64,000 bases of DNA from a virus (taxonomy: Duplodnaviria > Caudoviricetes): positions 1 to 64,000 of IMG/VR virus record IMGVR_UViG_3300021254_000033. The stretch is one strand, 5' to 3'. The translations under genes were made by a program, and so were the position numbers. The notes beneath the pieces were generated by a model. The model made no database searches. It had not been told where the DNA came from and was given only the letters and a program-made list of their open reading frames with translations. This document shows, piece after piece, positions 1 through 64,000 of the stretch. Positions within the stretch are counted from its first letter, which is position 1, and every line of letters starts with the position of its first letter.

Positions 1-6
1 CTATAA

Positions 7-369
7 CTAACCCGCGGTGTATCCCTTCTGGGTTCCCTTCTTCGGAACCTTCACGTCCTGCACACAAGCCCAGCCCTTCGCTACTGCCTGTCTCAGGAGA
101 GCACTCGCAGCCTGTACCTTAACTTCGGCGCCTTCCAGTTCGGTCAGCTCGGCCGCAATGACGGTAGCAGTCTTCGGTTCTGCGGTCAGCATATCGGCTA
201 CCTGGCGAATCCGCGGTTCCTTCTCCTTAGCCTTGATAGCTGCCTTCTCTTTTCTCTTCTCATTCGTCGCGTCCATCTGCATCAGCTGTCTTTCAGCGTA
301 TTCTCTCATTTCGTTGGTGATGGTTTCTTCGTTGATGATGGCGTTGTAGAATTCTCTCATAGTCTTCAT
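7..369 (-). CDS. Small protein, N-terminal helical/coiled region plus C-terminal winged-HTH-like domain; paralog of 4399..4743
   Basis: RBS AGAAAGAGG upstream; shares REFY.AI.N, MDA.NE.RK.K and VK(V/I)PK.G motifs with 4399..4743. Confidence 0.85.
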   Translation of the reverse strand: MKTMREFYNAIINEETITNEMREYAERQLMQMDATNEKRKEKAAIKAKEKEPRIRQVADMLTAEPKTATVIAAELTELEGAEVKVQAASALLRQAVAKGWACVQDVKVPKKGTQKGYTAG

Positions 370-455
370 ATTGTTCCTCTTTCTCCGACAGTGAAGCCGT
401 CGGCGCTACTTTTTTACTTGAGAGAGTCAGTATCTCTCTCTCACTTTCTATATAT

Positions 456-484
456 AGTATACTAAAGATTTAATGAAAAATAAA
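456..484 (-). promoter_or_regulatory. Probable sigmaA promoter (weak -35)
   Basis: -10 TATACT followed by ATATATAGAAA as in other promoters of this phage; -35 only TTTATT. Confidence 0.5.
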
Positions 485-786
485 ATTTTGGAGCTGTTTT
501 TTAGAATTTGATTTTCGGAAAGTTTTGCAGCTGCGGGAAGGAAAAATTTGGGAATTCTGGGAAACGCAGCTGCAGCTGTTTTTTTGACAAAAATAAAAAT
601 TTGCAGCCGCTCAAGATTTGCAGCTGCTACGAAAATTTGTAGCTGTTTTAAAATTTGATTTCTGGTAAATTTTGGGCGCCCGGGCACTTCGTGCACGACC
701 ATGATCTATGATCTAGGAAGATTTCGTGGAAAGAAATTCCTGGAAAATTCTGGTTGGAATAAAATTTGAAAAATGGGAAAATTTGG
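482..786. repeat. Degenerate direct repeats AAAATTT(T)GCAGCTG in a non-coding gap
   Basis: Copies near 482, 519, 597, 613, 632; GCAGCTGCAGCTG at 566; further AAAATTTG units to 786. Confidence 0.7.
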
Positions 787-822
787 CGGCCCGGGCAAAG
801 TTAGTTTTGGGCAACACTAAGT

Positions 823-853
823 AAAAAAAAGAAGACGATTATTAATCGTCTTC
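823..853 (-). terminator. Intrinsic terminator
   Basis: GAAGACGATT-3-AATCGTCTTC stem, T8 tail on minus strand. Confidence 0.85.
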
Positions 854-997
854 CCATTCGTCGAAGTTTGGGTCTTCCCATGGATAACTGTCTTCATCCA
901 CTCCCAGACCGCACCAGTAACGACAATCATCGCCACCGATAGCATTATATGGACATTCGCCGTAATCACATGGAGTATCTTTCTTACCATACATCAT
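842..997 (-). CDS. 51 aa Cys-rich acidic peptide (MMYGKKDTPCDYGECPYNAIGGDDCRYWCGLG...), below the ORF-track cutoff
   Basis: Manual translation; start overlaps the end of 984..1139; stop lies in the terminator. Confidence 0.7.
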   Translation of the reverse strand: MMYGKKDTPCDYGECPYNAIGGDDCRYWCGLGVDEDSYPWEDPNFDEWEDD

Positions 998-1139
998 CTT
1001 CATCTTCCTCTCTTTCTACACTATAGTAATAATAATCTGTGCATTCATCTTCGGGGTCGCCAATTACACATTCATAAGTTACGTCTACGCAGTAAGGACA
1101 TTCTATATCTGCGGTGGGACAGTAGTATGTTTTTCTCAT
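984..1139 (-). CDS. 51 aa Cys-rich acidic peptide (MRKTYYCPTADIECPYCVDVTYECVIGDPEDEC...)
   Basis: Manual translation; RBS AAGGAAAGGAG and consensus promoter directly upstream. Confidence 0.8.
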   Translation of the reverse strand: MRKTYYCPTADIECPYCVDVTYECVIGDPEDECTDYYYYSVEREEDEDDVW

Positions 1140-1172
1140 TTGAACTATCTCCTTTCCTTATCTTGTATACAT

Positions 1173-1201
1173 AGTATAACACAAAACATTATGATTGTCA
1201 A
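1173..1201 (-). promoter_or_regulatory. sigmaA promoter
   Basis: TTGACA-17-TATACT with extended TG. Confidence 0.9.
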
Positions 1202-1262
1202 CCCCTTTTAAAAATTTTTTTTTCGCGCCCGGGTGGCGGTTAGCCTCGACTAACTCTCGTTC

Positions 1263-1284
1263 AAAAAAAAGAGGGTCACCCCTC
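1263..1284 (-). terminator. Intrinsic terminator
   Basis: GAGGG-GTGA-CCCTC plus T8. Confidence 0.8.
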
Positions 1285-1635
1285 TCTTTCTGCCTTGGCT
1301 TTTGCTTTGGCTTCCCGCATTTTACGGTCACGCTCCTGCTTCTTCGCCTTGGCTTCGGCGTTGGCTTTCGCCTTTTCCTCTTTCGCTTTCAGTTTGAGGG
1401 CGTAGTCCTCAGCCATAGCGTAACCATCATAGGGGTCGCCATCACGAGAACCGATAGGCATCTTGAAGGTGAGGACGAGGAAATCTTCTTCTCCATCCGC
1501 ACGTACTACGGGAATAGCATATTCGTTGGAGCCTACCAACAGAACTTCTTCCCCTCTTTCCTCAAGGAAGTTGCCGATAATCAGCATGAATTGGGAACGC
1601 ATATTATCTCTTGCCTGTTTTGTGGATTTTGCCAT
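1276..1635 (-). CDS. Hypothetical protein with charged C-terminal tail; paralog of 3066..3422
   Basis: Shared K.P.GSRDG(D/E)PYDGY.MAE(D/E)Y motif; RBS AAGGAAAGGAG. Confidence 0.9.
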   Translation of the reverse strand: MAKSTKQARDNMRSQFMLIIGNFLEERGEEVLLVGSNEYAIPVVRADGEEDFLVLTFKMPIGSRDGDPYDGYAMAEDYALKLKAKEEKAKANAEAKAKKQERDRKMREAKAKAKAEREG

Positions 1636-1668
1636 AGTGTTTATCTCCTTTCCTTATCTTGTATACAC

Positions 1669-1697
1669 AGTATAACATAGTATTATAAAAAAGTCAA
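1669..1697 (-). promoter_or_regulatory. sigmaA promoter
   Basis: TTGACT-17-TATACT; 36 bp around -10/RBS nearly identical to the 1173 promoter. Confidence 0.9.
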
Positions 1698-1799
1698 CCC
1701 TTTTTCCGAAAAAAGTTTAAGTATTTTTTCTGCATATATGTGATCTATGATCGTAGACGGCGGCCCGGGCGCCACCTACGAAGAAAGTCGCATATGGGT

Positions 1800-2444
1800 T
1801 TATACCCATAAACGACCATCAACTTCTTCGTTATTCTCAAAACAAAAACGCATGATTTCCTTTTCAATCAGAACATCTTCCAGTCCTTTGTGTTCTTCAA
1901 CAAAATTATTATCGCCAGAAATGAATCTGTAAAGAACTTCTGCGGTGTACTTCCGACAGTTTCGGGAAGTTAAATAGTTATTCTCATGACAGAACTTTCC
2001 ATACTCATCATTTTTTTTCAAAACTTTTCTTGCCATCTTCAGAGTATCCCACCATTCAACTCCATAGGGGAGGAAGAAACGATATTTTGAAGAGGTCAAA
2101 AAGCGTTGAGTAAGATTCAAAGAGTGATAATCAAATTTTGCATTATGAGCAAAAACTTTTTTGATATTGTACTGTTTACAAATATCATAGATGATAAAGC
2201 GAATTGTCTTAAATCTCCGAAGCAAGCGTTTTCCCTCTTTGATTTCTTCCCAATACTGAGGAATTTTTTCAGAGTAGTAGGCGCTACTCATCAGCTCCTT
2301 ATCTAAAAATACGTCAGCCACAACGTAGCTATGACTTTCATAGACGTTAGCGTTTTTGTCAATAACTGCAAAACCGATGTCATAACAAATAGGGTCATCA
2401 AGAGAATTAGTTGTTTCAGTGTCAATGATTAAGTATTTTTCCAT
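1800..2444 (-). CDS. DEDDh 3'-5' exonuclease family protein
   Basis: Motifs IIDTETT, AHNAKFD, WDTL, HKGLEDV. Confidence 0.9.
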   Translation of the reverse strand: MEKYLIIDTETTNSLDDPICYDIGFAVIDKNANVYESHSYVVADVFLDKELMSSAYYSEKIPQYWEEIKEGKRLLRRFKTIRFIIYDICKQYNIKKVFAHNAKFDYHSLNLTQRFLTSSKYRFFLPYGVEWWDTLKMARKVLKKNDEYGKFCHENNYLTSRNCRKYTAEVLYRFISGDNNFVEEHKGLEDVLIEKEIMRFCFENNEEVDGRLWV

Positions 2445-2477
2445 TTTTTCGTTTTCCTTTCTTTATCTTATGTATAC

Positions 2478-2506
2478 ATTATAATATATAGAAAGAGAAA
2501 AGTCAA
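2478..2506 (-). promoter_or_regulatory. sigmaA promoter
   Basis: TTGACT-17-TATAAT. Confidence 0.9.
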
Positions 2507-2568
2507 CCCCTTTTTTCAAGTATTTAAAAAAAATATATGCGACCCATCCCGCACATCGGCGCCCGGGC

Positions 2569-2592
2569 AAAAGGTTGCCTAATCAGACAACC
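2569..2592 (-). terminator. Intrinsic terminator
   Basis: GGTTGTCT-GATT-AGGCAACC (one G:U) plus TTTT. Confidence 0.7.
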
Positions 2593-2758
2593 AATCAACT
2601 CCATCATATTTATCTATTACTTCTTCATCCATAAGTGCAGTGCAGTAAAAGTCAAAAGGACAACTTGAACACGCATTCCATTCATCATTTTCATGACACG
2701 CCTCTTTTATTAGTTTCATTCCCTGTATCATTTTTTCTTGCCAAGTCTTTTTAAACAT
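2579..2758 (-). CDS. 59 aa Cys-cluster protein (C-x8-C-x2-CPF-x3-C)
   Basis: Manual translation MFKKTWQEKMIQGMKLIKEACHENDEWNACSSCPFDFYCTALM...; RBS GGAGAAAG. Confidence 0.75.
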   Translation of the reverse strand: MFKKTWQEKMIQGMKLIKEACHENDEWNACSSCPFDFYCTALMDEEVIDKYDGVDWLSD

Positions 2759-2786
2759 CTTTCTTTCTCCTTTTTATTGTTTTACT

Positions 2787-2951
2787 TTATAAAATCTTAA
2801 TAAGAATATAATACATTACCAGTATCTCAAACCATCCGCATAAAATAAACCAACGACCAATTCGTTCAAAAAAATTACAGTTTTGATACACATACTCTTT
2901 TCCGTAATTATGTATATCCATGAAATATAGAATAATGGTTAACAAGAACAT
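2787..2951 (-). CDS. 54 aa hydrophobic, probably membrane peptide (start reassigned to MFLLTII)
   Basis: RBS AAAGGAG before ATG at 2951; the track's 3008 start lies inside the promoter. Confidence 0.7.
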   Translation of the reverse strand: MFLLTIILYFMDIHNYGKEYVYQNCNFFERIGRWFILCGWFEILVMYYILIKIL

Positions 2952-2979
2952 TTTTTTTCTCCTTTCTTTTTCTATATAT

Positions 2980-3008
2980 AATATACCACATTTAATTGTC
3001 CTTGTCAA
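2980..3008 (-). promoter_or_regulatory. sigmaA promoter
   Basis: TTGACA-17-TATATT, extended TG. Confidence 0.85.
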
Positions 3009-3055
3009 CCCCTTTTAAAAAAATTTTCTGGCGCCCGGTCCGCCCAATAAATGGA

Positions 3056-3080
3056 AAACGAGAGATTAATTCTCTCGTTT
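3056..3080 (-). terminator. Hairpin/terminator overlapping stop codon
   Basis: AAACGAGAGA-5-TCTCTCGTTT. Confidence 0.65.
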
Positions 3081-3422
3081 CTTTTTCATTTCCTGTTTTT
3101 TTTCTCTAATTTTTTTATCCCTTTCAACCTTTTTTCTTTTTGCCTCTTCTTTCTCCTTTCTCTTTTCCTCTTTTGTTTTTAACTTAATCTGATATTCTTC
3201 TGCCATAGAATATCCATCGTAAGGTTCGCCATCTCTTGAACCTGTTGGAACCTTTACAACAATCTGAATAAACTTTTCGTTCTGTTCAGAGTCAACACAT
3301 GGAATCGCAATCTCGTTAGTGCCTGTGCGAAGAACCTCGTCGTCATTTTCTAACAGTTCGATAATTTTAGTCAGATACTCTTCACGAAGAGTATCATTTA
3401 ATTTCTTCTGAGAAACTGCCAT
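3066..3422 (-). CDS. Hypothetical protein; paralog of 1276..1635
   Basis: VKVPTGSRDGEPYDGYSMAEEY motif; K/E-rich tail. Confidence 0.9.
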   Translation of the reverse strand: MAVSQKKLNDTLREEYLTKIIELLENDDEVLRTGTNEIAIPCVDSEQNEKFIQIVVKVPTGSRDGEPYDGYSMAEEYQIKLKTKEEKRKEKEEAKRKKVERDKKIREKKQEMKKKREN

Positions 3423-3436
3423 TTTAACACTCCTTT

Positions 3437-3685
3437 CTAACGTTCGTTTAACTGTTCATAAAGTTTGGAAATAGTTGTTAAAAGTACCTGTTTTCTTTTG
3501 GTTTCAAAAGCGATACCATTTTCAATCCATTCTTCAATGGGTTCTCCATTTCTTTGACATCTTTTGTATTCTGTTTTATACCATTTCAAATCTTCTTCTG
3601 TATCATTCAGATATGATTTTACATAATCATAAATACAAGATAAAGTTTCTGCCTCAATAATTACGTTATCAAATTCAGTGACCAT
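3437..3685 (-). CDS. Hypothetical protein (82 aa)
   Basis: RBS AAGGAAGGAG; promoter upstream. Confidence 0.8.
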   Translation of the reverse strand: MVTEFDNVIIEAETLSCIYDYVKSYLNDTEEDLKWYKTEYKRCQRNGEPIEEWIENGIAFETKRKQVLLTTISKLYEQLNER

Positions 3686-3714
3686 TTTTTTCTCCTTCCT
3701 TATTTTCTATATAA

Positions 3715-3743
3715 ATTGTACCACAGAATAAAAGGAATGTCAA
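3715..3743 (-). promoter_or_regulatory. sigmaA promoter
   Basis: TTGACA-17-TACAAT, extended TG. Confidence 0.85.
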
Positions 3744-3898
3744 CTATTTTTTTTATTTTTTCTAAAAAAATTATAACAAAAATTTTTTAAAAAATCAAAT
3801 AATTTTTTCTTTAATACTTTACTATAGTGAAGTGCGCGCCCGGGCAGTTAGCAAGAGACAACTCTCTTGCTAACCGTCTTAGAAGGAAAGGAAATTAT

Positions 3899-4225
3899 TT
3901 AATTTTCTTCAATGTTTTCTATATCATAAATATCATCAAAACATTCTCTACTTGGTGGCGTCATTCCTGACCAGAATTTTCTTTCTGCTTCCTCTTTTGT
4001 TTTTGCTTTAATTTTACAATAACCAGAGAAATCAATATACCATTCTTTTTCCTCTAAATAATCATACTCTTTTAATGCGTCGAGATTGTTTACAAGTGCA
4101 TATTCTACAATATCTTTTGCTGTAGTCCACGCAATATAATTTTCTTGACTACAATTATCTATTCTTGCATTTAAGATATGAATTAAAGTGTCAACAACTT
4201 CGGAAGAGATTCTTGTATACTTCAT
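3899..4225 (-). CDS. Hypothetical protein (start probably MKYTR)
   Basis: RBS AAAGGA; promoter upstream. Confidence 0.8.
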   Translation of the reverse strand: MKYTRISSEVVDTLIHILNARIDNCSQENYIAWTTAKDIVEYALVNNLDALKEYDYLEEKEWYIDFSGYCKIKAKTKEEAERKFWSGMTPPSRECFDDIYDIENIEEN

Positions 4226-4263
4226 AATTATCATTCCTTTCTTTTTCCTCTTTGATTATCTAT

Positions 4264-4292
4264 AGTATACCACAGTAAAATCATTTTGTCAA
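4264..4292 (-). promoter_or_regulatory. sigmaA promoter
   Basis: TTGACA-17-TATACT, extended TG. Confidence 0.9.
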
Positions 4293-4356
4293 TAGAAAAA
4301 ATAATGTATTTTATTTCCATTGCGTCCGGGCGGGTTAGCGACGGCTAACTCAACCT

Positions 4357-4387
4357 AAAAAAAGAAAGGACGCATATAGCGTCCTTT
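4357..4387 (-). terminator. Intrinsic terminator
   Basis: AAAGGACGC-5-GCGTCCTTT plus T-tract. Confidence 0.85.
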
Positions 4388-4398
4388 TTCCCGAAAGA

Positions 4399-4743
4399 CT
4401 ACACAATCTTGTAAGCCTTTCTCTTTCCGACTTTCGGAATCTTCACTTCTTCAACTGTCAGTTTTCCTTCAGCAACCAACTGACGAGCAAGAGCACCTGC
4501 CTTGTTGTGAGTAATATCGAGAGCCAAACCGAGGTCAGTTTCCGTCATAGCGTTACCTACTTCAGTGAGGTGAGTGAGGATTGCTTCCTTGATAGGAGCG
4601 TTTTCGATAGCAGTCTTGGAAGGCTTAGCCTTTCTTGCTTCGTTGCGAGCATCCATCTTAGCGATTGCTTCAGCTGCGAAAGCCATAACTTCTTCGTTCA
4701 TTGTGCCATTAACGATTGCGGTGTAGAATTCTCTCTGTAACAT
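4399..4743 (-). CDS. Winged-HTH-like DNA-binding protein; paralog of 7..369
   Basis: IL..L.E.G..MT..DL...L......L..EGKL wHTH pattern; RBS AAAGGAAAAGG. Confidence 0.85.
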   Translation of the reverse strand: MLQREFYTAIVNGTMNEEVMAFAAEAIAKMDARNEARKAKPSKTAIENAPIKEAILTHLTEVGNAMTETDLGLALDITHNKAGALARQLVAEGKLTVEEVKIPKVGKRKAYKIV

Positions 4744-4787
4744 AGTTCTTACCTTTTCCTTTCTGTTTTTCTTTATCTTACATACTT

Positions 4788-4816
4788 ATTATAACATGGA
4801 TTCGGAAGTTTGTCAA
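4788..4816 (-). promoter_or_regulatory. sigmaA promoter
   Basis: TTGACA-17-TATAAT, extended TG. Confidence 0.9.
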
Positions 4817-4882
4817 CCCTTTTTTTAATTTTTTTATTTTTTTCTTTCGGCTGACGTTTTCCTTTCCTTACCTTGTATATAT

Positions 4883-4911
4883 AATATACCACAATTTTAT
4901 AAATTCGTCAA
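4883..4911 (-). promoter_or_regulatory. Second tandem sigmaA promoter with its own RBS but no ORF
   Basis: TTGACG-17-TATATT followed by AAGGAAAGGAAAACG with no start codon. Confidence 0.75.
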
Positions 4912-5026
4912 CCCTTTTTCAGAAAAAAATTTAAGTATTTTTTTTACGCATATGTGATCTATAAATGTAGAACGCGCCGCCCGGGCACAACGGTTAGTAT
5001 AAACTAACCGCCAACCTTTTACTAAA

Positions 5027-5452
5027 TTAAAATGTTTTTAATACTTCAAGAATATTGTTTACATCATACGCACCCTCACCCCATTCTTTTCTATTCTTTT
5101 CTTCGTCATCAAAAAGGATTCCTTTTCTTCCGATATGTTTCGGAGTGCCATATTCAATAATATCAATGTGGTCAAATCTAACACTTCTTAAATGAATCTG
5201 AAGCCATTCAATTTTTGCTTTTGCAACAGCTCTCTGATATTGAGGTGTAGCCCCTTTACTAAGCCAGCTGACAATACCTAATTTATATCCTTCTCTCTGT
5301 AATCTATTCAGGATTCTTGCGAGAGCTGCTAATCTCAGGAGCGGAGCCGCTTCTGCATACGGTGTAGCATCTTCAGCCATCAATTTTTCCAACCAGTTCG
5401 GAACCCCATATAAATCTGCGATTGTGCCATCCATATCAAACCAAATTGTCAT
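5027..5452 (-). CDS. HAD-family 5'(3')-deoxyribonucleotidase-like protein
   Basis: FDMDGTIADLY motif I, LFDD motif IV. Confidence 0.85.
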   Translation of the reverse strand: MTIWFDMDGTIADLYGVPNWLEKLMAEDATPYAEAAPLLRLAALARILNRLQREGYKLGIVSWLSKGATPQYQRAVAKAKIEWLQIHLRSVRFDHIDIIEYGTPKHIGRKGILFDDEEKNRKEWGEGAYDVNNILEVLKTF

Positions 5453-5482
5453 TTCCTTTATCTCCTTTCCTTTTCTATATAT

Positions 5483-5510
5483 ATTATACCATTACTAAAA
5501 GAAAAGTCAA
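5483..5510 (-). promoter_or_regulatory. sigmaA promoter
   Basis: TTGACT-16-TATAAT. Confidence 0.8.
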
Positions 5511-5609
5511 TACTTTTTTAGAAAGTTTTTCAGAAAATTTTTCTGACTATTCTATGATCGTCGACCACTGCGCCCGGGTGGAACGGTTAGCAAAGCCTAA
5601 CTTTTGTAT

Positions 5610-5637
5610 AAAAAAAATAGACGGCGCGCCGTCTATT
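5610..5637 (-). terminator. Intrinsic terminator
   Basis: AATAGACGG-CGCG-CCGTCTATT plus T8. Confidence 0.85.
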
Positions 5638-5791
5638 CCTCTTCGTCAGATAAAATCCAGTATCTGACATAATATCCATGTCTACCATTAATGAATTTTT
5701 CTGCACCCTCTTTCGTATTAAAATGTTTTATAACAGTTTGTCCTCTCATGACATCATAACCCTTGGCGATATTTTCCAGAATTTTTTCCAT
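5633..5791 (-). CDS. 52 aa hypothetical protein (MEKILENIAKGYDVMRG...)
   Basis: Manual translation; RBS GGAGG. Confidence 0.75.
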   Translation of the reverse strand: MEKILENIAKGYDVMRGQTVIKHFNTKEGAEKFINGRHGYYVRYWILSDEEE

Positions 5792-5803
5792 TATTTTTTC
5801 CTC

Positions 5804-5950
5804 CTACTGAAAAAGTCTAATAAAGATTTCAAAAAAGTTTCCTGTCCAGTACACTGGATTATCAGAAAGATTTTTGGAACAGATTTCCATCCAACTAATT
5901 CCCACCCATACTAAAAAGGCTGTACTTGTTATTGTTAAAAAATTCCGCAT
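5804..5950 (-). CDS. 48 aa membrane peptide (MRNFLTITSTAFLVWVGISWMEI...)
   Basis: Manual translation; hydrophobic N-terminal helix; RBS AGGGGG. Confidence 0.7.
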   Translation of the reverse strand: MRNFLTITSTAFLVWVGISWMEICSKNLSDNPVYWTGNFFEIFIRLFQ

Positions 5951-5955
5951 TATTT

Positions 5956-6126
5956 TTACCCCCTAACATTTTCGAAAATAATTCCGTTATTGATTTCTTT
6001 TTGGGCAATCTGTGCGACTTTATTTTCGCTATATGCACCATAGAACCAAAATTCTCCAGCAACTTCTCTCGCTACGATGAACCTATATTCTCTTGCATAT
6101 TCGGGAAGATTATTGATTTTCTTCAT
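5956..6126 (-). CDS. 56 aa hypothetical protein (MKKINNLPEYAREYRFIVAREVAGEFWFYGAY...)
   Basis: Manual translation; RBS AAGGAAAGG; promoter upstream. Confidence 0.8.
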   Translation of the reverse strand: MKKINNLPEYAREYRFIVAREVAGEFWFYGAYSENKVAQIAQKEINNGIIFENVRG

Positions 6127-6162
6127 TGTTCTGTTCCTTGCCTTTCCTTATTTTCTATAATT

Positions 6163-6191
6163 ATTTTACCACTTTCTTTTCGGGAAGTCAA
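6163..6191 (-). promoter_or_regulatory. sigmaA promoter
   Basis: TTGACT-17-TAAAAT, extended TG. Confidence 0.85.
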
Positions 6192-6334
6192 CCTTTTTTC
6201 TAAAGTTTTTCGGGAAAATTTTCGAAAATTTTTTCGAGTATCGGGATCCGACCGAAATATTTTCTGCGACGCCCGGGCAAAAGGAAGTTATTCCCATAAC
6301 TTTTTTGAGAACCTTCCTTTGACTTATTAATTTT

Positions 6335-6568
6335 CTAAAACATATCTTGGTCAACTACGAAATAATATTCTACCTCGGGAGCAACACAACCATTAAACCA
6401 TTTATTGGGTTTTTCTTTTGTGAGTCTTTCGGCTTCCTTTTCTGCGTCGACTCTGTTCTTTCCTGTGTAGTATGCGAGAAATTCGTCACATCTTCTTTCG
6501 TATTTTGTACCCTCGTTATATACTGTCGGAGTCTTTGCCTTATAACAAATTGCTAACATTTTTTCCAA
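6335..6568 (-). CDS. Hypothetical protein (77 aa)
   Basis: RBS GAAAGGAG. Confidence 0.8.
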   Translation of the reverse strand: MEKMLAICYKAKTPTVYNEGTKYERRCDEFLAYYTGKNRVDAEKEAERLTKEKPNKWFNGCVAPEVEYYFVVDQDMF

Positions 6569-6614
6569 CTCCTTTCTTCTCCTTTTTATTTTTCTTCCTC
6601 TTCTTTCTATAATT

Positions 6615-6643
6615 ATTATACTATAACTTTATATAAAATGCAA
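6615..6643 (-). promoter_or_regulatory. sigmaA promoter
   Basis: TTGCAT-17-TATAAT. Confidence 0.8.
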
Positions 6644-6728
6644 GTATTTTTTTATAATAAAAAGAAAATTATTTAATCAAATTAAAATTAGTCAATGCTA
6701 ACTGCCCGGGCAAAAGCATAAACGAAAC

Positions 6729-6752
6729 GAAGAGAGACTTTAGTCTCTCTTC
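6729..6752 (-). terminator. Hairpin/terminator at stop codon
   Basis: GAAGAGAGACT/AGTCTCTCTTC inverted repeat. Confidence 0.7.
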
Positions 6753-7207
6753 ATCATTCTCATCAGTGTCTTTTCATTTGTAAAGGTTGCTGCAGTGTAC
6801 TTAATCTGATATGCAATTCCGTCCACTGTGATATCTCCGTCTTCGGTGAAGGGGACGTTATCCTTTTCCCATTCCTGTCCAAAGTATTCAGTTACCAGTT
6901 TTTCGAAGACTTCACCTTTATTATATTTTGTATTCTTTACTAATTCTTCAAAGAATCTTGCGGAGCAGAGGATTGTGTATCCGTTCTGCTTTAACAGTTC
7001 TCTTTGTGCCTTGTTCGGTTTGAATCTGAGACTGTAGCCCTGACCTCTGCCTGCCTTATCCAGCTTGCAAACGTAGGGGAGAACGCTGTCATCAGCCTTC
7101 ACGAGGTAGATATTATCATTCTCTTCGAAGCCGAAGAGGTATTCGCCTGTGTATGCGAGTTCCATATATGTTTCAATCATCTTCTTGAACAGTTCTAAAT
7201 TCTTCAT
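6740..7207 (-). CDS. Putative PD-(D/E)XK-like nuclease-fold protein
   Basis: C-terminal NKGEVFE...GDITVDGIAYQIK pattern (E...D...QxK). Confidence 0.6.
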   Translation of the reverse strand: MKNLELFKKMIETYMELAYTGEYLFGFEENDNIYLVKADDSVLPYVCKLDKAGRGQGYSLRFKPNKAQRELLKQNGYTILCSARFFEELVKNTKYNKGEVFEKLVTEYFGQEWEKDNVPFTEDGDITVDGIAYQIKYTAATFTNEKTLMRMMKRD

Positions 7208-7237
7208 TTTTGTTCTCCTTTCCTTCTTTCTGTAATC

Positions 7238-7266
7238 ATTGTATCATATCTGCCGGTCGCTGTCAA
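7238..7266 (-). promoter_or_regulatory. sigmaA promoter
   Basis: TTGACA-17-TACAAT, extended TG. Confidence 0.9.
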
Positions 7267-7430
7267 TACTTTTTTTAAAATTTTTTTCAGCTTCAGCTCC
7301 CTCATATTTCCAGTAAATATTTTCCTGCTTTGCAGCCGGGTGATTAGTTTCCATGATCTTCCAGCTCCAGCTCCTGTGTATTTCCAGATTCTTCCAAAGG
7401 ATCTGAAGGCATGGGAATCAGGGTAGGGGA

Positions 7431-7928
7431 TTACTCCCCTGCCCTTTCGTCTAACCATGTCAGCATCTTTCCAGATGTTTTCTTAAACTTGATTTTGTAA
7501 CAGGTCTTTCCGGATTCTTTATTCCATCCAGCCCACTCTGTTACAAACTCTCTGAATTCTGTAGCGTTCATCTCATAGATACTTGCTACGCCGTCGATGA
7601 TTGCCACATATGCCCATCTTGTAGAATGTACTCTGTCGAAGTACTCAGCCAACAGGCTTTCCATGTTTTCAGCGGTCGGCTCATCTCTGTACAGACAAGC
7701 AAGCGACGCACCGGAGCTTTTAACACTTATTCCCAGCTCTTCAATATCCGAACCCTTATCAAATGCGATGTGGTCCGTGTCGAATTTGAAACCGTAGCCA
7801 TAGAATTCCTGAGCGTAGCATTCCGCAAGATTGCCACCGTTTCCGATAGCTTTTCCTATTTGATACTTATTCCCCTTACCCTCAAGACGGGTGAACGTGG
7901 CGCCTGTAGTGTGATAAAATTTTAACAT
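7431..7928 (-). CDS. Putative PD-(D/E)XK-like protein, apparent circular permutant of 6740..7207
   Basis: N-terminal NGGNLAE...SDIEELGISVK pattern; C-terminal YKIKFK matches YSLRFK of the neighbour's N-terminus. Confidence 0.6.
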   Translation of the reverse strand: MLKFYHTTGATFTRLEGKGNKYQIGKAIGNGGNLAECYAQEFYGYGFKFDTDHIAFDKGSDIEELGISVKSSGASLACLYRDEPTAENMESLLAEYFDRVHSTRWAYVAIIDGVASIYEMNATEFREFVTEWAGWNKESGKTCYKIKFKKTSGKMLTWLDERAGE

Positions 7929-7958
7929 TGTTTTTTCTCCTTTCCTACTTCTCCATCT

Positions 7959-7988
7959 ATTCTATCACACTCAACAAGAAAAGTACAA
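7959..7988 (-). promoter_or_regulatory. Probable sigmaA promoter
   Basis: TTGTAC-18-TAGAAT. Confidence 0.55.
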
Positions 7989-8220
7989 TCAAATTTTCTT
8001 ATGACGTCATAAAAATCTTTGATGGGGGATCATCAAAAGAAAACCTACTAAAAAAATAAAACATACCACCCTAAAATTATTTTCGCCTTTTTCTACAAAT
8101 GATCACCCTTACATATGTATTACTTTTTCAATATATATGTAAGATACATATATGCGACGATGGGGGTACATTTTAGGTTTTTCGCATGGTAAATCCTGGA
8201 AATCGTACGGGCCTGGAATT

Positions 8221-8262
8221 TTCGTACTCTGAAATAATTTTTTCGTACTCTGAAATAATTTT
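8221..8262. repeat. Perfect 21 bp tandem repeat x2 (TTCGTACTCTGAAATAATTTT)
   Basis: Units 8221-8241 and 8242-8262 are identical. Confidence 0.95.
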
Positions 8263-8289
8263 TCAACCTCTCTACCCCTCCAGGAAAAT

Positions 8290-8318
8290 TTGACACCCTT
8301 CCCAATCTGTGCTATACT
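8290..8318 (+). promoter_or_regulatory. sigmaA promoter, divergent from the cassette array
   Basis: TTGACA-17-TATACT, extended TG. Confidence 0.9.
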
Positions 8319-8356
8319 ATTATTAGATGCGGGAAATATACGAAAAGGAATGAAAA

Positions 8357-9739
8357 ATGAGAAATAGACTAAAACTCGACTGGGCGCTCACTACATCATC
8401 TGAACGCTCATCTTTCATTAACAACTACATACAAAGCGAAACTTTCTCCAAAATAAAGCCGACTTCAGATGAACTAGAAACAATGGCTAATTACGTACTC
8501 TGGGGAAAAGACGAAGATGGACTCAACTCCGATCAGCGCAAAGAAATTGAGATGCCCCGCAAATACTCCACCTGGGCCGCTCAAAACATTGACTCCCTAG
8601 ACGAAAAAATTGATTCGCCATCTTTCTCCGAAGGAACGCTCCAAAAGCTCGGCACTACCCCCCTAACCAAAAAACCAAAAGAAAGTTTCTCCAGAGAAGA
8701 AACCAGAAACACTGCGCCACCCTCTACTCTACCTCTCTTCGAGGAACTTTGGGAGAGAATCGACTACACCGAACTCCTCATCAACCTCTACGAAGAAAAA
8801 ACCGGAAAGCGCAAAAAACCTCCTCGTGACGAACTTCTCCAACGCTTTTCAGAAGAAAAACTCCAAAAAATTCAAGAGAAAGCCACAACCCTTTCTCAGT
8901 ATAAGTATTTGAAGTTGAAGCATTTACTTGTGGAGTTGCGCCGGGAGCAGTATACGTTGAAGGATTCGTATGCGGAGGGAATTTGTAGGAGGAGTTATGG
9001 AGAGGTCAATACGGGAGTTGAACTGGTTGAGGAAGTGGCAGACGTTTTTAGGAAGTTGGACGTTTTTGAGGAAGAGGTTCCCGTGCTTCCGTTGGGAGTT
9101 ATGGAGAAGAAAGGAAGTGGTTTTTGGAGAGAAAGAGAAGATATTATTCCGGAGAACTTTGGGGAAGAAGAGATTTTGGAATTTTCTAAAGTTTTTTGGG
9201 AAAAAGAAGACATTAGAGAAAGAGTAGAAGGCGCGAGCCCGTCATCTGAAGTGAAGTATTTTGATTTTAGAGATTTGGAGATGGTTTATCAGTTGCTTTT
9301 GGAGTATCAAGAGATGTCGAGAGATAGTCAGGTTTGGTTGAGGAATACTTCGAAATTGATTCAGACGCTTTTTTATTATGTGGAAGAGGCGCATTTGACT
9401 GAAATTCAGGAGAAGATACTGCGGCTGAAGATGCGGCGGGTCAAAAATCAGGATATTGCTAATCAGATTAATGGGGAATATGGGAAGAGTTATACTGCTA
9501 ACTATATTTCGACTATTTTTAGGCAGAAGATTATTCCTGAGATTAATGGCGCGGCCGCACTCCATGCGCAACTTGTTAGTAGCCTTCCTTTTGAGGAAGA
9601 GTTTAAGCGATGTACAAGATGCGGCCGAGTGCTTTTGCGCGATCCTGTTAATTTTGTAAGGAAGAAGAGAGCCAAAGATGGCTTGTCTAGCAGATGTAAG
9701 AAGTGTGATAAAGAGGAAAGAGAGAGGAATAAGAGATGA
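8357..9739 (+). CDS. Putative transcription regulator: sigma-region-4/HTH-like motif plus C-terminal Cys4 zinc ribbon
   Basis: LTEIQEKILRLKMRRVKNQDIA...YISTI; CTRC...CKKC; first gene of the morphogenesis strand. Confidence 0.6.
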   Translation: MRNRLKLDWALTTSSERSSFINNYIQSETFSKIKPTSDELETMANYVLWGKDEDGLNSDQRKEIEMPRKYSTWAAQNIDSLDEKIDSPSFSEGTLQKLGTTPLTKKPKESFSREETRNTAPPSTLPLFEELWERIDYTELLINLYEEKTGKRKKPPRDELLQRFSEEKLQKIQEKATTLSQYKYLKLKHLLVELRREQYTLKDSYAEGICRRSYGEVNTGVELVEEVADVFRKLDVFEEEVPVLPLGVMEKKGSGFWREREDIIPENFGEEEILEFSKVFWEKEDIRERVEGASPSSEVKYFDFRDLEMVYQLLLEYQEMSRDSQVWLRNTSKLIQTLFYYVEEAHLTEIQEKILRLKMRRVKNQDIANQINGEYGKSYTANYISTIFRQKIIPEINGAAALHAQLVSSLPFEEEFKRCTRCGRVLLRDPVNFVRKKRAKDGLSSRCKKCDKEERERNKR

Positions 9740-9978
9740 GTAAGAGTTCAAAACGCTGGGATGTTTTTATGGAACATTTGTTTAAGTTAGATGTCGTTGA
9801 ATTTATTGGGGTTGCGAAAATGCTGGGGATTGATGTTGTAAGTGATCCTAAGGATTTTGAAGATCCCGGAAAGGGATTTCCGGAGGTTTTTGCGGAGATA
9901 CTTGATAAATTCAATGCTCTTGATAGAAGAAAACAACGTAATCTTTTGAAGATTATGAAGAAGGCAGGGAAGAAATAA
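9736..9978 (+). CDS. Hypothetical protein (80 aa)
   Basis: ATGA overlap with the upstream gene; abuts the next gene. Confidence 0.8.
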   Translation: MSKSSKRWDVFMEHLFKLDVVEFIGVAKMLGIDVVSDPKDFEDPGKGFPEVFAEILDKFNALDRRKQRNLLKIMKKAGKK

Positions 9979-10983
9979 ATGGCTTTAAAGACTAATATAC
10001 AACCTCCAAGAAAATTTTTTATTAAGAAGTGCGCGAAGTGCGGCCAGGACTTTGGTCCAGAGAACTACTCTCAAACTAAATCTTTTTTCTTTCCTGATGG
10101 TTATTTGACTATTTGTAATGATTGTATAGATGAGTGGCTGCGCGCTGACGACTATAGTTGGGACGCAGTCAGTAAATTATGCCAATGCGCGGATATTCCT
10201 TTTATTCCTGCTAAATGGGAAGAGATGTATGAGATTAATGGGAAGCAAGCTTTTCAAATGTATGCTGAAGTTTTCTTGGAAAAGGAATACGAAGGGTTAC
10301 ACTGGGCAGATTATAATGATGAGTTTAGGAGACTTAAGGATTTAGGTGGTATTGAGGAACAGCTACCTTTGATTTCTGAAGAACATCGGAAGAAGTTGAG
10401 AGAAAAATGGGGAGCCAACTATGACGATGAGGGGTTGAATTATCTGGAAAATCTTTATAATGGCTTATTGATGACTCAAAATGTCTCGGGCGCCCTTCAG
10501 GGCGACCAGGCATTGAAGATTTGCAAAATTTCTTATGAACTGGATAGTAGAATTAGGTCTGGACAAGATTTTGATAAGATGTTGAGTTCTTATGATAAGC
10601 TGGTTAAGACTGCGGAATTTACTCCCAAGAATGTTAAGAGTGCAAGTGATTTTGAAAGTGTTGGTGAACTTTTTAGATGGCTTGAAAAAAGAGGATGGAA
10701 AAATCAGTTTTATGATGATGTTACTAAGGATATAGTTGATGAGACGATTATGAATATTCAGAATTGGAATCAGCGGCTGTATACTAATGAAACTGGAATT
10801 GGTGAGCAGATTACAGAGAGAATTGAGGCTTTGAAATCTGCTAAAAAGTTAGAAGAAACTGGTTATTATGGCTTGTCTAATCAGGAATATGATTTAGATG
10901 AATATGATAATGTTGGATATGAGGAACTTTTTAAGGCTGATGAGGAGTTTGTGGAAGATATAGGAGAAGATTTAAATGTCTAA
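9979..10983 (+). CDS. Probable terminase small subunit with N-terminal zinc finger
   Basis: CAKC...CNDC; immediately upstream of and overlapping TerL; acidic tail. Confidence 0.6.
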   Translation: MALKTNIQPPRKFFIKKCAKCGQDFGPENYSQTKSFFFPDGYLTICNDCIDEWLRADDYSWDAVSKLCQCADIPFIPAKWEEMYEINGKQAFQMYAEVFLEKEYEGLHWADYNDEFRRLKDLGGIEEQLPLISEEHRKKLREKWGANYDDEGLNYLENLYNGLLMTQNVSGALQGDQALKICKISYELDSRIRSGQDFDKMLSSYDKLVKTAEFTPKNVKSASDFESVGELFRWLEKRGWKNQFYDDVTKDIVDETIMNIQNWNQRLYTNETGIGEQITERIEALKSAKKLEETGYYGLSNQEYDLDEYDNVGYEELFKADEEFVEDIGEDLNV

Positions 10984-12769
10984 GGAATTGTTGTCAACTC
11001 ATGTTACTTTAGATCCAAGTGTTATTCAACGTGGTGAGCGCGAAGGTATAGAGTTAGATAAAGGGGTTATTTTAACTCCACCATATTTAGATAAGAATTA
11101 TGATCTTTTTACTAAATATGCTAATTTTTTTACCGCTTATCCTGACCTTTTTTTAGACCTCATTCAGCCGAAGGATTCTAATTTTAAATTGTTTTTCTAT
11201 CAGAGAATAGTTTTACGTTCTATTATGCGGTATAAGGAAGTTTATATTAGCGCTCCTCGTGCTTTTTCGAAATCTTTTATTACAATTTTAGGGTTAGTTT
11301 TACAATGTATCTTTATTCCAGGTACAAAACGTTTTATTTGCGCGCCTAATAAGAATCAGAGTGCGCAAATTGCTAAAGAAAAACTAACAGAAATCTTTGA
11401 AAGATGGCCTCTATTAAGAAAAGAAGTTATTGGTGGAGATATTTCTGATACACCTGGTAATTATGGTAAGGATTATGTAACTCTTAAATTTAGAAATGGT
11501 TCACAATTTGACGTTGTAGGCGCGCTGGATAGCCAACGTGGTGGCCGTAGACATGGCGGGCTAATAGACGAAGCTAGAGACCATGATGAAATAGAGATTA
11601 ATGAAATTGTTTTACCTCTGATGAATGTATCTAGAAGACTTCCAGATAATACTGTTAACGATAAGGAACCAAATCAAGAAGTAATTTGGATGACGAGTGC
11701 GGGATTGAAGGCTTCGTATGCTTATGACCATTTGATTGATGTCTTTGAAAACTCAATTATTAATCCACAAGAAGCTTTTGTGTTTGGTTGTGATTATAGA
11801 ATACCAGTTTTACATGGTTTACTTGATAAGACTTATATAAATAAATTAAAGATGTCTCCTTCTTATAGTGAAGAATCTTTTGCGAGGGAGTATCTTTCAA
11901 TTTGGAGTGGTTCTTCGAGTGAATCTTGGTTTAATTATGATAAGTTACAAAAATATCGGAAAATAAAAAATCCAGAAACGCACTTTTTGAATAGACCAAA
12001 CTCCCGACAATTTTACATATTATCAGTAGACGTAGGTCGTATATCCGACCAAACTGTTTGTTGTGTTTTTAGAGTTAATGTCGTACAAGGTAAATATTTA
12101 GCTACTTTGGTGAATCTATTTGTCCTAGGACGCACAGCAGAAACTAAACCTTTTGTAATACAAGCCACAGATTTAAAAAAGATTATAAGAGCTTTTCAAC
12201 CAAAAGAGGTTGTAATCGATACTAATGGTTTAGGAGTTGGCCTTGCTGATGAGATGATTAGAAGTCAGGTAGATGAAAACGGTGAAATTCTGCCGCCGTA
12301 CGGTTTCACTAATGATGATAATTATCGTAGAATTCAACCAAAAGATGCAATATGTATTTTGTATGGAATTAAAGCTAATGGTTCTTTGAATTCAAGAATC
12401 CATGGTAATGCTTATTCTCGTTTAAATAGCGGAAAAGTGCGCTTCTTGATTAAGGAACAAGAAGCAAAGAGCGCATTATTAGCTACTAAAATTGGACAAA
12501 AGATGTCTACAGAACAAAGGGTTAAGCGCCTTATGCCACATGAGATGACAAGTCGACTTTTTGATGAAATGTCAAACTTACGATTAAAAAGAACTGGAGC
12601 GTCCTTGGATATAGTTTTGGAGCAAATTAATTCTAGACATCCGAAGGATAAGTATTCTGCTTTTGCGTATGGTCTTTGGAGAATTAATGAATTAGAAGAA
12701 GAAGAATATACGAGAGGTAGTCGTCGAAATGGTGTGCGTAGACTTATATTTTTTACAGGAGGAAATTAA
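10976..12769 (+). CDS. terL: Terminase large subunit
   Basis: Walker A-like APRAFSKS, Walker B LIDEA, nuclease SVDVG, C-terminal KDKYSA. Confidence 0.92.
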   Translation: MSKELLSTHVTLDPSVIQRGEREGIELDKGVILTPPYLDKNYDLFTKYANFFTAYPDLFLDLIQPKDSNFKLFFYQRIVLRSIMRYKEVYISAPRAFSKSFITILGLVLQCIFIPGTKRFICAPNKNQSAQIAKEKLTEIFERWPLLRKEVIGGDISDTPGNYGKDYVTLKFRNGSQFDVVGALDSQRGGRRHGGLIDEARDHDEIEINEIVLPLMNVSRRLPDNTVNDKEPNQEVIWMTSAGLKASYAYDHLIDVFENSIINPQEAFVFGCDYRIPVLHGLLDKTYINKLKMSPSYSEESFAREYLSIWSGSSSESWFNYDKLQKYRKIKNPETHFLNRPNSRQFYILSVDVGRISDQTVCCVFRVNVVQGKYLATLVNLFVLGRTAETKPFVIQATDLKKIIRAFQPKEVVIDTNGLGVGLADEMIRSQVDENGEILPPYGFTNDDNYRRIQPKDAICILYGIKANGSLNSRIHGNAYSRLNSGKVRFLIKEQEAKSALLATKIGQKMSTEQRVKRLMPHEMTSRLFDEMSNLRLKRTGASLDIVLEQINSRHPKDKYSAFAYGLWRINELEEEEYTRGSRRNGVRRLIFFTGGN

Positions 12770-14262
12770 TGAGTGAAAAAATTGGTAACAATGATATTAA
12801 TAGATTATCCTCCTTCAAAAAAGCCAATTCTGGTATGATAGCAATTAATAATCAGGTATATACAGGTTATTTAGATGGTTCTAAAACAAGAGTTAGACGT
12901 AATTACACTTTAAAACAAGTTGAAAAGATTATTACGGATGGTTCTATTGAAGAACAACAAGAACTTTCAAGATATTATTTCATGAAAGATGGACTATATA
13001 AAAGATTAGTTATTTATTATGCTACTTTATTAAAATACACTGGTATTCTAATTCCAAATTCTGGTTTTGGGAAAAATCTCTCCACATCCCATATTAGAAA
13101 AAGGTATTTTAGTGCCTTAAATTTTTTAGAGAATGCTGATCTTGTTAATAAATTTAACTATATAGCCCAGAAAGTTTTTGTTGATGGTTGCTATTACGGA
13201 ATTATTCTGGCGGCGGACAAGGATAAACTTGTTATTATAGATTTACCTAGTAAATATTGCCGTTCTCGTTTTAAAGATTTAGATGGGAATGATATAATTG
13301 AGGTAGATCTTAGTTATTTTACGACTCTTTTAGATGAAAATGTAAGAGAGCAAACTTTAAGAGCTTATCCGAAAATTATTCGTGATGCTTATATTAAATA
13401 TCAGAAGTCTGGTTTATCTAAATGGTTTATGATACCAAGTGAGGTATCAGTTTGTTTCTCTTTATTTGATGGAACACCTTTATTTTTATCAACCATTCCT
13501 GCGATTATGCGCTATGATGATGCCGTAGAAACAGAGGCAGAGCGCGATGCGGAGGAAATTAGAAAAATTTTGGTTCAACATATGCCTCATATGCAGGATG
13601 GACGCTTAATTTTTGAACCTGAAGAAGCAGAAGAAATGCACCGTGGTGCAGTTAAGATGTTAAGTGGAAATAAAAATATTAGTGTTTTAACCACTTATGC
13701 CGATGCTGATGCTATTGTTTCTAAAACTACATCAGAGGCTTCTGCTAATAATTTAGAAAAAATGGTTCAAAATGTTTATAGTGAGACTGGCGCAAGTAGC
13801 CAAATTTTTGCTTCAACTGGTAGCGCCACTTTAGCCACATCAATAAAAAATGATTTAGGACTTGTTATGGTTTTAGCCAACAAGTTTGCATCTATTATTA
13901 CTAAAATTGTTAATCAATTATTCTCTAATAGTAATATTGATTTTAAGTATAATATATTACCTATTAGTTATTATAATGAAGATGAATATTTAGATAATTC
14001 TTTTAAATTAGCAAGTTCTGGTTACAGTTTATTACTACCAGCCTTGACAATGGGGATGTCACAAAGAGATATAATGAATATTAAGGAACTCGAGAATGAC
14101 GTCTTAAATATGGTTGACAATTTAGTACCACCTCGAACCTCTTACACTGAATCTGGTGAAGTAGGCGCGCCGAAGAAGGCAGAAGAGGATAAATCACCTA
14201 AAACTTTGGCTAATGAGCAGTCTTTAGATAACCAGACCAGGGAGGCCCCAAATAATGAGTAA
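12769..14262 (+). CDS. Portal protein
   Basis: Position after TerL, 497 aa, acidic/basic C-terminal tail. Confidence 0.8.
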   Translation: MSEKIGNNDINRLSSFKKANSGMIAINNQVYTGYLDGSKTRVRRNYTLKQVEKIITDGSIEEQQELSRYYFMKDGLYKRLVIYYATLLKYTGILIPNSGFGKNLSTSHIRKRYFSALNFLENADLVNKFNYIAQKVFVDGCYYGIILAADKDKLVIIDLPSKYCRSRFKDLDGNDIIEVDLSYFTTLLDENVREQTLRAYPKIIRDAYIKYQKSGLSKWFMIPSEVSVCFSLFDGTPLFLSTIPAIMRYDDAVETEAERDAEEIRKILVQHMPHMQDGRLIFEPEEAEEMHRGAVKMLSGNKNISVLTTYADADAIVSKTTSEASANNLEKMVQNVYSETGASSQIFASTGSATLATSIKNDLGLVMVLANKFASIITKIVNQLFSNSNIDFKYNILPISYYNEDEYLDNSFKLASSGYSLLLPALTMGMSQRDIMNIKELENDVLNMVDNLVPPRTSYTESGEVGAPKKAEEDKSPKTLANEQSLDNQTREAPNNE

Positions 14263-15595
14263 TATTAAGGAGTTCCCAGTTACATTTTATGGAAATTTAG
14301 AAAGTTTTTCTGATACTATTTCAAAAGCGCGCTGTAGGATTTTTTATACTGGATTAAATCGTAATGGTAGTTTTATTACACAAGAATTTGCTAATTCTTT
14401 ATTAGAAACTATTCCTTATGCACCAGTAAAAGGTATTTATGAAGGTGATGATTTTACTGACCATGGTCAAGAACGTTCACAAGGACAAATTTACGGTGTA
14501 GTTCCAGAGAATCCTAATTTAACATGGGAAGAACATCTAGACGAAGATGGTAATGTTAGAGTATATGCCTGTGTAGATGTTTTAGTTTATACAAGTTTGT
14601 ATAAAGAGGCTTCTGAAATACTTGGAAAAAGCCAATCTATGGAATTATTCCCTCCGTCTATAAAGGGTGAATGGGAATTTATCGAAGGGCGCAGAGTCTT
14701 TAAATATACCGCTGGAAGTTTTTTAGGATTACAAATTTTAGGGGATAAGGTTGAACCTTGTTTTGAAGGGGCTGCGTTTTTTAGTCTTTATCAATCTTTA
14801 TATCAAAAGTATCAAGATTTCTTAAAGACACAAGAAGTAAAAGGAGGACAGCGAGAAATGAACTTTAAACTTTCTGATTCTCAAAAACATAATTTACTAT
14901 GGACTTTACTTAATCCTAATTATACAGAAGAAGGAGATTGGTTATGTGAATACTCCATTTTAGATGTATATGATGATTATGCACTTTGTTATAACTATGA
15001 AAATGGTGAATATGAAAGAGTATATTATTCTAAAGATGACAAAAGTGATAATGTAGCCATTGGGGAAAAAGTAAAAGTTTTTGTAATTGATGTTACTGAA
15101 TCTGAGAAACAATCTTTAGATGTTATTCGCACTTTAAATGGCGAAACTTACGAAAAAATTGAAAATGTTTTCTCTGAAAAAGATGAATTAAATAATAAAA
15201 ATTCAGAATTTGAACATAAAATTGAAGAGCAGGCAGAAATTATTTCTACTTTAACTTCAGAAAAGGAACAGTTTTCTGCAGATTTAGAAGCAGCACAGGA
15301 AAGTATTAAGACACTTACCACTGAAAATGCTGATCTAATTTCTTTCAAAAAAAGTGTAGAGTTAGCTGAAAAAGAACAGGTTATTGATTCTTATTTTAAC
15401 TTACTAGGAGAAGAATTGTTAAATTCTTATAAAGAAAAGATTGATGAGTTTACTGCTACAGAGTTAGATAAAGAATTAGCTTATGAACTTAAAAAGACTA
15501 ACTTTTCTGCTTTTTCTGAACAAAATGAAGGCTTAATTCCTAAAGATGTTCCTGCAAAAGGAATTGAAGGTATTTTATCTAAATATAAAAAATAA
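14255..15595 (+). CDS. Prohead protease/scaffold fusion
   Basis: N-terminal GLQILGDKVEPCFEGA protease-like region; C-terminal acidic coiled coil; sits between portal and capsid genes. Confidence 0.75.
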   Translation: MSNIKEFPVTFYGNLESFSDTISKARCRIFYTGLNRNGSFITQEFANSLLETIPYAPVKGIYEGDDFTDHGQERSQGQIYGVVPENPNLTWEEHLDEDGNVRVYACVDVLVYTSLYKEASEILGKSQSMELFPPSIKGEWEFIEGRRVFKYTAGSFLGLQILGDKVEPCFEGAAFFSLYQSLYQKYQDFLKTQEVKGGQREMNFKLSDSQKHNLLWTLLNPNYTEEGDWLCEYSILDVYDDYALCYNYENGEYERVYYSKDDKSDNVAIGEKVKVFVIDVTESEKQSLDVIRTLNGETYEKIENVFSEKDELNNKNSEFEHKIEEQAEIISTLTSEKEQFSADLEAAQESIKTLTTENADLISFKKSVELAEKEQVIDSYFNLLGEELLNSYKEKIDEFTATELDKELAYELKKTNFSAFSEQNEGLIPKDVPAKGIEGILSKYKK

Positions 15596-15615
15596 AAATA
15601 TGGAGGCATACTAAA

Positions 15616-16209
15616 ATGGCTGGTAATATTACAAGAATGGTCATCGACGGTTATGGCCAGCTCGAACTAAATCAGGTTGCCTTTCGTAGAGATGGTAGAA
15701 TCGAAGCTCAGTGTAAACTAGATGAAACTGACTTCGCCTCCATTCCTTGCGAAAATGGCATGATTCTTGCCGTGGATAATGTTAACAAAGTTGTTAAATT
15801 ACCTGCGTCTGGTACCGAGGACTATCCACTAGCTCTCGTGTACACAACCGAACATATGTATGATGAAAGAACCAATGCTCTAAAGGATTTCAAGCTAACC
15901 ATTAATGATGGTTTCTATCCAAGACTAGGGTATTTATCTATTGGCGATAAGTTTATGACAAACACAATCGCTTATGATGATTCCGAATTTACTGCTACAC
16001 AGACTAAAACTGTAGAAGAAGTTATTGCTGAAGCTTATGAAGACATCACTACAACTCCTCTCTATGGTTCTGTAGACGCATCCGGCGTTATCGTAATTTC
16101 TGCTACTAAACCACAATCTGGTGTTACCCTACTTGCTATCAATGGCCCTGGCGTTCCAACCATGCCTGATGGACAGTTTGGTATGAAGTTCCAGGTAATC
16201 GGACTATAA
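15616..16209 (+). CDS. Capsid decoration/minor head protein
   Basis: Position before MCP; highly expressed codon usage; RBS GGAGG. Confidence 0.6.
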   Translation: MAGNITRMVIDGYGQLELNQVAFRRDGRIEAQCKLDETDFASIPCENGMILAVDNVNKVVKLPASGTEDYPLALVYTTEHMYDERTNALKDFKLTINDGFYPRLGYLSIGDKFMTNTIAYDDSEFTATQTKTVEEVIAEAYEDITTTPLYGSVDASGVIVISATKPQSGVTLLAINGPGVPTMPDGQFGMKFQVIGL

Positions 16210-16228
16210 TAAGAGGAGGTAAACAGCT

Positions 16229-17272
16229 ATGACTATTGAACAGTTAAAAGAACTAGCGCTTCATGCTGCTAAAGGTACTGCGCCAGCTACCTTCTCCGTT
16301 GAAAATGTTAATGATGCTTTTATTGATGGATTAAAAGAATTAGCTGGTAACTATTATGATTTTATGCAGAATCGGTATTCTGTATATCAGATTATGACTG
16401 AAACTATTGATGAAGTTGTTCCTGCAAAGGTAGTTGATTCTCTGGGTATGTTCGCAGAAGTTCGGACCGTTGCTGATGGTGAACAAGTTGTATTCAAGAG
16501 AAGAATTGGTAGAGAACGGGCTAAGAAGTTCTTAACTCGTGTTGGTCTGTCTGGTGTTTATGAAACCTTCAGATTAGACAATGAATCCTTTACTGTTCCT
16601 GCATTTGCTATCGGTGGCGCCTGCATGGTTGACTTCGATAGAATGCTAGACGGTGCGGAAAATATGGCTGAACTAATGGACATCATGACCGAAGGTCTAA
16701 CTGATGCTATTTATCTTGAAGTTCAGAAGGCTCTAAAGGGTGCTTTAACTGCAAGCGGCCGTCCTGCTGCTAATAAGGTTAGTGGTAGCTGGGATGCAGA
16801 CCAGATGCAGAGACTATGCAACGTAGTAAGAGCTTATGGTGGCGGTGCTACTATTTTTGCTCCACCAGAATTCGTTGCTGCTATGGGTCCTGATGCAATT
16901 GTTCCAGTTGGTACTAACTATCAGGGTATTTATCATCCGCAGGATATTGATGCTATTCACTATCAGGGATATATTAATATCTTCCGTGGTACTCCTATCA
17001 TTCAGTTCCGTCAATCTTTTGTTGACGAAAACAATGATAAAGTTTGGATTGATCCTCAACTCGCTTACGTTCTACCTACCGGTGGAGAAAGAGTTGTTAA
17101 GGTTGTACTTGAAGGTGCAACTAGAGTAATGGATTGGCAGAACAAAGACCGGTCCATGGAAATCCACTTCGATAAGAAAGTTGGTGCGGCTATTCTGACA
17201 CATCACAACTGGGGTATTTATCAAAATACTGGTATCACCACTCCAACTGTTGGAGAGCCCTACGGTATTTAA
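16229..17272 (+). CDS. Major capsid protein (HK97 fold presumed)
   Basis: 347 aa, optimal codon usage, strong RBS, followed by a terminator. Confidence 0.85.
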   Translation: MTIEQLKELALHAAKGTAPATFSVENVNDAFIDGLKELAGNYYDFMQNRYSVYQIMTETIDEVVPAKVVDSLGMFAEVRTVADGEQVVFKRRIGRERAKKFLTRVGLSGVYETFRLDNESFTVPAFAIGGACMVDFDRMLDGAENMAELMDIMTEGLTDAIYLEVQKALKGALTASGRPAANKVSGSWDADQMQRLCNVVRAYGGGATIFAPPEFVAAMGPDAIVPVGTNYQGIYHPQDIDAIHYQGYINIFRGTPIIQFRQSFVDENNDKVWIDPQLAYVLPTGGERVVKVVLEGATRVMDWQNKDRSMEIHFDKKVGAAILTHHNWGIYQNTGITTPTVGEPYGI

Positions 17273-17291
17273 TTGAAAAAAATTGCCAAAT

Positions 17292-17314
17292 AAGGGGAGG
17301 AAACTCCCCTTTTT
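17292..17314 (+). terminator. Intrinsic terminator
   Basis: AAGGGGAG-GAAA-CTCCCCTT plus TTT. Confidence 0.85.
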
Positions 17315-17343
17315 ATTAAAATTGAGAGAAAAGGAGTAAGATA

Positions 17344-17829
17344 ATGGAAAATAAACAAGTTTTTTTGACAAGCACTTCTAAAGGTTATGTTGTAATTAAT
17401 ATCCCAGATCTTCATTTGAAGAGAATATGGGAAAAGAAAGGTGCGAAAAAGCCTATTGCTTTTGATATATTACAACAAGCTATTTATGATCCAAGTGTGG
17501 AATATTTACTTTCTCAAGGTATTTTAACTATTGATGATTTAGATATAAAAATTGCTTTAGGTTTAGAATCTGAAGAAGCAAAAGAAACTGGTAAAGTTAA
17601 TATTGTTGTTCTTTCTGATAGTGATATGGAGAGATATTTAACAGTTATGCCAGTTTATGAATTTAGAGAAAAAATTAAAGATTTAAAGAAGGAACAAATT
17701 TTTTCTTTAGTAGATTATGCTATTGAACATGAATTAACAAACATGGAAAAAGCAGATATTTTAAAACAATATACTGAAATTGATATTATTAGAGCGGTAC
17801 AATTAAATAGAGAAGACAAGGGGGAATGA
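17344..17829 (+). CDS. Hypothetical virion-associated protein
   Basis: RBS AAGGAG; in the head-neck block. Confidence 0.8.
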   Translation: MENKQVFLTSTSKGYVVINIPDLHLKRIWEKKGAKKPIAFDILQQAIYDPSVEYLLSQGILTIDDLDIKIALGLESEEAKETGKVNIVVLSDSDMERYLTVMPVYEFREKIKDLKKEQIFSLVDYAIEHELTNMEKADILKQYTEIDIIRAVQLNREDKGE

Positions 17830-17833
17830 TAAA

Positions 17834-18262
17834 ATGACTCCTTATTGGACAGTTTATGACGCTTTTTTAAGTAAAACTCTTGAAGATGAATGGGGAGATT
17901 GGATGGAAGAAGAAGTGGAAACAGACCTTCGCCAACTTTTAGAAGGCGCGATTGCACACTTTAAATTTCCTAGAGTTTCTTTAGAAAGAGATGAAGAAGG
18001 GTTTATTAATGATTTAGGCAGTGAAGAAATTCAAATCTTAGCTACATATATGAAATGTGAATGGTTAAATCGGTCTATTATGACATGGGAAAATGTTAAA
18101 CCTTTATATGAAGAGAGAGATTTTTCTCAAGCTAATTTATTAGATAAATTGAAAAGTACTCTAGAAGCAGAACTCACCCATGCCGCGCGACTTGAAGGAT
18201 TTTATTATAGATCAATAAAGGGGAGAAGTTATTCTTATAGTAATTTAGCGGGAGGTAATTAA
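17834..18262 (+). CDS. Probable head-tail adaptor
   Basis: Size and position; DFSQANLL motif. Confidence 0.55.
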   Translation: MTPYWTVYDAFLSKTLEDEWGDWMEEEVETDLRQLLEGAIAHFKFPRVSLERDEEGFINDLGSEEIQILATYMKCEWLNRSIMTWENVKPLYEERDFSQANLLDKLKSTLEAELTHAARLEGFYYRSIKGRSYSYSNLAGGN

Positions 18263-18263
18263 A

Positions 18264-18536
18264 ATGTATGACAATCCCGTGAAAGAAGGTTATTATAATA
18301 AATTAAAAAGTAAATTATTTGGTTTACTTTGTGAATTTGAAAAAGGTAGAGAATGGGAAAAGTTTTTAGATTCAATTATAATTGAGGTTAGTGGTTTTCC
18401 TGAAGAAGAAAAAACTATTAATTACTATATTCTTTATCATAAATTAGCTTCTCTTCGATATTTAAGATATGAATATTTTCGGACAACTATTTTTGATTGT
18501 ATGGATTTATTAGGGAAAGGTGATGTTAATGGCTAA
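18264..18536 (+). CDS. Hypothetical protein (90 aa)
   Basis: RBS GGAGG; tight operon packing. Confidence 0.8.
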   Translation: MYDNPVKEGYYNKLKSKLFGLLCEFEKGREWEKFLDSIIIEVSGFPEEEKTINYYILYHKLASLRYLRYEYFRTTIFDCMDLLGKGDVNG

Positions 18537-19260
18537 CTCTTCAAATTATTATGATATTTATTTGATGAGATTGAATAGATATGGTCTTAACTATCAAGAA
18601 CGGACACAGAAAAAAAGAGAAAGAGAGTTTGAAGATTATATGCTTAAAAGTGTATATAGGATAGAGTTTGAATATGATAGTGATATTCATCCTGCAACTT
18701 TTGAAAAATATAAATATGATGAAACTAAAACACTTCATTATCTTTTAACAAGAGTGTCTTTAAATATTCCTAATGGAACTATTTTAATGTTGCCCGATAA
18801 AGATAACGAATTAAATCCTTGGATGGTTTATTATTTAGAACATATTAAAGCTAGTGGATATAATAGATATATTATGTTAAAAATGACACATTATCTTACT
18901 TGGACAGGACGTGACAAAAATGAATATTCAACATGGGGATATATGTATGGACAAGAAGACAATATGTTGAAAGATGAGTTACAATCCCGCTCACGGTCAG
19001 ATGCACGATATACAGAAAATTTGAAACTGAGTTTCTTTGTTATTCCTACTAATGAACATATTCGAAAAGATGATTATTTAGAAGTAGGTGAAGGTGCGTT
19101 AAAAGAAGGATATAGAGTTACCGGTTATGATATTCAGTCAACTCCAGGAGTTGAGTTTGTCACTGTTGACCCAGTTTATCTTTATGATTTAACTCCATCG
19201 CCAGAAAAAACAGCTCAAGATTCTGATGAAGAATTTTATTGGCTTGAAGGGGGTAACTAA
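18529..19260 (+). CDS. Probable head closure/neck protein (start likely MANSS)
   Basis: RBS GGAAAGGTG 7 nt before ATG 18529; position. Confidence 0.55.
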   Translation: MANSSNYYDIYLMRLNRYGLNYQERTQKKREREFEDYMLKSVYRIEFEYDSDIHPATFEKYKYDETKTLHYLLTRVSLNIPNGTILMLPDKDNELNPWMVYYLEHIKASGYNRYIMLKMTHYLTWTGRDKNEYSTWGYMYGQEDNMLKDELQSRSRSDARYTENLKLSFFVIPTNEHIRKDDYLEVGEGALKEGYRVTGYDIQSTPGVEFVTVDPVYLYDLTPSPEKTAQDSDEEFYWLEGGN

Positions 19261-19751
19261 TGGGAGTTAGAAATTGTCAAGAGATAGGGGAAAATTTACA
19301 AAAACTTGTAAGTCGTTTAATGGCTAATAATGATTTAATAAATCTTCTTTATTATACTGATAAAGATCCCCTTTCACATCCTCATTTAACAGAAGAACAA
19401 AAAAGACAAGAGGTTTATGAAAAATTAATTAAAGTAGTGCCGCGCGTGGGTCCGAAAGAAACTGCAACTTCAATGGTTGTTATTAGAGTTGCGCGAGGTA
19501 CTAATAATTTAGAAAATACTGAATTTAGAGATATTTTAATTGAAATAGAAGTTTTTGTTCCTCTAACACAATGGATTATTAAGAATAGTAATTTAAGACC
19601 TTTTGCAATTATGGGAGAGGTACAAAAAAGTTTAAATGGAAAGACTATAAATGGATTAGGAAGAATGACTGGAGGAAATTTTGAACTAAACTTTTTATCA
19701 GAGGAAATGAGCTGTTATTTGCAACAGTTTAGATTAACAACTTATGATTAA
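19260..19751 (+). CDS. Probable tail terminator/neck protein
   Basis: Position; 163 aa. Confidence 0.5.
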   Translation: MGVRNCQEIGENLQKLVSRLMANNDLINLLYYTDKDPLSHPHLTEEQKRQEVYEKLIKVVPRVGPKETATSMVVIRVARGTNNLENTEFRDILIEIEVFVPLTQWIIKNSNLRPFAIMGEVQKSLNGKTINGLGRMTGGNFELNFLSEEMSCYLQQFRLTTYD

Positions 19752-20487
19752 TCAAGAAAGAGTTTTCTTGGGTTATCCTGAAGAGTTTCATCAAAAGTTT
19801 CTAATTTATCCACCTTTGATAAAAGATGTTGTTGGAAATATTGAATTTTCACAATATCGTCAAATGTTAACTATTTCTCAAGAAGATATAGAGGATGAAT
19901 TAGTTAAAGATAATCAAGAACAGTCTGAAATTCCAACGCCATTTGAATTTTTATTAGCTAATAGTTATCATGATAAAGAATTTGAAAGAATTGCAAAAAA
20001 CGCTTTTTACTTTTTTATTCATCAAGAGGTAACTTTTATATATGAGCAAAAAAAGATATTAATTGGAGATTTAGAAGAAGAATTATCAAGGGTAAAAGAT
20101 TTATCTGAATTGGTTTTTTTAGAAGAGGAAGAATTTTTTGATTTTCAGAACAGTATAAGAGAATCAATTGGAGAAAAATCTATTGAACCCCCTAATCCCG
20201 ATGAACATCCTAAAATAAAAAGAATGAAGGCACTCGCGCGCTATCGTGATAGAATAAAAATGAAATCTGGAAAAGGATTAAATTTAGAAACGCTTCTTTC
20301 TTCAATTTGTTGTATGGGAATTGGAATAACCCCACTTAATATCGGAGAGATGAGTTATGTCGCAGCGAATATACTTATTATGCGTTATCAAGAAAAAGAA
20401 AAATATGAAATAGATATACGCACTATTCAAGCTGGGGCAGAAGCAAAGAAAATAAAACCGAAATATTGGATTAGAAATCTAGATTAA
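19744..20487 (+). CDS. Probable tail assembly chaperone-like protein
   Basis: Position next to the tail tube; acidic, helical. Confidence 0.4.
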   Translation: MINQERVFLGYPEEFHQKFLIYPPLIKDVVGNIEFSQYRQMLTISQEDIEDELVKDNQEQSEIPTPFEFLLANSYHDKEFERIAKNAFYFFIHQEVTFIYEQKKILIGDLEEELSRVKDLSELVFLEEEEFFDFQNSIRESIGEKSIEPPNPDEHPKIKRMKALARYRDRIKMKSGKGLNLETLLSSICCMGIGITPLNIGEMSYVAANILIMRYQEKEKYEIDIRTIQAGAEAKKIKPKYWIRNLD

Positions 20488-20504
20488 TAGGAGGAAAACC
20501 ATAA

Positions 20505-21404
20505 ATGAATATTTTAGACCGCTATGGTATTAAAGAGGTTGCAGACGTAACATTCTATGACCTGAATAATGACGGTACTCCTAAGGTACCTGTTTTATAT
20601 CTAGATACTTTAAAGGTTTCTACTATTGAACAGACTGCGGAAGAGACTGATGCTCGTGGTGGTAAAGGTAATGCAGCACTAATTTCTTGGGATTATGGCA
20701 AGGAAATTACTGTTACTCTAGAAGATGCATTATTCTCTGCTAAATCTATGGCTATTATGTTTGGTAACGGTACCGTAAGTACTTATACTGGAAATAATGC
20801 TTATATTATGAAAACTGAACAGTTTACACCTACTGCTTTAGCAGATGGTGCGTCTGCTATTCCAGATGAGGCTTCTGCCATTGGCAGTGCCGCAGTTGTT
20901 AGTGGTTGGAATCAGGCATATATTGCTCCAAATGGTGCTAAGTATCTAAAGATTAATCCTAAGTTCTATGATGCTATGGGCGCAGAAATTACTTCTACTT
21001 CTCAGTGGGGTGCTATAGTTACTGCTGGTGGATCTATGTTCTGTTCTTTCGACCTAGAGGTTTCCGGTGCTGTAATTGATATTTCTGCTGCAAGTTTCCC
21101 AGGTACTTACTATGTAACTGGTGATACTTTTGCTAGAGCTGAAGCTTCTGGTAAGGATGAATTCTTCCAGTTTATTATTCCAAAGGCTAAAGTACAGTCT
21201 GAAAACACAATTACACTAGAAGCTGAAGGCGATCCTTCTGTATTCAATATGAATCTGAAGGTACTACGGCCCGCTGATGGTGTTATGATGAAGTTAGTTA
21301 AGTACGATCTGGCTGGTACTGCTGGCGCCGCAACTGCTGCAGATACTAAGATTTATCATAATCACTACTTAGACACAAAAAATACATCTGACTTGGGTCA
21401 GTAA
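20505..21404 (+). CDS. Major tail tube protein
   Basis: Optimal codon usage, strong RBS, ARGGKGN...W and IPKAKV...GDPSVF motifs; terminator after. Confidence 0.8.
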   Translation: MNILDRYGIKEVADVTFYDLNNDGTPKVPVLYLDTLKVSTIEQTAEETDARGGKGNAALISWDYGKEITVTLEDALFSAKSMAIMFGNGTVSTYTGNNAYIMKTEQFTPTALADGASAIPDEASAIGSAAVVSGWNQAYIAPNGAKYLKINPKFYDAMGAEITSTSQWGAIVTAGGSMFCSFDLEVSGAVIDISAASFPGTYYVTGDTFARAEASGKDEFFQFIIPKAKVQSENTITLEAEGDPSVFNMNLKVLRPADGVMMKLVKYDLAGTAGAATAADTKIYHNHYLDTKNTSDLGQ

Positions 21405-21423
21405 TTAACAATTAAACATTAAG

Positions 21424-21454
21424 AGGTGGGTGGCAGGTGCTACCCACCTTTTTT
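21424..21454 (+). terminator. Intrinsic terminator
   Basis: AGGTGGGTGGCA-GG-TGCTACCCACCT plus T5. Confidence 0.85.
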
Positions 21455-21469
21455 ATTGGAGGGCATAAA

Positions 21470-22255
21470 ATGGATAATGAATTTTCACTAAAAGAACTGT
21501 ACGAAGTGCGGCTTAAGGCTACTTATCCTATAGAGATAGCGGGACATTCTTTTGAAGAAGATGAAACTATTTGCCTTTTTGATAAAATTCAAATTTTTGG
21601 TTTAACTGAACATAAAGATTTTATTACTGCAAGAGGCGGATATGAAAATCGGGACAGAGTTTTTTGGGAAACAAAAAATGGTGTAGAGTTGCGATTCTCA
21701 CAAGGAATTTTTAATATAATTCAATTTGGATTGCTTTGCAATTCACAAACTATTTTATTAGCAGATGATGAAGATTTTATTAGAATTTCTCGAAGAGAAG
21801 TTGTAGAAAGTGATGAGGAAGGAAAGGTAAAATTTTCAAAAGTTCCCTGTGGACAATTTTTTGTTTATGATGTTTCTACTGGAAAGAAGATTTCTTATGA
21901 AGTAGAAGATGACCAGACTTTAATTATAGGAACCCCTTATCTCGAAGTTTTATTAGACTATTATTATGATTATTCAGAGAAAACACATATGGTTACTTTG
22001 GGTAATGGATTAATAAATGGGTTCCTTCGATTAGAAGGAAAAACGCGTGTAAAGGATGATATAACTGGTAAGACTAGGACTGGAATTATTGAGATTCCAA
22101 GATTAAAGTTAATGTCTGGCTTGTCTATGCGATTGGGGAAAAACGCTAATCCGGTAGTTGCAGATTTTAGAGGTTTGGCGCTACCTACAGGAGAAAAAGG
22201 ATCAACGTCTATTTTGAATATATTCTTCCTTGATGACGACATAGATGAGGAATAA
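21470..22255 (+). CDS. Tail tube paralog (start MDNEF)
   Basis: ARGGYENR..FW and IPRLKL...ANPVVADF align to the tube protein; the track start lies inside the terminator. Confidence 0.65.
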   Translation: MDNEFSLKELYEVRLKATYPIEIAGHSFEEDETICLFDKIQIFGLTEHKDFITARGGYENRDRVFWETKNGVELRFSQGIFNIIQFGLLCNSQTILLADDEDFIRISRREVVESDEEGKVKFSKVPCGQFFVYDVSTGKKISYEVEDDQTLIIGTPYLEVLLDYYYDYSEKTHMVTLGNGLINGFLRLEGKTRVKDDITGKTRTGIIEIPRLKLMSGLSMRLGKNANPVVADFRGLALPTGEKGSTSILNIFFLDDDIDEE

Positions 22256-22259
22256 GTGA

Positions 22260-22292
22260 AGTCAGCATTACTTTGTTAATGCTGATTTTTTT
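22260..22292 (+). terminator. Intrinsic terminator
   Basis: AGTCAGCATTA-6-TAATGCTGATT plus T-tract. Confidence 0.85.
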
Positions 22293-22310
22293 ATTTTTAA
22301 GGAGGAGAGA

Positions 22311-25300
22311 ATGGCAGGAAATCATTTTTCAGTAACCTTTGATGCTCAAATGAATGTGAGTCAGATTAAGGGTGCTATTAATGACATGAAAAAGGGGCTT
22401 GAAGGATTAAAGCTACCTGATAATATGGAGAAAAAAATTGGTAATATTTTCTCTAATATGAGTGATGAGTTAAAAAGATTTGAGTCTCTCGCAGCGAGAG
22501 ATTTAAAATCTCCTGCAGATTTTAATAAATTAAATCAAAGCGGAGAAAAAATTCTTCATTTATATCAGCGACTGAGAACAGAAATATCAAGTCTTAGTGA
22601 TATGCCGCAAAAAAGTCTTGAAAAACTTTTTCCATCTTCAATAACAAATAATATTGATAAGGCAACTGCGGCACTAAAAAAATATAAAGAAGCACAAGCA
22701 CAAATAACTAATGAGTTATCTAATAGACAATCAACTTTAGAAAAAAAACAAAAAGAATTATCTACAGCTGAATCAAAGCATAAAGAATACATGGATAAAA
22801 CTACCTATAAGCAAGAAACAGGTAGACTAGAAGATTTACTAAAACAACGACAACTTTTAGATTCAGAATTAAATAGAAGAGCCGAAGGTGGAAGACAAAG
22901 AAAAAGTGCATCTGATTATACTGGTTATGATATGAAAAAATTAAAATCAGAATATAGCGCTGTTACACAAGAGGTTGATAAATTACAACAAAAGTTATCT
23001 AAAGTTACAACTAATGCTATCACTGCAACAAATAGTGAATCTAATATTACTAGACTTAAAACCGAAATAAAAGAATTACAAGATGCAATAAATAGCCTTG
23101 AAGGGGAAGGGCGACTTAATCTAGATAATTTATTTTCTGCTTTAGAAGGTATAGATGGAATAGATTTAAGTAATGTTGAAAGAAATGCGAATGGTGCACA
23201 AGAGGCAATTAATAAATTAAATGCAAAGGGCGCGCAAGAACTTCTCAATAATTTAAATAAAATTGGATCTACTGTAGATAATCAAAAAGGAGCTTTTGAC
23301 GGATTAGAAAATAGTATGCATCAAGTGGGAGCAGAAGTTGAGGCTGCGGATGCAAAATTTAGAGATGTCAGTGCTATAAAATCTCGTATTGCAGCATTTT
23401 TATCTGTAGAAAGCGCTGTAAGATTATTTAGACGTGCAATTACAAGTTCTTTTGAAACAATTAAAGAATTGGATGCCACAATGACAGAAACAGCAGTAGT
23501 TACTGATTTTAGTGTTTCTGATATGTGGAAACAGTTACCCAGATATACTAAAATGGCTAATGAACTGGGTGTTACAACTAATGAAGCGTATAAGGCTGCC
23601 ACTTTGTATTATCAACAAGGTTTGTCTACCAATCAAGCCATGGCTGTTTCTAATGAAACATTAAAAATGGCTCGTATTGCTGGCATTGATGCCGCCGATG
23701 CTACTGACTATATGACCGCTGCGCTTCGTGGTTTTAATATGGAAATTAACGAAGTTTCTGCTCAAAGAGTAAATGATGTTTATTCAAAATTAGCTGCAGA
23801 AACTGCATCTGATACAGAAGAACTTTCCATTGCTATGAGTAAAACAGCCTCCATTGCTGCCAATGCTAATATGGAATTTGAGAATACTGCGGCATTTCTA
23901 GCTCAGATTATTGAAACAACTAGAGAGGCTCCAGAAACCGCTGGTACAGCAATGAAAACTATTATTGCTCGTTTTTCTGAGGTTAAAAGTTTATTTTCTC
24001 AGGGGCAATTATTAGGAACTGATGAAGAAGGCGAAGAAATCAATATTAATAAAATTGATACAGCATTACAGAATGTAGGAATTTCTTTAAAAGATTTTTT
24101 GAATGGTAGTATTGGTTTAGATGATGTTTTATTACAATTAGCTAGTAAATGGGACACTCTTGATTTGGCTACTCAAAGATATATTGCTACAACTGCTGCG
24201 GGATCTAGACAACAATCTCGTTTCTTGGCTATGATGAGTAATTATAGTCGTACAGTAGAATTAGTCGATAAAGCTTATTCCGCTGAAGGCGCAGGTCAAG
24301 AACAGTTTGAAAAAACTCTAGATAGTATGGAAACAGCATTAGCTCGACTAAAAAATGCTTGGGATCAGTTCGCTATGGGTATCATGAATAGTAGTATAGC
24401 TAAAGGTGGTATTCATGCTTTAACAGGTTTTTTAGAAATTATTAATAAATTAACCAGCGGGTTAGGTGATTTAGGTAACACAGTAACTAAGCTAGGTCTT
24501 GGTATAGGAGCGTTTCAGTTAGGAAGAGGATTATTTGATATATTAACTTCTCAACGAAAAGGTGAAAAAATAAAATCAATATCTGGAAAACAACTAGTTA
24601 ATTTTAAAAATATAGGGGTAAATTTTAAAAATGATCTTTTTGAAACAGTACAGGAGGGATTAAATAGTCCTTCCTCTAAAAAATTATCTCTTTCAAAAGC
24701 TCTTTCAGGATTTTTTAAAGGATCTACCATTAATGCCGAACAAATAAAAGCTGCTATAAATAGAGATCGTCCAGATGTTGCACAATTTTCAAATAGATAT
24801 GCAGAAGTTGCGCTAGAAACTTTTCGTGAACGAGGAAGAGAAGGATTAGCTGAGTTAGAACAAGAATGGGGAGTAAGTTTTAATTCTCTGGAAGAAACTG
24901 CAGCAAAGGCTCAACTACTTGGCGTCGCCGCGACTTTTGCTGGCGGGGCAATGTTAAAATTAGGCAATGCCCTGGAGTCAGCGGGACACACTAAGGCTGC
25001 GGAAGTGTTTGATACCTTGGGAACCGCGGTTATGACGGCAGGAGTAGCACTTAGTTCATTAAGTGTAATTATTCCTGCTATAGGTAATCTTTTTCCCGCA
25101 TTAGGCGCAAAAATCGCTGCAGCAGGTTTACTTGGTTTATCTGGGTGGCTTTGGATTGCTGGAATTGCAGCAGCAGTAGGAGCTATTGGTTTTCTTACTT
25201 ATAAATTAGTAAAAGGAATTAAAGCTAATTCCTTGGAAGGTCAAATAGAATCTACAGAAAAAGCTGTTCAACGCTCAAGAGAGGAAGCGGATAAGGCACA

Positions 25301-28300
25301 GTCTGCTTATGATGAACTTTTAAATACTAAGGCGTCTTATAATGATTTACAAGAAGGGTTAGCAAATTTAACTACTGGTACACAAGAATGGAGTAAAGCT
25401 TTAGTTGAAGCAAATCAACAAGTATTAGATTTAGTAAATAAATATCCCAAACTTTCTCGATATTTAGAGATGGGGGATAAAGGTCAACTTTCTATTAGTG
25501 ACAAAGGTTGGAATTATGTAGAAGATTTAGCCGAAAGAGGAGTAAAAAATAGTCAAGCAGCATTAATTAATAATCAATTAAGGTTAGAAAAATTAAAAGG
25601 ACGGCGTGCGAATAATGATTTATTTAATGCTGTAGAAAATGAAACAAATCAACGTCTTGCTTCATATATTTCTAAACGAAGGAATGACTCAATCGAAGAG
25701 CTGGTTTCTGGAGAGAATTTTGCAAAAACCTTCAAGAGCAAAGATAATGCCAATCTTCGAAGACTGGCACAAAGGATGGATATATCTGTTGAGCAAGCAT
25801 ATAATTTAAGAGATTCTTTTGCGGAATATAATGCCGCAATGGTTGAGCGAGATGCTACCACAAAAAATTTGGCTAAATCATTATTAACTGCTTCTTCTTC
25901 TAAAGAGGTCTTAGATTACAAGTTTAGTGACCAATTGTTTTCTGGTATTTCAGAAAATATGATTTCTGATAGTTATGATAAAGTTTTAACTTCTGCTGCA
26001 TCGGAAATTTCTGATGTTAGTAGTGAACGTTTTAAAACTCTGGCTGAAGATTATGGCGTTTCAACTGAAATGGTTGGTAATGCACAAAAAGATTTAGAAA
26101 CTCTTTATGCTGCTATGAAAAATATTGATGTTAAATCAGTTTCTGAAGCACAATTAAGTACAAAAGAGTTATCTAATGAAATTGCCGCGATGTCTCAAAG
26201 TGATGTAATTTCAGAAAATCTCGATGTTTTAACTAAAAAATTAAGAGGACTAGATGAAAATACTGAGAGACAACTTGCTGGATTATTTTCAGGTGATTTT
26301 TTAGATTTAACTGGTGAAGAAGTCGCAAACTTAGATGTTACTGGATTAACTTCTACTTTAAAAAATGCTTTAGGTGACCAAGCTGACAGTATTATGCAGT
26401 CTTTAGGGTATGAAAGTTTTGACTCTTTTGCTCAAGGAGTTGCTGATAATAAAACTGCATTACAAGAGGCTTATGCAAAAAATATTTCTGATACATTAAA
26501 GAAAATTAATAAATACTCAGATAATTTGGTTTCTAAACTTGGAGAAGATGGTACAAAAACTTTATTAGAAGATTTTACCATAACTCAAGAAAAATTTAGA
26601 GATATGGGACTTGAATTTCAGTCTATGGCAAATGGTATTTTTAATTCTCTTGAAGGAACAGAAAATATTGATATGATTTCTGCAGGATGGCAGAGTTTTA
26701 TTAAAGCTATAGATGAAGGCGCGACTGCAAGTCAAATTTCTGAAATGTCTAATTGGATCCAAAGTATTGATTGGTCCAATCCCATTGAAGGAGCTTATGC
26801 TTTAGGAGAAGCAGCAAATTCTAGTAGTCAACAAATTAAAAATATTGCAAACTCTATGAAAGAGGTTCAAGGAGATACCTATGATGCCGCCAGTCAAATG
26901 GATTATTTTCTAAAATCTGGAGATTTTGAATCTATGAAAGAAGATTTGAAAGATATTTTAAATGCTGGCGAAGAAATTACTGGAGCAGATATTAGAGGTC
27001 TTACTAAGAATTATAAGAATTTAGATAAGATGCTTAAAAATACTGGTATGTCTGCTTCTGCATTAGGAAAAACATTAACCATGATAAATGATGGTTCTTT
27101 AAAAGAGAACCAATTAACAAATGCTGTTCTTGCTGCAATTGGAGCATACAATGAATCGGAAGATGTCACTGCTTCAATTATGGAAAGCATTTCTAATTTT
27201 GATCCTGGATATAATGAAGGTGAAATAGCTGGTTTTATTAAATCTTCTAATGAAGCAATTTCAGAGTTAATGAATACTGGATTATCTGGTAGTCAACAAA
27301 TAGGTAATTATCTTGATTATTGGTTTGGTGCAGACTGGGATGCTGGTATTAAAAATGCTGATGAATATACCTCAAAAATTCAACAATTAAATGGAGTTTT
27401 AAGTCAAAATACTGAGAATATGGCCGCCATGTGGCAACAATTTGCACAAGGCAAAGATGCTTTTGGAAATATGATAGATCCTAATATTCTTAATAATTTA
27501 GGATTTTCAGTTGCTAATGGAAGGCTTAATTTAGATGCAGGTACCTCTCTTGATGATGTTATTAAGGGATTACAGCGAGCAGGATATACAAAAAATATGG
27601 CAGAAGCCATGCTTAGTGATGCAACAGCTAGATCTCCTGAACTTATGCTTGATTTACGCGCAAGAGAACTTCCAAATGCAATCGAAAGAGCGAGGGAAAA
27701 TCTTCCTAGTTTTGGTAAAGATCTTTTTATTATGGATGAAAGTGAAATTGATGCTATTGCAAAGTTTTATGGAGAATCATCAGATAAAATTAAGGCGATG
27801 CTCCAAGAAAATGGAAAAACAATTTCATTTGTTGATTTATATGATGAATCAGGTAATTTAAAAGATGTAGAAAGCGTTTGGGATCAATTAGGGTCAGCTT
27901 TTGGGTATAAAGATGAGTCAGTAAGAGTTTTTGATAATGATACCAAAACTTGGAAAAAAGAAGGCAAAACCGCAGGTGAGAATTTTAGAGATGGTTTTAA
28001 TGATAAAGGGGTTTTGGATTTAGCTGGTTTTGAAAAAATGGCTAAAAAATTAAGAATCCCAGAAGAAGGTCAGAAAGCTTTAAAACAAGATTTAGTTCAA
28101 TCTTTCGCGGACGGCGCGCAAGAAGGAGTAACTCAATCTCTTACTTATCTTTCCGAAGTCACTGGTAGAGAAGAAACTATTCCAATACAATTTGATTTAG
28201 AAGGTGATCCTGTTGAACAGGCTGAGGCTGCAATTAAAGCCAGAGAGTTAGAACTTGAAGCAAAAGTTAATGCAGATGCAATAATGTCAGCTTTAGAAGG

Positions 28301-31280
28301 AATAGAAATTCATATTGGAATTGATGAAAACGGTTTAGTAGGAACAATAACTCGAACGATTGAAAGTGCTAGTGGACAACCAACTCTTGAGCAACCTAAT
28401 AGTGGACCTATTACATCAGCAATAGCATCAGGAATTAGAAATGCACCAAAAACCGTAGCATTAAATGCCGTTATAAATGGACTGGGAAGTGTAGCGAGTC
28501 AAATTAGTGCAATAGTTAATAGAAGTTACACTGTTTATATTGGTACGGCATATACTGGGGCTTCTGGAGGACCAATAGCACCTTATAGACAAGCAGGTTA
28601 TAATGGTCGTGGAGCAAAAGGCGTAAAAAATGCTTCTCATAGTTCCATCTTTTTAACTGGAGAAGAAGGACCGGAAATTCACCAGTTAGCAAAAGGGGGT
28701 TATTATATCACTGGTACTACAGGACCCTCTATAGATTATGTAAATAAAGGAGATACAATTTATACAGCAGAAGAAACTGAGAAAATTTTGTCTGGTAATA
28801 GACGATCCATAACTCGTAAAAGATTTTCATCAGGTGCAAATGGATCTTCTAGTTCTGCTATTTATCCGACAAATTCTACCTCTTCTAATAGTTCTTCATC
28901 AGGTTCTGCTTCTAATAAAAACAAAAATGCAACTGAATCAAAAACTACAGCAAAAAACACTCAAAAAGCCGCAGAAGATGCCGAAAAATGGGAAAACTCT
29001 TTTGACCACCTTTATAATCTAACCCAAGACATCAATGCAGAACTTCGAACTCGTGAAAAACTTGAAAAACAATATAATCGTTATCAGAAAGAAAGAATTC
29101 CTATTGGAAAAACATTAGCTCAAATCTCTAAATCTGAACTTTATTCTCTTGAGCAACAAAGGAAACTTCAAGAACAAATGCTTGAGGAAAGAAAGAAAGA
29201 CATCAAAGATACTGAAGAGAAATATAAAGATTATAATCAATACGCTCATTATAATTGGAAAGACCAGACTATTGAAATAGATTGGGATAAAATTAATGCT
29301 GTTACTGATAAAGATCAGGGTGAAAAAATTGAAGAGTATATCGATAAATTAGAAGAAATTCAAGACCAAATTCAAGATACCGAAGATGCGATTGATAAAA
29401 TTTATGATGATATGCAGGAAATTAGAGAGCGTGGAGAGAAAGCAAATAGAGAATTACAAGATGATGTATTAAAAGCACTAATTGACCAAGAACAAAAACA
29501 AATTGATTTACAAGAAAAAACAAATCAAGCTATCTCAGATGCTGCAAATGATTTACATGAAGCAATTAGCAAGAATATAGACAAAATGCGCCAAGACCGT
29601 GATAATGAGCGTAAAAAGGAAGACTTAGCAGAAAAAGAAAGACGTCTTTCTTATTTGAAGATGGATACAACTGGTGGTAATGCTCTTGCTATTAAACGAC
29701 TAGAGAAAGAAATAAGAGACGAAAGAGAAGATTTTAATGACGCTTTAGTTGACCAAGCATTGAGTAATATGCAAGAACAAAATGAAGAGGCTGCAGACCA
29801 AAGAGAAAGACAAGTTGAATTGCTACAAGGTATATTAGATTTTCAAACAAAAATTGGATATTTTGCTAAAAAAGCTGAAGAAATTGTTGATGCAGGAACT
29901 AAAGATGGTATTTTAATGAAAGATAGTAAATTGTATGATTTACTTGTTACTGAGAATGAAGATTTTTGGACTAAGTCTATACCATCTAGAAATGAATTTA
30001 TTAGTGAATTGGCAACAAGAGTTGCTGAAAAATTCCAAAAGGATGAGTTAATAAATTCTGAAAGAAATCTAAATAACGGTGGTTACATGACACAAATGAT
30101 GAACGCCACTAGCGCAGAACAATTTAGACAAGCTGAAGAAGCAAGAAATGCTTATGTTAATGATCATCCTGAAGAAGGTTGGGCAACTACTGGCTTCTCT
30201 GAAGCATATCAAGAAGGACAGATTAATAAAAAAGGATTAAACAAAGATTTAATATTAGGAGGAAAAGACTCAACTGGATATGTATATGATTTCCAAGCAT
30301 TAATGAATAAAGCAATAAAAGAAGGAAAGTGGGAAGAAGCCGCGATGTGGGAAGGATATCGTGACTTAAAACTTCACTTACTCAATAGAGATTCTGAAAG
30401 AACTTATGGCTCTCAATCTGCTTCAGCTTATGCAAATGCTACCGGGAGTAGAACTTCTAGTGGTGAATACGGTACCGCAAAAGACCAAGGTGCATCTCAT
30501 GGTACAAGTATACTTGAAGAAAAAGCTAAAAAATTATATGAAGCAAATATTGCTAATTTACCTGAACCGACAACTGCTGGTGGATATATGGAATTAATGC
30601 AACAAGCAATGGATAGAGGGCGTTTTGATGAGGCTTTTGCTTATGCTAAAAAGAGAGACGCTAAAATTGGTGCAACTGGTAAAGCTTATAATGAACAAGA
30701 TTCATTTGCATATGTTTACAGAAAATTTGCAGGCTATGGAGATAATTGGCAAACTGCTTGGGATGAATATCAGAAAGGTTATAATAAAGGTTATGAAGAT
30801 AATAAAGATTATAAAGCATTAGCAATAGAAGCTATGAATAATAGCAAATGGAAACAAGCCTTCTATTATGCAGGTCAAAGAGATAATAAACTTGCTACTG
30901 ATCCAAGTGTTGCCCAGTACAGATCGGATAGAACAGATGATACTTGGGAATACGTATTCAGAAAATGGAACGGAAAATTTAAAACTGGTGGCTTAGTTGA
31001 AGGAACAGGTCTTGCTTGGCTTGATGGTACGCCTTCCCGTCCAGAATATGTACTGAATGCTGGACAAACTCAAGCCTTCCTGCGGCTGAGTGATATGATT
31101 AGCAACTTAGGCTCTACATCTACTCAACAAACAGTTGGTGATACTTATATTAATGTAGATATTAATGTTGATCAAATTGCTAATGATTATGATGTAGAAG
31201 CTGCCGCTGAAAAAGTTAAACAAATTATTTATCAAGACAGTATGTACAGAAATGTAAATAGAGTTAATCTTTTAAGATAA
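22311..31280 (+). CDS. Tail tape measure protein (2989 aa)
   Basis: TP901-type core (ELDATMTETAVVT...DATDYMTAALRGF), long helical repeats, C-terminal TGG...DGTPSRPEYVLN. Confidence 0.93.
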   Translation: MAGNHFSVTFDAQMNVSQIKGAINDMKKGLEGLKLPDNMEKKIGNIFSNMSDELKRFESLAARDLKSPADFNKLNQSGEKILHLYQRLRTEISSLSDMPQKSLEKLFPSSITNNIDKATAALKKYKEAQAQITNELSNRQSTLEKKQKELSTAESKHKEYMDKTTYKQETGRLEDLLKQRQLLDSELNRRAEGGRQRKSASDYTGYDMKKLKSEYSAVTQEVDKLQQKLSKVTTNAITATNSESNITRLKTEIKELQDAINSLEGEGRLNLDNLFSALEGIDGIDLSNVERNANGAQEAINKLNAKGAQELLNNLNKIGSTVDNQKGAFDGLENSMHQVGAEVEAADAKFRDVSAIKSRIAAFLSVESAVRLFRRAITSSFETIKELDATMTETAVVTDFSVSDMWKQLPRYTKMANELGVTTNEAYKAATLYYQQGLSTNQAMAVSNETLKMARIAGIDAADATDYMTAALRGFNMEINEVSAQRVNDVYSKLAAETASDTEELSIAMSKTASIAANANMEFENTAAFLAQIIETTREAPETAGTAMKTIIARFSEVKSLFSQGQLLGTDEEGEEININKIDTALQNVGISLKDFLNGSIGLDDVLLQLASKWDTLDLATQRYIATTAAGSRQQSRFLAMMSNYSRTVELVDKAYSAEGAGQEQFEKTLDSMETALARLKNAWDQFAMGIMNSSIAKGGIHALTGFLEIINKLTSGLGDLGNTVTKLGLGIGAFQLGRGLFDILTSQRKGEKIKSISGKQLVNFKNIGVNFKNDLFETVQEGLNSPSSKKLSLSKALSGFFKGSTINAEQIKAAINRDRPDVAQFSNRYAEVALETFRERGREGLAELEQEWGVSFNSLEETAAKAQLLGVAATFAGGAMLKLGNALESAGHTKAAEVFDTLGTAVMTAGVALSSLSVIIPAIGNLFPALGAKIAAAGLLGLSGWLWIAGIAAAVGAIGFLTYKLVKGIKANSLEGQIESTEKAVQRSREEADKAQSAYDELLNTKASYNDLQEGLANLTTGTQEWSKALVEANQQVLDLVNKYPKLSRYLEMGDKGQLSISDKGWNYVEDLAERGVKNSQAALINNQLRLEKLKGRRANNDLFNAVENETNQRLASYISKRRNDSIEELVSGENFAKTFKSKDNANLRRLAQRMDISVEQAYNLRDSFAEYNAAMVERDATTKNLAKSLLTASSSKEVLDYKFSDQLFSGISENMISDSYDKVLTSAASEISDVSSERFKTLAEDYGVSTEMVGNAQKDLETLYAAMKNIDVKSVSEAQLSTKELSNEIAAMSQSDVISENLDVLTKKLRGLDENTERQLAGLFSGDFLDLTGEEVANLDVTGLTSTLKNALGDQADSIMQSLGYESFDSFAQGVADNKTALQEAYAKNISDTLKKINKYSDNLVSKLGEDGTKTLLEDFTITQEKFRDMGLEFQSMANGIFNSLEGTENIDMISAGWQSFIKAIDEGATASQISEMSNWIQSIDWSNPIEGAYALGEAANSSSQQIKNIANSMKEVQGDTYDAASQMDYFLKSGDFESMKEDLKDILNAGEEITGADIRGLTKNYKNLDKMLKNTGMSASALGKTLTMINDGSLKENQLTNAVLAAIGAYNESEDVTASIMESISNFDPGYNEGEIAGFIKSSNEAISELMNTGLSGSQQIGNYLDYWFGADWDAGIKNADEYTSKIQQLNGVLSQNTENMAAMWQQFAQGKDAFGNMIDPNILNNLGFSVANGRLNLDAGTSLDDVIKGLQRAGYTKNMAEAMLSDATARSPELMLDLRARELPNAIERARENLPSFGKDLFIMDESEIDAIAKFYGESSDKIKAMLQENGKTISFVDLYDESGNLKDVESVWDQLGSAFGYKDESVRVFDNDTKTWKKEGKTAGENFRDGFNDKGVLDLAGFEKMAKKLRIPEEGQKALKQDLVQSFADGAQEGVTQSLTYLSEVTGREETIPIQFDLEGDPVEQAEAAIKARELELEAKVNADAIMSALEGIEIHIGIDENGLVGTITRTIESASGQPTLEQPNSGPITSAIASGIRNAPKTVALNAVINGLGSVASQISAIVNRSYTVYIGTAYTGASGGPIAPYRQAGYNGRGAKGVKNASHSSIFLTGEEGPEIHQLAKGGYYITGTTGPSIDYVNKGDTIYTAEETEKILSGNRRSITRKRFSSGANGSSSSAIYPTNSTSSNSSSSGSASNKNKNATESKTTAKNTQKAAEDAEKWENSFDHLYNLTQDINAELRTREKLEKQYNRYQKERIPIGKTLAQISKSELYSLEQQRKLQEQMLEERKKDIKDTEEKYKDYNQYAHYNWKDQTIEIDWDKINAVTDKDQGEKIEEYIDKLEEIQDQIQDTEDAIDKIYDDMQEIRERGEKANRELQDDVLKALIDQEQKQIDLQEKTNQAISDAANDLHEAISKNIDKMRQDRDNERKKEDLAEKERRLSYLKMDTTGGNALAIKRLEKEIRDEREDFNDALVDQALSNMQEQNEEAADQRERQVELLQGILDFQTKIGYFAKKAEEIVDAGTKDGILMKDSKLYDLLVTENEDFWTKSIPSRNEFISELATRVAEKFQKDELINSERNLNNGGYMTQMMNATSAEQFRQAEEARNAYVNDHPEEGWATTGFSEAYQEGQINKKGLNKDLILGGKDSTGYVYDFQALMNKAIKEGKWEEAAMWEGYRDLKLHLLNRDSERTYGSQSASAYANATGSRTSSGEYGTAKDQGASHGTSILEEKAKKLYEANIANLPEPTTAGGYMELMQQAMDRGRFDEAFAYAKKRDAKIGATGKAYNEQDSFAYVYRKFAGYGDNWQTAWDEYQKGYNKGYEDNKDYKALAIEAMNNSKWKQAFYYAGQRDNKLATDPSVAQYRSDRTDDTWEYVFRKWNGKFKTGGLVEGTGLAWLDGTPSRPEYVLNAGQTQAFLRLSDMISNLGSTSTQQTVGDTYINVDINVDQIANDYDVEAAAEKVKQIIYQDSMYRNVNRVNLLR

Positions 31281-31301
31281 AAAGATTATATGGTAAAAAA
31301 G

Positions 31302-31349
31302 ATAAGGGTACTTATAGATAGATAAATAAGTCTATCTATAAGCCCTTAT
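31302..31349 (+). other. 19 bp inverted repeat (2 nt bulge) directly before the RBS of the next gene
   Basis: ATAAGGG(TA)CTTATAGATAGA-8-TCTATCTATAAGCCCTTAT; no U tract. Confidence 0.8.
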
Positions 31350-31366
31350 TAAGGAGGTAAGATGAA

Positions 31367-32470
31367 ATGAGTGCGCAAAAAGGAGATTTTATAGGGTTTA
31401 CATTTGATGGTATTCATTCTTCAGAGTTAGGAATTATTATAACGAGTGAAGGAAGCAGATTTTCAGAAAATTTATTCCCTACAATTCAAGATAAAACTAC
31501 TCAGATTCCTGGCGCAGATGGTACTTTTTTCTTTGGAAGTTATTATACTCAAAAGCAATTTGCTATTCCTATTGCTTATGATGATATGAGTGAACAACAA
31601 ATTAGAAGATTAAGAAGTTTATTTGGAGATAAAAAAATTCATGATTTAATTTTTGATGAATCTCCATATAAAGTGTATAAAGTAAAGACTATTGGTTCGC
31701 CAAATTTAAAATATATTTGTTTTAGTGAGCCGCCGGAAGCAACATCTCGTGCATTAACGAATAAAATTGAATTATATGGTGTTTCTAATCCTGATACATC
31801 AGGTCGTATATATAAAGGAGAAGGAAGTCTTTCTTTTATTTCTTATGTTCCTTTCTCAAATAGCAGATATAAATTTTTAGATGAGTATACAACTAGTACA
31901 GTCCCTATTTGGGATGCTTCTTATAATAATAAAGATGAATGGAAAGATACCAGTAGAATGGTAAATAGTACTACTTCCGTATCCAGCGGCGGGTCTACTT
32001 ATATTATAGATAATTATGATTTTAAGTATACTCAGGGTGGTACTACACAATATCTTTCACCAGGTAATATTTTAGTATACAATGCAGGAGATATTGATAC
32101 TCATTTCAAAATTTTTCTTTATTTTGAGTCAGGTCAATTTCCTGGATGTGTTTTGGGAACAAATAATAGTGATTATTTTGGTAAGATGACTGTGAAAGAT
32201 TTTACTTTAGCTTCTGGAGATAATGGAATTTGTATTAATACAAAACTAAATTTAATTGAAGGAGTTAAATATACTTTTGGAAGTAATGATAGCGTTACTT
32301 CTATTGAACAAACTGGAACAATTTATAATAAATATATTACAGATGGTGATTTCTTTAAAATAAAACCAATGGAAGAGCCAGCTTTAATGCCTATGGTTAT
32401 TACTGATTTCTCCACAGCAAAAACAGAAAAATGGATTGGTAGTATTGATTACAAGTATTATTATATTTAA
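31367..32470 (+). CDS. Distal tail (Dit-like) protein
   Basis: Follows TMP; FIGFTFDGIHSSELGII N-terminus typical of siphovirus tail components. Confidence 0.75.
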   Translation: MSAQKGDFIGFTFDGIHSSELGIIITSEGSRFSENLFPTIQDKTTQIPGADGTFFFGSYYTQKQFAIPIAYDDMSEQQIRRLRSLFGDKKIHDLIFDESPYKVYKVKTIGSPNLKYICFSEPPEATSRALTNKIELYGVSNPDTSGRIYKGEGSLSFISYVPFSNSRYKFLDEYTTSTVPIWDASYNNKDEWKDTSRMVNSTTSVSSGGSTYIIDNYDFKYTQGGTTQYLSPGNILVYNAGDIDTHFKIFLYFESGQFPGCVLGTNNSDYFGKMTVKDFTLASGDNGICINTKLNLIEGVKYTFGSNDSVTSIEQTGTIYNKYITDGDFFKIKPMEEPALMPMVITDFSTAKTEKWIGSIDYKYYYI

Positions 32471-32479
32471 GGAGGAGTA

Positions 32480-35400
32480 ATGGAGTTTAACAAACCTTAC
32501 AAGATAACCTTATGGGAAGATGAAACTTCTTATTTGGTTCAGCGCGGAAATGAGAAAATTGTTGTAACAGAACTACAATCTTCTGATACAATTATTAATA
32601 CTTGGAATAGTGAAAATTGTATTGCAATTATTGGTTCTGATACTATGGATACACCAATTCGCGCCTTCGATCCTGAGTTAAAAATGGAAATTAATGGGAA
32701 AAAGACATTGAGTTTTTCTATTGTTTTTAGATATTGGGATTATGAAGAAGAAAAGTTTAAGTTGAATCCTTTTGTTAATTTGTTAGTAAACGAAAGAAGA
32801 GTTAAACTTTTTTATAAAAACGAATGGCATGAATTTGTTATTAAGCAAAAAGAAGAAAATAGTGAAAAATATATTTTTAGTTATACTTGTGAAGATATTT
32901 ATTTAACTGAATTAGGAAGAAACGGTTATGAAGTTGAACTGAATAATGAATTAGAAAATAATGTGGGAACCGCGGTTCAGCTTGGAGAGAAAATTTTAAC
33001 AGAGAGTGATTGGGAAGTTGCTCCTATTGGTGAAGGTGAAAATGACAGTGATGCTATTATTCAAACCACCAAAGAAGGACTATATTTATTTAAAATTGCT
33101 AATTCAATAACCGCTACGTGTTTACAAGATTTTGAATATGATGGAGTTGTTGTTGAGGAAGGCACCACAAAAACTATCCCAGCTAATTCTACTATTTATA
33201 TTTTCTATTCAACTTTTGTTAATAAAGAAAATCCTATTCAGTTTCTTTTTGTAGAAGATAACCACTACGCTTTGGACGATCATGGTTTTATAATGAATAG
33301 TCCAAATTGGTCTTACGAAGCAAGTAGCTTACCTAATTTCTATGGGGTCAGCGCAGAGCAACTAGAAAATCCAGATGTTTTGCAGTTGAATATGTCCTCA
33401 TATTTTGGTAAGAAAGTTTTTAATATGCAAGAAACTATTTACCTGACAGAAATAGATAAATATTGTACTTCGTATATGAAAAATAATACGAAGTATTACT
33501 GCTATAAAGAAACTCAATATGCTTCTATAGCTGAAATTCAAAATATACTGGTAAATACGGAAGCATTTTTAGATACAAATGGTTGGGGAAGTTATAGTAG
33601 CACAATTAATGCTTATTTACCTACTGCTGGTGGGTTAAATGGTCAAATGGTTCTTCAAATGAATTTAACCCCTGGATGGGTCGCTTATGAATCTTTTTCT
33701 GATGCTGAAGCCGCGCACGCTGAAGGTAAAAGAGTTTATTATAAAGATGGAGAAAAATATATATTAGTTAGACCGACCGAAACTCTTATTTCTAGTAATA
33801 CTTATTATAAAAATGAAACTTGTTATAATACAGGGTTTTTTCATAATAGGCAATTGTTAAGAGAAATGGTGGCTAGTGACGAAGATACCTTTGTTTTGAT
33901 GTTACAAATGGATAGTGCAGATGATCCTACTCTTTCTGCTGTTCGTGCGGAAGTATATGCAGAAGAAGTTACCGAGGATGGTATGGGAAATGATTTATTA
34001 ATTCAATTTGATGGACCTGGCACAGTAAATCAAGACGGTTATTTAACATTATTTGGCAAGGTGAAAAGAAGTATTTCTTATACTACTTTATTGGATACTT
34101 ATACTAATGTTACTTTTTATTTGTATGGTAATGGAACATATAGTGTAGCCAAGGCTTTATGTTTTAAGAAGCTACTAGATGCAGATGGGAATCTTATTAT
34201 TCCAGATTTACAGACAACTGCAGATACTATTATTAGAGAAAAATATTATTTCTTTACAGCAGACCAAATAGATAATACAATTAATTCTACTGATGATTTA
34301 GTATATGCGGCAATTCAATATAATGACAATGGTTTTGAACCTTATTATCCTTCCTCAATGGAAAAAATTACTATGATTGAGGGAGAAAAAAGTAATTACT
34401 TTAATTTAATTCAAACCATTTGTGAGAAATTCGAATGTTGGGCAAAATTTATCATTGGTCATGATGAACAAGGTGCAATTTTAAATTATTATGAATTAAC
34501 CCAAGATACAGAAAGAAAACAGGGAAAAACTTATTATATCCCATCTAGTGATAATCAATTACAAGATGAGGATTATTATAATCATGAAAAATGGGTAATT
34601 AGTTCTGCTGATTCTGTGAGTGGTTTATATGAAAGAAAGGCTTCAAAAAAAGTGGCTTTTAAGGAATATATTGGAAAAGATAATCTTGTTGGTTTTAGAT
34701 ATGGAATTAATTTAAAATCTATTGTGAGAAACGTTGTTTCTGATGATATTACAACAAAATTAATTGTTGAGCAAAACTCTAATGAATTTGCCAAGGATGG
34801 TTCTTGCACTATTCAGAAAGCAGCGCTGAATCCATCTGGCGAAAACATGATATTTAATTTTCAGTATTTTATTAATCATGGTTTGATTGATGAAGTAGAA
34901 TTAAACAAAGATTTGTATGGATCAGTTGATAAAACTGGAATTGCTTTATTACCTAACTTACATGATATTAATAAAAAATTAGCAAAGATTGTATCAGAAG
35001 AAGCAGAAATAAAGTTTTCAATAGACGATGTTAATAATAGTTTGTTAATTTTAAAAAACCAAGATTCTGAAGCACAAGAAGCATTATCAAAATTAGTTCA
35101 AGATATAGAAGCAACTGGATATTCAGATTATACTCCTGCTATATTGGAAAAATTTGAATATTTAAGAGATTTGGTAACTAAACAGCAATATAATAATGCT
35201 GTTATAGATACTTATGATGATATTTTAGCTAACTTAGAGGATTTATATGTAGCATATCAATCAAGATTAGAATATTTAATTGAACAAGAAAAAAATTATA
35301 ATGAACAAAAGCGTATTTTAACAAAGGAATTTTATAAAAAATATGCAAAATATATTAGAGAAGGTACTTGGATTTCCGAAGATTATTATGATGAAGACAT

Positions 35401-37483
35401 CTACTATCTTGATGCTCAAATGGTTTTATATGCTTCTGCTTTTCCTCAAATTAAATATACAATTAATGTAATTGAAGTTAGTGAAATTGAAGAATATGAA
35501 CCTTATGTATTTAGTATTGGGGATAAGACTTATATGGAAGATACAGAGTTCTTCGGCTGGGATTCTAAAGCACGTCCATATAAGGAAGAAATTATTATTT
35601 CAGAAGTCACATATAACTTAGATGACCCCTCTAAAAATACTATTAGGGTGCAAAATTACAAAACACAATTTGAAGATTTATTCCAGCGGATTGCTGCGGA
35701 AACACAATCTTTACAATATTCTACCGGTGAGTACAAGCGCGCCGCCAATGCAATTACTCAAGATTATATTCTTGATGGAGTGTTGATGCAGAATAGTTTA
35801 AAGAATAATAATTTAGTTATTCAAAATGCTTTAAACCAGGCTGTAGTTTGGGATGATACTGGAATTAGTATTAGTAATTCAAGAAATCCAAATGAGATTG
35901 TGCGGTTGACCAGTAATGGTATTGTATTGACAAGAGACGGCGGTCAGACTTGGGAAACTGGTATTACAGCAAGTGGAATTAATGCTGATGTAATTACTGC
36001 AGGGCGGTTGGATACAAATTCAATCAGGATTTTTAACGGAGAAAGACAAACTTTCCAATGGAATAGTACAGGAATTAATGCGTATGCACAGAACCCCTCA
36101 ACACAACAAGTTGATTATAATACTTTTGTACGGTTTGACCAGTATGGGTTATATGGATTAACAGCTGATGCTGATTGGGATCCTGATACCCCTAGTGGAA
36201 GTCCTTCTTTATCCGGTTTAGCTAAAGTTAAGAGAGATGCTTATTTTTCTTTAACTTGGGATGGATTAAAGATTAATGTAAAAGACAGTGATCGCAATTC
36301 TGATATTATTAATATTGGTAATGGCAGATTTTTAGTAAGGGGAGATGGCTCTATCTTTATCAGTCCTCCTGCTCCGACTTCTAGTATATCAAAAACAGAA
36401 AGTATCAATGTTAATAATCAATTTATTGTTTATGATGATGGCTCTATTGTCGCCAAAGACGGTACATTTTCTGGTACTCTTTCCGCCGCGAAAGTCAGCG
36501 GTGCATTAACATCGAATGGTGACGGGTGGCTTGAAGGTATTGGTATTCGCACAGGATCCGATGGAAATGACCCACCATATTATAATTTTTATGTTGGTTC
36601 TGATGGTGAGGTTAAAGCAGGTGGAGATGCTGTAAATGGACCCAATTTCCATGTTGATACGAATGGGAATGTGACTATTAAAGGGAATGTTACATTGGAT
36701 AGTAATAGTGTTATTCAGTGGAGTAATTTAAGCGCGCAGGCACAAGGTTATGTTACAAGTGCTCAAGCTGATGCTACCCAGGCGCTAAGTGATGCTGGAG
36801 ATGCTTTAACTGCAGCGGAATCTGCTCAAACCATAGCAGAAGGAAGTATTCAATCAACCATACGATTATGGTATTCTAAAGCTAACACCACCTCTCCTAC
36901 AAAACCTTCTGGAACCTCTCCTATAACTAGCACAGCCACAACACCTAATGGGTGGCGTACAGTTATACCAGCTTATAATGAAGATTATCCATATTATTTT
37001 TATTGCTATCAACAATTAAAAGGGGATGGAACATATGAATGGACAGATCCTGTATATGAAAAAACAATTAGTGCTACTTCCAGTAATGCTGTATATGCTT
37101 TAGCTCAAGGTCAATATACTTCTGCTGGTTCAACTTTTATTAGTGGTGATACTATTTATTCACCCACTGTTTCTGGTGGTTTGGTTGAAGGTGCAGTTGT
37201 AGCAGGAGGAGAATTTACCAACGCAGGTAGAGGCTCTTATTTAACAATAGGGGGAATAGATGCTAGTAGTGGATATGGTGATTTAGTTTTAAAAGGAAGA
37301 GATCCTTCAAGTGGTAGTTCATGGGAAGTTTTTAGAATACAGGATATGATAGGTTATGCTAATTTATATGTTTATACAGTTGGTATTTTAAGAGTAAATG
37401 GTGCAAATTCAACTGCGGGTGCTTTAGGAAAATGGGATTTTTCAAACGCTACGGTTACCGGTATCCCCGCGATGTTTGGTTAA
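32480..37483 (+). CDS. Large tail/baseplate hub protein (Tal-like, host-specificity)
   Basis: Position after Dit; coiled-coil middle; ADVITAGRLD and beta-rich C-terminal repeats. Confidence 0.75.
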   Translation: MEFNKPYKITLWEDETSYLVQRGNEKIVVTELQSSDTIINTWNSENCIAIIGSDTMDTPIRAFDPELKMEINGKKTLSFSIVFRYWDYEEEKFKLNPFVNLLVNERRVKLFYKNEWHEFVIKQKEENSEKYIFSYTCEDIYLTELGRNGYEVELNNELENNVGTAVQLGEKILTESDWEVAPIGEGENDSDAIIQTTKEGLYLFKIANSITATCLQDFEYDGVVVEEGTTKTIPANSTIYIFYSTFVNKENPIQFLFVEDNHYALDDHGFIMNSPNWSYEASSLPNFYGVSAEQLENPDVLQLNMSSYFGKKVFNMQETIYLTEIDKYCTSYMKNNTKYYCYKETQYASIAEIQNILVNTEAFLDTNGWGSYSSTINAYLPTAGGLNGQMVLQMNLTPGWVAYESFSDAEAAHAEGKRVYYKDGEKYILVRPTETLISSNTYYKNETCYNTGFFHNRQLLREMVASDEDTFVLMLQMDSADDPTLSAVRAEVYAEEVTEDGMGNDLLIQFDGPGTVNQDGYLTLFGKVKRSISYTTLLDTYTNVTFYLYGNGTYSVAKALCFKKLLDADGNLIIPDLQTTADTIIREKYYFFTADQIDNTINSTDDLVYAAIQYNDNGFEPYYPSSMEKITMIEGEKSNYFNLIQTICEKFECWAKFIIGHDEQGAILNYYELTQDTERKQGKTYYIPSSDNQLQDEDYYNHEKWVISSADSVSGLYERKASKKVAFKEYIGKDNLVGFRYGINLKSIVRNVVSDDITTKLIVEQNSNEFAKDGSCTIQKAALNPSGENMIFNFQYFINHGLIDEVELNKDLYGSVDKTGIALLPNLHDINKKLAKIVSEEAEIKFSIDDVNNSLLILKNQDSEAQEALSKLVQDIEATGYSDYTPAILEKFEYLRDLVTKQQYNNAVIDTYDDILANLEDLYVAYQSRLEYLIEQEKNYNEQKRILTKEFYKKYAKYIREGTWISEDYYDEDIYYLDAQMVLYASAFPQIKYTINVIEVSEIEEYEPYVFSIGDKTYMEDTEFFGWDSKARPYKEEIIISEVTYNLDDPSKNTIRVQNYKTQFEDLFQRIAAETQSLQYSTGEYKRAANAITQDYILDGVLMQNSLKNNNLVIQNALNQAVVWDDTGISISNSRNPNEIVRLTSNGIVLTRDGGQTWETGITASGINADVITAGRLDTNSIRIFNGERQTFQWNSTGINAYAQNPSTQQVDYNTFVRFDQYGLYGLTADADWDPDTPSGSPSLSGLAKVKRDAYFSLTWDGLKINVKDSDRNSDIINIGNGRFLVRGDGSIFISPPAPTSSISKTESINVNNQFIVYDDGSIVAKDGTFSGTLSAAKVSGALTSNGDGWLEGIGIRTGSDGNDPPYYNFYVGSDGEVKAGGDAVNGPNFHVDTNGNVTIKGNVTLDSNSVIQWSNLSAQAQGYVTSAQADATQALSDAGDALTAAESAQTIAEGSIQSTIRLWYSKANTTSPTKPSGTSPITSTATTPNGWRTVIPAYNEDYPYYFYCYQQLKGDGTYEWTDPVYEKTISATSSNAVYALAQGQYTSAGSTFISGDTIYSPTVSGGLVEGAVVAGGEFTNAGRGSYLTIGGIDASSGYGDLVLKGRDPSSGSSWEVFRIQDMIGYANLYVYTVGILRVNGANSTAGALGKWDFSNATVTGIPAMFG

Positions 37484-37496
37484 GGAGGGTGGATAG

Positions 37497-40400
37497 ATGG
37501 CTACATTTAATATTACCGAAAACTATGGACAAACTCTTGTATGGTCTGCCACTTTAGGGAGCAGATTTAATACATATAACTATACTCGAGTTGGTATTAC
37601 TACAACCTCTTTTACAGATGGTGCAACTTCTATTTCCGGTATTATATCAAGCACTAGTCATAATGCTACCGTATCTGCTACTGCTTCAACAAAGGACAGT
37701 AAGGGCAGTTTAACTACACCAACATATACTGACACTGTTTCTATTACGGGATCAAAAACTCTTTATGCTTTTGCACAAGTTGGGACCGCAGGAGAGAAAA
37801 AATATTATAATATAGCAAGCACTACTCGAGCTTTTACTAATGTTACTGTTAGTATGTCTTCTATTAGTTATAACTCCGCGAAATTTAGTATAAGTTATAA
37901 AAGTGCTACAAAATATAAGCGTTTTGTTTATAAAAAAGGCACAAGTGGTACAGCTACTTATCTTCCCAGTAGTTCTACTTGGAATAGTTCAAGTTCAGCA
38001 TATTCAGCAACCATTAGTGGATTAGAACCTAATACAACATATTATTATAATGCTATTGTATCAACTTCTAGCACTCAAAGTAATAGCTATTCAGTAAATG
38101 TTTATGAAAGTAATACAAAATCTTTTACCACATCTAAACCAACAAGAGGCTTCTCACTTTCAATACGAAGTGGTACTTATAATACCATAGCAGTAGCTGT
38201 AAATTCTGTTAGCCATTCATATACTACATATAAAATTTATTATGGAACAAGTAGCAACCCCTCTACGCTTTTAGGAACATATACCTCAAGCTCATCTTCA
38301 ACAAAATATATTAGTAATTTAAGTGCAAATACTACATATTATGTACGTATTGATGTTACAAATGGAAGTACAACATATACAGGTACCGTGAGTAGTATAA
38401 AAACCACAGCAGTTCCTTCAAGAACTATTTCAGCTTCTGCTGTTGCAGAAAAATCTACTCAATTAAGTGTAACTGTAGGTGCAAATAGCACATATACTAC
38501 ATATCGAATTGGATATTCAACAGGTAGTTCATATCTTTATACAGCTTCTAGTAGTAGCTCATCTTCTGCTACACAAACTATAACTAATTTAGCACCTAAC
38601 ACAACTTATAATCTTATACTTGAAGTAGAAGTCAATGGAGGTTGGTATCAAACTGCTTCAACCACAGCAAAAACTGCTATGGTAATTGAAAATGTAAGCG
38701 TAACTGGTACTTCTATTACTAGCGTAATAAATGGATTTTCAGCTTATTCGTATACTAGAACCATATATATACACGCTTATTTGGCAGGAACTAATACTCT
38801 AGTTGCACAAAATCAGGTAACAATGGCTGCTAATGCTACTACTAGTGGTAATATAACTGTTTCAGGACTTACTCCGGGTACATCATATGATATTAAAGGT
38901 TTTATTTATTTAAATGGTGGTAGTGGCTCTTATGCTACAAATCCAGAAGGATATAATATATCGACAACAGCAAGTGCAACAACTCGCTTTAGTGTTACTG
39001 CTCCTTCTTCAGGATACCAAAATGATACTTACGGGACAACACTTACTGTTAGTATTACTACTGTAGATAGTACTTATCGTTATAATCAAGTTTGGTATAG
39101 AATTGATGGTTCAGGTTCAAGTTATTCTAAGACAACTCTTACTACTAGTACATCAATAACTCTTTCCAGCTTAACCCCAGGAGAAATTTATGAAATTAAT
39201 GTATATAGCTCAGAGGCCTCTGCGGCTTATGGTCTTCCTGTTTATCCATCTCCTGATAATGCAAAAACACAGGTTACTAATGGTCGAGCTACTTTAGCGA
39301 GTAGCGGAGAGAGAGAAACTTCTATTACTGCTAATGTAAAATTACAATCTTCTTCTCTTTCGAGAAAAGTAACAATAGATGCTTACAAAAATGGAACTAA
39401 ATATCAATCTTGTTCTCATCCTGTTACTATTAATAGTGGAGATACAGCAAGTAATGTAAAAGTTGATGGTTTAGAGCCTAATACTACTTATGATATTTAT
39501 TGCTATGTGGAATATCCAGTCGGTAGTGGCACATATAAAAGACTTGGTGGGTTTTCTGCGACAACTCAATCATTACAAGGAACTCTTTCTGTAGCTAGTA
39601 ATACAGAAACTGGTGTAAACTGGAGTGTTACAGGTTTATCTACTAATTCTGGTTATCAAAGAATTATATATTTTGATTTAGCAACATCTTCAGGTGGAAG
39701 TAATGTATACGGTAATTCCGCCACCATCACAGCAAGTACTAGTTCTACTAGTAATACCTGCTGGAAAATTCCTCCTTCTACTGGTTCATCTGCGACTACT
39801 TTATATTATAATTGTTATGTTCGTTTTGATAATCAAGTTAATACTGATGGAAAAAGTGTACAATTTTTACTTAAAAGTGGTACTTATACAGTACCCTATG
39901 TTCAGGGTTCAATTTCGGGTACTGCTGTGGCAGAAACTAGTATAACTTGCCAATTAACTGGTCTTTCTAGTTATCCAGTTGCAAGAACTATTAGTATAGA
40001 TGCCATACCTACCTCTGGTTCAACTGTAAATTACTCGGGGACTGTCTCCGCAAGCACCACTAGTAAAACTGGAATTCAAATTACTGGATTAAAAAAAGGA
40101 ACAGATTATACGGTATATGCCTATATAAAATTTGGAACAACCTACGGTCCAACCGGTGATAGTTATTACTCTTTAGGTTCATACACAGTTAGAACAAGTG
40201 GGGCTAATATTGATCCTTGGACTTGGACTGCACCAAATACATACAATGCAATAACTCGAACGGATACTATTGCTACTCAAGCGCAAATGACCAGTGCAGA
40301 TACCGCATTAACCAATAAACAGGCAACAACGAATTTTAGTTTCAGGGTTTGGAACGATTTAGTATATAAAGTTTATGAGGCTTGCACCGTCGCGGGTCGA

Positions 40401-40610
40401 GGATGGGATACTACCTATTTAACTTTAAGTCAGACACTAATGAGCACAAGCGATTCAACAGATAGAATACTTACAGCAGACCGATATAATGCTGTAAGAA
40501 ATCAATGGTCTAGTGGTATTGCAAAAGTTAATACAAATGATATAATTTATGCTCAAGCTCATTTTTATGACTTAACTACCTCGTTAAATACTTGGATAAA
40601 TAGTTTATAA
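37497..40610 (+). CDS. Tail fibre/adhesin with about 7 fibronectin type III-like repeats
   Basis: Repeated L.P(N/G)T.Y motifs (LEPNTTYY, LSANTTYY, LAPNTTYN, LTPGTSYD, LTPGEIYE, LEPNTTYD, LKKGTDYT); Ser/Thr-rich. Confidence 0.8.
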   Translation: MATFNITENYGQTLVWSATLGSRFNTYNYTRVGITTTSFTDGATSISGIISSTSHNATVSATASTKDSKGSLTTPTYTDTVSITGSKTLYAFAQVGTAGEKKYYNIASTTRAFTNVTVSMSSISYNSAKFSISYKSATKYKRFVYKKGTSGTATYLPSSSTWNSSSSAYSATISGLEPNTTYYYNAIVSTSSTQSNSYSVNVYESNTKSFTTSKPTRGFSLSIRSGTYNTIAVAVNSVSHSYTTYKIYYGTSSNPSTLLGTYTSSSSSTKYISNLSANTTYYVRIDVTNGSTTYTGTVSSIKTTAVPSRTISASAVAEKSTQLSVTVGANSTYTTYRIGYSTGSSYLYTASSSSSSSATQTITNLAPNTTYNLILEVEVNGGWYQTASTTAKTAMVIENVSVTGTSITSVINGFSAYSYTRTIYIHAYLAGTNTLVAQNQVTMAANATTSGNITVSGLTPGTSYDIKGFIYLNGGSGSYATNPEGYNISTTASATTRFSVTAPSSGYQNDTYGTTLTVSITTVDSTYRYNQVWYRIDGSGSSYSKTTLTTSTSITLSSLTPGEIYEINVYSSEASAAYGLPVYPSPDNAKTQVTNGRATLASSGERETSITANVKLQSSSLSRKVTIDAYKNGTKYQSCSHPVTINSGDTASNVKVDGLEPNTTYDIYCYVEYPVGSGTYKRLGGFSATTQSLQGTLSVASNTETGVNWSVTGLSTNSGYQRIIYFDLATSSGGSNVYGNSATITASTSSTSNTCWKIPPSTGSSATTLYYNCYVRFDNQVNTDGKSVQFLLKSGTYTVPYVQGSISGTAVAETSITCQLTGLSSYPVARTISIDAIPTSGSTVNYSGTVSASTTSKTGIQITGLKKGTDYTVYAYIKFGTTYGPTGDSYYSLGSYTVRTSGANIDPWTWTAPNTYNAITRTDTIATQAQMTSADTALTNKQATTNFSFRVWNDLVYKVYEACTVAGRGWDTTYLTLSQTLMSTSDSTDRILTADRYNAVRNQWSSGIAKVNTNDIIYAQAHFYDLTTSLNTWINSL

Positions 40611-40613
40611 TAT

Positions 40614-40646
40614 AAAAAAAAAGAACGACTAATAAGTCGTTCTTTT
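40614..40646. terminator. Bidirectional terminator between convergent modules
   Basis: AAAAGAACGACT-AATA-AGTCGTTCTTTT flanked by A and T tracts. Confidence 0.9.
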
Positions 40647-40649
40647 ACT

Positions 40650-41030
40650 TTATTCAGAAAAGAAAGGAAACAATGCTGACCACTGTATCGGTGTTAATTC
40701 AAAATTATTAAGCATCTCATTTTCCTCTTCTGTAAAAACAAAATTTTCTGATTCCCATTCTACAGATTGAAGTTCTTTTATTTTTTCTTGGCATTCTTTT
40801 GAAGTTTCTGGTTTAAGAGAAATACCATTTTCAGTTGTTTTTATATTTCCTTCATCATCTTTCTCTGCGTATTCTGAAACTAATGCCTCTAATTTTCCTC
40901 TATAAAATTCTGCTGCAGATTGTGCTTCTACATTTATCTTATGAAGTTTAAAGGCTAATTTAAAAGGCATCTTTAAAGAAAATAATTCAGAATACATATT
41001 TGTAAAATTTAATGCTTCTTGAATTGTCAT
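40650..41030 (-). CDS. Hypothetical protein (126 aa)
   Basis: RBS GAGG; last gene of the minus-strand operon. Confidence 0.8.
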   Translation of the reverse strand: MTIQEALNFTNMYSELFSLKMPFKLAFKLHKINVEAQSAAEFYRGKLEALVSEYAEKDDEGNIKTTENGISLKPETSKECQEKIKELQSVEWESENFVFTEEENEMLNNFELTPIQWSALFPFFSE

Positions 41031-41042
41031 TTATACCTCTAT

Positions 41043-41762
41043 CTATTCCCAGCTTACTATTTCAGGTTTTTTATTAAAATTGTCTACTGCATATTTTCCA
41101 ATACCAATCGCATCGGCGCAATCATTAGATACGCTAACATCATACCATTTCTTAATTAGTATTTGCATTGACTTCTTTTTGTCTGCTCTTGTTCTACCGA
41201 TTACTCCACAATGTTTTCTCCATGCCGCAGTATGACATATTTCATATTGAATACCTTCTTCGTAAAGGCAATTTAATAAAATACCTTGAAGGCGCGCGAG
41301 CGTTTCAAAAGTTGTTACTCCAACTTGCTTTTGATATTGTATACCTTCTAGCGCCACTAAATCTGGTTGCCAATTATTTATCATACTAATAAGCCAGTTT
41401 TTTATTGTATTATCTCTTGCTATTTCATTATCTAATTGAGTTTCAAAAGTTCCATAACGCAATAATTCTCCATTAGAAAAAAGACTCCAGCCACTAATTC
41501 TAGTGGCTTGGTCTAAAGCTAAAACTCTATATTCATCTTTTTTCTTTGGAACTAAAATTTCTTTTTGATCTTTAAATTCATTTCTTTGACAAACTGGACA
41601 CTCTCGTCTAGTTCTTAATTTTTTCCAAGAAGAATAAACACGATGTCCTTCACTACATTCAAAAACCATTTCTGTATCAAGGTTTTTGTATTCCGTAGAA
41701 ATAAGCGTCCATCCATCTTTACTTAATTCTTCTTGTATATCTTCTATTTTAATTTTACTCAT
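41043..41762 (-). CDS. RuvC-like Holliday junction resolvase with N-terminal zinc ribbon
   Basis: LALDQAT, ALEG, DCADAIGIG; CSEGH...CPVC. Confidence 0.8.
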   Translation of the reverse strand: MSKIKIEDIQEELSKDGWTLISTEYKNLDTEMVFECSEGHRVYSSWKKLRTRRECPVCQRNEFKDQKEILVPKKKDEYRVLALDQATRISGWSLFSNGELLRYGTFETQLDNEIARDNTIKNWLISMINNWQPDLVALEGIQYQKQVGVTTFETLARLQGILLNCLYEEGIQYEICHTAAWRKHCGVIGRTRADKKKSMQILIKKWYDVSVSNDCADAIGIGKYAVDNFNKKPEIVSWE

Positions 41763-42665
41763 TTATAAAATACCAGTGCTTCCAAAACCACCACCGCGGT
41801 CTTCTCCAATTTCACCTACTTTTTCTACTCTAAAGAAATCAATTTTAGGAACTTCAGAAAGAACTAATTGACAGAACTTTTCGCCTTTATTAATTGAATA
41901 AGATTGACCATATTCAAGGCTTTTGATGCGTAGTTCCTCTGTTCTTCCACCGTTTGGATTATTAATTGGTTCATATTGAATATCCTTAATTGGAGGTTCT
42001 ACATTTTCTACAATTACTCCAATTTCATCCCGGTAGCCTGCATCAATTGTTCCTGGTGTATTAGCAACACGTAATTTTGTTTTTAGACAGCGGCCGCTCT
42101 TTGGGCGAACCTGAATTTCATATCCTGGTGGGATAGCTACTTTAATACCTGTTGGAATTAGTTTTGTTTCTCCAGGTTTAATGATATAATCATCTAAAGC
42201 ATAAACATCTAATCCACTATCTGACACATGAGCATACTGTGGAATTCTTGCATTTTCGTGACATAATTCTATTGGAATTCGAATAATTCTTTTTGAAATA
42301 CCTTCTGTTTCATTAATGGCATTAGACATAGAATTAATAATTTGAATAAAGAAGTCTTTTTTAATATTTGATAATTCTTCTAAGTTGTTAATGGCTTCTA
42401 TGGCTTCATTGAAAGCTTCATTTATATCTTCGGAAGTATATCCATCTTTATTTATACTCTGAACTAATGCCACTCTTGCATTAGCATTATTAATTGACAT
42501 TGCAAAACTTTCTAATAACCCTGGCGCAATTAATTCAAATTGATCATCTGGTAACTCAAAAATAGCATTTAACATTTCTGCAGTGTCTTCATTAGTAGCA
42601 AGAGCTTCTAATGTGGATGCAATTTCTTCTACTGTTTCTTTCGTAATTTTTTCATCATTCTTCAT
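41763..42665 (-). CDS. dut: Trimeric dUTPase with long N-terminal extension
   Basis: SGLDV, RPKSG, GTIDAGYRDEI, RGGGFGSTG. Confidence 0.92.
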   Translation of the reverse strand: MKNDEKITKETVEEIASTLEALATNEDTAEMLNAIFELPDDQFELIAPGLLESFAMSINNANARVALVQSINKDGYTSEDINEAFNEAIEAINNLEELSNIKKDFFIQIINSMSNAINETEGISKRIIRIPIELCHENARIPQYAHVSDSGLDVYALDDYIIKPGETKLIPTGIKVAIPPGYEIQVRPKSGRCLKTKLRVANTPGTIDAGYRDEIGVIVENVEPPIKDIQYEPINNPNGGRTEELRIKSLEYGQSYSINKGEKFCQLVLSEVPKIDFFRVEKVGEIGEDRGGGFGSTGIL

Positions 42666-42876
42666 CCCAAATCCCTCCAAATTGCTGCACGAGTTTTACA
42701 ATATATGCTTCATCGATAATTTCACCTTTTGCTTTTTTAGTTTTATAAGTGTATCCCGCCGCAGTTAAAATAAAACCATCATTTTCTGCTTTATTTTTGT
42801 AGTCTTCAATAAGTTTTTTTGCTTCAGGTTCACTGTCTGCCCTAAATTCTAAGGTTTGTTTTAAGATTCGTGTCAT
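42655..42876 (-). CDS. Hypothetical protein (73 aa)
   Basis: Operonic overlap on both sides. Confidence 0.8.
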   Translation of the reverse strand: MTRILKQTLEFRADSEPEAKKLIEDYKNKAENDGFILTAAGYTYKTKKAKGEIIDEAYIVKLVQQFGGIWDEE

Positions 42877-43508
42877 TTTTCTCCTCCATTAAAATATGCT
42901 GTAACTATTTCTTTAAATAATGGTAACTCTAATAATTCAACACAAAATTCTCTCCATTCAGGAAGTCTGTGATTATATCTTTGTATATATATATTTAACA
43001 AACATCTATAATTAGTTGTTAATCTCGCTGTTAATTGAAACCCCGCAGGAGTATTGTATAATATTTCTAAATACAATTTATCCAACATTTTTTTTCTTTC
43101 TTCCATAACTTTTTGAGAGTCTTTTTTAAGAGAAGAAAGCCGATTATACTCATTTACTTTTTCTTGTACTATATCAATAATTCTTGAATCAACATATTCA
43201 TTACACTGTTCTTTTAAATTAAACCTAGTAATTCTATGCATTGTACTTTGACTTGTAACAAATTCTAAAAAACGGTACCTCTCTGCCTCAACCCAAGCTT
43301 TATTTGAAAAGGTAACATCAAAATTAACTCTTACTCCTGTAAGCCATTGAGCATGAGACCCATTTCCATAAGAAGCTTTTACTAAGTTTAATCCTCTTTT
43401 TATATCCTTATCATTACTTAATCTTCGTTCAGTTTCGGTTCTCATAGCATATCCACTTGCTATCAAACTTTCTTCTAAATCATAAACTTTTACATTACTC
43501 AAAATCAT
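42873..43508 (-). CDS. Divergent ThyX-like (FAD-dependent thymidylate synthase fold) protein
   Basis: ERYR...SQSTMH and NYR.L.NIY.QR.NHRLPEW resemble ThyX motifs; flanked by dut and a deaminase. Confidence 0.5.
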   Translation of the reverse strand: MILSNVKVYDLEESLIASGYAMRTETERRLSNDKDIKRGLNLVKASYGNGSHAQWLTGVRVNFDVTFSNKAWVEAERYRFLEFVTSQSTMHRITRFNLKEQCNEYVDSRIIDIVQEKVNEYNRLSSLKKDSQKVMEERKKMLDKLYLEILYNTPAGFQLTARLTTNYRCLLNIYIQRYNHRLPEWREFCVELLELPLFKEIVTAYFNGGEK

Positions 43509-43923
43509 TTAGAATTTTCTCCTTCACATAATCTCCATATTGGTTAATATAAAAAATTTCTTTTATTCCTAAATCTCTAATTAATTTACTACAGGCCGCG
43601 CAAGGACGACTACATCCTTTTTGTCCATTTTTTAATTCTCTATAAACATAAATAGAAACTCTGCTCCAGTCTATTTCTTTGCCAATTAATGGAGATAATG
43701 CATCTACTTCTGCGTGTTGTCTTGCTATAGAATGTTCATAATCTGTCATATCTCTATAGAAGTTATATTTGTGCTGCAGTGGGCGAGTTTTATTTGAGTT
43801 AAAACCAGTTGATAAAATATGATTTTTTTCTACTACAACTGCGCCCACTTTAGTTCTATGATAGTCACCTAAATAGCTTATTTCTTTTGCTATATTAAAA
43901 AACCTTTTCTCTTTTTTAGTCAT
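43495..43923 (-). CDS. dCMP/cytidine deaminase family protein (start MTKKEK)
   Basis: HAE...PCAAC zinc motif. Confidence 0.85.
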   Translation of the reverse strand: MTKKEKRFFNIAKEISYLGDYHRTKVGAVVVEKNHILSTGFNSNKTRPLQHKYNFYRDMTDYEHSIARQHAEVDALSPLIGKEIDWSRVSIYVYRELKNGQKGCSRPCAACSKLIRDLGIKEIFYINQYGDYVKEKILNDFE

Positions 43924-43957
43924 TTTCTTCCTTTCTACCATATCATTTTCTATATAT

Positions 43958-43986
43958 AGTATACTACAAAAGAAAAAAATATTCAA
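43958..43986 (-). promoter_or_regulatory. sigmaA promoter
   Basis: TTGAAT-17-TATACT followed by ATATATAGAAA. Confidence 0.75.
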
Positions 43987-43989
43987 GTT

Positions 43990-44175
43990 TTAATCGGGAA
44001 TTTTATGATATAAACCACAATGACACCATTCATCTGAGCCTTCTAAAAAATTTAAACAGATACATTTTGTTCTTTCATTTTTTTGCAGTTGACAACAACA
44101 ATATCCATCGTTTTCTTTTATTGCTTCTAAAATTTCTTTTTGTTTTTCTTTATCTGGTGTAATTGAGATTTTCAT
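43990..44175 (-). CDS. Ferredoxin-thioredoxin reductase catalytic-subunit-like protein
   Basis: GYCCC...CIC...CHCGLY corresponds to CPC/CPC/CHC. Confidence 0.7.
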   Translation of the reverse strand: MKISITPDKEKQKEILEAIKENDGYCCCQLQKNERTKCICLNFLEGSDEWCHCGLYHKIPD

Positions 44176-44677
44176 TAGTTAGTCTCCTTGCGTATTGATT
44201 ACTACTAGACAATTCAACTCCTAAAATTTCATCATAATGAGGAGAATCATTGGGAATATATCTACCATATTTAACAATGATATTAGGAAAGTTAAATAAA
44301 TTTTTATATAACGTAGATAAACCATCCTCAGTAGTATTTTCTAATTCTTCTTTAGTATATCCTGTGTAAATAACTATATCATCATTACATTTATACACTC
44401 TACGTAACGTATCTATAAAAGTAATTAACTCAAATTTTGAGTCAAAAGGTTCTAATCCGCCGCAAACTACTGCATTAGTTAACGGATTATTAATATATCG
44501 TTTACATATTTTTTCTACATCCATATCTAAAATAGGAGTACTCACTAACGAAGAGTTTTGACAAATCTTTTCTCCAGCTTCATTGTCACATTTAAATGAG
44601 CAATATGGAAAAATTAAAAACATTGAGATTTTTTTGTAATTACAAATATCTTCATCAATTATTCCACGTATTTTCAT
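44150..44677 (-). CDS. nrdG: Anaerobic RNR activating enzyme
   Basis: CSFKC...C cluster motif, GGLEPF; linked to nrdD. Confidence 0.85.
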   Translation of the reverse strand: MKIRGIIDEDICNYKKISMFLIFPYCSFKCDNEAGEKICQNSSLVSTPILDMDVEKICKRYINNPLTNAVVCGGLEPFDSKFELITFIDTLRRVYKCNDDIVIYTGYTKEELENTTEDGLSTLYKNLFNFPNIIVKYGRYIPNDSPHYDEILGVELSSSNQYARRLTNENLNYTR

Positions 44678-44891
44678 TTTTATTCCTTCTTTCTTTTCCC
44701 TTTTTTAATCCTTTTTCAAACCCCTCAATATATCTTTTAGTCATTTCAGCTTTTATATTATCATAAATACTAGGAAAACAGTTAGCCATAAGGAATTCAA
44801 AAGAAATTTCTTCAGAAAGGTTAATACCATCTTTTTCAAGTCGGTCTACTATATTTTTTAATCTACCTAATTGTACAGTGTCTAATTTCAT
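44655..44891 (-). CDS. Hypothetical protein (78 aa)
   Basis: Operonic overlaps. Confidence 0.7.
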   Translation of the reverse strand: MKLDTVQLGRLKNIVDRLEKDGINLSEEISFEFLMANCFPSIYDNIKAEMTKRYIEGFEKGLKKGKERRNKNENTWNN

Positions 44892-46810
44892 AGCTTATTA
44901 ACATCCTCCCATTCTCTCATTTTATATTCTGCATTACGAGGTTTACTCCAGGTTTTAATTGGTGTATAAAAGCCAACAATTCTACTGTACTCTGTACTTA
45001 CTGGTTTTCCACAAATAGGACAAACTTTGCCATAAAAAGCATGATTATTTTCACAGGCTTGAATTTTTGTATTAAAAGCAAAATAAGTAAGTCCCTGGTC
45101 TGCAATATATTCTGTTAATTTCCAAGCTTGCTCAAAATTCTTAAAAGGAGTTTCAATATTAAAATGCGCAATTGATCCACCATTACAATAGGAATCAAAT
45201 AAACTTGCAATACGAACTCTTTCTTTAAAAGTTGTCTTAATACCAAGAGGGATAAATTGATTTCCATAAAGTGGAAGATCATCCACAGCGGTATCAGGAT
45301 ATAGAAGTTTATCAGCTTGCATCATTTTGCTTGCTGCCTGCTCTCCAGGAATTTGTTCAAGATTAATTTTATAATCTTTATCAAGAGCAAACTGGTCTTT
45401 CGTACGATGAATTACTTCAAAAATCTTTTTTCCAAAACGGTCAGCGTCTTCGGTATAATAAACATTACCAAAATCATCTTCTTTGGTGTATCCAAAGGTT
45501 TTCATTGTTTCATAAATTCCAATGATACCAACTGTATTATATAAATGCTCAAAATCAACTAATCCTTTTGAAAAATTTGGAAGTAGCCCTTTTTCAACAT
45601 TTCTTTCAATGATATGTCTAATTACATCAAGAGCTTTACAATCTAATTCAACTATATCTCTTAATGCTACTAAATATTCTTGTTCAGTTTTATGTTCAAG
45701 TGCAATTCTGGCAAGATTTACAGTAGAAACTTTTACAGATCCCACTTTCAGCGCGGTGCCACCAATACTATTAAAATAGCCTAAATCATCAATATTACTT
45801 TTTAATCTACAACAATTACTTAAACTGGTTACACTATCATCAATAAAAAGGTTTGAATCATTCCATTTCATATTATGTTTAATACACCACTTTGCAAAAT
45901 CTTCATCTTCAAATTTATGGTCTTTTCGTAGAAGACTCATTGATAATACAGGAAAAGTAAACATATTATGAGAACGAATTTCACTTACAACTTCCATAAA
46001 AAGTTTTTGAAATTCTTTTATTTCACTAATAGAATCAATCATAAAGCTACCATCTGGGAACTCCGCGCCTCCAAAGAGTGCCTCCAAATATGGTTCATCA
46101 AATACTGAAACATTCGTAAAGGCACTTTGCATTCCATCACGCACATATGGTTGGTTAACTGCATAAATAAACCTCTGAATCTGCTGCCGAGCATAGTATT
46201 CATTATCCTTGGTAGCATAGCCATTCTTACAATCTTCTCTCCAAAAATAATACATATATGGAATTAGATTGGGTAAACCCACTGCCCCAGAGGATCGGTT
46301 TGAAGTAAAACTAATATACTCTTTTACAAAATCTATAAAAGTAGACAAATGTTTTGGAGGTTCAGCATTAAAGTTTTGTAAAAAGAATAATCCTTTTTCT
46401 GCTAAATCTTTTAAATCATAAGCAAAACAATAATGTAAAAATGTGGATGTATCTGCATCATGCATATATAATGCTTTTGACCACTCGGCGCGCAGCCATT
46501 CATTTGCTGTTTTAAATCCATATTTTTTATTAATTTCATAATAAATTTTATTGTAAGCAAGAAGTTTACGATGAGATTTAGGCATTTCATTCATTAGTGT
46601 TCTCATGTCTTTTGTGCCTACATTTGCGTTCCCATCTACACTTGCATCTGCTACTGTTTCCGCATCAATAAAATTTGCAATAAAATCTGTATATGAAAGT
46701 TGTTCATCTGCGAAACCATTTAAATGAGAAAATTCTTCTCCATATGTTTCAAGCATTTTATTATATTGAGTAGTAAAATTTTTATTTAATTTAATATTTA
46801 TTGTTGCCAT
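44888..46810 (-). CDS. nrdD: Class III (anaerobic) ribonucleotide reductase, no ATP cone
   Basis: SNCCRL finger loop, C-terminal Cys metal site, glycyl radical loop YSRIVGF. Confidence 0.93.
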   Translation of the reverse strand: MATINIKLNKNFTTQYNKMLETYGEEFSHLNGFADEQLSYTDFIANFIDAETVADASVDGNANVGTKDMRTLMNEMPKSHRKLLAYNKIYYEINKKYGFKTANEWLRAEWSKALYMHDADTSTFLHYCFAYDLKDLAEKGLFFLQNFNAEPPKHLSTFIDFVKEYISFTSNRSSGAVGLPNLIPYMYYFWREDCKNGYATKDNEYYARQQIQRFIYAVNQPYVRDGMQSAFTNVSVFDEPYLEALFGGAEFPDGSFMIDSISEIKEFQKLFMEVVSEIRSHNMFTFPVLSMSLLRKDHKFEDEDFAKWCIKHNMKWNDSNLFIDDSVTSLSNCCRLKSNIDDLGYFNSIGGTALKVGSVKVSTVNLARIALEHKTEQEYLVALRDIVELDCKALDVIRHIIERNVEKGLLPNFSKGLVDFEHLYNTVGIIGIYETMKTFGYTKEDDFGNVYYTEDADRFGKKIFEVIHRTKDQFALDKDYKINLEQIPGEQAASKMMQADKLLYPDTAVDDLPLYGNQFIPLGIKTTFKERVRIASLFDSYCNGGSIAHFNIETPFKNFEQAWKLTEYIADQGLTYFAFNTKIQACENNHAFYGKVCPICGKPVSTEYSRIVGFYTPIKTWSKPRNAEYKMREWEDVNKL

Positions 46811-46811
46811 T

Positions 46812-47030
46812 TTATTCCCCCTGTTTGTTAATCCATTCTATAGCCTTACTAAAATTTAACAATGGCTCTTCATCAATCTTCATCATTGGCACAGCAGTTA
46901 TTCCAAGACGTTCCATTTCTTCAATGTCATTAATTAAATTATACTCTGTAATTCCCATACCTTCTAATTTTTTTAAAAGAATACGACATCTTGGACAACC
47001 TGTTGAATAAATTGTAATCAAATCTATCAC
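46812..47030 (-). CDS. nrdH: NrdH/glutaredoxin-like redoxin
   Basis: CPRC and VP motifs, 72 aa. Confidence 0.85.
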   Translation of the reverse strand: MIDLITIYSTGCPRCRILLKKLEGMGITEYNLINDIEEMERLGITAVPMMKIDEEPLLNFSKAIEWINKQGE

Positions 47031-47218
47031 TCCTCCTGTTTATAGCAAAATTCGCAAAAACCATTTACAAAATGATGCTCACATTGTTTCTGTAATTCAC
47101 TATTTTCTTTTAAAAGATCTGCTATAGTGTTGTTTAAAACAAATTGTCCTGGAGACATCATATCTTCAATTAATTTATTATTAAAATTAATTTTCTCATG
47201 AATTTCTAGGTTTGTCAT
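47027..47218 (-). CDS. Hypothetical protein with C-terminal CEH...CEFC motif
   Basis: Operonic overlaps. Confidence 0.75.
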   Translation of the reverse strand: MTNLEIHEKINFNNKLIEDMMSPGQFVLNNTIADLLKENSELQKQCEHHFVNGFCEFCYKQEE

Positions 47219-48327
47219 TATATCAATTTTCCTCCTACTAATTCCACTTTATTTCTTTCGTAGAATTCTTTAAATAAATTAGGATAATTTTCTGCTACAT
47301 AAAAGAAAAGAGTTTTTGCTTTTTCTTTTTTTATTACATTTTGAAATCCCGTAGTGGTTTCGGTTTTTAATAATCTACAATATCTATATAAGGCATCTGT
47401 TATATCATAATTTTGATAAAAATTATTATATGCAGAAAACAACCGAATCAAATCTACGGTTTCTTGCGTAAGTAGAAAATTATCACTAACGTCAAGTAAA
47501 ATTTTTATATGATTGTTACAACAAAAGATGACCTGCCTAAAAATTTGTAATAATTCCTCTTCTAAAAAATGGTTAGCCGTGGACGAGGACGGGTAAGGGG
47601 AATAAATTATATGTAGTCCACGAATTTCTTTTGAGTAATTTGCCAAAGCGAAAAAATCTTCATCATTTAAAATCGTTGTTATTCTAAAATTTCCATATGA
47701 TGATAATTGAATTTTTCGCCAATCTTCAAATTGTTTTAAATTTTTACAGCGAATAGGATATTTTGTTGCTAATCTAGTATTTTTATTTTCATATTTAAGA
47801 TTATAAAGTCCTTCTTCTATTACCACCCGCGCGCCTTCAACATTACTTAAATCATAATCATGTAAAAATAAAACATTTCTACTCCCCAATCTTTTTGTTT
47901 GGTCAATAAAGTATGGAGAAATATGTTTTTCATCAAGAGAAAGTCGTAGGTGTGCAGCATTTTTTAAAGTTATAAAAGCTAAAGTATTATTTTTTAATTC
48001 ATCTTCAAATAAATGTTTATACGGCAAATAAATACTAAAGTCCGCATCACAAGCCTCTATATCTTGTGCAAGAGGATGATATTTATTATAAGAAAAAGCT
48101 AAACCACCATATTGAATATTATGATATTCACTTATTTCTTTTGGAAAAGTTCCATCATAATAATCTTTTCGTAGAAAAAATTGAGAATAACGGTCAGGTG
48201 AAATAGAGGGAGATAATACCACTATCTCCCTTTTTCTTTTATAATAAGTTGCTAATTTCATTAGTTCCAAGTTTGGAATTGTTTGATGATATTTAAAAAA
48301 ATCTTCGTCATAAAGTCCGATTGACAT
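47218..48327 (-). CDS. Radical-SAM-family-like protein lacking CxxxCxxC
   Basis: N-terminal PNLELMKLATYY and GG.AF...PL..DIE...D.SIY; no cysteine triad. Confidence 0.5.
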   Translation of the reverse strand: MSIGLYDEDFFKYHQTIPNLELMKLATYYKRKREIVVLSPSISPDRYSQFFLRKDYYDGTFPKEISEYHNIQYGGLAFSYNKYHPLAQDIEACDADFSIYLPYKHLFEDELKNNTLAFITLKNAAHLRLSLDEKHISPYFIDQTKRLGSRNVLFLHDYDLSNVEGARVVIEEGLYNLKYENKNTRLATKYPIRCKNLKQFEDWRKIQLSSYGNFRITTILNDEDFFALANYSKEIRGLHIIYSPYPSSSTANHFLEEELLQIFRQVIFCCNNHIKILLDVSDNFLLTQETVDLIRLFSAYNNFYQNYDITDALYRYCRLLKTETTTGFQNVIKKEKAKTLFFYVAENYPNLFKEFYERNKVELVGGKLI

Positions 48328-51300
48328 TATTCTTCACCTGTTCTTGCATATGTTTTAATATCCCCTTCTTCTGTTACCTCAGTTATTTTTTCCACCAAAT
48401 GCCAAGGTGTCCGAGAATATTTTTTTGCCTGAAAATCATTTTCTCTTCTAATACCAGTAATAATAAGTTTATTTCCTCTTTGAAACATACTCTTTTCAAT
48501 TACGTGTTTTTTACCATCGGCTCCGCGCTCACTAATTTGTCTATCATAATAAGTGAATACAGCTCCATAAATTTTAACCGTTACAACACCTGTTTTTGTT
48601 AATAATGTGATACTTTTTCTTGATTTATCTTTATCTAATACTGTACCGATAATACGATGAATCTTAAATAAAGGAATTCTTTTTCCTTTTATATTAATAA
48701 AACGATCAACATCAGGCTCTTCACTAAGACTAAAAAAGTCTGAAAAACCATATTTCTCTTCATTCACTACCGCTAATTCATGTTCATGAGAATAATATGA
48801 AACTGAATCCATTTCCCATTTACTTAAATTACCTAAACAATATTTATCCCAGGTATCTTTCATTAAACGGCTATTAACAGCTTCCAATAATTCAGCATTA
48901 TGTTCTTTTACATAAGGACGTATAATATCCATCTGCTTTTTATAAATATTATCCCAGAACGTTTGTTTAATTTTGAATCCACTTTCTGTTTCCGCTGAAG
49001 ATTCTAAATCATCTAAATCAAAAAATTTCTCATAAAAAGATAATCCAACATTATCTATTCCATAATAAGTATTATCTAATTTTTGTTTTTTAACATATTT
49101 GTTAAAATTATAAACACGTTTTTGTAAGTCATACTCATAAGGAATTAATCCAAAATCAATTAACATCTTCATATTTTGAAGAGTTATTCTTTTCTTTTGG
49201 TCACTAATTGATGCAACGTATTTTTTCATTATCTCTTCTCTATCACCGAGAAAATCAAACGCCCCACTTTTAATTAAGTTTATAACTTGAGGCTTTGTAA
49301 TTTTTACCTTATTGGTTAAATCTTCTACTGAATTATACGGCCGCGCGCTCAGAATGTTTTTTACAACTTCATCTCCAACTTTACTAATACCACTTAATCC
49401 ATAACGAATTGTATTGTGTTCAAGGTCTGGAGAAAAAGTATAAGTTGATTTATTAATGTCCGGCGGAGCAATTTGAATTCCCGCCATTCTCATTTTTCCA
49501 ATCGCAGTGGCAATCTTTCCATAATTCGTAGTTTTTTGTTTTTTCTTTTTTACAGTTTTACTTTCTTCTTCCTCATCATCTTCGCTTTCTTCATATTCAG
49601 CTCCAAAATCAACCATTTCGTCATAACACGTCGAATCTTCAATGTACTCTTCTTCCACTACTGAATCTTCTTCTATCCCACCGCTATCACTAATTAAACA
49701 AGCACAATTCCAGAAAATTAATGGGTAACGATAAGCCAAATTCATTTCCTGAAGAGCGATTAATGAGTAAGCAAGAGTATGAGATTTATTAAATCCATAT
49801 CCTCTACTATATGCTACCAAAACTTGCCAAACATATCTACATAAATTTTTACTTAATCCTTTCTCTCTCATATTCGCATAATATTCTTCAGTTAATTTAT
49901 CATATTCTGCAGGATTCTTTTTTGCGATAGATTTACGCAATCTATCTGCCCATGTTAAATCAAATCCTCCACATTCTGGTATCTGAACAAGTGTCATAAA
50001 ACCTTCTTGACTTTCGCAAATACCATATGATAAATCTAATTCTTTATGCAGAATACTTTTTTCTTCCTCAGTTAATCCCCATTTTTCCATTTCCTCATTC
50101 CATAACTCAGGATTATTTTTAAATCTGGCAAATTTACTCAGCGGCTGCTCTGCCCCTCTTTCTTGCGCCATTAATCGAATTACAGAATTTAAAGTTGCCA
50201 AATCATCTACAGAAGATGGTTTTGCTAACGCTATCCCCTGAACTCCACTTTGCTGCTCCATTTGAAATAATGAAAAAATTTCATGATTCCAAACCATTTT
50301 CCACATATTCGGGTCATCACGCTCAAGATTATAAATACCTACTACTGATTCATATGTTTCTCTCAAAGTGGATTTGCGTTCTACTAATCCGTTATCACAT
50401 AACAAATCAAGACAAGTATGAATTTTATCCATAGCTTCAACTGATAATGCGTCATACTTAATTAAACTTACCGCTTCATCATCATGAAGATCAAAGGCTG
50501 TAATAATAGTTCCATCTGGCGACCGCATTAATCCAGTGGAATTTGTAAAAGGTTCATCAACGAAAATAACTCCACCTGCGTGCGCGCCCAGTCTATTAAC
50601 TAATCCTTCAATTTTTCGAGCTACTGTCCAAAGTTCAGGATAATTTTCTGTCATTTCAATTACAAATTGCTTAATTGGAGTGAACCCACTTTCTTTATCA
50701 CCGTACATACATTGATCCAATGTACGCACTAATCCTCTATCTGATGGAATTAAGGAAGAAATGTATGAAGCAATATCAACATCAATTCCTAATCCTCTCG
50801 CAGCAGTTAATATTGCTGACTTTGATTTTTCAGTTCCAAAGGTTGCAACATTTGATACTCTATCATTACCATATACTTCTCTAAATTTATTTAAAACAGT
50901 TGCTCTCCGCCCGCCTTCAATATCAAAATCTACATCCAATACAGATACACGATTTGGATTGAGAAAACGCCATGAAAAAGTTTTTGTTTTTTCTTTTAAA
51001 GGATTAATTTGAGTAATATCTAAAACATATAATAAAATAAAACCTACTCCAGAGCCTCTACCTGGTCCTACAATACTACCAGCATCCCAACACACGTCAA
51101 TAATATGTTGAAGATTTAAAATATAAGAAGACCAGCTTGCATTATTTACTTTTGAAGAAATTTTAATCATTTCAAGATTAGAATTAATTTCATTATATGC
51201 TTCTTCATTCTGTAAATCCGAATGTTTTTTAATTCCATCAATAATTTTATAAACCAAATAATAGTCACCTTTATCTTCTGATTTTATAAAATCATTAAAC

Positions 51301-52330
51301 ATTGGAATTTTTTGACACCATTCATTTAGCTCTTTTTCTGTAATTTCATTATCTATTTTATTCCAAGTTAAAGTCGGGATTTTTAATGATTTATTTAAAT
51401 CGTAATCTTCACAACTATCAAAAATCCCTTGGATTGTTTTATATGCTTTTTCTAATTCTTCTTTTGACAAATAAGAAAAATATTTTTCTAATTCTTCTGT
51501 ATTCATCATATAAGTTGAAGCATAAAAATCATCTACTTCTCTTTCTCCGTTTTGAGAATTGAGAAAAGCTTTATGAACAAATCTATCATCTTTTTCTAAA
51601 TAATGACTATCAGTCGTGATAATATATGGAATATCATACTCTTTTGAATGTTCAATTAACCATTTATTTACAAAGATTTGTTCTTCATTAAAACTTGGTT
51701 GCATCTCAAAAAAGAAGTTCCCGTGACCAAAAACTTCATCCATTTGAGTAATCCAAATTTTTATTTTTTCATATAACTCATTATCTTTTGTATCTCTCCA
51801 ACGTAATAATTGTGTTGGGAGCGCGCCGCCTAAACAAGCAGTTGATCCAATTACATGACCTGGGTTTGCTCCAATTATATCAATCAAATCTTGATAATAA
51901 GTTGGAACTCTTCTCATACCACGAGCCATATAACTTCTCATCCAGGCGCGAGTAGATATTTCTCTAATTTGCTGATGACCAATCGCATCTTTAGCCAACA
52001 AAATAAAATGAAAGTATCTATCTACTCCTGATACAAAATTATTATTATTAAGACCATTTCGAGTTAAATAAATCTCATTACCTAAAACAACCTTAAAATT
52101 TGGGTGTTCTTTTTTAATTTTTTTATAATAATTTAATACTTTAATTGAATTACTAATACATTCATGATCAGTAATTGCTATACCAGAATGTCCAAGTTTA
52201 ATAGCATAATCAATTAATTCATTTTCTTTTATAATACAGTCACGTAAACGAATATTACTAAATTGTGTATGGCTCCCTAATTATGAAGACTTCCGGGATA
52301 TTCTTTAATCATAGTCTTCATTATTATCAT
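48327..52330 (-). CDS. dnaE: DNA polymerase III alpha (C family); 5' end interrupted by an 8 nt insertion at about 52272-52282
   Basis: PHP motifs (SLHN / HTQFS, ITDHE, TDSHY), GRGSG, LDVDFD. The reading frame continues from 52001 to 52280 without a start codon; the upstream mini-ORF 52277-52330 is in another frame. Confidence 0.9.
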
Positions 52331-52371
52331 CACCACCTTTCTTAAACTCTTTATCATTATCTTATATAATA

Positions 52372-52400
52372 ATTATACTATAAATACAGAAAAAAATCAA
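52372..52400 (-). promoter_or_regulatory. sigmaA promoter for dnaE
   Basis: TTGATT-17-TATAAT; RBS GAAAGGTGG before ATG 52330. Confidence 0.8.
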
Positions 52401-52402
52401 GT

Positions 52403-54127
52403 TTAAAATCCAAATTTATTATCTTCTATTTGATATGCATCAATAAAAATTTGCGGAGTTTCTACTCCCATCCAACTATTTATATTGGTTCTCCCTACTA
52501 AGTTCATCTTTATTTCATCATACTGCCCCAGTTCTTCAATTAAATCTTTCGCATGAAATTTCATATATGCAATACCAAATTTAGTAATCTTTAATGTGTC
52601 AGAATTTTTACCCATAATTTGGTAATCATCCCTTGTGATATTTAAATCGTGAATAAAAATTATTGGTTCTGGAGTATCTTGTCCCCAGCATTCTTCATAT
52701 TTTCCTAAATCAAAAACTATATCCTGAATATCCTTATCTGCCGCAGAACGAACAAAATTTACTTCGTAAACCCCTTCTCCAAAATCAATATCAGCTAGCT
52801 TATTATTAGCCCACTCATGAAAATTAAATAAATCTTTATCTGGGATAGAGCATCCAAAGGCATTATCATGCCCAGCAGTATATTCAAACATTTTACTTTC
52901 GTCTAAGAAATTTTTAAAAGAATCTAAAGCACTCTGATTCAAACCTCTCGCACTTCCTCTAACATACCCTTCATCATTTAACCTGGCTACAATAGTAGGC
53001 TTTTTAAATTTTGCTGCCAGCCGCATGGCACATAATCCATTCAACTCCGCAGGAAAATCATCTTCATCTTCTAACCGAATAAAAAGAATTTTATTTTCTA
53101 ATAAATCATATTTAAATACTTTGGATTCTAATTTTACCATTGCATTATCCAATAATCTATTTTGTTTTGCTCTTGCATTGGTACACTCTCTTACACTTTC
53201 AATCGCAGCATATTCCAATGTTCCTTTTGCACCACGTTTATTGGATGGAATTTTTTTCGTACCATCAACAAAAGCCATATATAATCTTTCTTTTTCTTCC
53301 ATAGTTCCAACTCTAATCATCGCATTAATCAAGGGAACAACATAGAAAGCCACTGTAATTGGATTAACCTTTCCTCCTGTCGAATAACTTTGTTTATCTA
53401 AAACTGATTTAAAGAAGAAGTTTTTAATATTAGCTAATCCAGTTTTTGAAATATATCTATTTTCAATTTGAACCATTGAACCCATATCGCCAATGATACC
53501 TAATGCAGCTAAATCAATAAAATTATCTGCGAAATCTACTTCATATAAAGAATCTAAAACTCTGCAAAATTGATAAACCACTCCCGCGCCCGTTAAATCT
53601 TTATTTGGGTATCGTGAAGATAGTTGGTTATTTATAATTATTGCATTATCACTTAATGGAGTGTCTGTAATATGATGATCAAGAACTAAACAAGGTAGAT
53701 TAATTTCTTTTAACTGATCATGATATACCCCATCATTACTACTTGAGTCTGGGAGAATAATAAGACTATAGTTTTCTTGGTTATCTAAAATTTTATCAAT
53801 ATGGTCTTGAAGTCCATGCTGTTTATTCTCATGTAAAATATAATCAATTTCAATGGAGTTATCTATACAATGAATATACTGGTGCATAATCGCTGCAGAA
53901 GTGAAGCCATCACAATCACTATCTACCACAATTAAAATTTTTCCCTTATTTTTTATTGTGTTCATTAGTAATTCCGCGCCCCGTGTTATATTATCAAATA
54001 ATAGAGGGTCATTAAGACATTTTTTTGAAGGGGTTAGAAATTCATCTAAATCCATTACTCCTCTCGCTTTTAACAGCTCGCTTCCATAATTCTTTTGAAA
54101 GTTTTCATTTACTAATTTAATCTGCAT
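52403..54127 (-). CDS. recJ: RecJ-like DHH ssDNA exonuclease
   Basis: DSDCDG, DHH, RGSAR and AGH motifs. Confidence 0.9.
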   Translation of the reverse strand: MQIKLVNENFQKNYGSELLKARGVMDLDEFLTPSKKCLNDPLLFDNITRGAELLMNTIKNKGKILIVVDSDCDGFTSAAIMHQYIHCIDNSIEIDYILHENKQHGLQDHIDKILDNQENYSLIILPDSSSNDGVYHDQLKEINLPCLVLDHHITDTPLSDNAIIINNQLSSRYPNKDLTGAGVVYQFCRVLDSLYEVDFADNFIDLAALGIIGDMGSMVQIENRYISKTGLANIKNFFFKSVLDKQSYSTGGKVNPITVAFYVVPLINAMIRVGTMEEKERLYMAFVDGTKKIPSNKRGAKGTLEYAAIESVRECTNARAKQNRLLDNAMVKLESKVFKYDLLENKILFIRLEDEDDFPAELNGLCAMRLAAKFKKPTIVARLNDEGYVRGSARGLNQSALDSFKNFLDESKMFEYTAGHDNAFGCSIPDKDLFNFHEWANNKLADIDFGEGVYEVNFVRSAADKDIQDIVFDLGKYEECWGQDTPEPIIFIHDLNITRDDYQIMGKNSDTLKITKFGIAYMKFHAKDLIEELGQYDEIKMNLVGRTNINSWMGVETPQIFIDAYQIEDNKFGF

Positions 54128-55172
54128 TAATTATTACTCTCCTTTTCAACAATTTTTCAAAAGTTTCTTCCCCTTTATCAACTGGGCTATCTTTCATATC
54201 TAATAAATTATCTACGTCATATATAAAAGAAAAATTACCATATAAAGAATACTTTTTACATATTTTATATAACTTTGTAAAATACTTATCTTCTCCAGGT
54301 TTTTCTTCCTTATCAAAACAAATTATAAAATTTCTAGGATTACATTCTTTAATTAATAAATTAATTTGAAACTTATTCAGCGCGCTGCCGCACACAGCTA
54401 CTGAACAATTTAACTGATTAAAATCTTCAAATTTTAATACGCTTTTTTCACTTTCAAAAATAAAAACATTTCCAGTTTTTTTAATATTTTCTTTTGTTTT
54501 ATTTAAACCATAAAGATTTAAACCTAATTTATGAGTATACCATTTTTTTTCTACTTGTACTGGCATATACTTGCCTAAATTTTCTATTTCCCATTCATTT
54601 AAAGCTCTTCCTCTAATTCCAACTAAATTATTATCTGCATCGTAATGAGGAATTATTATTTTATTTTGAGAAAGAGAAAAACGTATATTATATTTATCCA
54701 TTGTTTCTTTCGAGATACCTTCTTCAATCCATTGCTCTGGATAAATCTTAAAAAAGACGTTAAGTACACCTTCATTGAATTTTGGCAAATTAATTTCTCG
54801 ATTTTTCTTTTTGTAGTTATCTCTTAATTGATGATAAGATGTACTACTTTCTAATTTTCTAAAATTAGAACAATCTAAAATTGGTAGATATACATCCTTA
54901 TACCAATCATATTCCTGCCCTCGCGCGTCATATATATGCTCCAACAATTTAAAAATAGACTGTCCGCCGCATTCGGTGTAACAAAAAAATAAATGAGTAT
55001 CTTTATAATAATATAATTTTAAAGAAGATTCTGATGGATTGCTATTATGACAAATAGTAGGAAAAATAATTGCATTTTCAGTATCTTTATAATCTACTAC
55101 TCCAAAATGCCTCATGAGTTGAATTACATCTTCATCTCTTAAATTGTCTATAATACCTTTATAATCAATCAT
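54117..55172 (-). CDS. dnaG: DNA primase
   Basis: N-terminal zinc-binding region (CH...C.TEC), GIRGR, TOPRIM FESEKS and FDKE. Confidence 0.85.
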   Translation of the reverse strand: MIDYKGIIDNLRDEDVIQLMRHFGVVDYKDTENAIIFPTICHNSNPSESSLKLYYYKDTHLFFCYTECGGQSIFKLLEHIYDARGQEYDWYKDVYLPILDCSNFRKLESSTSYHQLRDNYKKKNREINLPKFNEGVLNVFFKIYPEQWIEEGISKETMDKYNIRFSLSQNKIIIPHYDADNNLVGIRGRALNEWEIENLGKYMPVQVEKKWYTHKLGLNLYGLNKTKENIKKTGNVFIFESEKSVLKFEDFNQLNCSVAVCGSALNKFQINLLIKECNPRNFIICFDKEEKPGEDKYFTKLYKICKKYSLYGNFSFIYDVDNLLDMKDSPVDKGEETFEKLLKRRVIINAD

Positions 55173-55176
55173 TTAT

Positions 55177-56733
55177 TCACTCAATTCTTTCTAATTCTAT
55201 TTGAAGATTATGATATTCTTCTAACAATTCTCCATCCCATTCCATCTGATATTTAAAAGAAGTACCAATTTCAATAGGATCAAGTCGAGAATCTGTTACA
55301 AATAAATCTACTTTTCTTAAATTTCCAAGATTTACATTACTCCAAATTCGCAATTGATTCCATTCGCCACTTCTTACTTTATAAACATCTGTAACCATAT
55401 TAGGAATATCTGTAATTTGGTTTACATCTTGGAAAAAATTAATTTCTTCTTTTGTTGGTCTAGATATAATAACTCCAATATCTGCTTTATTTATAATCGC
55501 TCTACTTCCTGCTAATGCGGATTCATTTTTAATATTTGAGTTATCATCACCTTTTGCATTAAGCTGTGTAGACGACATAACAAAAACATTTAATTCAACC
55601 GCCAAATCTTTTAATGCAGTTGAAAATAAAAGTAAAACTTCATCATTTCTTAAATTGAATCCTTTAAATTCATTTAATAATGATGGTGAAATATGAATAT
55701 AATCATAAAATACATATTCAATTTCATATAATAAAACATTTTCTCTAACAATATTTTTCATTAAAGCAATAGTTGGATTCGGCATTCTAACAATAAGAAA
55801 GTTATTTTGATATTTTTCTAAAACATATAATGCCTGTTTGATAATTTGTGTTTCTCTATTTGTAAAACCACCATAACGAAATTTTGTTTCATTAAAACCT
55901 GTTAAATAAGCTAAAATCATTTTTTGAATTTCATTAATATTTTGTTCAGTTGCAATAAACAAAACTTTTTTATTGCTTCCTTCTTGAACCCATTTATCTT
56001 TTTTCTCATCATATCGAAAAGGAAACGCTAAATAACACGCATCCCCCACCGCTTGACGAGTTTTAGAAACACCACTACCACCAGACCTAAGTACAAAAGC
56101 TCCTTTTCTTGCTCCCGCGCAGACCTCATTAAAATAATCGCCTTGAAGAGGAAAACCTATATCAGTTTTTTCTTCCGCTTTTTCAATTATTTCTTGAATA
56201 TTATAAAAAGCATTTTTTATCTCTGTTGTATCATTCTTAATAAAATCTTTTTCAATTTCTAATAATTGTCTTTTTATTTTATCTAATATTTCAGAAATTT
56301 CTAATTCTTCAAAACCACTATTAACTTCGAGGGCGCGAGGGTCAGTTAAGTTTTCAATATAAAATTCACTTATATCAAAACCCTGCTTTTTCAAATTATT
56401 TAAGAGGTTAATTTTCTTTAACTTCTTGTAGTAATATGGAAAATTATTTTCATCAGACAGTTCTTCTGCGTCTTGTAAAAATTCTACTCCATTATTCTTT
56501 TCAAAAGTTTCTTTTGCTACATTATTTGTACTTAAATAATTTTCTATATCTATTGGTTGAATTTTTTTCGCACCATTAATATATAAATTACTAATCGCAG
56601 CGAAAATAAACTTATCACTTCTAATTGAAAAGTCTTCCAAAGAAAGAGAATATTTATCTGTCTCATTTAAAAATTGAGGATGCTTAATTAAACATCCCAA
56701 AACCTGCATAACCACAGTTCTATCTACAATCAT
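55177..56733 (-). CDS. dnaB: Replicative DnaB-like helicase (start MIVDR)
   Basis: Walker A GSGVSKT, ATEQ, FYDYI, STQLN, KVR.G. Confidence 0.88.
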   Translation of the reverse strand: MIVDRTVVMQVLGCLIKHPQFLNETDKYSLSLEDFSIRSDKFIFAAISNLYINGAKKIQPIDIENYLSTNNVAKETFEKNNGVEFLQDAEELSDENNFPYYYKKLKKINLLNNLKKQGFDISEFYIENLTDPRALEVNSGFEELEISEILDKIKRQLLEIEKDFIKNDTTEIKNAFYNIQEIIEKAEEKTDIGFPLQGDYFNEVCAGARKGAFVLRSGGSGVSKTRQAVGDACYLAFPFRYDEKKDKWVQEGSNKKVLFIATEQNINEIQKMILAYLTGFNETKFRYGGFTNRETQIIKQALYVLEKYQNNFLIVRMPNPTIALMKNIVRENVLLYEIEYVFYDYIHISPSLLNEFKGFNLRNDEVLLLFSTALKDLAVELNVFVMSSTQLNAKGDDNSNIKNESALAGSRAIINKADIGVIISRPTKEEINFFQDVNQITDIPNMVTDVYKVRSGEWNQLRIWSNVNLGNLRKVDLFVTDSRLDPIEIGTSFKYQMEWDGELLEEYHNLQIELERIE

Positions 56734-57278
56734 TAAATATCCTCCAAATTCCATCGTGTCTTAATTTCTTTCTTTTCTTTTTTAGAAGAAATTTTTACCA
56801 CCGGCCGCGCCTCTCTGGTATGAATCTGAGCAATAATCTTTTCTAAAGTGCCTTCTTTTTTATTCTCTAAATCTACCCAATATGATGCTGCCTCTTTATA
56901 TATATTACTAACAATACCTATTCCGCCTAATGCTTTTTCTGGATTCCCATGCAAAACATCATAATAATATCTCATAGAGAAATAAATTCCTTTTGGTGTC
57001 ATTCCTTTATTGGGTGATGTAAAAAGTTTCCACTGCTTATTTAACTTTGAAAAATTAATTGTCATTTTTACATCTTTGTACAAATAATCTACTAAACTTT
57101 CATACCAAAAGTCTTCTTCTTTATTATTTGCTTTTACATTATTTTTATTACTTTTCCAATCTTCGTAACATTTTCGATGATAATAATATCTTGGCACCGG
57201 CATAATCCATTCTTGCTCATCTATTTTATCTGTATCAAACCGAACACCACAAACTCTACATTTTACCACATGACTCAT
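56733..57278 (-). CDS. Zinc-finger protein, possible helicase loader
   Basis: CRVC...HRKC; TAATG-coupled to the helicase. Confidence 0.5.
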   Translation of the reverse strand: MSHVVKCRVCGVRFDTDKIDEQEWIMPVPRYYYHRKCYEDWKSNKNNVKANNKEEDFWYESLVDYLYKDVKMTINFSKLNKQWKLFTSPNKGMTPKGIYFSMRYYYDVLHGNPEKALGGIGIVSNIYKEAASYWVDLENKKEGTLEKIIAQIHTREARPVVKISSKKEKKEIKTRWNLEDI

Positions 57279-57303
57279 TAACTCACCTACTTTCTCTATT
57301 TAT

Positions 57304-57332
57304 ATTATAACATTTTTTTCTAAAAAAAGCAA
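57304..57332 (-). promoter_or_regulatory. sigmaA promoter
   Basis: TTGCTT-17-TATAAT, extended TG. Confidence 0.8.
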
Positions 57333-57333
57333 A

Positions 57334-57361
57334 TTGGGAGAGTAGATAACTACTCTCCCAA
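57334..57361 (-). terminator. Intrinsic terminator
   Basis: TTGGGAGAGTAG-4-CTACTCTCCCAA. Confidence 0.8.
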
Positions 57362-57384
57362 GTAAAGATAAGGTAAAGTTATTT

Positions 57385-58347
57385 TTATAACATATCTTGC
57401 ATTTCTAAGATAACCAGATTTAAAAGATCAGATTGATCTTCTGTGACTTCTGAAAGCTTAGTAGGTCTTCCAAAAATCATTTCAATTTTTTTCATAACCC
57501 TTGGCATATTACCATTAGGATCGTCTGTTCCAATTAATTTGGACCACAGTTCTCTCGCTTCTTCCATCAATTCATCATATGACTTTTTTTCTTCAATTTG
57601 TTTATCGACTGTATCTACTACAATCGCGCCGTGTTTTTCTTCTTCGTCCACAGCGTTTTTAACCGCCTCCGCAACCGCGTCATAAGTAAAATCAATTTTA
57701 GGAGCAAGATATTTGAACCGTGACCCAGCCTGGATTGTTGGTGTAGAACGAGTGATTAAATATCTATGACTCTGCTTTTTATCATCCCATTCTTCATAGC
57801 CAATTCCAATAATATCCACAAGAGCATTAACAATAGGTAAACATCTTTTATCTAATTCTGGAGAAAGAAAAATCTGTTCTTTTCCCTCTTCTCCTGTAAT
57901 TCTTTCTTTCATGTGGCAAGTCAGAATTAATCCATATCCCATCATGGTAATCTGACGAAGAGAATTTTTAAACTCTGTATCTCTTTCTGCATAACCACGA
58001 CCCCATTCAATATCTCCAATGGTTTGTACTCCCGCACGAGCACAAATGAACTGGGTGCATAAATCCCAAGCCCATCCTACAGTATCTACTGCAATATTAT
58101 CAAATTTTTCCTTAACTTCTGAATCCGCTAACTGTCTTAAAGCTAATTTAAAATCAGACCATGTAGAAATATCCTGAATATACGCTCCTGGCTGAGCAGA
58201 ATACCCTTTTTCTGTAGCAAGAATAAGAGTTTTTGGACTTGCCGCACAGAAAGTTGTCTTTCCGAATTTTGGGCGCGCAGCCAGAAGCAATGTGCGCCCA
58301 CTTAGTGTCCGATTTAAAGTTTGAGGCTGGATATTTTTTAAGTCCAT
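57385..58347 (-). CDS. AAA ATPase, Sak4-like annealing/recombination protein
   Basis: ARPKFGKTT Walker A, AVDT Walker B, AGSRF; next to SSB. Confidence 0.75.
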   Translation of the reverse strand: MDLKNIQPQTLNRTLSGRTLLLAARPKFGKTTFCAASPKTLILATEKGYSAQPGAYIQDISTWSDFKLALRQLADSEVKEKFDNIAVDTVGWAWDLCTQFICARAGVQTIGDIEWGRGYAERDTEFKNSLRQITMMGYGLILTCHMKERITGEEGKEQIFLSPELDKRCLPIVNALVDIIGIGYEEWDDKKQSHRYLITRSTPTIQAGSRFKYLAPKIDFTYDAVAEAVKNAVDEEEKHGAIVVDTVDKQIEEKKSYDELMEEARELWSKLIGTDDPNGNMPRVMKKIEMIFGRPTKLSEVTEDQSDLLNLVILEMQDML

Positions 58348-58362
58348 TTATTTACCCCCTTT

Positions 58363-59268
58363 CTAAAAACCGAGATCCAATTTACCTTTCTGCTCTGTTG
58401 GAGCAGTTCTAGTTTTACCTTCTGCTGCTTTTTCTTTTAAAGCTTCTAATCTAGCTTTTCTTTCGACTAACGCTGCCTGAATTTCATTAATATCAAAAGC
58501 CGCGCCATCTTCAAGAGTAGACTGAGAACCACCTGTAATTAACAGTTCGCTTACAGAGATTGTACGAGTAGTTTCCTGAGCTTCACCAAAATCTACTTCT
58601 TTTTTTACAGTTTCAGTTTTGGAAGAGAAATTTAATCTACCATTAGCAATAACAGTTTCATTATCATTCCAATACTGGTTGATTGCATTAATCGCATTAG
58701 GATTTGCAACAATAAAATCAACTAAATCAACCTTCCCTCCAAACTGAGGAAGTACACCTGTTACTTTTAATCTGCCTGTCTCAACCCCATCCGCAGCGGT
58801 TTCATTGACTTTGTTGGCTACAACAAAAGATGTAGAAAAAGTAGCTCCTGGTTTCATTTCATCTGACCGAATTTTATTAACGAAAGATGCGGTAATTCTT
58901 GGGAAAGAAACGAATCTACCATCTCTTCCATAATATTCGTTCATTGTAATTCGACCATTTGTAATTCTTACTGCATCCGCGCCAGCTTCTCCACCAGCGG
59001 CAGCAATAGAAGTATACTCATTCATTACTCTTTCAATGTTCTGATATGCAGGATTCTTTCCCCCAGCATTTGTGTATTCAGAAGCAAACATATGAACTGG
59101 CACTTCTAAATTAGTCATTACACCGTTAATTTCCTGATTAACGTGAATTTTAATAACTCCACCAATAGAATTCATTGGCGCACCATTCTTTGTAAAAGAC
59201 CCATATCTGAGGTCGATTTCAGAGAGTAATCCTTCGATACGAACTGTGTTTTCTGCCTGTTTTAGCAT
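58363..59268 (-). CDS. Single-stranded DNA-binding protein (double OB-fold type)
   Basis: Beta-rich repeats, C-terminal LDLGF tail, high-expression codons. Confidence 0.6.
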   Translation of the reverse strand: MLKQAENTVRIEGLLSEIDLRYGSFTKNGAPMNSIGGVIKIHVNQEINGVMTNLEVPVHMFASEYTNAGGKNPAYQNIERVMNEYTSIAAAGGEAGADAVRITNGRITMNEYYGRDGRFVSFPRITASFVNKIRSDEMKPGATFSTSFVVANKVNETAADGVETGRLKVTGVLPQFGGKVDLVDFIVANPNAINAINQYWNDNETVIANGRLNFSSKTETVKKEVDFGEAQETTRTISVSELLITGGSQSTLEDGAAFDINEIQAALVERKARLEALKEKAAEGKTRTAPTEQKGKLDLGF

Positions 59269-59357
59269 TATTTTTTCTCCTTTTTATTCATATTTTTTGT
59301 ACTTTTTTAGTTGTTTTTAACAGTTTGTTTTTTTCATTTTGCTAAAACAACAAAGAT

Positions 59358-59379
59358 GGAGCCTATCAAAGTAGGCTCC
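59358..59379 (-). terminator. Hairpin/terminator
   Basis: GGAGCCTA-6-TAGGCTCC. Confidence 0.6.
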
Positions 59380-59397
59380 TTTGAAAGAAGTAACTGA

Positions 59398-59655
59398 TTA
59401 TTCAGCTTCAAAAGCCTTTCCTGCTTCTGTTAGACATACATAAGTTACAGGTTTTTCCTGACCTTCTACGTCAACCTTTTCTCTCATGCAAAGACCCTTC
59501 TTTTCGTTACAAAGGTCAGTTACATTTGCATTTACGGACCGAGCTGTTCTGCCGGTGTGCTGTACCAGTTCATCAATAGAAACGCGGCCACCGTTAGCCT
59601 TTACATACTCAAATACTTCCTTGCTCTTTTCTGTTAGTTTGATTGTGTCTGCCAT
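59398..59655 (-). CDS. Small winged-HTH protein
   Basis: VFEYV...SIDEL...GRTARSV...L..KGL...LTEAG. Confidence 0.75.
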   Translation of the reverse strand: MADTIKLTEKSKEVFEYVKANGGRVSIDELVQHTGRTARSVNANVTDLCNEKKGLCMREKVDVEGQEKPVTYVCLTEAGKAFEAE

Positions 59656-59733
59656 AATTTTTTCTCCTTTTTTATCTCGCCATATGATGGCTCTTATTTT
59701 TTTTGAAAGCGTTTCTTTTCACTTTCTATATAT

Positions 59734-59762
59734 ATTATATTATATCTTTTTGTTTTTTTCAA
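59734..59762 (-). promoter_or_regulatory. sigmaA promoter
   Basis: TTGAAA-17-TATAAT followed by ATATATAGAAAGTGA. Confidence 0.8.
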
Positions 59763-59779
59763 ATTTTAATACGCTATTT

Positions 59780-62134
59780 TTATAATAAAATTTTGAGAAC
59801 TGAATCTTTTGAGTTAATCTTTATAGATTTTGTTCCTAGCGTATTCTTGGATAATAAACGAATCTCTGAAACCTTGAGTTTAATTTGAGATGAAGTCGCA
59901 GCGATAATGACTTCGCTTTCGTTTATAATTGGAAGAAAATCAATAAGGTTATCATTTGATTCTACCTTCTGAAGCTTTCCACCTTTTGTTGCTCTTCCTT
60001 GAATGCTAAATTCTGATATTGAGGTACGTTTGGTTAATCCTTGTTTAGTGACACTAATTAACTCTTTTGTATCTTTTGGAATAGGATGACAAGCAATTAC
60101 TGCATCATTGTCATTAAGTTTTATACCTTTTACCCCTCTTGCAATTCGACCAATTGCGCGCACATCTGTGGTAGAGCAGAACAAAAATTGTCCTTTTTCA
60201 GTTAGAATACCAATATCTTCATCATTAATAAAGTTTACTGATACAATTTCATCATTAGCATCTAATGAGATTGCTTTTAAACCAGTCTTAGATTTCTTAA
60301 TATTATATTCAGATAATGCCGTCTTTTTAATTATTCCATTTTTTGTTGTAAAAAGAATGTAATTTTTAGTTTTCTTTTTTGTTAAAGCCGTTATTGCACA
60401 AGTTTTATCAGAGCTTTCTATAGAAGTTACTGCCTCGATAGGTGTTTTTTCATCTATCGTCAGCGCGCCTGCTACACAAGAGTATACGTGTCCCTTTTGT
60501 GTAAAGAAAAGTAATGTGTCAGTGTTTTGACAACTTATAGAATCAACTACAAACTCACCTTTCCTTAATTTTAGTTTTGATCCCACTCCACCTCTTCTTT
60601 GTGTATAAAGAGAGGAAGATTCTGTAGCGAGTAGATTATTATTGTTAGTAAAACTAATTAAAAGTGATTTTGTTTCGATTGGTTCCTCATTATCATCAGA
60701 AGTAAGGTTTAAAATTTTAGTGCGTCGTTCATCACCATATTTTTCCGCTACTTCTCTATATCCTTTTTTAAGCTCTTCTTTAAAAAGATTTTCATCAGAT
60801 AAAATATTTACAATAACCTGTCTATCATTATTAAGTTTTTCTTTTTCATCTTCAAGTTTTTTTACTTCGAGATGAGCAAGTCGGCTTAATTTCATATCTA
60901 AAACCGCTTTTGCTTGAATTTCATCAAGTAAAAAATTAGTTTGTAGTGCTAATGATGCTGCAGAAGTAGAGTTGGATGATTTAATTGTTTGAATTACTTC
61001 TTCAATTTGTGCTAGACAAATTAATAATCCTTCAACTATATGAAGTCTATCTTCAATTTTCTTTAAATCATATTCAAATCCACGTCTATAAACCTCTTTT
61101 TGATGAGTAAGATGTGCCTCCAGCATCTCTTTCCAAGTAAAAAGTTTAGGATATTTACCATGATCCAACATAGTAAAATTAATTCCATAATAATATTGAA
61201 GAGAAGTTTCTTTATATAAATATTTAAGAACCTTATCGGGATTAGCTCTTTTACTTAAATAGATTTTAATTAGAGGAGTTTTCCCTGTTAAATCATTAAA
61301 TCGCTCAATCCCAGGATTATCTTCTCTATCAATAATATCTTCTAATTGTCCACAAATTGTGTTAGTATAAACACCATACGGTATTTCCTTTACAATAAAA
61401 CATCTATCTTTCTCATCAAATTCAACTACACTTCTTAATTTACAAGAAAAACCAGTTCCCTTTTTAATAGATTCTTTAACTTCAGATTCATTATATAAAA
61501 TCGCTCCTGTCGCAAAATCTGGAACACAGTAAATTTCTTCAAAATTACAGTTAGGATTGTCTATTAAATGAATTAAGGCATTATTTAATTCTTTCAAGTT
61601 GAACTGTGGAATAGATGAAGCCATACCAATCCCAATACCACTGCTACCGTTACATATATTATAAAAACCTTTAGTGGGAAGAACAGCTGGAAATTGTTTA
61701 GTATTGTCATAGTTATCTCTCCATTCCGAAATAGTATTTTTATCTATATCTTTAAACAAAATAGAGGAAAACTTTGATAGACGACTTTCTGTATATCTCA
61801 TTGCCGCCCAATTCCCCGACTCAATAAGCGAGCCTGCGTTGCCCTTTACTTCAACTAATGGGTATCGCATTGCAAAGTTCTGACCCGCCCGCATAATTAT
61901 GCCTTCACAAGAACTGTCTCCATGGATGTAGAAATCTGCCATAGCCATACCTACAGCATTTGCAGTCTTTTTATATGGTTTATCATAGGTTAATTTCCGT
62001 GTGAGCATTGAATAAAAAATTTGTCTTGCGGAAGGTTTTAATCCATCTCGTACATCTACCAGCGCGCGGGACTGAAGAACAGCCCCTGAATACTGAATAA
62101 AGCTTTCGTTAATTGTTGTTTTTAAATTAGCCAT
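59780..62134 (-). CDS. gyrA: DNA gyrase subunit A
   Basis: DGLKPSAR, HGDS, AAMRYTE catalytic Tyr, GyrA-box QRRGGVG, beta-pinwheel CTD. Confidence 0.92.
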   Translation of the reverse strand: MANLKTTINESFIQYSGAVLQSRALVDVRDGLKPSARQIFYSMLTRKLTYDKPYKKTANAVGMAMADFYIHGDSSCEGIIMRAGQNFAMRYPLVEVKGNAGSLIESGNWAAMRYTESRLSKFSSILFKDIDKNTISEWRDNYDNTKQFPAVLPTKGFYNICNGSSGIGIGMASSIPQFNLKELNNALIHLIDNPNCNFEEIYCVPDFATGAILYNESEVKESIKKGTGFSCKLRSVVEFDEKDRCFIVKEIPYGVYTNTICGQLEDIIDREDNPGIERFNDLTGKTPLIKIYLSKRANPDKVLKYLYKETSLQYYYGINFTMLDHGKYPKLFTWKEMLEAHLTHQKEVYRRGFEYDLKKIEDRLHIVEGLLICLAQIEEVIQTIKSSNSTSAASLALQTNFLLDEIQAKAVLDMKLSRLAHLEVKKLEDEKEKLNNDRQVIVNILSDENLFKEELKKGYREVAEKYGDERRTKILNLTSDDNEEPIETKSLLISFTNNNNLLATESSSLYTQRRGGVGSKLKLRKGEFVVDSISCQNTDTLLFFTQKGHVYSCVAGALTIDEKTPIEAVTSIESSDKTCAITALTKKKTKNYILFTTKNGIIKKTALSEYNIKKSKTGLKAISLDANDEIVSVNFINDEDIGILTEKGQFLFCSTTDVRAIGRIARGVKGIKLNDNDAVIACHPIPKDTKELISVTKQGLTKRTSISEFSIQGRATKGGKLQKVESNDNLIDFLPIINESEVIIAATSSQIKLKVSEIRLLSKNTLGTKSIKINSKDSVLKILL

Positions 62135-62557
62135 TTATTCACCTATTTCAGTTATATTTTTAAAAACGTCGTTATAACATCCTCTGTTATTAAAATATTT
62201 TTTCATAAAACATAAAGCAATACCTTTTTCAGAATCAAAATTATCTCCATCTTGACATTTTACCTTAGTATGCGTTCCATCTTTCCAAACAACAGTAACC
62301 ACTCTTTTTTTCTTATTAATATAAATATTTTTATATGGATGCGGTTTTGAGGGAGCTTTGATTAATGTTGCTTGAGTCAGTGTTCGAAGAGATTTATTAT
62401 TTCCTTGTTTATAATTTAAAATTTGGACTGGGTTATCATATGAAGTACGATTATCTGCTACAATATTATACCATCCATCTATAATTAAATTATCAATATT
62501 AGTATTATAATCATATACTTTAGTAGAAGTTCCTTTAAAACGTACACTAATAATCAT
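62135..62557 (-). CDS. Hypothetical phage protein
   Basis: VVWKDGTHTKVKC...FDSEKG motif; between gyrB and gyrA. Confidence 0.8.
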   Translation of the reverse strand: MIISVRFKGTSTKVYDYNTNIDNLIIDGWYNIVADNRTSYDNPVQILNYKQGNNKSLRTLTQATLIKAPSKPHPYKNIYINKKKRVVTVVWKDGTHTKVKCQDGDNFDSEKGIALCFMKKYFNNRGCYNDVFKNITEIGE

Positions 62558-62570
62558 TGTTTTTTCCTTT

Positions 62571-64000
62571 CTATTCCCTTATTGTACTAAAATCAACTTT
62601 TTCCATAATAAATTCACGTCTTGGCTCTACGTTTACTCCCATAAGACTATATAATAAATCAATCGCTTCTTCGTCATGTTCCAATACATCCATTCTCTGA
62701 TATTCTTCGGTGAACATAGAAGCTCTTGCAGTTTCTGCAGGGAGTTCACCTAGTCCCTTAGCTCTTGTCACTTCTCCTTTGATTTTATTTCTAACTTTGC
62801 TAAATTCTTCATCAGTGAAATAATAACTTTCTTTTCCTTTGTTATCAATAATATAAAGAGGAGAACGTAGCCAACATAAGCGTCCTTCTTGAATAAACTC
62901 TGGAGCAAGATATTCTAATGCTGCCATTATCAAAAGACCGATATGACTTCCATCACTATCAGCATCCGTGCAGATTGCTATCCTTCCATAGCGCAGTTTT
63001 GAAGCGTTATATTTTCCTGGAACAATGTTCATTGCACTTAAAAGAAGTTTAATTTCTTCGTTTTTAAAAATCTTTTCTTCTGGATTAGAAAGACAATTAA
63101 TAATTTTACCTCTAATTGCTAAGATTCCATATTTTGTGTAATCTCTAGCCTGCGCAATGCCACCCATAGCAGAATTACCTTCGACGATTAATAAAGTAGA
63201 ATTTTCTCCCAAAAATTCAGCGTCTTTTAATTTATCAGAAGCAAAAACTTTTTTCTTTTGATTCTTTTCAATTTCCTTTGATGCTTCAAGAACTTGCTTT
63301 CTTGCTTTTTCTGCAGCAACTTCAGCTTTCATTTCTTTTGTTAGTAAGTCAAGAATTTTTTCAAACTCATCTTTATGTCGTTTTTCAAAATCCTCTAACA
63401 TTTGAGTGGTTGCCCGCTGACAAAGCCCTCGAAGCTCTGGATTATTTACTTTTGTTTTTGTTTGATTAGCAAAAGAAGGATTTGGAACTTTACAACTAAT
63501 TGCATAATAAAGTCCATTTCTTGCTATATCTGGAGTGAATATTCCTTTGAATTTCTTTTTGAAGAAGTTCGTTAAAGAAGTTTTTACTCCCGTTAATGAA
63601 GTACCACCTTCACTATTTGCCAATCCATTTGTGAAAACGAACCATTTTTCGTTTCGGGCGGCCGCCCACTGCATAGCAATTTCACATTCCACTCCATTTT
63701 CTTCTAAGGTAATATGAAGAGGAGTTTTATGGATCGGCTTTGTAATATTATCTTTTAAAAAATCTATAAGTCCATTTGAAGATTTGTAGATTACTTTTTC
63801 ATTAGTTAAATTATTAATTAGTATAAATTCAACACCTTTAGTTAAATAAGACCAATTTTTACACATTTCTAATAAGTCTTCAAAGTGAATTTCTATTGGT
63901 TCTAAATTATATACTTCAGGTGAGGGGATAAAAGTAACAACTGTTCCATGTTGATTTTTATCTTTAGAATCTTCTATGGAAAAACTTTCTTTTACACCTT
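62571..64000 (-). CDS. gyrB: DNA gyrase subunit B, 5'-truncated by the window edge
   Basis: Frame stays open past 63866 (HGTVVTFIPSPEVY); EGGT, VEGNSA, TDADSDG, KGLGE. Confidence 0.92.
   Translation of the reverse strand, partial: GVKESFSIEDSKDKNQHGTVVTFIPSPEVYNLEPIEIHFEDLLEMCKNWSYLTKGVEFILINNLTNEKVIYKSSNGLIDFLKDNITKPIHKTPLHITLEENGVECEIAMQWAAARNEKWFVFTNGLANSEGGTSLTGVKTSLTNFFKKKFKGIFTPDIARNGLYYAISCKVPNPSFANQTKTKVNNPELRGLCQRATTQMLEDFEKRHKDEFEKILDLLTKEMKAEVAAEKARKQVLEASKEIEKNQKKKVFASDKLKDAEFLGENSTLLIVEGNSAMGGIAQARDYTKYGILAIRGKIINCLSNPEEKIFKNEEIKLLLSAMNIVPGKYNASKLRYGRIAICTDADSDGSHIGLLIMAALEYLAPEFIQEGRLCWLRSPLYIIDNKGKESYYFTDEEFSKVRNKIKGEVTRAKGLGELPAETARASMFTEEYQRMDVLEHDEEAIDLLYSLMGVNVEPRREFIMEKVDFSTIRE

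Follow-up and report, generated by a model that had tools for sequence, protein, structure and literature searches.

The window considered here is a stretch of 64,000 nt from a viral record of 78,585 bases (78.6 kb) that is 67% complete, and its positions 1-7990 are an early-gene array of a large phage (gut or rumen) of low-GC Firmicutes. The phage is apparently virulent, since no integrase was found in the record. About 19 small ORFs, all on the minus strand, make up the array and are arranged in about 12 autonomous units, each with 1-3 ORFs and a strong RBS (Table 1). Thirteen minus-strand promoter-like sites with a score of at least 10 out of 12 were found, the -10 being TG-extended in most of them; intrinsic terminators are located 3' of most units; the initial annotation, made from the sequence, had described self-contained promoter-gene-terminator cassettes, and this description was borne out. 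The same annotation considered the genes as accessory, which does not hold for the DEDDh exonuclease-like and the nucleotidase-like genes: these are widely conserved early genes (the exonuclease is encoded in more than 541 contigs) and hence not purely accessory. Family C1, represented twice in the array, was present in 42 loci. In a 98% relative, the array continues for about 750 bp beyond the equivalent of the last gene of the window.

The spacers between units, from 369 to 6740, each contain one or more copies of GCCCGGGC, an 8-bp palindrome made entirely of G/C and centred on CCGG, hereafter the core. The exact core occurs 8 times in the window, always within 678-6711, against 0.04 expected from shuffles. 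Allowing one mismatch in GCCCGGGCG, we obtained 12 sites in the range 677-6711 (about 7-8 exact and about 4-5 with one mismatch) plus a single chance match at 16145; in the whole 78,585-base record there was no core beyond the 12 of the array and no exact copy elsewhere. Reading along the minus strand, cores occupy 11/11 inter-unit gaps, namely 6740/6568, 6335/6126, 5633/5452, 5027/4743, 4399/4234, 3899/3685, 3066/3008, 2579/2444, 1800/1635, 1276/1139 and 817/369, the last with two cores. None was found in the five within-operon junctions (984/997, 2758/2787, 3422/3437, 5791/5804 and 5950/5956). The claim that every inter-unit gap between 369 and 6740 has a core and no operon contains one was thus confirmed (11/11 vs 0/5). 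The gap 7431/7207, outside the range to which that claim referred, has a promoter and no core.

Table 1. Genes, promoters, cores and boxes of the array (positions in the window).
Feature	Position	Strand	Source
First array gene, family C4, 165 aa, PD-(D/E)xK restriction-endonuclease-like; conserved E36, D61, (S/Q)68-x-K70	7431-7928	-	
Second array gene, family C3, 155 aa; N-x-G-x3-E...D...Q-x-K motif common to C4	6740-7207	-	
Cassette ORF, 77 aa, no assigned function	6335-6568	-	
Three-gene operon, 56 + 48 + 52 aa, without internal core	5633-6126	-	
Cassette: NT5C-like 5'-deoxyribonucleotidase, 141 aa	5027-5452	-	
Cassette: 114-aa protein, family C1, paralogue of 7-369	4399-4743	-	
Cassette ORF, 111 aa, no assigned function	3899-4234	-	
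Two-gene cassette, 82 + 118 aa; the 118-aa protein is of family C6, paralogue of 1276-1635	3066-3685	-	
Two-gene cassette, 73 + 59 aa	2579-3008	-	
Cassette: DEDDh 3'-5' exonuclease-like, 214 aa; D8/E10, N101/D105, H185/D190 invariant	1800-2444	-	
Cassette: 119-aa protein, family C6, Lys/Glu-rich tail	1276-1635	-	
Two-gene cassette, Cys-rich small proteins, 51 + 57 aa	817-1139	-	
Last cassette gene of the window, 120 aa, family C1	7-369	-	
Span of 13 near-consensus sigma-A-type promoters	1173-7266	-	
Promoter -35 starts	7266, 6695, 6191, 5510, 4911, 4816, 4292, 3798, 3743, 3008, 2506, 1697, 1201	-	
Core GCCCGGGC, exact	678-685	no strand	sequence scan
Core GCCCGGGC, exact; TTAG-N12-CTAA palindrome on terminator side	789-796	no strand	sequence scan
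Core, one mismatch (GCCCGGGT)	1227-1234	no strand	one-mismatch scan
Core, exact; forms the outer edge of a block of 127 bp with 82% identity to 4860-4986	1763-1770	no strand	
Core, exact	2561-2568	no strand	sequence scan
Core, one mismatch (GCCCGGTC)	3033-3040	no strand	one-mismatch scan
Core, exact	3838-3845	no strand	sequence scan
Core, one mismatch (GTCCGGGC)	4324-4331	no strand	one-mismatch scan
Core, exact	4979-4986	no strand	sequence scan
Core, one mismatch (GCCCGGGT)	5572-5579	no strand	one-mismatch scan
Core, exact	6271-6278	no strand	sequence scan
Core, exact; GTTAG-type box (6687-6702) here on promoter side	6704-6711	no strand	
GTTAG-N6-CTAAC box	1239-1254	no strand	
Long GTTAG...CTAAC palindrome, N18 variant	3847-3874	no strand	
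GTTAG-N6-CTAAC box	4334-4349	no strand	
GTTAG-N6-CTAAC box	4993-5008	no strand	
GTTAG-N6-CTAAC box	5586-5601	no strand	

A GTTAG...CTAAC palindrome adjoins 7 of the 12 cores, with N6 spacing in 5 cases and spacings of 18 and 12 in the other two. The box has a fixed N6 spacer with weak stem covariation, and it is also found at places without a core; in one contig (L280), for instance, it overlies transcription starts. Box and core occur together in 88 viral stretches, many of them with multiple copies. GTTAG-N6-CTAAC is an operator-like box separable from the core, and the crossovers seen in relatives lie within the CCGG core and spare the box.

The viral contigs sharing early genes with the window form a clade of more than 500, and in many of them the same core occurs in arrays. 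At the scale of entire contigs, cores are found only inside arrays: a complete 239.6-kb phage has about 52 of them at 115.2-153.2 kb (38 kb), and a second phage has about 20 at 14.2-26.4 kb. In sister lineages GGCCGGCC, CGCCGGCG or hybrids take the place of GCCCGGGC and are accompanied by the same boxes, therefore the general form of the core is SSCCGGSS, and conservation at the site is limited to these 8 bp. The outer bases of the core track the genome and not the flank (as in L313 vs L334), and the core type switches genome-wide, all cores together. Because the cores of a genome share their outer bases and change together between lineages, the core is probably read by a trans-acting protein.

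We then considered where rearrangements in related contigs fall with respect to the cores. HSP ends were at most 10 bp from a core in 48 of 269 cases, against 5.6 expected. Discontinuity joints lay at most 12 bp from a core in 14/33, 5/40 and 15/70 cases (34/143 in sum), a zone that makes up 2.1% of the total DNA and 5.3% of its intergenic part; about three quarters of the joints were not at cores. Joints at cores are exact, with one core restored, and a cassette inserted singly has a core on either side. Precisely, two relatives (L075 and L062) carry a 402-bp terminator-gene-promoter cassette with a single gene between GCCCGGGA and GCCCGGGC, at a place where a third (L022) has one core. Within the window, three spacers align with each other from the core through promoter and RBS, and the terminator side does not align; the blocks 1646-1770 and 4860-4986 are 82% identical, with the similarity ending at the cores. 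Among the joints examined no inverted cassette was seen, an outcome that a symmetric cut-and-ligate site would permit.

The core is hence a preferred crossover point for the insertion, deletion, replacement and reordering of whole units among related phages. The initial annotation had asked whether gain and loss breakpoints in relatives map to the core or GTTAG sites; breakpoints of gain, loss and replacement map inside the core far above chance, and the 34/143 joints, clean one-cassette insertions included, therefore support the idea of a cassette joint. Since units are separated by GCCCGGGC and are gained, lost and swapped exactly there, the core looks like a built-in reshuffling joint.

As for the array's first two genes, both encode small restriction-endonuclease-like proteins (C4 and C3) whose presence tracks the cores. 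In the C4 alignment E36, D61 and K70 show no or almost no variation, and an E...D...(S/Q)xK motif is conserved and common to C3 and C4. The top VIA-align matches of the C4 model were the type II restriction enzymes NhoI, HhaI, I-Ssp6803I, HinP1I and MspI, with Z of 4.6-5.9, below 8; Foldseek returned nothing significant, and a structural search with the C3 model gave no match. A language-model search with C4 pointed to the PDDEXK_16, DpnI and PvuII clusters (0.91-0.94). C4 was present in 40/50 core-dense vs 3/15 core-poor loci (OR 16). This raw association, although strong, comprises just 3-6 contrasts that are independent on the phylogeny, and it loses significance once phylogeny is corrected for. 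In four of the five apparent exceptions C4 lies at another place of the contig, in five core-less contigs C4 is absent altogether, and other early families showed no association with cores. No self-protecting methyltransferase (PF00145 or PF01555) was matched in the 67%-complete record. We consider C4, with its paralogue C3, as the best candidate for the protein reading the core.

The best explanation in our judgement, about evenly balanced between right and wrong, is an early array in which the core serves as crossover joint of a cassette exchanger read by C4 and C3. C4, with C3, both encoded at the array head, would recognise SSCCGGSS cores and nick or cut them at CCGG. The break would be repaired by the phage ligase with the RecJ-like, Sak4-like (AAA_24) and RuvC-like functions (UvrD and RNase H are also encoded), so that, under this proposal, joints would come to lie exactly in the core. 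The array would then be a built-in cassette exchanger, with other microhomologies (RBS, promoter) giving occasional joints. A stricter version, which we advance tentatively, is a natural restriction-site-based cassette exchange, in which a rare-cutter-like PD-(D/E)xK enzyme (C4 with C3) breaks the cores, phage ligase and recombination functions rejoin them, units are cut out, inserted or exchanged between co-infecting relatives, and enzyme specificity and the cores of the genome co-evolve. If true, the core types GCCCGGGC, GGCCGGCC and CGCCGGCG would define phage compatibility groups.

The main competitor, less likely than not in our judgement, is that the joints are passive. In this case the core would be kept for another purpose (as insulator, roadblock, regulatory site for a protein of the host or the phage, or G/C clamp separating AT-rich promoters), and exchange would be a by-product of short-homology recombination and of selection for intact units; an 8-bp G/C microhomology under such selection could yield core joints without any enzyme. 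In fact, joints away from cores use other short overlaps of 3-38 bp. Between the window and its 98% relative (L001), the sole indel, 515 bp extra in L001 between the 73- and 59-aa genes, is joined at RBS repeats inside an operon (13-bp RBS overlap) and not at a core. The phage encodes its own annealing and recombination functions, the C4 link loses significance after phylogenetic correction, and there is a precedent in the T4-type PeSL, promoter-terminator spacers acting as homologous-recombination exchange points (PMC2839356, PMC4122927). Against passive joints, crossovers are pinned to the 8 bp despite adjoining longer similarity, for instance promoter regions with about 80% identity along some 120 bp; moreover, genome-wide switching of the core type needs a recogniser anyway, and the distance from core to -35 in the window, 8 to 94 bp, is unlike that of a classical operator.

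Integron-like site-specific recombination, with a dedicated recombinase encoded by the host or in the third of the genome that the record lacks, and cassettes excised as circles and inserted at cores, appears unlikely. It would agree with the precise joints regenerating one core, with the single-cassette insertions flanked by two, and with a record only 67% complete. However, no tyrosine or serine recombinase was matched in the 78.6 kb (Phage_integrase, PF00589; Resolvase, PF00239), no recombinase family is among the families common to array-bearing loci, the conserved part is just 8 bp without arm sites, the GTTAG box and the core can occur apart, and each cassette has its own promoter. Of the overall reading proposed at the outset, the cassette units and the breakpoints at cores therefore stand, and the integron-like machinery is not supported.

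The reading in which cores are purely regulatory and have no role in rearrangement, the breakpoints being alignment artefacts due to a short word attracting HSP ends, is largely refuted and very improbable. Some snapping of ends is expected, given that local alignments extend into any shared word, but abutting HSP pairs overlap by the core alone and in the partner their other ends are separated by hundreds or thousands of bases, the raw sequences on the two sides of the 8-bp core are unrelated, and the enrichment persists at 50 bp (69 vs 26). The least credible reading takes box plus core as a small MITE- or REP-like mobile element that has multiplied in the intergenic DNA of phages: copies are many, palindromic and intergenic, but box and core are separable with a spacer varying from 1 to 5 bp and interchangeable box types, neither target-site duplications nor a transposase were found, and matches in bacterial genomes are mostly single chance ones.

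The exchanger proposed here has partial counterparts among known systems. The stoperators of cluster A mycobacteriophages are asymmetric 13-14-mers distributed genome-wide, bound by the immunity repressor and co-evolving with it; the core is likewise a short intergenic site in many copies, and its co-variation suggests a protein reader, whereas it is palindromic, confined to the array and used at joints, a role not reported for stoperators to our knowledge. The host-takeover module of SPO1, a large virulent phage of Firmicutes, has many strong early sigma-A promoters, each with one or few small genes followed by terminators, as in the array; we know of no conserved joint sequence or defined-site cassette exchange described for it. 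In T-even phages, free-standing homing endonucleases (Seg, Mob) make site-specific breaks in the intergenic DNA of relatives and so localise recombination. The likeness to these enzymes, and to in vivo restriction-ligation recombination, is in a phage-encoded site-specific nuclease localising recombination, for which the array nuclease is a candidate; a homing nuclease has one long asymmetric target beside its own gene, whereas the array has 12-52 short palindromic targets marking every unit.

Like an integron, the array is made of small gene units delimited by a recurrent palindrome at which they are gained and lost. The integron-like system first suggested did not hold in the details: an IntI-type recombinase was not found in the 67%-complete record, and the units have their own promoters and terminators, whereas integron cassettes are promoterless and depend on a common Pc promoter. 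The site is an 8-bp duplex palindrome and not a folded attC of 57-141 nt; attC has imperfect inverted repeats RYYYAAC...GTTRRRY with crossover at G/TT, and the GTTAG-N6-CTAAC box is of opposite polarity to R''/R', hence wrong for attC.

A further likeness is with the PeSL (promoter-early stem-loop) modules of T4-type phages, in which small variable early ORFs lie between spacers with a terminator stem-loop and a near-consensus early promoter, these spacers being also points of insertion, deletion and replacement among relatives and exchange being attributed to homologous recombination across the whole promoter-terminator motif (Arbiol et al. 2010, PMC2839356; Comeau et al. 2014, PMC4122927). 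The array spacers likewise hold terminators and near-consensus promoters and are points of rearrangement. In contrast, the array phages are unrelated to T4 and have Firmicutes as hosts, their crossovers occur in a distinct 8-bp palindrome centred on CCGG, which belongs to neither the promoter nor the terminator and has unrelated flanks, and this core switches type by lineage and co-occurs with a restriction-endonuclease-like gene.

The core, an 8-bp all-G/C palindrome lying between transcription units (GCCCGGGC in the window, SSCCGGSS in the clade), was found in eight exact copies against 0.04 expected, and allowing one mismatch gave 12 core sites, with none outside the array in the 78.6 kb of the record. 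Along the minus strand, from 6740 down to 369, the 12 cores occupy all 11 inter-unit spacers and none of the five within-operon junctions, and 13 minus-strand promoters score at least 10 out of 12; the initial annotation, which had described promoter-gene-terminator units separated by a conserved site, is accurate in this respect. In the 98% identical contig L001 the array ends about 750 bp past window position 1, without further cores.

Precisely, the order of the elements along transcription is the stop codon, an intrinsic terminator, often a GTTAG-N6-CTAAC palindrome (the GTTAG box), 1-5 bases and the core, followed by a lineage-specific block (in the window ATCATAGATCACATATGC, present next to the core in three spacers), an A/T-rich stretch and finally the two promoter hexamers (-35 and -10) and the RBS; in the window, 8 to 94 bp separate the core from the -35. 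Three window spacers can be aligned well over the stretch that runs from core to RBS, promoter included, and their terminator sides do not align. Among 566 distinct CCCGGG sites of related loci the conserved length is eight bases, the flanking G and C being kept and nothing further out.

Features of the window, of the record beyond it (L213) and of related viral loci (other L numbers), with coordinates
Location	Strand	Feature	Observation
369-817		Non-coding leader, 450 bp	Ahead of the last cassette; contains two cores, GCAGCTGC(AAA) four or five times and AAATTTTC several times; resembles an operator-rich head
677-6711		Core sites	All 12 sites
1646-1770 and 4860-4986		Pair of similar segments	82% identity, ending at the outer edge of both cores
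1800-2444	-	DEDDh exonuclease-like early gene	Most widespread gene of the arrays
2764-2776		Difference from L001	515-bp gene-plus-promoter segment; sole structural difference
6740-7207	-	C3	Second array gene, 155 aa
7431-7928	-	C4	First array gene, 165 aa
8215-8263		Tandem repeat, about 24 bp	Two units of AAAAATTATTTCAGAGTACGAAAA; in the control region from which the array and gene 8357-9739 diverge
8357-9739	+	460-aa protein, divergent from the array	Phage 'sigma factor' family phrog_5767 (E 6e-14); C-terminal zinc-ribbon region akin to endonuclease VII; may be the switch to middle/late transcription
41763-44677 and whole record		Nucleotide-metabolism genes	dUTPase/dCTP-deaminase-like, weak ThyX-like, dCMP deaminase, NrdD/NrdG
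L003:9025-9525	-	ORF at the C4 position	Unrelated, 166 aa; classical D...E-V-K nuclease motif; array with almost no cores
L213:3178-4722		BspA-type leucine-rich-repeat protein	514 aa
L213:14600-16450		tRNA-like gene cluster	With long non-coding segments; record 76.6-78.4 kb, beyond the window
L280:1200-12650		Core-poor array	12 GTTAG-N6-CTAAC boxes right after promoter -10s; several perfect Rex-type boxes, TTGTGAATTTTTTCACAA

The box-plus-core pattern was matched by 88 IMG/VR stretches, many of which contain it more than once. On whole contigs the cores are found only inside arrays, with about 52 cores in 115.2-153.2 kb of a complete 239.6-kb phage and about 20 in 14.2-26.4 kb of a second contig. 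Among the loci with the pattern, the DEDDh exonuclease-like protein (214 aa) was found in 44, a 120-aa family with two paralogues in the window in 42, an NT5C-like nucleotidase in 36, C3 in 24 and C4 in 20, and most cassette proteins had no match in Pfam. A search anchored on the exonuclease, and not on the core, returned more than 541 viral contigs.

There is good support for the core as a boundary where units are exchanged. When 93 sequences were compared all against all, 48 of the 269 internal HSP ends were at most 10 bp away from a core, where 5.6 would be expected. We considered as a true discontinuity any case in which two HSPs abut in one genome and, in the other, either change order or are separated by more than 100 bp; of 33 such joints 14 were no further than 12 bp from a core, and the 8-10 bp by which the two HSPs overlap are the core itself. 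Joints at a core numbered 5 of 40 in the exonuclease-anchored set and 15 of 70 in lineages with alternative cores, the ±12-bp core zone making up 2.1% of all DNA (5.3% of its intergenic part). In the raw sequences, unrelated flanks meet at the eight core bases. The clearest case is a 402-bp unit (terminator, small gene, RBS and promoter) that is bounded by GCCCGGGA and GCCCGGGC in L075 and L062, and in whose place L022 has one GCCCGGGC; reordered blocks beginning at cores were seen in L060, L067 and L046. In all, at least 15 core-joint events appear to be independent, and no inverted joint was seen among those scored. The expectation that breakpoints would map to the sites is thus borne out by the excess at cores, and it does not extend to the majority of joints, which lie elsewhere. 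The 515-bp segment of L001, for example, was joined within an operon through a 13-bp RBS repeat, without a core.

The 8-mers GCGGCCGC and GGCGCGCC, rare-cutter-like and seemingly enriched in some loci, were rejected as joints because they are mostly within coding DNA. No alternative repeated joint was found in L003, the relative that has another nuclease, of ExK type, in place of C4.

Some relatives without GCCCGGGC carry GGCCGGCC in an equal structural position and with the same boxes (21 copies in L268, and 28 further stretches with this core); other types are CGCCGGCG and the hybrids CGCCGGCC and GCCCGGCC. CCGG is invariant across the core types, outer CC is rare, and one type predominates in each genome. 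In L313 all 10 GGCCGGCG cores share one polarity relative to transcription, and the homologous spacers of L334 have CGCCGGCG in place of GGCCGGCG. The outer core bases therefore track the genome and not the adjoining cassette, as expected of a trans-acting recogniser with lineage-specific specificity, and a protein probably reads the core. A half-site test for exchange at the central CCGG agreed in that half-sites go with the genome and not with the flanks, a result that does not separate cut-and-ligate from other mechanisms. As regards the three complete core-less relatives (G008, G009 and G010, the contigs of L276, L277 and L288), SSCCGGSS occurs 0, 4 and 0 times against 1, 23 and 8 in a reversed-pattern control, and it seems to be avoided where it does not serve as a joint.

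The boxes that adjoin the cores are interchangeable: LexA-like CGAAC-N4-GTTCG, TTGTGCAA-type, TTGTTAA...TTAACAA, CodY-like and the GTTAG box. CodY-like boxes were given no weight, since their enrichment in the window is weak (36 against 23 expected with three mismatches). The GTTAG box has invariant arms, which never covary, and a spacer fixed at six, whose bases have only slight self-complementarity (74/155 and 65/155, where about 50 would be expected, and no excess at one pair). In core-rich loci 47 of 100 GTTAG boxes contact a core; they are present in core-poor relatives too, and in L280 many promoters have the box immediately after their -10, where operators lie. A reading as structural hairpin or attC was rejected because of the weak complementarity of the middle, the non-covarying arms and the occurrence off cores. 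Owing to these features and to its location over transcription starts, we read the GTTAG box as an operator-like element for a regulator, separate from the core.

The candidates for the recogniser are C4 and C3, which have in common a 55-residue motif of the form N-x-G-x3-E...D...(S/Q)-x-K (96% probability in hhalign), with E, D and K invariant or almost invariant. The active site of HinP1I has the pattern E...D...QxK. AlphaFold modelled both proteins with confidence (pLDDT 92 for C4 and 96 for C3), and in an exhaustive structural comparison of the C4 model the top places went nearly all to restriction enzymes of type II and allied PD-(D/E)xK nucleases, with moderate Z values (NhoI 5.9, HhaI 5.9, I-Ssp6803I 5.7, HinP1I 5.5, MutH 4.7 and MspI 4.6). 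A protein-language-model search placed C4 near the PDDEXK_16, DpnI, PvuII, MamI and ThaI clusters, again with moderate scores (0.91-0.94). Foldseek returned nothing significant for either model, VIA-align no structural match for C3, and PDB sequence profiles no match.

Among 79 exonuclease-anchored loci, 40 of 50 that are core-dense have C4, as do 3 of 15 that are core-poor (odds ratio 16); for C3 the counts are 30 of 50 and 3 of 15, respectively, and eight other early families had no association with core density. Of five core-dense contigs seemingly without C4, four encode it at another place, either within the array or adjacent to it; five core-less contigs, of which four are 93% complete or more, are without C4 and contain SSCCGGSS 0-4 times in 90-140 kb. 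Core-less and core-rich lineages are interleaved in the exonuclease tree, and an independent-pairs test of C4 and cores gave 3-6 contrasts, of which about half went in the same direction and none in the opposite one, which is not significant. It is plausible, and unproven, that C4/C3 recognises the core and that a nick or cut there would drive the exchange of units. According to the main rival explanation, a passive PeSL-like process, the core would have another primary role and act merely as 8 bp of G/C microhomology.

The record is 78,585 bp long (67% complete according to CheckV), the window being its first 64 kb. It encodes a tape-measure protein of 2,989 aa, Pol III alpha, NrdD, GyrA, GyrB, a RecJ-like protein, an ATP-dependent ligase, UvrD, RNase H, a RuvC-like nuclease, AAA_24 (Sak4-type), a DnaB-like helicase, dCMP deaminase and a dUTPase-like protein; integrase, resolvase and DNA methyltransferase families had no match in it. 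Megablast of 1-8400 matched nothing among GenBank phages. The TG-extended TTGACA-17-TATAAT promoters and the ribosome-binding sites of AAGGAAAGGAG type point to a host among the low-GC Firmicutes. In bacterial genomes the box-plus-core pattern gave mostly single chance matches in high-GC genomes; a few Clostridia MAG contigs (Acutalibacteraceae, Oscillospiraceae, Ruthenibacterium and Gemmiger) also carry it, a hint of Oscillospirales as the host order. Outside the array GATC is strongly avoided (92 seen, 203 expected) and GGCC and CCGG occur about half as often as expected, which, together with the nucleotide-metabolism genes, suggests restriction pressure or a modified base.

It is a long-standing question whether phage mosaicism results from random illegitimate recombination and selection or from exchange at dedicated boundary sequences. 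The arrays provide a large natural data set on it, consisting of hundreds of gut and rumen phage contigs with 12 to about 52 units, in which the boundaries are marked by one exact 8-bp word and crossovers can be read to the base. Since the candidate enzyme is encoded within the array, the mechanism is directly testable at the bench. If the nuclease link is true, viruses would have an evolvability device of a new class, a natural counterpart of restriction-site cloning, and the core type of each lineage would make it predictable between which phages early anti-host genes can be exchanged.

As for known systems, the integron-like shuffling proposed in the initial annotation fails on the recombinase (none in 78.6 kb), on attC structure and on cassette expression. 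The closest precedent is represented by the PeSLs of T4-type phages, in which, unlike at the core joints described here, exchange takes place via the promoter-terminator homology itself (PMC2839356, PMC4122927).

Follow-up and report, generated by a model that had tools for sequence, protein, structure and literature searches.

The window (the whole 64-kb stretch of phage DNA analysed here) contains an array of early genes on the minus strand whose products are nearly anonymous: when 20 early proteins were compared with Pfam and PHROGs the result was almost blank, the two exceptions being an NT5C-like nucleotidase encoded at 5030-5452(-) and the product of 1803-2444(-), which matched phrog_20187. 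A megablast search of positions 1-7000 against deposited phages gave no match. A sigma-70-type early promoter, TTGACA-17-TGnTATACT, was found at 1173-1201(-), and similar promoters at 4292-4264, 4911-4883, 4816-4788 and 5510-5483 on the same strand. The gene 1276-1635(-) ends in an intrinsic terminator at 1262-1290(-), with equivalent terminators at 4365-4387(-) and 5610-5640(-); their stabilities range from -14.5 to -17 kcal/mol and each carries a U tract. The array also holds a GC octamer, GCCCGGGY, present as GCCCGGGT at 1227-1234 and again at 4979-4986, 5572-5579 and 6704-6711. Scanning the window for LexA, Rex, CIRCE, cre and parS boxes revealed none, and one weak CodY-like box was seen at 5525.

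Within this array lie all five copies of a palindrome, GTTAG-N6-CTAAC. Four are exact and have four different spacers, as a preliminary description of this DNA had stated: GTTAG-CCTCGA-CTAAC (1239-1254), GTTAG-CGACGG-CTAAC (4334-4349), GTTAG-TATAAA-CTAAC (4993-5008) and GTTAG-CAAAGC-CTAAC (5586-5601). Only 0.03 exact copies were expected by chance, and none of 100 shuffles reached four. The fifth, ATTAG-TCAATG-CTAAC at 6687-6702, had also been recognized and proved to be the sole one-mismatch copy in the 64 kb. The five copies are separated by 1-6 bp from the octamer or from a one-mismatch version of it. The proposal that every exact copy has GCCCGGGY 2-6 bp away held for 1239, 4993 and 5586 (4, 6 and 6 bp, respectively) but not for 4334, whose neighbor, at 2 bp, is the one-mismatch octamer GTCCGGGC (4324-4331); for 6687 the distance is 1 bp.

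In the sense of minus-strand transcription, sites 1239 and 5586 each lie between a terminator, the one at 1262-1290 or 5610-5640, and an octamer (1227-1234 or 5572-5579), and site 4334 is preceded by the terminator at 4365-4387. These terminators confirm that the palindromes at the three positions are not themselves the terminators; the palindrome forms a 5-bp stem with two G-C pairs and no U tract. Site 4993, which can be extended to a 9-bp stem (4991-5010), follows gene 5027-5452(-), where a separate terminator is absent. The 6687 copy lies on the promoter side of octamer 6704-6711, and its spacer holds a -35-like TTGACT belonging to a promoter-like match at 6695-6668 on the minus strand. 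Measured from its center, site 1239 precedes the transcription start of promoter 1201-1173 by about 80 bp, and site 4334 that of promoter 4292-4264 by about 84 bp. Distances between site and promoter vary in the window, the centers lying between about -80 and -125, which makes a direct contact with RNA polymerase improbable at these sites.

Other elements that had been associated with the motif fell outside it. The half-site at 7-11 shares bases with the stop codon that ends gene 7-369(-), and its counterpart in the closest relative, L038 (98.5% identical), reads GTTTAG-N12-CTAAAC, a non-canonical form; judged by this comparison, the motif array stops near 7-11 and does not run off the contig. 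The degenerate forms at 800 and 6287 correspond to GTTAG-N12-CTAAG and GTTAT-N4-ATAAC. The 12-bp perfect hairpin at 3847-3874 (-22 kcal/mol), located 1 bp from an octamer, does share the GTTAG/CTAAC ends, but its arms are 18 bp apart, a single case against 413 at N6 in related phages. Since the N18 spacing is essentially absent from the relatives, by its spacing this hairpin is not a canonical copy of the motif; it is probably a transcript-end hairpin.

The relatives comprised 118 related IMG/VR phage loci (about 956 kb) from a large, uncultured family of gut and rumen phages, with contigs mostly of 20-186 kb. Besides the 413 copies at N6, nearly every other spacing between 0 and 25 was represented by 0-2 copies, the exception being 16 at N10. 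Motif discovery thus showed the spacer length to be fixed at 6 bp and the arms to be conserved by sequence, the constancy on which the preliminary description had made its reading depend. The consensus is symmetric, a-GTTAG-y-N4-r-CTAAC-t (in its flank form, R-GTTAG-Y-N4-R-CTAAC-Y), with five invariant bp per arm and one or two weakly preferred positions, and with N6 the two half-sites are spaced by roughly one turn of the helix. Where a copy carries a single variant, this is a transition at one of the outer G/C positions, the TTA/TAA cores being nearly invariant, and just one of 21 double variants was compensatory, so the arms do not covary. The fixed spacer, the lack of arm covariation and the symmetric flanks therefore indicate, at the level of sequence, that GTTAG-N6-CTAAC is a protein site on double-stranded DNA and not a hairpin.

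The number of copies rises from five in this phage to as many as 34 per genome in relatives, one of which, L243, bears about 30 in a nearly gene-free stretch of 1.7 kb at its positions 2100-3700. Tandem copies recur in relatives with periods of 20 and 34-35 bp. Most phage copies lie upstream of early promoters and adjoin the octamer, and in relatives 45 copies precede a -35 hexamer by exactly 9 bp, a position that no transcript covers. The gap between palindrome and octamer is tight in relatives (2-8 bp), and for 115 of 417 palindrome copies no octamer was present within 60 bp. Relative G001 has a 99-aa ORFan inside its dense array of sites, with no Pfam match and no homolog in this contig.

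Judging from alignments, it is the GC octamer that marks junctions between modules. Homology between relatives that are 88-97% identical stops at the octamer and not inside N6; of 229 interior homology endpoints, 34 fell within 10 bp of an octamer and eight within that distance of a palindrome center. The N6 spacer travels with the neighboring module, and the sole indel with respect to L038 has its junction in an RBS repeat. Cassette swaps exchanging the spacer by crossover inside N6, an expectation of the preliminary description, were looked for in relatives, and the junctions were at the octamer or the RBS repeat. The whole array resembles the PeSL regions of T4-type phages, arrays of small ORFan cassettes, every one having a strong sigma-70 promoter and a stem-loop terminator (PMC2839356, PMC4122927), and in both systems relatives are shuffled at repeated boundary elements. 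They differ in that the junction here is the GC octamer, the palindrome being neither terminator nor crossover point.

The host of this phage may be a member of the Clostridia, to judge from the Firmicutes-type promoters and the presence of phage-like contigs in MAGs of Acutalibacteraceae, Oscillospiraceae and Clostridia. In the order containing Allofournierella (Oscillospiraceae), 22 of 30 genomes had the exact 16-mer no more than 1.5 kb from feoA. The feoA loci from different genomes contained 41 sites in 94.5 kb, versus about 0.09 expected, and a reversed control pattern yielded only five matches at these loci even when one mismatch was allowed. In the feoA/feoB and DUF3793-flavodoxin operons, two or three copies closely follow the -10; at the feoA loci the distance is 5-10 bp, which places the copies near the RBS and over the transcription start. 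The motif therefore occupies metal-uptake promoters, as an operator of the DtxR/IdeR/MntR family would. The host logo, R-GTTAG-Y...R-CTAAC-Y, equals that of the phages, flank preferences included, and the host also shares the 34-35 bp tandem period. None of the 41 host operators is adjoined by the GC octamer.

Gene linkage to a DtxR-family regulator was likewise found. The site often adjoins a two-domain DtxR-family gene. One host operon that carries three sites has such a gene (PF01325 + PF02742) at its end, in one operon the site precedes the gene, and in at least nine genomes feoA and the regulator gene are transcribed away from each other, the sites being between them; a DtxR-family gene is present in 37 of 41 genomes. 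The regulators linked in this way are short, with two domains and 125-147 aa; an example of a two-domain DtxR-family gene is that of Allofournierella massiliensis at G006:C11:118521-118700. Twenty copies in one Lachnospiraceae MAG were discarded as noise and not a regulon, nearly all of them being inside coding regions, where GTTAGC...GCTAAC reads as Leu-Ala-x-Ala-Asn-type codons. Matches to the composite pattern in bacterial genome contigs were also set aside, being mostly single chance matches in high-GC Actinobacteria. In the papers covered by our literature search we found no description of a GTTAG-N6-CTAAC operator, and nothing specific for Ruminococcaceae or Faecalibacterium.

Because the phage motif is identical to the site on the host feoAB promoter, the most likely explanation, which we hold with moderate confidence, is that it is a predicted binding site for the host's iron-sensing repressor. 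The geometry of a dimeric helix-turn-helix operator, one of those put forward in the preliminary description, is backed by the fixed N6, the non-compensatory arms, the symmetric flanks and this identity. The element would be a 16-18 bp double-stranded site, and its binder a host two-domain metal-dependent repressor of the DtxR/MntR family, of the type found in Oscillospiraceae-type Clostridia. The regulator is assigned to the DtxR family by gene linkage alone, and it may instead be Fur or another factor. In the phages no DtxR gene was detected above the Pfam cut-off. During infection, the metal-loaded host repressor would sit on the phage copies. Since these leave the RNA polymerase site uncovered, they are probably upstream activating or counter-silencing sites, comparable to those of IdeR at bfrB and MntR at mneP, or roadblocks behind terminators; in either mode the output of the early genes would track the iron status of the host. 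As phage DNA replicates, the copies should also pull the repressor off the host iron-uptake promoters. That they work as a DNA sponge, titrating the iron repressor off the feoAB and flavodoxin promoters and thus turning host iron uptake on to the phage's advantage, we consider rather improbable; their placement outside promoters and behind terminators would then spare phage transcription, and the arrangement would be a natural counterpart of the laboratory Fur-titration assay. The tight pairing of the phage sites with the octamer is not accounted for by the host-repressor model.

This reading has several partial precedents. The DtxR consensus is TTAGGTTAGCCTAACCTAA, in which the pentamer GTTAG/CTAAC is the inner half-site (PMC7762939). 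Both the DtxR/IdeR/MntR iron boxes and the present motif are palindromic and share this pentamer, and the bacterial copies are found on iron-uptake promoters, over the start site and beside a DtxR-family gene. However, the half-sites are 6 bp apart here versus 1 bp in the classical 19-bp box, the linked regulator is the short two-domain form, and the phage copies, which are paired with the octamer, mostly precede promoters or follow terminators. Control of a phage-borne gene by a host iron repressor is established for tox on corynephage beta, under host DtxR (PMC13001254), whose operator is present in one copy as opposed to 5 to 34 in these phages. Activation from upstream was reported for IdeR, from four tandem boxes at bfrB (PMC9132128), and for MntR, from several sites at mneP/mneS (bioRxiv 10.1101/2024.06.28.601288). 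There, as here, the promoter is preceded at some distance by several sites, in many cases arranged in tandem, but those sites control host metal storage or efflux genes, whereas in this phage the targets would be early genes and the activation is putative. On the lytic Bacillus phages phi29 and Nf, Spo0A boxes allow host physiology to gate the lytic programme (PMC2731898). These are likewise virulent-type phages with sites for a host global regulator at early promoters; in contrast, a metal sensor and not the sporulation master regulator would be involved here, and the copies are far more numerous and most are off-promoter.

The palindrome could instead be bound by a dimeric DNA-binding protein encoded by the phage, the match to the host being mimicry or coincidence, and in the mimicry form this protein could also occupy the host feoAB operators. 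We find this doubtful. The candidate, a weak one, is a 114-aa winged-helix protein encoded at 4402-4743(-), with a paralog at 10-369(-). Its family was present in all five near-complete relatives tested, and in relatives the palindrome lies immediately downstream of about half of its homologs. In structural models the C-terminal domain is predicted confidently (pLDDT 86), and the best fold matches are to the pNOB8 centromere-binding protein, TFE-alpha and MarR/PadR/ArsR regulators, yet all fold-search E-values exceeded 1e-3 and a comparison with the DNA-binding domain of DtxR revealed no specific similarity (hhalign probability 6.6%). Moreover, two relatives with 17-20 sites harbor only a distant, weak homolog, far from the arrays, and the host operator exists independently of phages. 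With a generic, non-DtxR-like fold and a distribution that does not track site number, the winged-helix protein was rejected as the binder and kept only as part of this alternative. In cluster A mycobacteriophages a single repressor site, the stoperator, recurs many times in the short gaps between genes throughout the genome. Our sites resemble stoperators in being many copies of one site; stoperators, however, are 13-mers without symmetry that follow the direction of transcription and are recognized by a repressor which the phage itself encodes.

Function as an RNA or single-stranded DNA hairpin, be it a second terminator, a 3'-end stabilizer or a processing site, appears very unlikely. Folding of the 22-nt site is possible (417 copies gave a median of -6.1 kcal/mol), and 4993 and 3847 have a long stem with no other terminator after the gene. 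Nevertheless, the spacer pairs in just 35-52% of copies, the arms show no compensatory change, no U tract follows, and the 45 promoter-proximal copies of relatives are outside transcripts; three of the four exact copies stand behind a complete terminator and are therefore mostly untranscribed. Least probable of all, and by now largely refuted, is the headline reading of the preliminary description, a dif- or lox-like tyrosine-recombinase core, with crossover in the 6-bp spacer driving cassette exchange: in spite of the inverted arms around a variable 6-bp spacer, the position of palindromes at cassette boundaries and the mosaic array among relatives, the conserved arm spans only 5-7 bp versus about 9-13 bp for recombinase binding, breakpoints are at the octamer, octamer-free copies and dense arrays of about 30 occur, the same site is on host feoAB promoters, and the searches gave no Phage_integrase (PF00589) for this contig or for five relatives with a completeness of 90% or more and no resolvase (PF00239) for this contig, although host Xer enzymes may act as the recombinase.

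In summary, under the host iron-repressor reading an anonymous repeat connects, in a testable way, a large and uncultured phage family of gut and rumen with the iron physiology of its hosts among the Clostridia. From sequence alone, our analysis defines a probable operator for the DtxR-family regulator of feoAB and flavodoxin in Oscillospiraceae-type gut bacteria, and the presence of the motif could be used as a marker when hosts are to be predicted for these phages. If the copies do act as decoys, they would represent an unusual form of host takeover, exerted through non-coding DNA and not through a protein.

Exact copies of the palindrome GTTAG-N6-CTAAC lie at 1239, 4334, 4993 and 5586 of the window, which covers the opening 64 kb of a 78.6-kb viral contig from IMG/VR, against 0.03 in shuffles, and tolerating one mismatch adds only the copy at 6687, in agreement with the preliminary description. 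All five, together with the eleven GCCCGGGY octamers of the contig, are confined to positions 1-6711. An octamer had been placed beside each exact copy; the neighbour does exist at 4334, but as a one-mismatch form rather than GCCCGGGY. What had been taken for a half-site at 7-11 overlaps a stop codon, and L038, a relative with 98.5% identity, has no canonical site there; in L038 the array is also seen to stop at the window edge. The forms at 800, 3847 and 6287 lack the N6 geometry.

The palindromes belong to a minus-strand array (1-8300) of small genes, nearly all without known domains. Every gene has a Firmicutes-type RBS and a strong sigma-70-type promoter (TTGACA-17-TGnTATAAT) with an A-rich tract upstream. 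Following transcription, the gene stop is succeeded by an intrinsic terminator, then by the palindrome and the octamer, and finally by the A-rich tract and the promoter. Within the spacer of the 6687 copy lies TTGACT, for which the promoter scan finds an AATAAT partner 16 bp downstream (6668-6702); this copy may overlap a -35 and hence occupy a repressing position. Two complete tandem promoters (4911-4883 and 4816-4788) are separated by an RBS-like remnant alone, a stretch (4788-4911) that probably marks where a cassette was deleted.

At least 118 loci in IMG/VR match CCCGGG-N1-9-GTTAG-N6-CTAAC, the majority on 20-186 kb contigs sampled from rumen and gut. The 118 loci listed contain 413 copies of GTTAG-N6-CTAAC and about 1-2 of the reversed control pattern. 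Almost all other spacer lengths between 0 and 25 gave 0-2 copies (16 at N10), which implies a strong constraint on spacer length; one composite match per locus was the basis of its selection, so that the unbiased sites are the ~295 others. The N6 spacing and the arms are conserved among the matches listed, with the symmetric consensus a-GTTAG-(t/c)-y-n-n-r-(a/g)-CTAAC-t and roughly one helical turn between the half-site centres. In these loci, Watson-Crick pairing across the spacer was found in just 35-52% of the copies. Beside octamers, the one-mismatch variants carry transitions at the outer G/C positions, the TTA/TAA cores being nearly invariant, and only 1 of 21 two-mismatch variants was compensatory. 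Judged from these alignments, the variant pattern is characteristic of a symmetric dimer that reads specific bases in duplex DNA, not of a selected hairpin. The fixed N6, the symmetric consensus and the lack of arm covariation favor the dimeric HTH operator that had been offered as an alternative, and GTTAG-N6-CTAAC is a real, conserved palindrome that is predicted to bind protein. Among the matches listed from relatives, it occurs on either side of the octamer at a distance of 2-8 bp (most often 3-4), no octamer lies within 60 bp of 115 of the 417 palindromes, and in one sub-group (45 cases) exactly 9 bp separate the palindrome from the -35 hexamer downstream. Complete genomes of relatives carry 6 to 34 copies each, restricted to early arrays; in one relative (L243) about 30 are packed into 1.7 kb.

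When bacterial genomes were scanned for the composite pattern, the matches were mostly chance singles in Actinobacteria, others came from phage-like contigs that had been binned with Clostridia MAGs, and a few from true chromosomal loci. In an isolate of Allofournierella massiliensis and in Acutalibacteraceae, Oscillospiraceae and Ruminococcus MAGs, 2-3 copies lie directly downstream of the sigma-70 -10 of promoters driving either feoA-feoB or a DUF3793-flavodoxin operon, whose last gene in the Ruminococcus MAG encodes a 134-aa DtxR-family repressor (PF01325 and PF02742). A survey of feoA in 30 different genomes of the GTDB order containing Allofournierella (NCBI family Oscillospiraceae) revealed exact copies no more than 1.5 kb from the gene in 22 of them, and in 25 with up to one mismatch; these loci hold 41 exact copies in 94.5 kb versus about 0.09 expected, and the reversed control gave 5 matches even with one mismatch. 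A two-domain DtxR-family protein, mostly single, is encoded in 37 of 41 genomes, and in at least nine its gene and feoA are transcribed divergently from the region that holds the palindromes; in the only sampled genome with feoA but without such a gene (L268), feoA has no palindrome either. Flank preferences agree between the host logo, R-GTTAG-Y-N4-R-CTAAC-Y, and the phage logo, which is more A/T-rich, and the 34-35 bp period of the host tandem copies is also favored by the phages, in addition to 20 and 27-29 bp. None of the 41 host operators has an octamer beside it, while the phage copies hug theirs. GTTAG-N6-CTAAC appears to be the conserved feoAB operator of Oscillospiraceae-type Clostridia (L249-L278), of which we found no description in the literature searched. 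The classical DtxR/IdeR box TTAGGTTAGCCTAACCTAA has GTTAG/CTAAC as its inner half-site (PMC7762939), although here, unlike in that box, the halves are 6 bp apart. Together, these comparisons show the phage motif to be a copy of the predicted host operator of iron-uptake and iron-sparing genes.

Could a phage-encoded protein bind the palindrome instead? The candidate is a 114-aa family, encoded at 4402-4743(-) and 10-369(-), with a confident winged-helix domain; the two paralogues are 38% identical. This family is generic (weak MarR_2 and DnaD_N-type matches), is not DtxR-like and is nearly missing from two site-rich relatives, making it an unlikely binder. No DtxR-family gene scored above the Pfam cut-off in the phages tested. 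Most probably, the palindrome is the phage version of the predicted host iron-repressor operator.

The preliminary description had favored a tyrosine-recombinase core with crossover inside N6. In an all-against-all BLAST of the loci, 34 of 229 interior ends of alignments with at least 90% identity fell within 10 bp of an octamer (1.7% for random positions), versus 8 within 10 bp of a palindrome centre. By inspection, modules shared by phages are bounded by two octamers (e.g. L067/L082, L025/L090 and L006/L105), whereas the palindrome, spacer included, remains attached to the module next door. The sole indel relative to L038, where 514 extra bp (5469-5982, against 2764-2776 of the window) comprise one promoter and a small gene, probably for a membrane protein, has its junction in repeated RBS/5'-leader sequence, in neither octamer nor palindrome. 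This contig and five relatives at least 90% complete contain no Phage_integrase-family gene, and this contig no resolvase. With breakpoints enriched at the octamer and neither enzyme found, crossover in N6 is not supported and the recombinase core was dismissed; on the alignment evidence, the junction element is the octamer, not the palindrome, resembling the PeSL cassettes of T4-type phages (PMC2839356, PMC4122927). A terminator identity was likewise dismissed, as anticipated, since separate intrinsic terminators, all followed by a U tract and with energies of -14.5 to -17 kcal/mol, precede 1239, 4334 and 5586.

Other repeats accompany the array. A third motif, GATCTATGATC-like, lies between octamer and promoter in several cassettes (699-717, 1741-1757, 4953-4969 and 5553-5565). 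About eight TTTGCAGCTG-like units with CAGCTG cores occupy non-coding DNA at 430-660, between 7..369(-) and 842..1003(-); they resemble iterons and may mark an origin or a further site of protein binding. A CodY-box-like GTTTTTCAGAAAATT at 5525-5539 (2 mismatches versus AATTTTCWGAAAATT), in A/T-rich sequence that precedes promoter 5510, could be a chance match in such DNA. The genes 1279-1635(-) and 3069-3422(-) are a putative second paralogous pair, similar by eye only. In the related loci L005-L122, a second 5-N6-5 palindrome, CTTTA-N6-TAAAG, stands beside octamers in 35 cases, and AGTTA-N4-TAACT and TGTGCA-type palindromes are also recurrent, which suggests several putative operator classes. 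Gram-positive LexA boxes occur in the relatives L010, L101 and L104, and canonical parS TGTTTCACGTGAAACA in L066 and L088, downstream of homologs of the window gene 1803-2444(-). In the dense array of L243 (2100-3700; G001:C1:108600-110200), the ~30 copies within 1.7 kb read gttaGTTAGTCTTAACTAACtc, interspersed with LexA-type boxes (GAAC-N4-GTTC) and flanking a 99-aa ORFan with its own promoter.

The host copies overlap the start site, a repressing position; among the matches listed, 322 phage copies are upstream of the -35 hexamer and only 46 downstream of the -10. In the DtxR family, promoter-overlapping sites repress, whereas further-upstream, often tandem, sites activate or relieve silencing, examples being IdeR at bfrA/bfrB (PMC9132128) and MntR at exporter genes (bioRxiv 10.1101/2024.06.28.601288). 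We infer that the phage copies would be bound by the metal-loaded regulator of the host and, following this rule, would under iron sufficiency tune early promoters positively or serve as roadblocks behind the terminators. Since the distance to the promoter varies in the window (centres at about -80 to -125), looser mechanisms are more plausible than direct contact with the polymerase. Many copies on replicating phage DNA should also titrate the host repressor, acting as a possible sponge. The palindrome would belong with the host-regulator sites on phage DNA, an already known kind with precedents in tox on corynephage beta under DtxR (PMC13001254) and the Spo0A boxes on phi29 and Nf (PMC2731898).

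Follow-up and report, generated by a model that had tools for sequence, protein, structure and literature searches.

The palindromic word GCCCGGGC is placed at every junction of the small early transcription units of the phage described here and at no other place in the phage contig. Our tentative reading is that it is a cis-acting double-stranded DNA site read by a phage homodimer, for which the protein encoded at 7431-7928, together with its paralog 6740-7207, would be the best candidate. This reading is based on the position of the word, its conservation, its symmetric flanks and the finding that word and protein family occur together in lineages that interleave. The assignment of the 7431-7928 protein as the reader, as well as the effect that its binding or cutting would have, is what we infer from these observations.

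In the window, which is the whole stretch of 64,000 nucleotides that was analysed, GCCCGGGC occurs in eight exact copies (starting at 678, 789, 1763, 2561, 3838, 4979, 6271 and 6704) and in four copies with one mismatch (1227, 3033, 4324 and 5572), all of them within 678-6711. The chance expectation derived from dinucleotide-preserving shuffles was 0.04, and the shuffled sequences never contained more than one copy. In the whole contig of this uncultured large gut or rumen phage (78,585 bases) the same eight exact copies are present and no others, leaving the remaining 71 kb without a copy, and all ten CCCGGG hexamers of the contig lie inside the array. The 64 kb contain one further one-mismatch match, the intragenic GCCCTGGC at 16145, where 2.1 are expected by chance. 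The genes of the array block are read from the minus strand, on which the consensus of the word is GCCCGGGCGC. At each junction the terminator or hairpin of the upstream unit is followed by the word, the UP element and the host-type promoter of the next unit, and the word is doubled at the distal array end. Because a two-mismatch copy (AGCCGGGT, 7334-7341) fills the first junction of the block, all 13 terminator-to-promoter junctions carry the word or a near copy. From the centre of the palindrome to the next -35 element the distance is 28-98 bp. The initial annotation had listed the same eight perfect and four one-mismatch copies, had predicted far less than one copy by chance, and had described the word as confined to cassette boundaries, between the end of the upstream unit and the next UP element and 25-95 bp from the -35; our recount agrees with it in all these points, and its consensus GCGCCCGGGC is the reverse complement of the sense-strand GCCCGGGCGC. 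The features of the array are the following:

678-685, GCCCGGGC, second of two terminal copies at the distal array end
789-796, GCCCGGGC at the distal array end, past the terminator of 842-1003
1227-1234, one-mismatch copy, sense ACCCGGGC, 4 nt past the GTTAG-N6-CTAAC hairpin 1239-1254
1763-1770, GCCCGGGC, junction copy
2561-2568, GCCCGGGC, junction copy immediately past a hairpin and TTTT
3033-3040, one-mismatch copy, sense GACCGGGC
3838-3845, GCCCGGGC, 1 nt past the hairpin 3847-3874 with the 12-bp stem GTTAGCAAGAGA
4324-4331, one-mismatch copy, sense GCCCGGAC, past the hairpin 4334-4349
4979-4986, GCCCGGGC, 4 nt past the hairpin 4993-5008
5572-5579, one-mismatch copy, sense ACCCGGGC, 6 nt past the hairpin 5586-5601
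6271-6278, GCCCGGGC, junction copy
6704-6711, GCCCGGGC, first full copy, past the terminator of 6740-7207
7334-7341, degenerate copy read directly, sense ACCCGGCT, at the junction of the first two units
7431-7928, minus strand, first early-array gene, 165-aa putative PD-(D/E)xK restriction-endonuclease-like protein, best candidate reader
6740-7207, minus strand, second gene, 155-aa paralog with the same N-x-G-x3-E ... D ... Q-I-K core, C-terminal
1173-7266, minus strand, 12 consensus promoters (TTGACA, 17 nt, TGnTATAAT, AT-rich UP tracts), preceded by the junction words

Unit 6335-6568 is more likely to be transcribed from a weaker match, TTGCAT, at 6615-6643. At the copy 6704-6711 an AGTTAG hairpin lies on the promoter side of the word. 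The mismatched copy at 4324-4331 can be compared with a similar word in G002, GCCCGGAG, which has the same A at position 7 and follows the orthologous HTH gene.

Conservation of the word at the boundaries in relatives had been named as a test by the initial annotation, and the word was indeed found in the same slot in related loci: of the more than 80 related phage loci, about one third have arrays of 3 to 51 copies, in flanking sequence that is unrelated among the loci. The relatives G002, G006, G007, G008 and G046 have 4, 19, 15, 12 and 51 copies, respectively, and the 13 copies of G003 all lie inside 8.4 kb of a 68-kb contig. GCCCGGGC is common to phages whose proteins are only 50-60% identical. 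Sister phages carry in that slot GCCGGC, a degenerate CCGGGCR or long AT-rich TTAG...CTAA palindromes. At one junction, between two orthologous genes (proteins 82% and 72% identical), G002 has GCCCGGCC whereas G001 has AATTAGATGTAccACATCTAATT; the word type goes with the phage, not with the adjoining genes. In the terminase tree, array and non-array states interleave, with at least six sister pairs. That the word is switched as a set between phages with orthologous genes leads us to expect a trans-acting reader to match it. The degenerate word version of L036 is the only polar one (12 sense versus 1 antisense). In relatives with long palindromes, each early promoter has one at -43 to -65, where it resembles a classical operator, and host LexA-type boxes (CGAACAnnTGTTCG) were seen in early spacers of relatives. 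The word GGAAGCGG, present only in G003, is also restricted to the early block; it was rejected as a Chi site, since it is not genome-wide, and this confinement makes it another local module. No paper connecting GCCCGGGC with phage biology was found in the literature, and a DNA search of isolated phages returned only promoter-like similarity, to terminal regions of Staphylococcus Herelleviridae.

Flanks and hairpins were evaluated in 221 distinct sites across the relatives. The flanks are two-fold symmetric, K-Y-GCCCGGGC-R-M, with T119/C83/G17/A2 at position -1, G132/A45/C38/T6 at position +8, and K and M at positions -2 and +9. Such symmetry indicates a dimeric reader of double-stranded DNA. 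The spacing between word and promoter is broad (median 43, IQR 33-56; 23 to >100 bp from the -35), and no helical phasing of the word to the promoter was found; control of the promoter through a fixed contact is thus not possible, which is in line with the earlier statement that the word is not a fixed-position activator site. A hairpin is present within 45 nt upstream in 86% of the sites, with a median gap of 2 nt, and the gap is 5 nt or less in 69% as compared with 35-42% in controls. In G003 many of the hairpins are without a good U tract, and Rfam gave no match at E values up to 0.1.

When all ORF families within 8 kb were tested at 75 loci, the 7431-7928 family was the only one that tracked the arrays, being present in 13 of 21 array loci versus 1 of 54 others (p=2e-8), usually as the first gene of the array. 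All eight loci that were retrieved from IMG/VR via the protein alone carry 6-29 copies of the word. In 40 near-complete genomes the family profile matched 16 of the 17 with CCGG-centred arrays and none of the 23 without; the sole array genome lacking a match is an 82%-complete contig in which the array is cut by the contig end. Three genomes (G006, G011 and G012) have only the 6740-type paralog, two (G008 and G028) only the 7431-type.

N-x-G-x3-E, D and [S/Q]-x-K, with E36, D61 and K70, are invariant in the family. The AlphaFold model (pLDDT 95.5) has type II restriction and homing endonucleases as the nearest solved folds, the best being NhoI (Z 5.8, rmsd 3.7, 110 aligned), followed by I-Ssp6803I (5.4), HhaI (5.2), HinP1I (4.9) and MspI (4.7); Z scores of 5-6 are rated as middling by the structure-comparison tool itself. 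Foldseek returned nothing below E=0.1, sequence searches of PDB and Pfam gave no match, and one Atlas lead was to PDDEXK_16. In modelling, the protein forms a homodimer with a symmetric interface (ipSAE 0.71 versus 0.00 for the best control), all runs agreeing in 100% of the contacts with pLDDT of at least 93; of 30 proteins solved as one-chain pairs 20 attain the 0.71 mark, compared with 1 of 23 whose solved structure is a single chain. We regard the family as a candidate new minimal restriction-enzyme-like family and as a concrete candidate for the reader. The fold alone does not single out GCCCGGGC, since the AT-rich-palindrome phages also have a distant restriction-enzyme-like first gene. 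Moreover, the protein gene and the sites share one module of about 10 kb, and would for that reason travel together even without a functional link. No methyltransferase match (PF00145 or PF01555) was obtained in G000 and four complete array-bearing genomes, and an active double-strand cutter is hard to reconcile with 12 sites in the phage's own DNA that no methyltransferase protects.

Several other candidates were rejected. The wHTH family (4399-4743, 7-369) occurs in phages with quite different words while its putative recognition helix is nearly unchanged, which makes these proteins poor readers; the restriction-enzyme-like 7431-7928 and 6740-7207 proteins are better candidates. The K-rich early protein 1276-1635 is present in all lineages. 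A target of a phage methyltransferase was dismissed as no C5 or N4/N6 enzyme was found, and a ParB/KorB centromere-like operator as G000 gave no PF02195 match. Two further genes common to array phages encode a 514-aa BspA-type LRR protein and, at 42873-43508 of the window, a protein with a weak ThyX-like match.

The array shares features with several known systems. In cluster A mycobacteriophages (stoperators, bound by L5 gp71) and in phiC31 (conserved inverted repeats), many short intergenic sites are served by one phage reader, and the sites differ between related phages together with the reader protein. Those readers belong to temperate phages, in which they act as HTH immunity repressors, and the stoperator is an asymmetric site with polarity. 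In contrast, the array phage is without an integrase, the candidate reader is nuclease-like, and word and flanks are symmetric, polarity being seen in the L036 version only. In integrons, the attC consensus RYYYAAC...GTTRRRY ends promoterless cassettes, whereas here every unit has its own promoter and the junction hairpin GTTAG...CTAAC has the opposite order; with no match to tyrosine or serine recombinases (PF00589, PF00239) in five genomes, an integron or other site-specific cassette system was rejected. GCCCGGGC is identical to the site of the restriction enzyme SrfI, GCCC/GGGC (PMC2784808). Small dimeric Type IIP PD-(D/E)xK enzymes such as NhoI and PvuII resemble the candidate reader in the E...D...xK core, the nearest folds and the symmetric homodimer model, and the 8-bp GC palindrome with its symmetric extension to 10-12 bp is of the Type IIP kind. 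Unlike Type IIP pairs, the array phages have no cognate methyltransferase, the genome that encodes the candidate enzyme retains the sites instead of avoiding them, exclusively between transcription units, and the likeness of the candidate to solved restriction enzymes is one of predicted fold, not of sequence. T5-like, phiKMV-like and tf phages also mark their own DNA at a short word, having localized single-strand nicks of unknown function at a consensus (PMC3517423). Those words are asymmetric, one-stranded and scattered along the genome, with the T5 genes in the late region (PMC3517423), whereas the array word is palindromic and found at early junctions only, with the candidate reader encoded by the first of the early genes.

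The closest parallel to the units themselves is the PeSL (promoter-early stem-loop), a regulatory cassette of phages phi1 and RB49 that consists of promoter, AT tract and stem-loop, and whose recombination leads to gene gain, gene loss and mini-circles (Arbiol et al. 2010, PMC2839356). Both systems have dense rows of small, mostly ORFan early genes in a hyper-variable region, and in both a single compact intergenic module unites a strong sigma-70-type promoter with an AT-rich tract upstream of it and a terminating stem-loop. Here these are the 12 consensus promoters, which have an extended -10 (TGn) and A/T tracts, and the terminator-like hairpins at unit ends. PeSL stem-loops vary in sequence and position and there is no separate invariant palindrome, whereas here every junction has an additional exact 8-bp word with symmetric flanks, outside hairpin and promoter, that switches as a set between sister phages and tracks one protein family. 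By this analogy, the word could be a recombination seam without a dedicated protein, a connector kept for unit swapping, as in the PeSL cassettes of T4-type phages (PMC2839356). In favour of this, the block consists of self-contained units in mosaic arrangement, with a gene order that varies among G000, G002 and G003, and most of its genes are ORFans. The sole datable gene gain or loss, a 515-bp indel (gene and promoter) between G000 and a 98%-identical relative, arose between repeated promoter/RBS sequences; a short repeat at the RBS, and not the word, contains its break points. Eight bases are insufficient for homologous recombination, no recombinase is encoded, and the near absence of A at -1 and T at +8 is unexpected for a passive seam. 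We therefore consider this explanation quite unlikely. Of the functions proposed in the initial annotation, that of a recombination site gained no support, given the break points of this indel and the missing tyrosine or serine recombinases, whereas those of a boundary site and of a dimeric operator are supported by position, conservation, symmetric flanks and co-variation with the dimer-modelled protein.

An operator of another phage or host regulator, such as a repressor or activator of early promoters unrelated to the nuclease-like gene, would also account for multiple symmetric copies upstream of promoters. The operator-like palindromes of the relatives fit this explanation, as do the LexA-type boxes, which imply that host factors act in these spacers. 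We still judge it unlikely, as the nuclease-like family alone follows the arrays among the gene families within 8 kb, the recognition helix of the conserved HTH family is retained in phages with different words, the distance to the -35 is unphased, and a host factor leaves the switching between sister phages unexplained. Very unlikely, in our view, is a protein-independent GC clamp that slows RNA polymerase past the terminator hairpin and aids termination or insulation. The hairpin frequently found just upstream and the poor U tracts in G003 would suit it, but any GC-rich run would do, whereas hundreds of sites preserve the exact palindrome, which is switched as a whole between sister phages; furthermore, the flanks are symmetric and not polar, the AGTTAG hairpin is on the opposite side of the word in some units, and Rfam is silent. 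The word also includes the SmaI/XmaI hexamer and equals the SrfI site, yet there is hardly any likelihood that it is a target or decoy for a host CCCGGG-type restriction-modification or methylation system: such sites should disappear from a phage rather than be retained at every junction of its first-expressed DNA, and sister phages on similar hosts have unrelated AT-rich words. CCCGGG is as rare outside the arrays as the composition-matched GGGCCC (both 0-3 per genome), so rare that the avoidance test has no power.

In the preferred reading, GCCCGGGC would form the centre of a word of 10-12 bp with two-fold symmetry, K-Y-GCCCGGGC-R-M, present once per junction of early units that would be transcribed by host RNA polymerase. 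As the first gene expressed, the candidate reader would supply a dimer for every junction, and the bound junctions may separate the units by blocking read-through and mark the end of the early block. The invariance of the putative catalytic residues E, D and K makes it probable that the protein nicks or cuts at the word as well, a predicted activity that could feed recombination or recombination-dependent replication in the hyper-variable block. A bolder version, which we regard as rather unlikely, is an orphan self-directed restriction-like enzyme that cuts or nicks its own junctions and drives recombination-dependent replication and unit-by-unit exchange, with word (GCCCGGGC, GCCGGC, GGCCGGCC or AT-rich palindromes) and enzyme switching together between sister phages. 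If true, this would be a programmable cassette-exchange system without recombinase and without methylase.

In the genomes of large phages, no part is less well understood or changes faster than the early 'host-takeover' block. For a family of 110-240 kb gut and rumen phages, the present results provide a checkable grammar of such a block: terminator, short symmetric word, optional modules, UP element and promoter. If the pairing of word and protein holds, it would represent a new phage route by which early genes are insulated, shut off or shuffled, provide small proteins in a natural series of differing 6-8 bp (and longer) specificities, and serve as a marker of early regions in uncultured phage genomes.

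The 78.6-kb source contig, linear and estimated to be 67% complete, encodes in its first 64 kb (the window) a sigma-like factor, a large terminase, a portal, a DnaE-type polymerase, DnaB, a type II topoisomerase and an anaerobic ribonucleotide reductase. Genes for a dUTPase/dCTP-deaminase-like protein of 305 aa, a dCMP deaminase and a weak ThyX-like protein, the last of which the related genome G001 lacks, are clustered at 41763-43986; the cluster may hint at an altered pyrimidine metabolism or at modified bases. Across bases 1-8000 about 20 small genes, the majority without a Pfam or PHROG match, are transcribed from the minus strand in 12-13 units. At every unit boundary of this early block the parts follow in identical order on the sense strand: stop codon, rho-independent terminator, often a second hairpin (GTTAG-N4-6-CTAAC), a 1-6 nt spacer, GCCCGGGCGC, a variable spacer, an A/T-rich UP tract and the promoter TTGACA, 17 nt, TGnTATAAT.

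Features of the early block (window coordinates).
7431-7928, minus strand: putative PD-(D/E)xK, restriction-endonuclease-like protein, first gene of the array
7334-7341: two-mismatch copy of the junction word, marking the first junction
6740-7207, minus strand: paralog of the 7431-7928 protein
700-712, 1724-1742, 4945-4960, 5546-5560: sense-strand GATCATAGATCA(C) motif that follows four of the junction words at a distance of a few bases
4788-4911: pair of consensus promoters in tandem, preceding the HTH gene 4399-4743
470-660: 200-bp non-coding stretch between the array's final two junction words and the HTH gene 7-369, just beyond the words

The initial annotation had listed eight exact copies of the 8-base palindrome GCCCGGGC and four copies with one mismatch. 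Both sets were found in their places, the exact copies against an expectation of 0.04. It had also reported the motif as unseen outside the cassette block, and no further copies occur anywhere in the 78.6-kb contig; CCCGGG outside the array is likewise missing from the whole contig. Because the two-mismatch copy covers the first junction, the claim that every cassette boundary is marked holds as well: the word or a near copy is present at all terminator-to-promoter junctions. Gene boundaries within operons and tandem promoters do not carry it.

The tandem promoter region 4788-4911, which has three promoters at the same place in the related genome G002, is the only early-block part that resembles isolated phages at the DNA level, the similarity being to terminal regions of Staphylococcus Herelleviridae. 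The stretch 470-660 contains six CAGCTGCAAAnTTT-like repeats and AAATTTTACC motifs, and a similar CCAAAATTTTACC-repeat region follows the terminal word copies of relatives; an origin is one possible role for the stretch, a control region under different regulation another.

Comparison with relatives had been proposed in the initial annotation. Among more than 80 related loci, taken from IMG/VR via three different proteins, about one third carry the same word in the same slot, as arrays. Whole-genome counts were 13 (G003), 19 (G006), 15 (G007), 12 (G008) and 51 (G046), nearly all within one block. The sequence flanking the word is not conserved among relatives, and the shared proteins are only 40-65% identical. 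The distal end of each array has 2-4 closely spaced copies (789 and 678 in the window, 28 bp apart in G003, three in locus L054, four in L028). The word is a real, conserved junction mark.

In G003, GGAAGCGG is confined to the early block (7815-17225), with 9 copies on one strand and 3 on the opposite one, often directly after GCCCGGGC (sense-strand form ACCGCTTCC); it is another lineage-specific junction module. Perfect copies of the Firmicutes LexA-type (Cheo) box, CGAACAnnTGTTCG, recur beside the word in early spacers of several relatives (L054:1000-1015, L054:4100-4118, L031:5595-5614, L045:540-560), suggesting that some early units are under SOS control by the host. The large terminase genes of several relatives (G011, G006, G007, G030, G042 and G046) contain 8-14 in-frame TAG codons, suggesting TAG recoding; in many others the gene is fragmented (2-3 pieces), pointing to introns, inteins or inserted genes.

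In other relatives the junction slot is occupied by different palindromes. In L011 (G001) and many other loci, which are devoid of GCCCGGGC, these are AT-rich, 19-23 bp long and of the form TTAGxxx-N5-xxxCTAA; they precede nearly every early promoter in up to 29 copies, and their inner three bases vary by lineage.

Other words in the junction slot.
TTAGACG-N5-CGTCTAA and variants TTAGATG, TTAGGTG, TTAGACT, TCGTACGT: end 5-8 nt before the -35
TTAGATGTA-n-TACATCTAA: G001-type word
GCCGGC: L078, L048, L087, L084; also the G030-type word
CCGGGCR, polar and degenerate: L036, L100
Mixed xCCGGx words: L037, L045

At one junction between two adjacent orthologous genes, whose proteins share 82% and 72% identity in G002 and G001, G002 has GCCCGGCC whereas G001 has AATTAGATGTAccACATCTAATT. 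In the terminase tree the word types are interleaved, and in at least six sister pairs the partners are of opposite type. Word type is a property of the phage, and a wholesale switch of junction words with the genes still orthologous is what a changed trans-acting reader predicts.

Of 221 distinct sites, 91% have T or C at position -1 (1% have A) and 80% have G or A at +8 (3% have T), with K at -2 and M at +9. These symmetric flank preferences make the word a dyad of 10-12 bp. The upstream hairpin ends a median of 2 nt from the word, the gap being 5 nt or less in 69% of sites versus 35-42% in mirror and random controls. The distance to the -35 is broad and unphased (median 43, IQR 33-56), as expected from the earlier statement that this is not a fixed-position activator site. 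The pattern agrees with a reader of duplex DNA that has two-fold symmetry; a polar RNA signal and a fixed-distance activator are both at odds with the symmetric flanks and unphased spacing. Rfam gave no family match.

To look for such a reader, all ORFs of 75 loci were clustered and each family was scored against array presence. The family of 7431-7928 stood out, being present in 13 of 21 array loci versus 1 of 54 others (p=2e-8). Most array loci lacking it end short, upstream of the array, and whole-genome search then found the family or the paralog type in G006, G007, G008, G009, G011 and G012. All eight loci retrieved via the protein alone carry 6-29 copies of the word. In 40 near-complete genomes the family profile matched 16 of 17 array genomes (GCCGGC and degenerate word versions included) and none of the 23 others; the single exception is an 82%-complete contig with a truncated array. 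The 6740-7207 protein has the same core at its C-terminal end, and its type is the sole family member in G006, G011, G012, G030 and G034.

The family comprises 70 homologs, all unnamed, with invariant residues N30-x-G32-x3-E36, D61 and [S/Q]68-x-K70. The structure of the 7431-7928 protein was predicted confidently (pLDDT 95.5). Foldseek and PDB sequence searches with it gave nothing significant; the solved structures closest in fold, with Z scores in the middling range, are small restriction and homing endonucleases (NhoI 5.8, I-Ssp6803I 5.4, HhaI 5.2, HinP1I 4.9, MutH and MspI 4.7). The homodimer model scored an ipSAE of 0.71 versus 0.00 in controls (contact agreement among runs 100%, pLDDT at least 93); of 30 true homodimers 20 reach this ipSAE mark, of 23 monomers 1 does. 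In phages whose palindromes are AT-rich, the same first position is occupied by a very distant relative with the motifs DSGxxGKxFE ... D ... E[IV]K (profile-profile comparison: E 0.003, probability 10%), which has the same structural neighbours (top NhoI, Z 7.6).

The early block operates in the manner of PeSL cassettes from T4-type phages (PMC2839356), which lack such an invariant symmetric word. The only recent difference from a 98%-identical contig is a 515-bp gene-plus-promoter indel (window 2764-2776 versus L005:8343-8858), by which that contig has an additional 156-aa gene with its own promoter. Both ends of the indel fall within a short (13-nt-overlap) repeat at ribosome-binding sites, PeSL-style and away from the word, and no recombinase is encoded. 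The proposal that the word is a recombination site thus found no support in this genome, and a passive seam is improbable. A protein-free terminator clamp would suit the hairpin's closeness, less so the switch between word types, and seems quite improbable. The word has the same sequence as the SrfI site (PMC2784808); that it is a target of host restriction-modification is very improbable, the sites being retained.

Multi-copy, lineage-specific intergenic sites are reminiscent of mycobacteriophage stoperators. Stoperators are polar, and their readers are HTH repressors. As gene and sites are linked in one module, co-inheritance alone could yield the association with the 7431-7928 family. That the word is the operator of another regulator is considered unlikely. 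The candidate reader resembles a minimal type IIP enzyme but differs in having no methylase and in that its sites are not avoided. With 12 sites in its own genome and no methyltransferase encoded, an active double-strand cutter would need other control. Self-nicking of phage DNA at a short consensus is a known phenomenon, its function being still unknown (PMC3517423); no paper on the junction word was found in the phage literature. Tentatively, the word is most likely the recognition site of a phage-encoded dimer, for which the restriction-enzyme-like first early protein is the best candidate.

Follow-up and report, generated by a model that had tools for sequence, protein, structure and literature searches.

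In an uncultured gut/rumen phage, the gene for the replicative DNA polymerase (dnaE) is interrupted near its start by eight bases that begin with a stop codon. Most probably the ribosome crosses this break by a programmed 8-nt hop, from an AAU codon over UAG-GG to an AGC triplet, at the scar of a lost GIY-YIG homing-endonuclease cassette. The case for this reading is a comparative one, drawn from related interrupted and intact genes, from the substitutions that they have accumulated and from the pairing potential of their leaders.

The interrupted polymerase gene

The stretch analyzed here (the window) comprises positions 1 to 64,000 of an IMG/VR viral contig that is 78.6 kb long and has a GC content of 33%; its completeness is estimated by CheckV at ~67%. 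The gene is a DNA polymerase III alpha of the DnaE/SPbeta YorL type. It lies just downstream of a recJ-like exonuclease gene (Table 1), the same gene order as that of yorK-yorL in the SPBc2 annotation of SPbeta. The resumed frame matches the Pfam families PHP, DNA_pol3_alpha, finger and HHH_6, with a PHP match that sets in only at position 5 of the profile, and relatives of the polymerase in the PDB are 2hpi and 3f2b. Its identity to YorL and to the Enterocloster phage polymerases is 40-43%; the closest polymerases of cultured phages, in which the gene is intact, are ~43% identical.

On the minus strand the sequence ...GAA TAT CCC GGA AGT CTT CAT AAT is followed immediately by TAG and then by GGAGC (52276-52272). 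The polymerase resumes, in the -1 frame, at CAT ACA CAA TTT AGT (HTQFSNIRLRD...), from where it is open to 48327. Counted from ATG 52321, dnaE is thus interrupted after 14 codons by eight bases, stop first, and of the HxH motif, the first His and the Asn are encoded by the mini-ORF in front of the break. An earlier note on this DNA had described a stop-led 8-nt insert inside that motif, and both direct reading and homolog alignment bear this out. Annotated homologs (SPbeta YorL and those of Staphylococcus, Arcanobacterium, Leuconostoc and Enterocloster phages) read S-I-H-N-H-T-x-x-S-N-x-R-L-R-D, so that taking out exactly TAGGGAGC (52279-52272) brings back the family motif S-L-H-N-H-T. The same note had also considered the removal of AATTAGGG, which would give H-S-H-T; this variant is not favored, as the relatives conserve H-N-H.

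The resumed frame runs for 93 codons before its first ATG, GTG or TTG, in agreement with the original description of a polymerase frame that lacks an early start. Equally correct was the statement that read-through of the TAG would fail by itself: frame 0 meets a TAA after 15 codons. TAG is the rarest stop among the long ORFs of this genome, dnaE is the sole long frame without a start, and no other hop sites were found in the genome. A suppressor tRNA or an alternative genetic code was considered and rejected, there being no tRNA genes in the window, with genes that are intact under table 11 and a read-through product that ends at the TAA just mentioned.

With respect to the start, a promoter and a ribosome-binding site had been proposed to lead to ATG 52330. 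The promoter-like site, which alignment shows to be common to the window and the intact relatives L088 and L008, and the Shine-Dalgarno sequence both stand, but the start codon is more likely ATG 52321. The Shine-Dalgarno element GGTGGTGA directly adjoins ATG 52330 and is 9 nt ahead of ATG 52321, and the relatives begin MKTK(I/L)EYPGSLHN; together, spacing and relatives favor the second ATG. The first base of ATG 52321 is also the first base of the stem described below.

Table 1. Features of the recJ-dnaE region, in window coordinates.
Feature	Position	Strand	Basis
recJ-like exonuclease gene, upstream of dnaE	52403..54127	-	Pfam DHH + RecJ_OB
Promoter-like TTGATT-17-TATAAT	52372..52400	-	Consensus scan 10/12; alignment
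3'-end remnant of deleted GIY-YIG homing-endonuclease gene, reads EFKKGGDDNNEDYD followed by a stop	52305..52349	-	Near-identical to L126
Shine-Dalgarno AAAGGTGGTGA	52330..52340	-	Sequence; same element in cassette-bearing relatives
Alternative start ATG, in frame with ATG 52321	52330-52328	-	
Likeliest start ATG	52319..52321	-	Shine-Dalgarno spacing 9 nt; relatives start MKT...
Helix 5' arm ATGAAGACT (start codon and two codons)	52313..52321	-	Fold, covariation
Helix 3' arm AGTCTTCAT (Ser-Leu-His codons, ends 3 nt before the stop)	52283..52291	-	
Putative take-off codon AAT (Asn, x of HxH)	52280..52282	-	Alignment to intact relatives
Putative coding gap TAGGG; TAG 52279-52277 would be in the A site at take-off	52275..52279	-	
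Putative landing triplet AGC	52272..52274	-	G.U at middle position with Asn GUU anticodon
Resume codon CAT and remaining DnaE/YorL-type polymerase, 1314 codons + stop	48327..52271	-	Open frame; Pfam

A family of stop-led inserts and their landing triplets

The break has many counterparts. Among 80 related IMG/VR loci, 22 are interrupted within the first ~25 codons, at three or four different positions, by inserts of 5, 8, 10, 11 or 12 nt (4-12 nt after the addition of junctions from metagenomes). All of these inserts start with TAG, TAA or TGA, immediately 3' of a sense codon. They can be sorted into five types. In type A, that of the window, the insert comes after S-L-H-N and the take-off codon is AAY; in type B it comes after S-L-H and is in frame (CAT TAG TTN ATT CAT); type C also has it after S-L-H (CAT, the stop, then ..CAA); in type D it follows H-N-H; and in type E it follows D-(Y/F)-S, with TCT, the stop and then TCA, TCC or ACT.

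The type A set was enlarged by pattern searches of IMG/VR and of metagenome contigs from many samples and assemblers. The resulting 59 loci represent 42 distinct junction contexts and 21 distinct combinations of take-off codon, gap and landing triplet. Their inserts measure 4, 5, 7, 8, 10 or 11 nt, with a gap of 1-8 nt ahead of the landing triplet, and the gaps differ in length and in sequence and occur in both shifted frames. The landing triplet itself is nevertheless sharply restricted: over the 42 junctions it is AAC (24), AAT (11), AGC (6) or GAC (1), and no others occur. Expressed differently, AAY accounts for 35/42 junctions and AGC or GAC for the remaining 7/42, the background frequencies being 5.6% for AAY and 7.6% for AGY/GAY. 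Both AGC and GAC are single A-to-G changes of AAC that can still pair with the GUU anticodon through G.U. Since the landing triplets are only those with which the Asn GUU anticodon can pair, this restriction points to a re-pairing of the peptidyl-tRNA-Asn, that is to a hop. The preference for AAY could partly reflect the origin of the inserts (by duplication) and not selection.

In the window, the take-off codon is AAU and the landing triplet is the near-cognate AGC, which would involve a G.U pair. Its nearest cassette-bearing relatives (L126, L096 and L102) have AAC at this place, one base away from AGC, and L036/37 acquired the same A-to-G landing change separately, as compared with L033. 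Because AGC is only near-cognate, the efficiency of the hop in the window may be low. The other types conform to this rule, with the take-off and landing codons CAT/CAT, TCT/TCC, TCT/TCA and CAT/TAT (with a U.G pair), along with a few landings that have one mismatch (CAA, ACT). Some gaps contain a Shine-Dalgarno-like sequence (GGGAG in the window, GGGTGA in L033-37 and AGGTGATC in L065); it is missing in about half of the insert types and stands only 0-2 nt from the landing triplet.

The same junctions bear on a frameshift or a read-through of the stop, which we consider quite improbable. By this account the ribosome would shift by +2 (or -1) at AAU-UAG and translate the gap, giving SLHN-GS-HTQFS (the +2 peptide here being EYPGSLHNGSHTQFSNIR), with +1 shifts or read-through in other members of the family. 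In 20 of the 21 frame-shifted junction types tabulated, the required frame does in fact cross the gap without a stop, and the N, S or D that would precede the His resembles the N, D, G or C found there in intact genes. Furthermore, a stop codon in the A site is the classic stimulator of +1 shifting, as in prfB. However, there is no slippery sequence, and tRNA-Asn is unable to re-pair at either +1 or +2. Translating the gap would also add 1-4 residues between the two metal-binding His of HxH, something that no intact relative does, and in L065 and L068 an in-gap stop blocks the shift altogether. The three in-frame type B junctions would require read-through of the stop instead of a frameshift; FRAMESHIFTING is a poor alternative, since it needs +1, +2 and read-through all within one homologous set. 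Finally, the fact that the AAY variants are exclusively G.U-compatible ones is left unexplained, or is explained only in part.

Re-initiation after the stop was also considered and was rejected because, in most types, neither an ATG, GTG or TTG nor an in-frame near-cognate start codon occurs at the gap or beyond it. The locus L021 alone has a TTG after its TAG.

Selection on the interrupted gene

The earlier note proposed that the same insert be sought in related phage dnaE genes, and it is present there. An independent IMG/VR contig (L007/L087) has the identical junction and differs from the window by SNPs, with 14 differences in 790 codons, of which ~13 are synonymous (dN/dS 0.02). TAGGG-AGC recurs, preceded by a near-identical leader, in a third lineage (L142) with a polymerase of only 68% identity. 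The closest intact relative, L088, comes from a buffalo-cecum MAG contig and is 90% identical; it reads MGITYPGSCHNHTQYSN, free of the insert, and the intact relatives in general have YPGS(L/C)HNHT at this place. In the metagenome contigs, with inserts of 0-12 nt allowed for, neither further copies nor an insert-free allele of the window lineage was found.

Downstream of their inserts, 20 of the 22 interrupted genes are open over all of the ~790 codons compared. The two exceptions are L033, with a single TGG-to-TAG change, and L031, with a long intron-like insertion that has no Rfam match. These extra stops were considered as additional hop sites, a reading that was rejected given that one is a point change and the other a long intron-like insertion. 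Within the type B clade dS amounts to ~0.6 with a dN/dS of 0.02, although some of such divergence may predate the insert, since homing can spread a cassette among genomes that have already diverged. The mini-ORF, for its part, keeps YPGSLHN by means of synonymous changes across lineages. Judged from these substitution patterns, the gene with its insert is under strong purifying selection, and the break would be neither an error nor a dead gene.

These observations make it very improbable that the insert is a non-functional scar, with the phage either using another polymerase or making a truncated product from the internal start TTG 52001. Since the contig is incomplete, a second polymerase could lie in its missing part; moreover, the landing triplet of the window can be seen as decayed from the AAC of L126, L096 and L102 to AGC, and L033 carries its additional nonsense codon. 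Against this, the 78.6 kb contain no second copy of the polymerase, and a start at TTG 52001 would remove 90 residues of the PHP domain. Nor does a dead scar fit the dN/dS of 0.02 for the window and L007, both of which have the insert, the mini-ORF peptide preserved by synonymous changes or the 20 frames that remain open. The pseudogene envisaged in the earlier note would have gone with an insert unique to this genome, which is not the situation found.

A helix upstream of the stop

The 9-bp stem between ATGAAGACT (52321-52313) and AGTCTTCAT (52291-52283), to which attention had already been drawn, holds up well: it has a folding energy of -10.1 kcal/mol (z -3.1) and shows covariation across the family. 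In all of the interrupted genes, the helix is formed between the start codon, along with the two or three codons that follow it, and the codons that immediately precede the stop. Its median z is -3.6 in interrupted genes versus -0.5 in intact ones (best of three segments), with a Mann-Whitney p of 8e-12 that, like the other statistics given here, ignores the kinship among the genes. Such a helix is rare in intact genes. Interrupted and intact genes were not told apart by a "closing pairs" metric, owing to the shortness of the segments, but they were by the z-scores.

The 3' end of the helix tracks the stop in every type, with a 3' arm that consists of the Ser-Leu-His codons in types A-D and of the Asp-Tyr/Phe-Ser codons in type E. 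In type E, where the 3' arm has changed from GAT to GAC and from TAT to TTT, the non-conserved N-terminal codons have changed to match; the helix is 91% paired in this type, and both sides have changed in 3/10 pairs. Types A-C have 87.5% of their positions paired, versus 34-51% when the helix is slid. Among the type A upstream regions, 37/42 pair at 8/9 positions or more, compared to 7/42 shuffled ones, the pattern search having fixed only the 3' arm of the helix and left the 5' arm free.

No conserved take-off hairpin was found 3' of the junctions: 19 of 20 have no significant 3' structure, L057 being the sole exception, and the gap is too short to hold a take-off stem-loop. A comparable helix is also found in L039 and L048, where it belongs to a related cassette (GIY-YIG+NUMOD1) next to an intact gene; the function of the helix may therefore be another than bypass. 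The association of helix and insert is also in part a matter of hitch-hiking, because the helix is inherited with the cassette. As for a nascent-peptide signal of the gene 60 type, YPGSLHN is conserved, yet intact genes have it too, within their PHP domain.

The helix enters as well into the possibility that the mRNA loses the 8 nt by excision or editing, either as a micro-intron or by an endonuclease and a ligase. The product would be identical to that of a hop, and the helix does bring the flanks of the mini-ORF together, but it does not bracket the insert. A stop that comes first in every insert and a matched codon are translational signals with no role in splicing, and RNA excision does not predict the rule for the landing triplet. 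To our knowledge, no bacterial or phage mechanism excises 4-12 nt. We therefore regard removal at the RNA level as highly improbable, and the micro-intron suggested in the earlier note, for which there is no Rfam match in the window, is left unsupported, the conserved features being a stop codon and matched codons. A self-splicing group I/II intron was rejected, the insert having only 8 nt and no Rfam match and a catalytic fold needing hundreds of nucleotides. An assembly or sequencing error, which had also been allowed for, is hardly credible even for a metagenome-assembled contig, given that the identical junction is found in an independent contig with SNPs, that TAGGGAGC recurs in the lineage L142, that dozens of variants come from many samples and assemblers and that a non-repetitive 8-nt insertion is an atypical read error.

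A homing-endonuclease cassette

The origin of the insert in a homing-endonuclease element was absent from the earlier note. Most of the interrupted loci have an extra gene between recJ and dnaE that abuts the dnaE start (-8 to +6 nt). Pfam assigns this extra gene to the GIY-YIG endonucleases in types A and B, and to the HNH endonucleases in type E. The correspondence is strict, in that GIY-YIG genes abut only type A/B genes and HNH genes only those of type E, and neither family adjoins an intact dnaE (0/56). The GIY-YIG gene is still present in 18 of the 37 type A junctions with enough flanking sequence.

In the window, recJ is 72 nt upstream of dnaE, and the 78.6-kb genome contains no endonuclease homolog. 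What the window keeps is only the last ~15 codons of the GIY-YIG gene, which overlap the Shine-Dalgarno sequence and the first codons of dnaE in another frame. The region is a chimera. The recJ end and the promoter match the intact L088 and L008, while the ~100 nt that follow correspond to the terminal part of the cassette (its 3' end). Here, GAGTTTAAGAAAGGTGGTGATG.TAATAATGAAGACT... is near-identical to L126, in which the matching leader constitutes the last 15 codons of an intact GIY-YIG gene, and the leader is also similar to those of L033/35/36. Downstream of the insert, the window returns to an L088-like polymerase. Since the endonuclease gene has gone and the end of the cassette has been kept, the window is the orphan scar of a lost GIY-YIG cassette.

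On the polymerase tree (a quick IQ-TREE result), the interrupted genes are scattered among intact sisters, and their distribution needs at least 6 changes for type A and at least 4 for type E. As far as the tree goes, this is the pattern of a mobile element. Cultured phages have only distant (<36%) relatives of the GIY-YIG gene, and no laboratory phage with the cassette was identified among them.

Proposed mechanism

In the mechanism that we propose, the ribosome would start at ATG 52321 and make MKTMIKEYPGSLHN. With its peptidyl-tRNA-Asn on AAU (52282-52280), it would then meet UAG in the A site; the tRNA would leave its codon, the mRNA would slide by 8 nt and the Asn anticodon (GUU by standard decoding) would re-pair with AGC (52274-52272) through A-U, G.U and C-G. 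Decoding would restart at CAU 52271 and yield a single polymerase chain with an intact H-N-H-T, for which the expected junction peptide is EYPGSLHNHTQFSNIR. The slide is probably aided by the zippering of the 9-bp helix as the Ser-Leu-His codons exit the ribosome. At the stop, the 3' arm of the helix would still be in the E site and the exit channel, and its zippering could pull the mRNA by up to ~9 nt, a reach that equals the length of the hops. Among the possibilities raised by the earlier note, it is this one, with take-off from AAU, an A-site stop and AGC as a near-cognate landing site, that the 42 junctions, the selection on the gene and the covariation of the helix support.

As to its history, the comparisons show that the insert arrived together with the helix-forming leader and the Shine-Dalgarno sequence, as the 3' end of a free-standing GIY-YIG cassette at the recJ/dnaE junction. 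The endonuclease gene was subsequently deleted, with its last ~15 codons left behind. By analogy with T4 MobA/gene 60, the likely purpose of the insert would be to break the endonuclease target within the DNA of the motif while leaving the protein unchanged.

A broader proposition, to which we would give about an even chance, is that these genes contain a minimal portable module. Some ~50 nt of mRNA (a start codon, a 9-bp helix onto the take-off region, UAG, a gap of 1-9 nt and a matched codon) would suffice for an efficient hop by ordinary bacterial ribosomes without any 3' hairpin, and two unrelated endonuclease families would each have recruited this module as a dnaE immunity scar. If that were true, the restriction of landing-triplet changes to those that pair through G.U would amount to a mutational assay, run by nature, of how the anticodon re-pairs in the P site.

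Relation to known bypass systems

The bypass in T4 gene 60 reportedly goes back to work by Huang in 1988. In the gene 60/MobA system the insert prevents self-cleavage by the element's own endonuclease, and it is common for the endonuclease to disappear and the bypass to remain (Manning & Atkins, bioRxiv 10.1101/2022.08.31.505936); for gene 60, the pairing of the exiting mRNA has been proposed as a forward driver of bypass (bioRxiv 10.1101/2024.12.09.627546), a proposal with which the zippering suggested above agrees. Like gene 60, the dnaE junctions have a stop directly after the take-off codon and a matched codon 5' of the resume codon. In both, moreover, the gap interrupts a metal-binding motif that is conserved in an enzyme essential for replication, new flanking sequence is brought in by a free-standing homing-endonuclease cassette, and the endonuclease can be lost (as in the window) while the gap persists. 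In contrast to gene 60, the dnaE inserts measure 4-12 nt (8 in the window) instead of 50, and a hairpin 3' of the take-off codon is lacking; the dnaE helix is 5' of that codon and includes the start codon. Take-off comes after only 12-18 codons, with the nascent chain still inside the tunnel; the host gene is dnaE/yorL and not a topoisomerase; and the endonucleases are GIY-YIG or the unrelated HNH. In view of the different host gene, endonucleases, insert length and layout of hairpin and helix, the dnaE system is an independent invention, an analog of the MobA element and no homolog of it.

Closer in size, and the sole precedent for a natural bypass this short to have been partly tested, is the 10-nt bypass in the terminase of the Streptomyces phage phiHau3, for which the junction peptide has been obtained by mass spectrometry, in E. 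coli and with UAA replacing UUA (PMC10732093). As described by Antonov et al. (2023), it too has a short natural gap, a slow A-site trigger and a proposed 5' stem-loop and Shine-Dalgarno sequence. However, its trigger is a rare UUA sense codon and its proposed role is regulatory, no link to a homing endonuclease is made in PMC10732093, there are few natural variants and both the gene and the host phylum are others. The synthetic stop-hops of Weiss, Dunn, Atkins & Gesteland (1987) in E. coli, as outlined in the review PMC5009743, resemble the dnaE sites in that a peptidyl-tRNA passes a stop and lands on a matched codon a few nucleotides beyond it (+5, +6); those constructs were engineered and of low efficiency, whereas the dnaE sites are natural, conserved and in an essential gene. 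According to the same review, no natural in-frame stop-hops were known, and shorter counterparts had long been presumed. The byps of Magnusiomyces capitatus mitochondria (Lang 2014; Nosek 2015; both as cited in PMC5009743) are likewise, by that account, short inserts in coding sequences that ribosomes skip and that behave as mobile elements. They are described there as 27-55 nt long, hairpin-forming, mitochondrial and present at many sites per genome; by contrast, the dnaE gaps are much shorter, occur at one site per genome and are tied to endonuclease genes. A full-text search of the literature found no publication on such gaps in dnaE.

Natural bypass systems are few: T4 gene 60 with its MobA homologs, the yeast mitochondrial byps and the phiHau3 candidate. 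To these the dnaE set would add dozens of natural, selected variants in which gap length, frame and landing codon vary much as they would in a mutagenesis series, along with a second and a third endonuclease family that would solve the self-cleavage problem as MobA does. For annotators, it would mean that phage dnaE genes with such gaps are not pseudogenes. The window would contribute the orphan case, in which the endonuclease has been lost while the gap and helix have been kept, together with a landing codon that pairs by G.U.

Stop codons, Shine-Dalgarno-like elements and a possible restart codon in the inserts

Among the 71 reading frames of at least 120 codons in the whole 78,585-nt genome, TAA closes 46, TGA 15 and TAG only 10. 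Despite being the least used stop among these frames, TAG is the first codon of 17 of the 20 distinct inserts that we have tabulated near the start of dnaE.

The 10-nt insert TAGGTGATCC, shared by loci L065 and L068, includes AGGTGATC, which matches the extended Shine-Dalgarno consensus over 8 nt, and the type A gaps, which follow Ser-Leu-His-Asn, are likewise G-rich (TAGGG, TAGGGTGA). Such a Shine-Dalgarno-like or G-rich element is missing from about half of the insert types. The in-frame type B insert of L021 reads TAG TTG ATT CAT, and translation could perhaps restart at the TTG directly after the stop; at this place its sister sequences carry TTT or TTA, and restart is therefore rejected as a general explanation of the inserts.

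Hairpins and additional breaks

At the type E junction of L057, where the insert follows Asp-(Tyr/Phe)-Ser, both the take-off codon and the stop lie inside a perfect 11-bp hairpin (TCTTAAACGAA...TTCGTTTAAGA, z -4.8). No other junction has a take-off hairpin like that of T4 gene 60. In the window, a terminator-like hairpin lies just upstream of the dnaE promoter.

Besides its 11-nt N-terminal gap, the dnaE of L031 has a long non-coding insertion after the conserved GRGSGVG motif; it resembles an intron but had no match in Rfam. The in-frame TAG of L033, 37 codons past the gap, was rejected as a hop site: its counterpart in the closely related L036 is TGG (Trp), and the TAG is either one isolated nonsense mutation or a mistake in the sequencing.

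Features of the dnaE region in the window and in related loci
Feature	Sequence	Position	Strand
Terminator-like hairpin (GGAGTAGAAACTCC, then T-run), within the 3' end of the recJ-like gene	window	52455-52468	-
Type B insert	L021	1486-1497	
Non-coding insertion	L031	~2710-2900	
In-frame TAG	L033	1624	
Region of the GIY-YIG gene and dnaE start	L039	618-1530	
Hairpin junction	L057 (IMGVR_UViG_3300028887_000206)	1440-1540	
10-nt insert	L065	1494-1503	

Hosts and intact relatives

The contigs of L088 (JAFYNK010000012.1) and L089 (CACYDF010000051.1) are assigned to a Bacteroidales and an Erysipelotrichaceae MAG. The Bacteroidales binning is probably wrong, because low GC and strong Shine-Dalgarno use agree better with a Firmicute host.

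L039, L048 and L062 carry a GIY-YIG endonuclease gene of a different kind, which also encodes a NUMOD1 domain and extends over the start of a dnaE that is intact. No insert is present in L039, yet this locus has a strong helix from the start codon to Ser-Val-His (z -2.9). Either this arrangement represents the cassette before the gain or after the loss of the gap, or it hints at another role of the helix.
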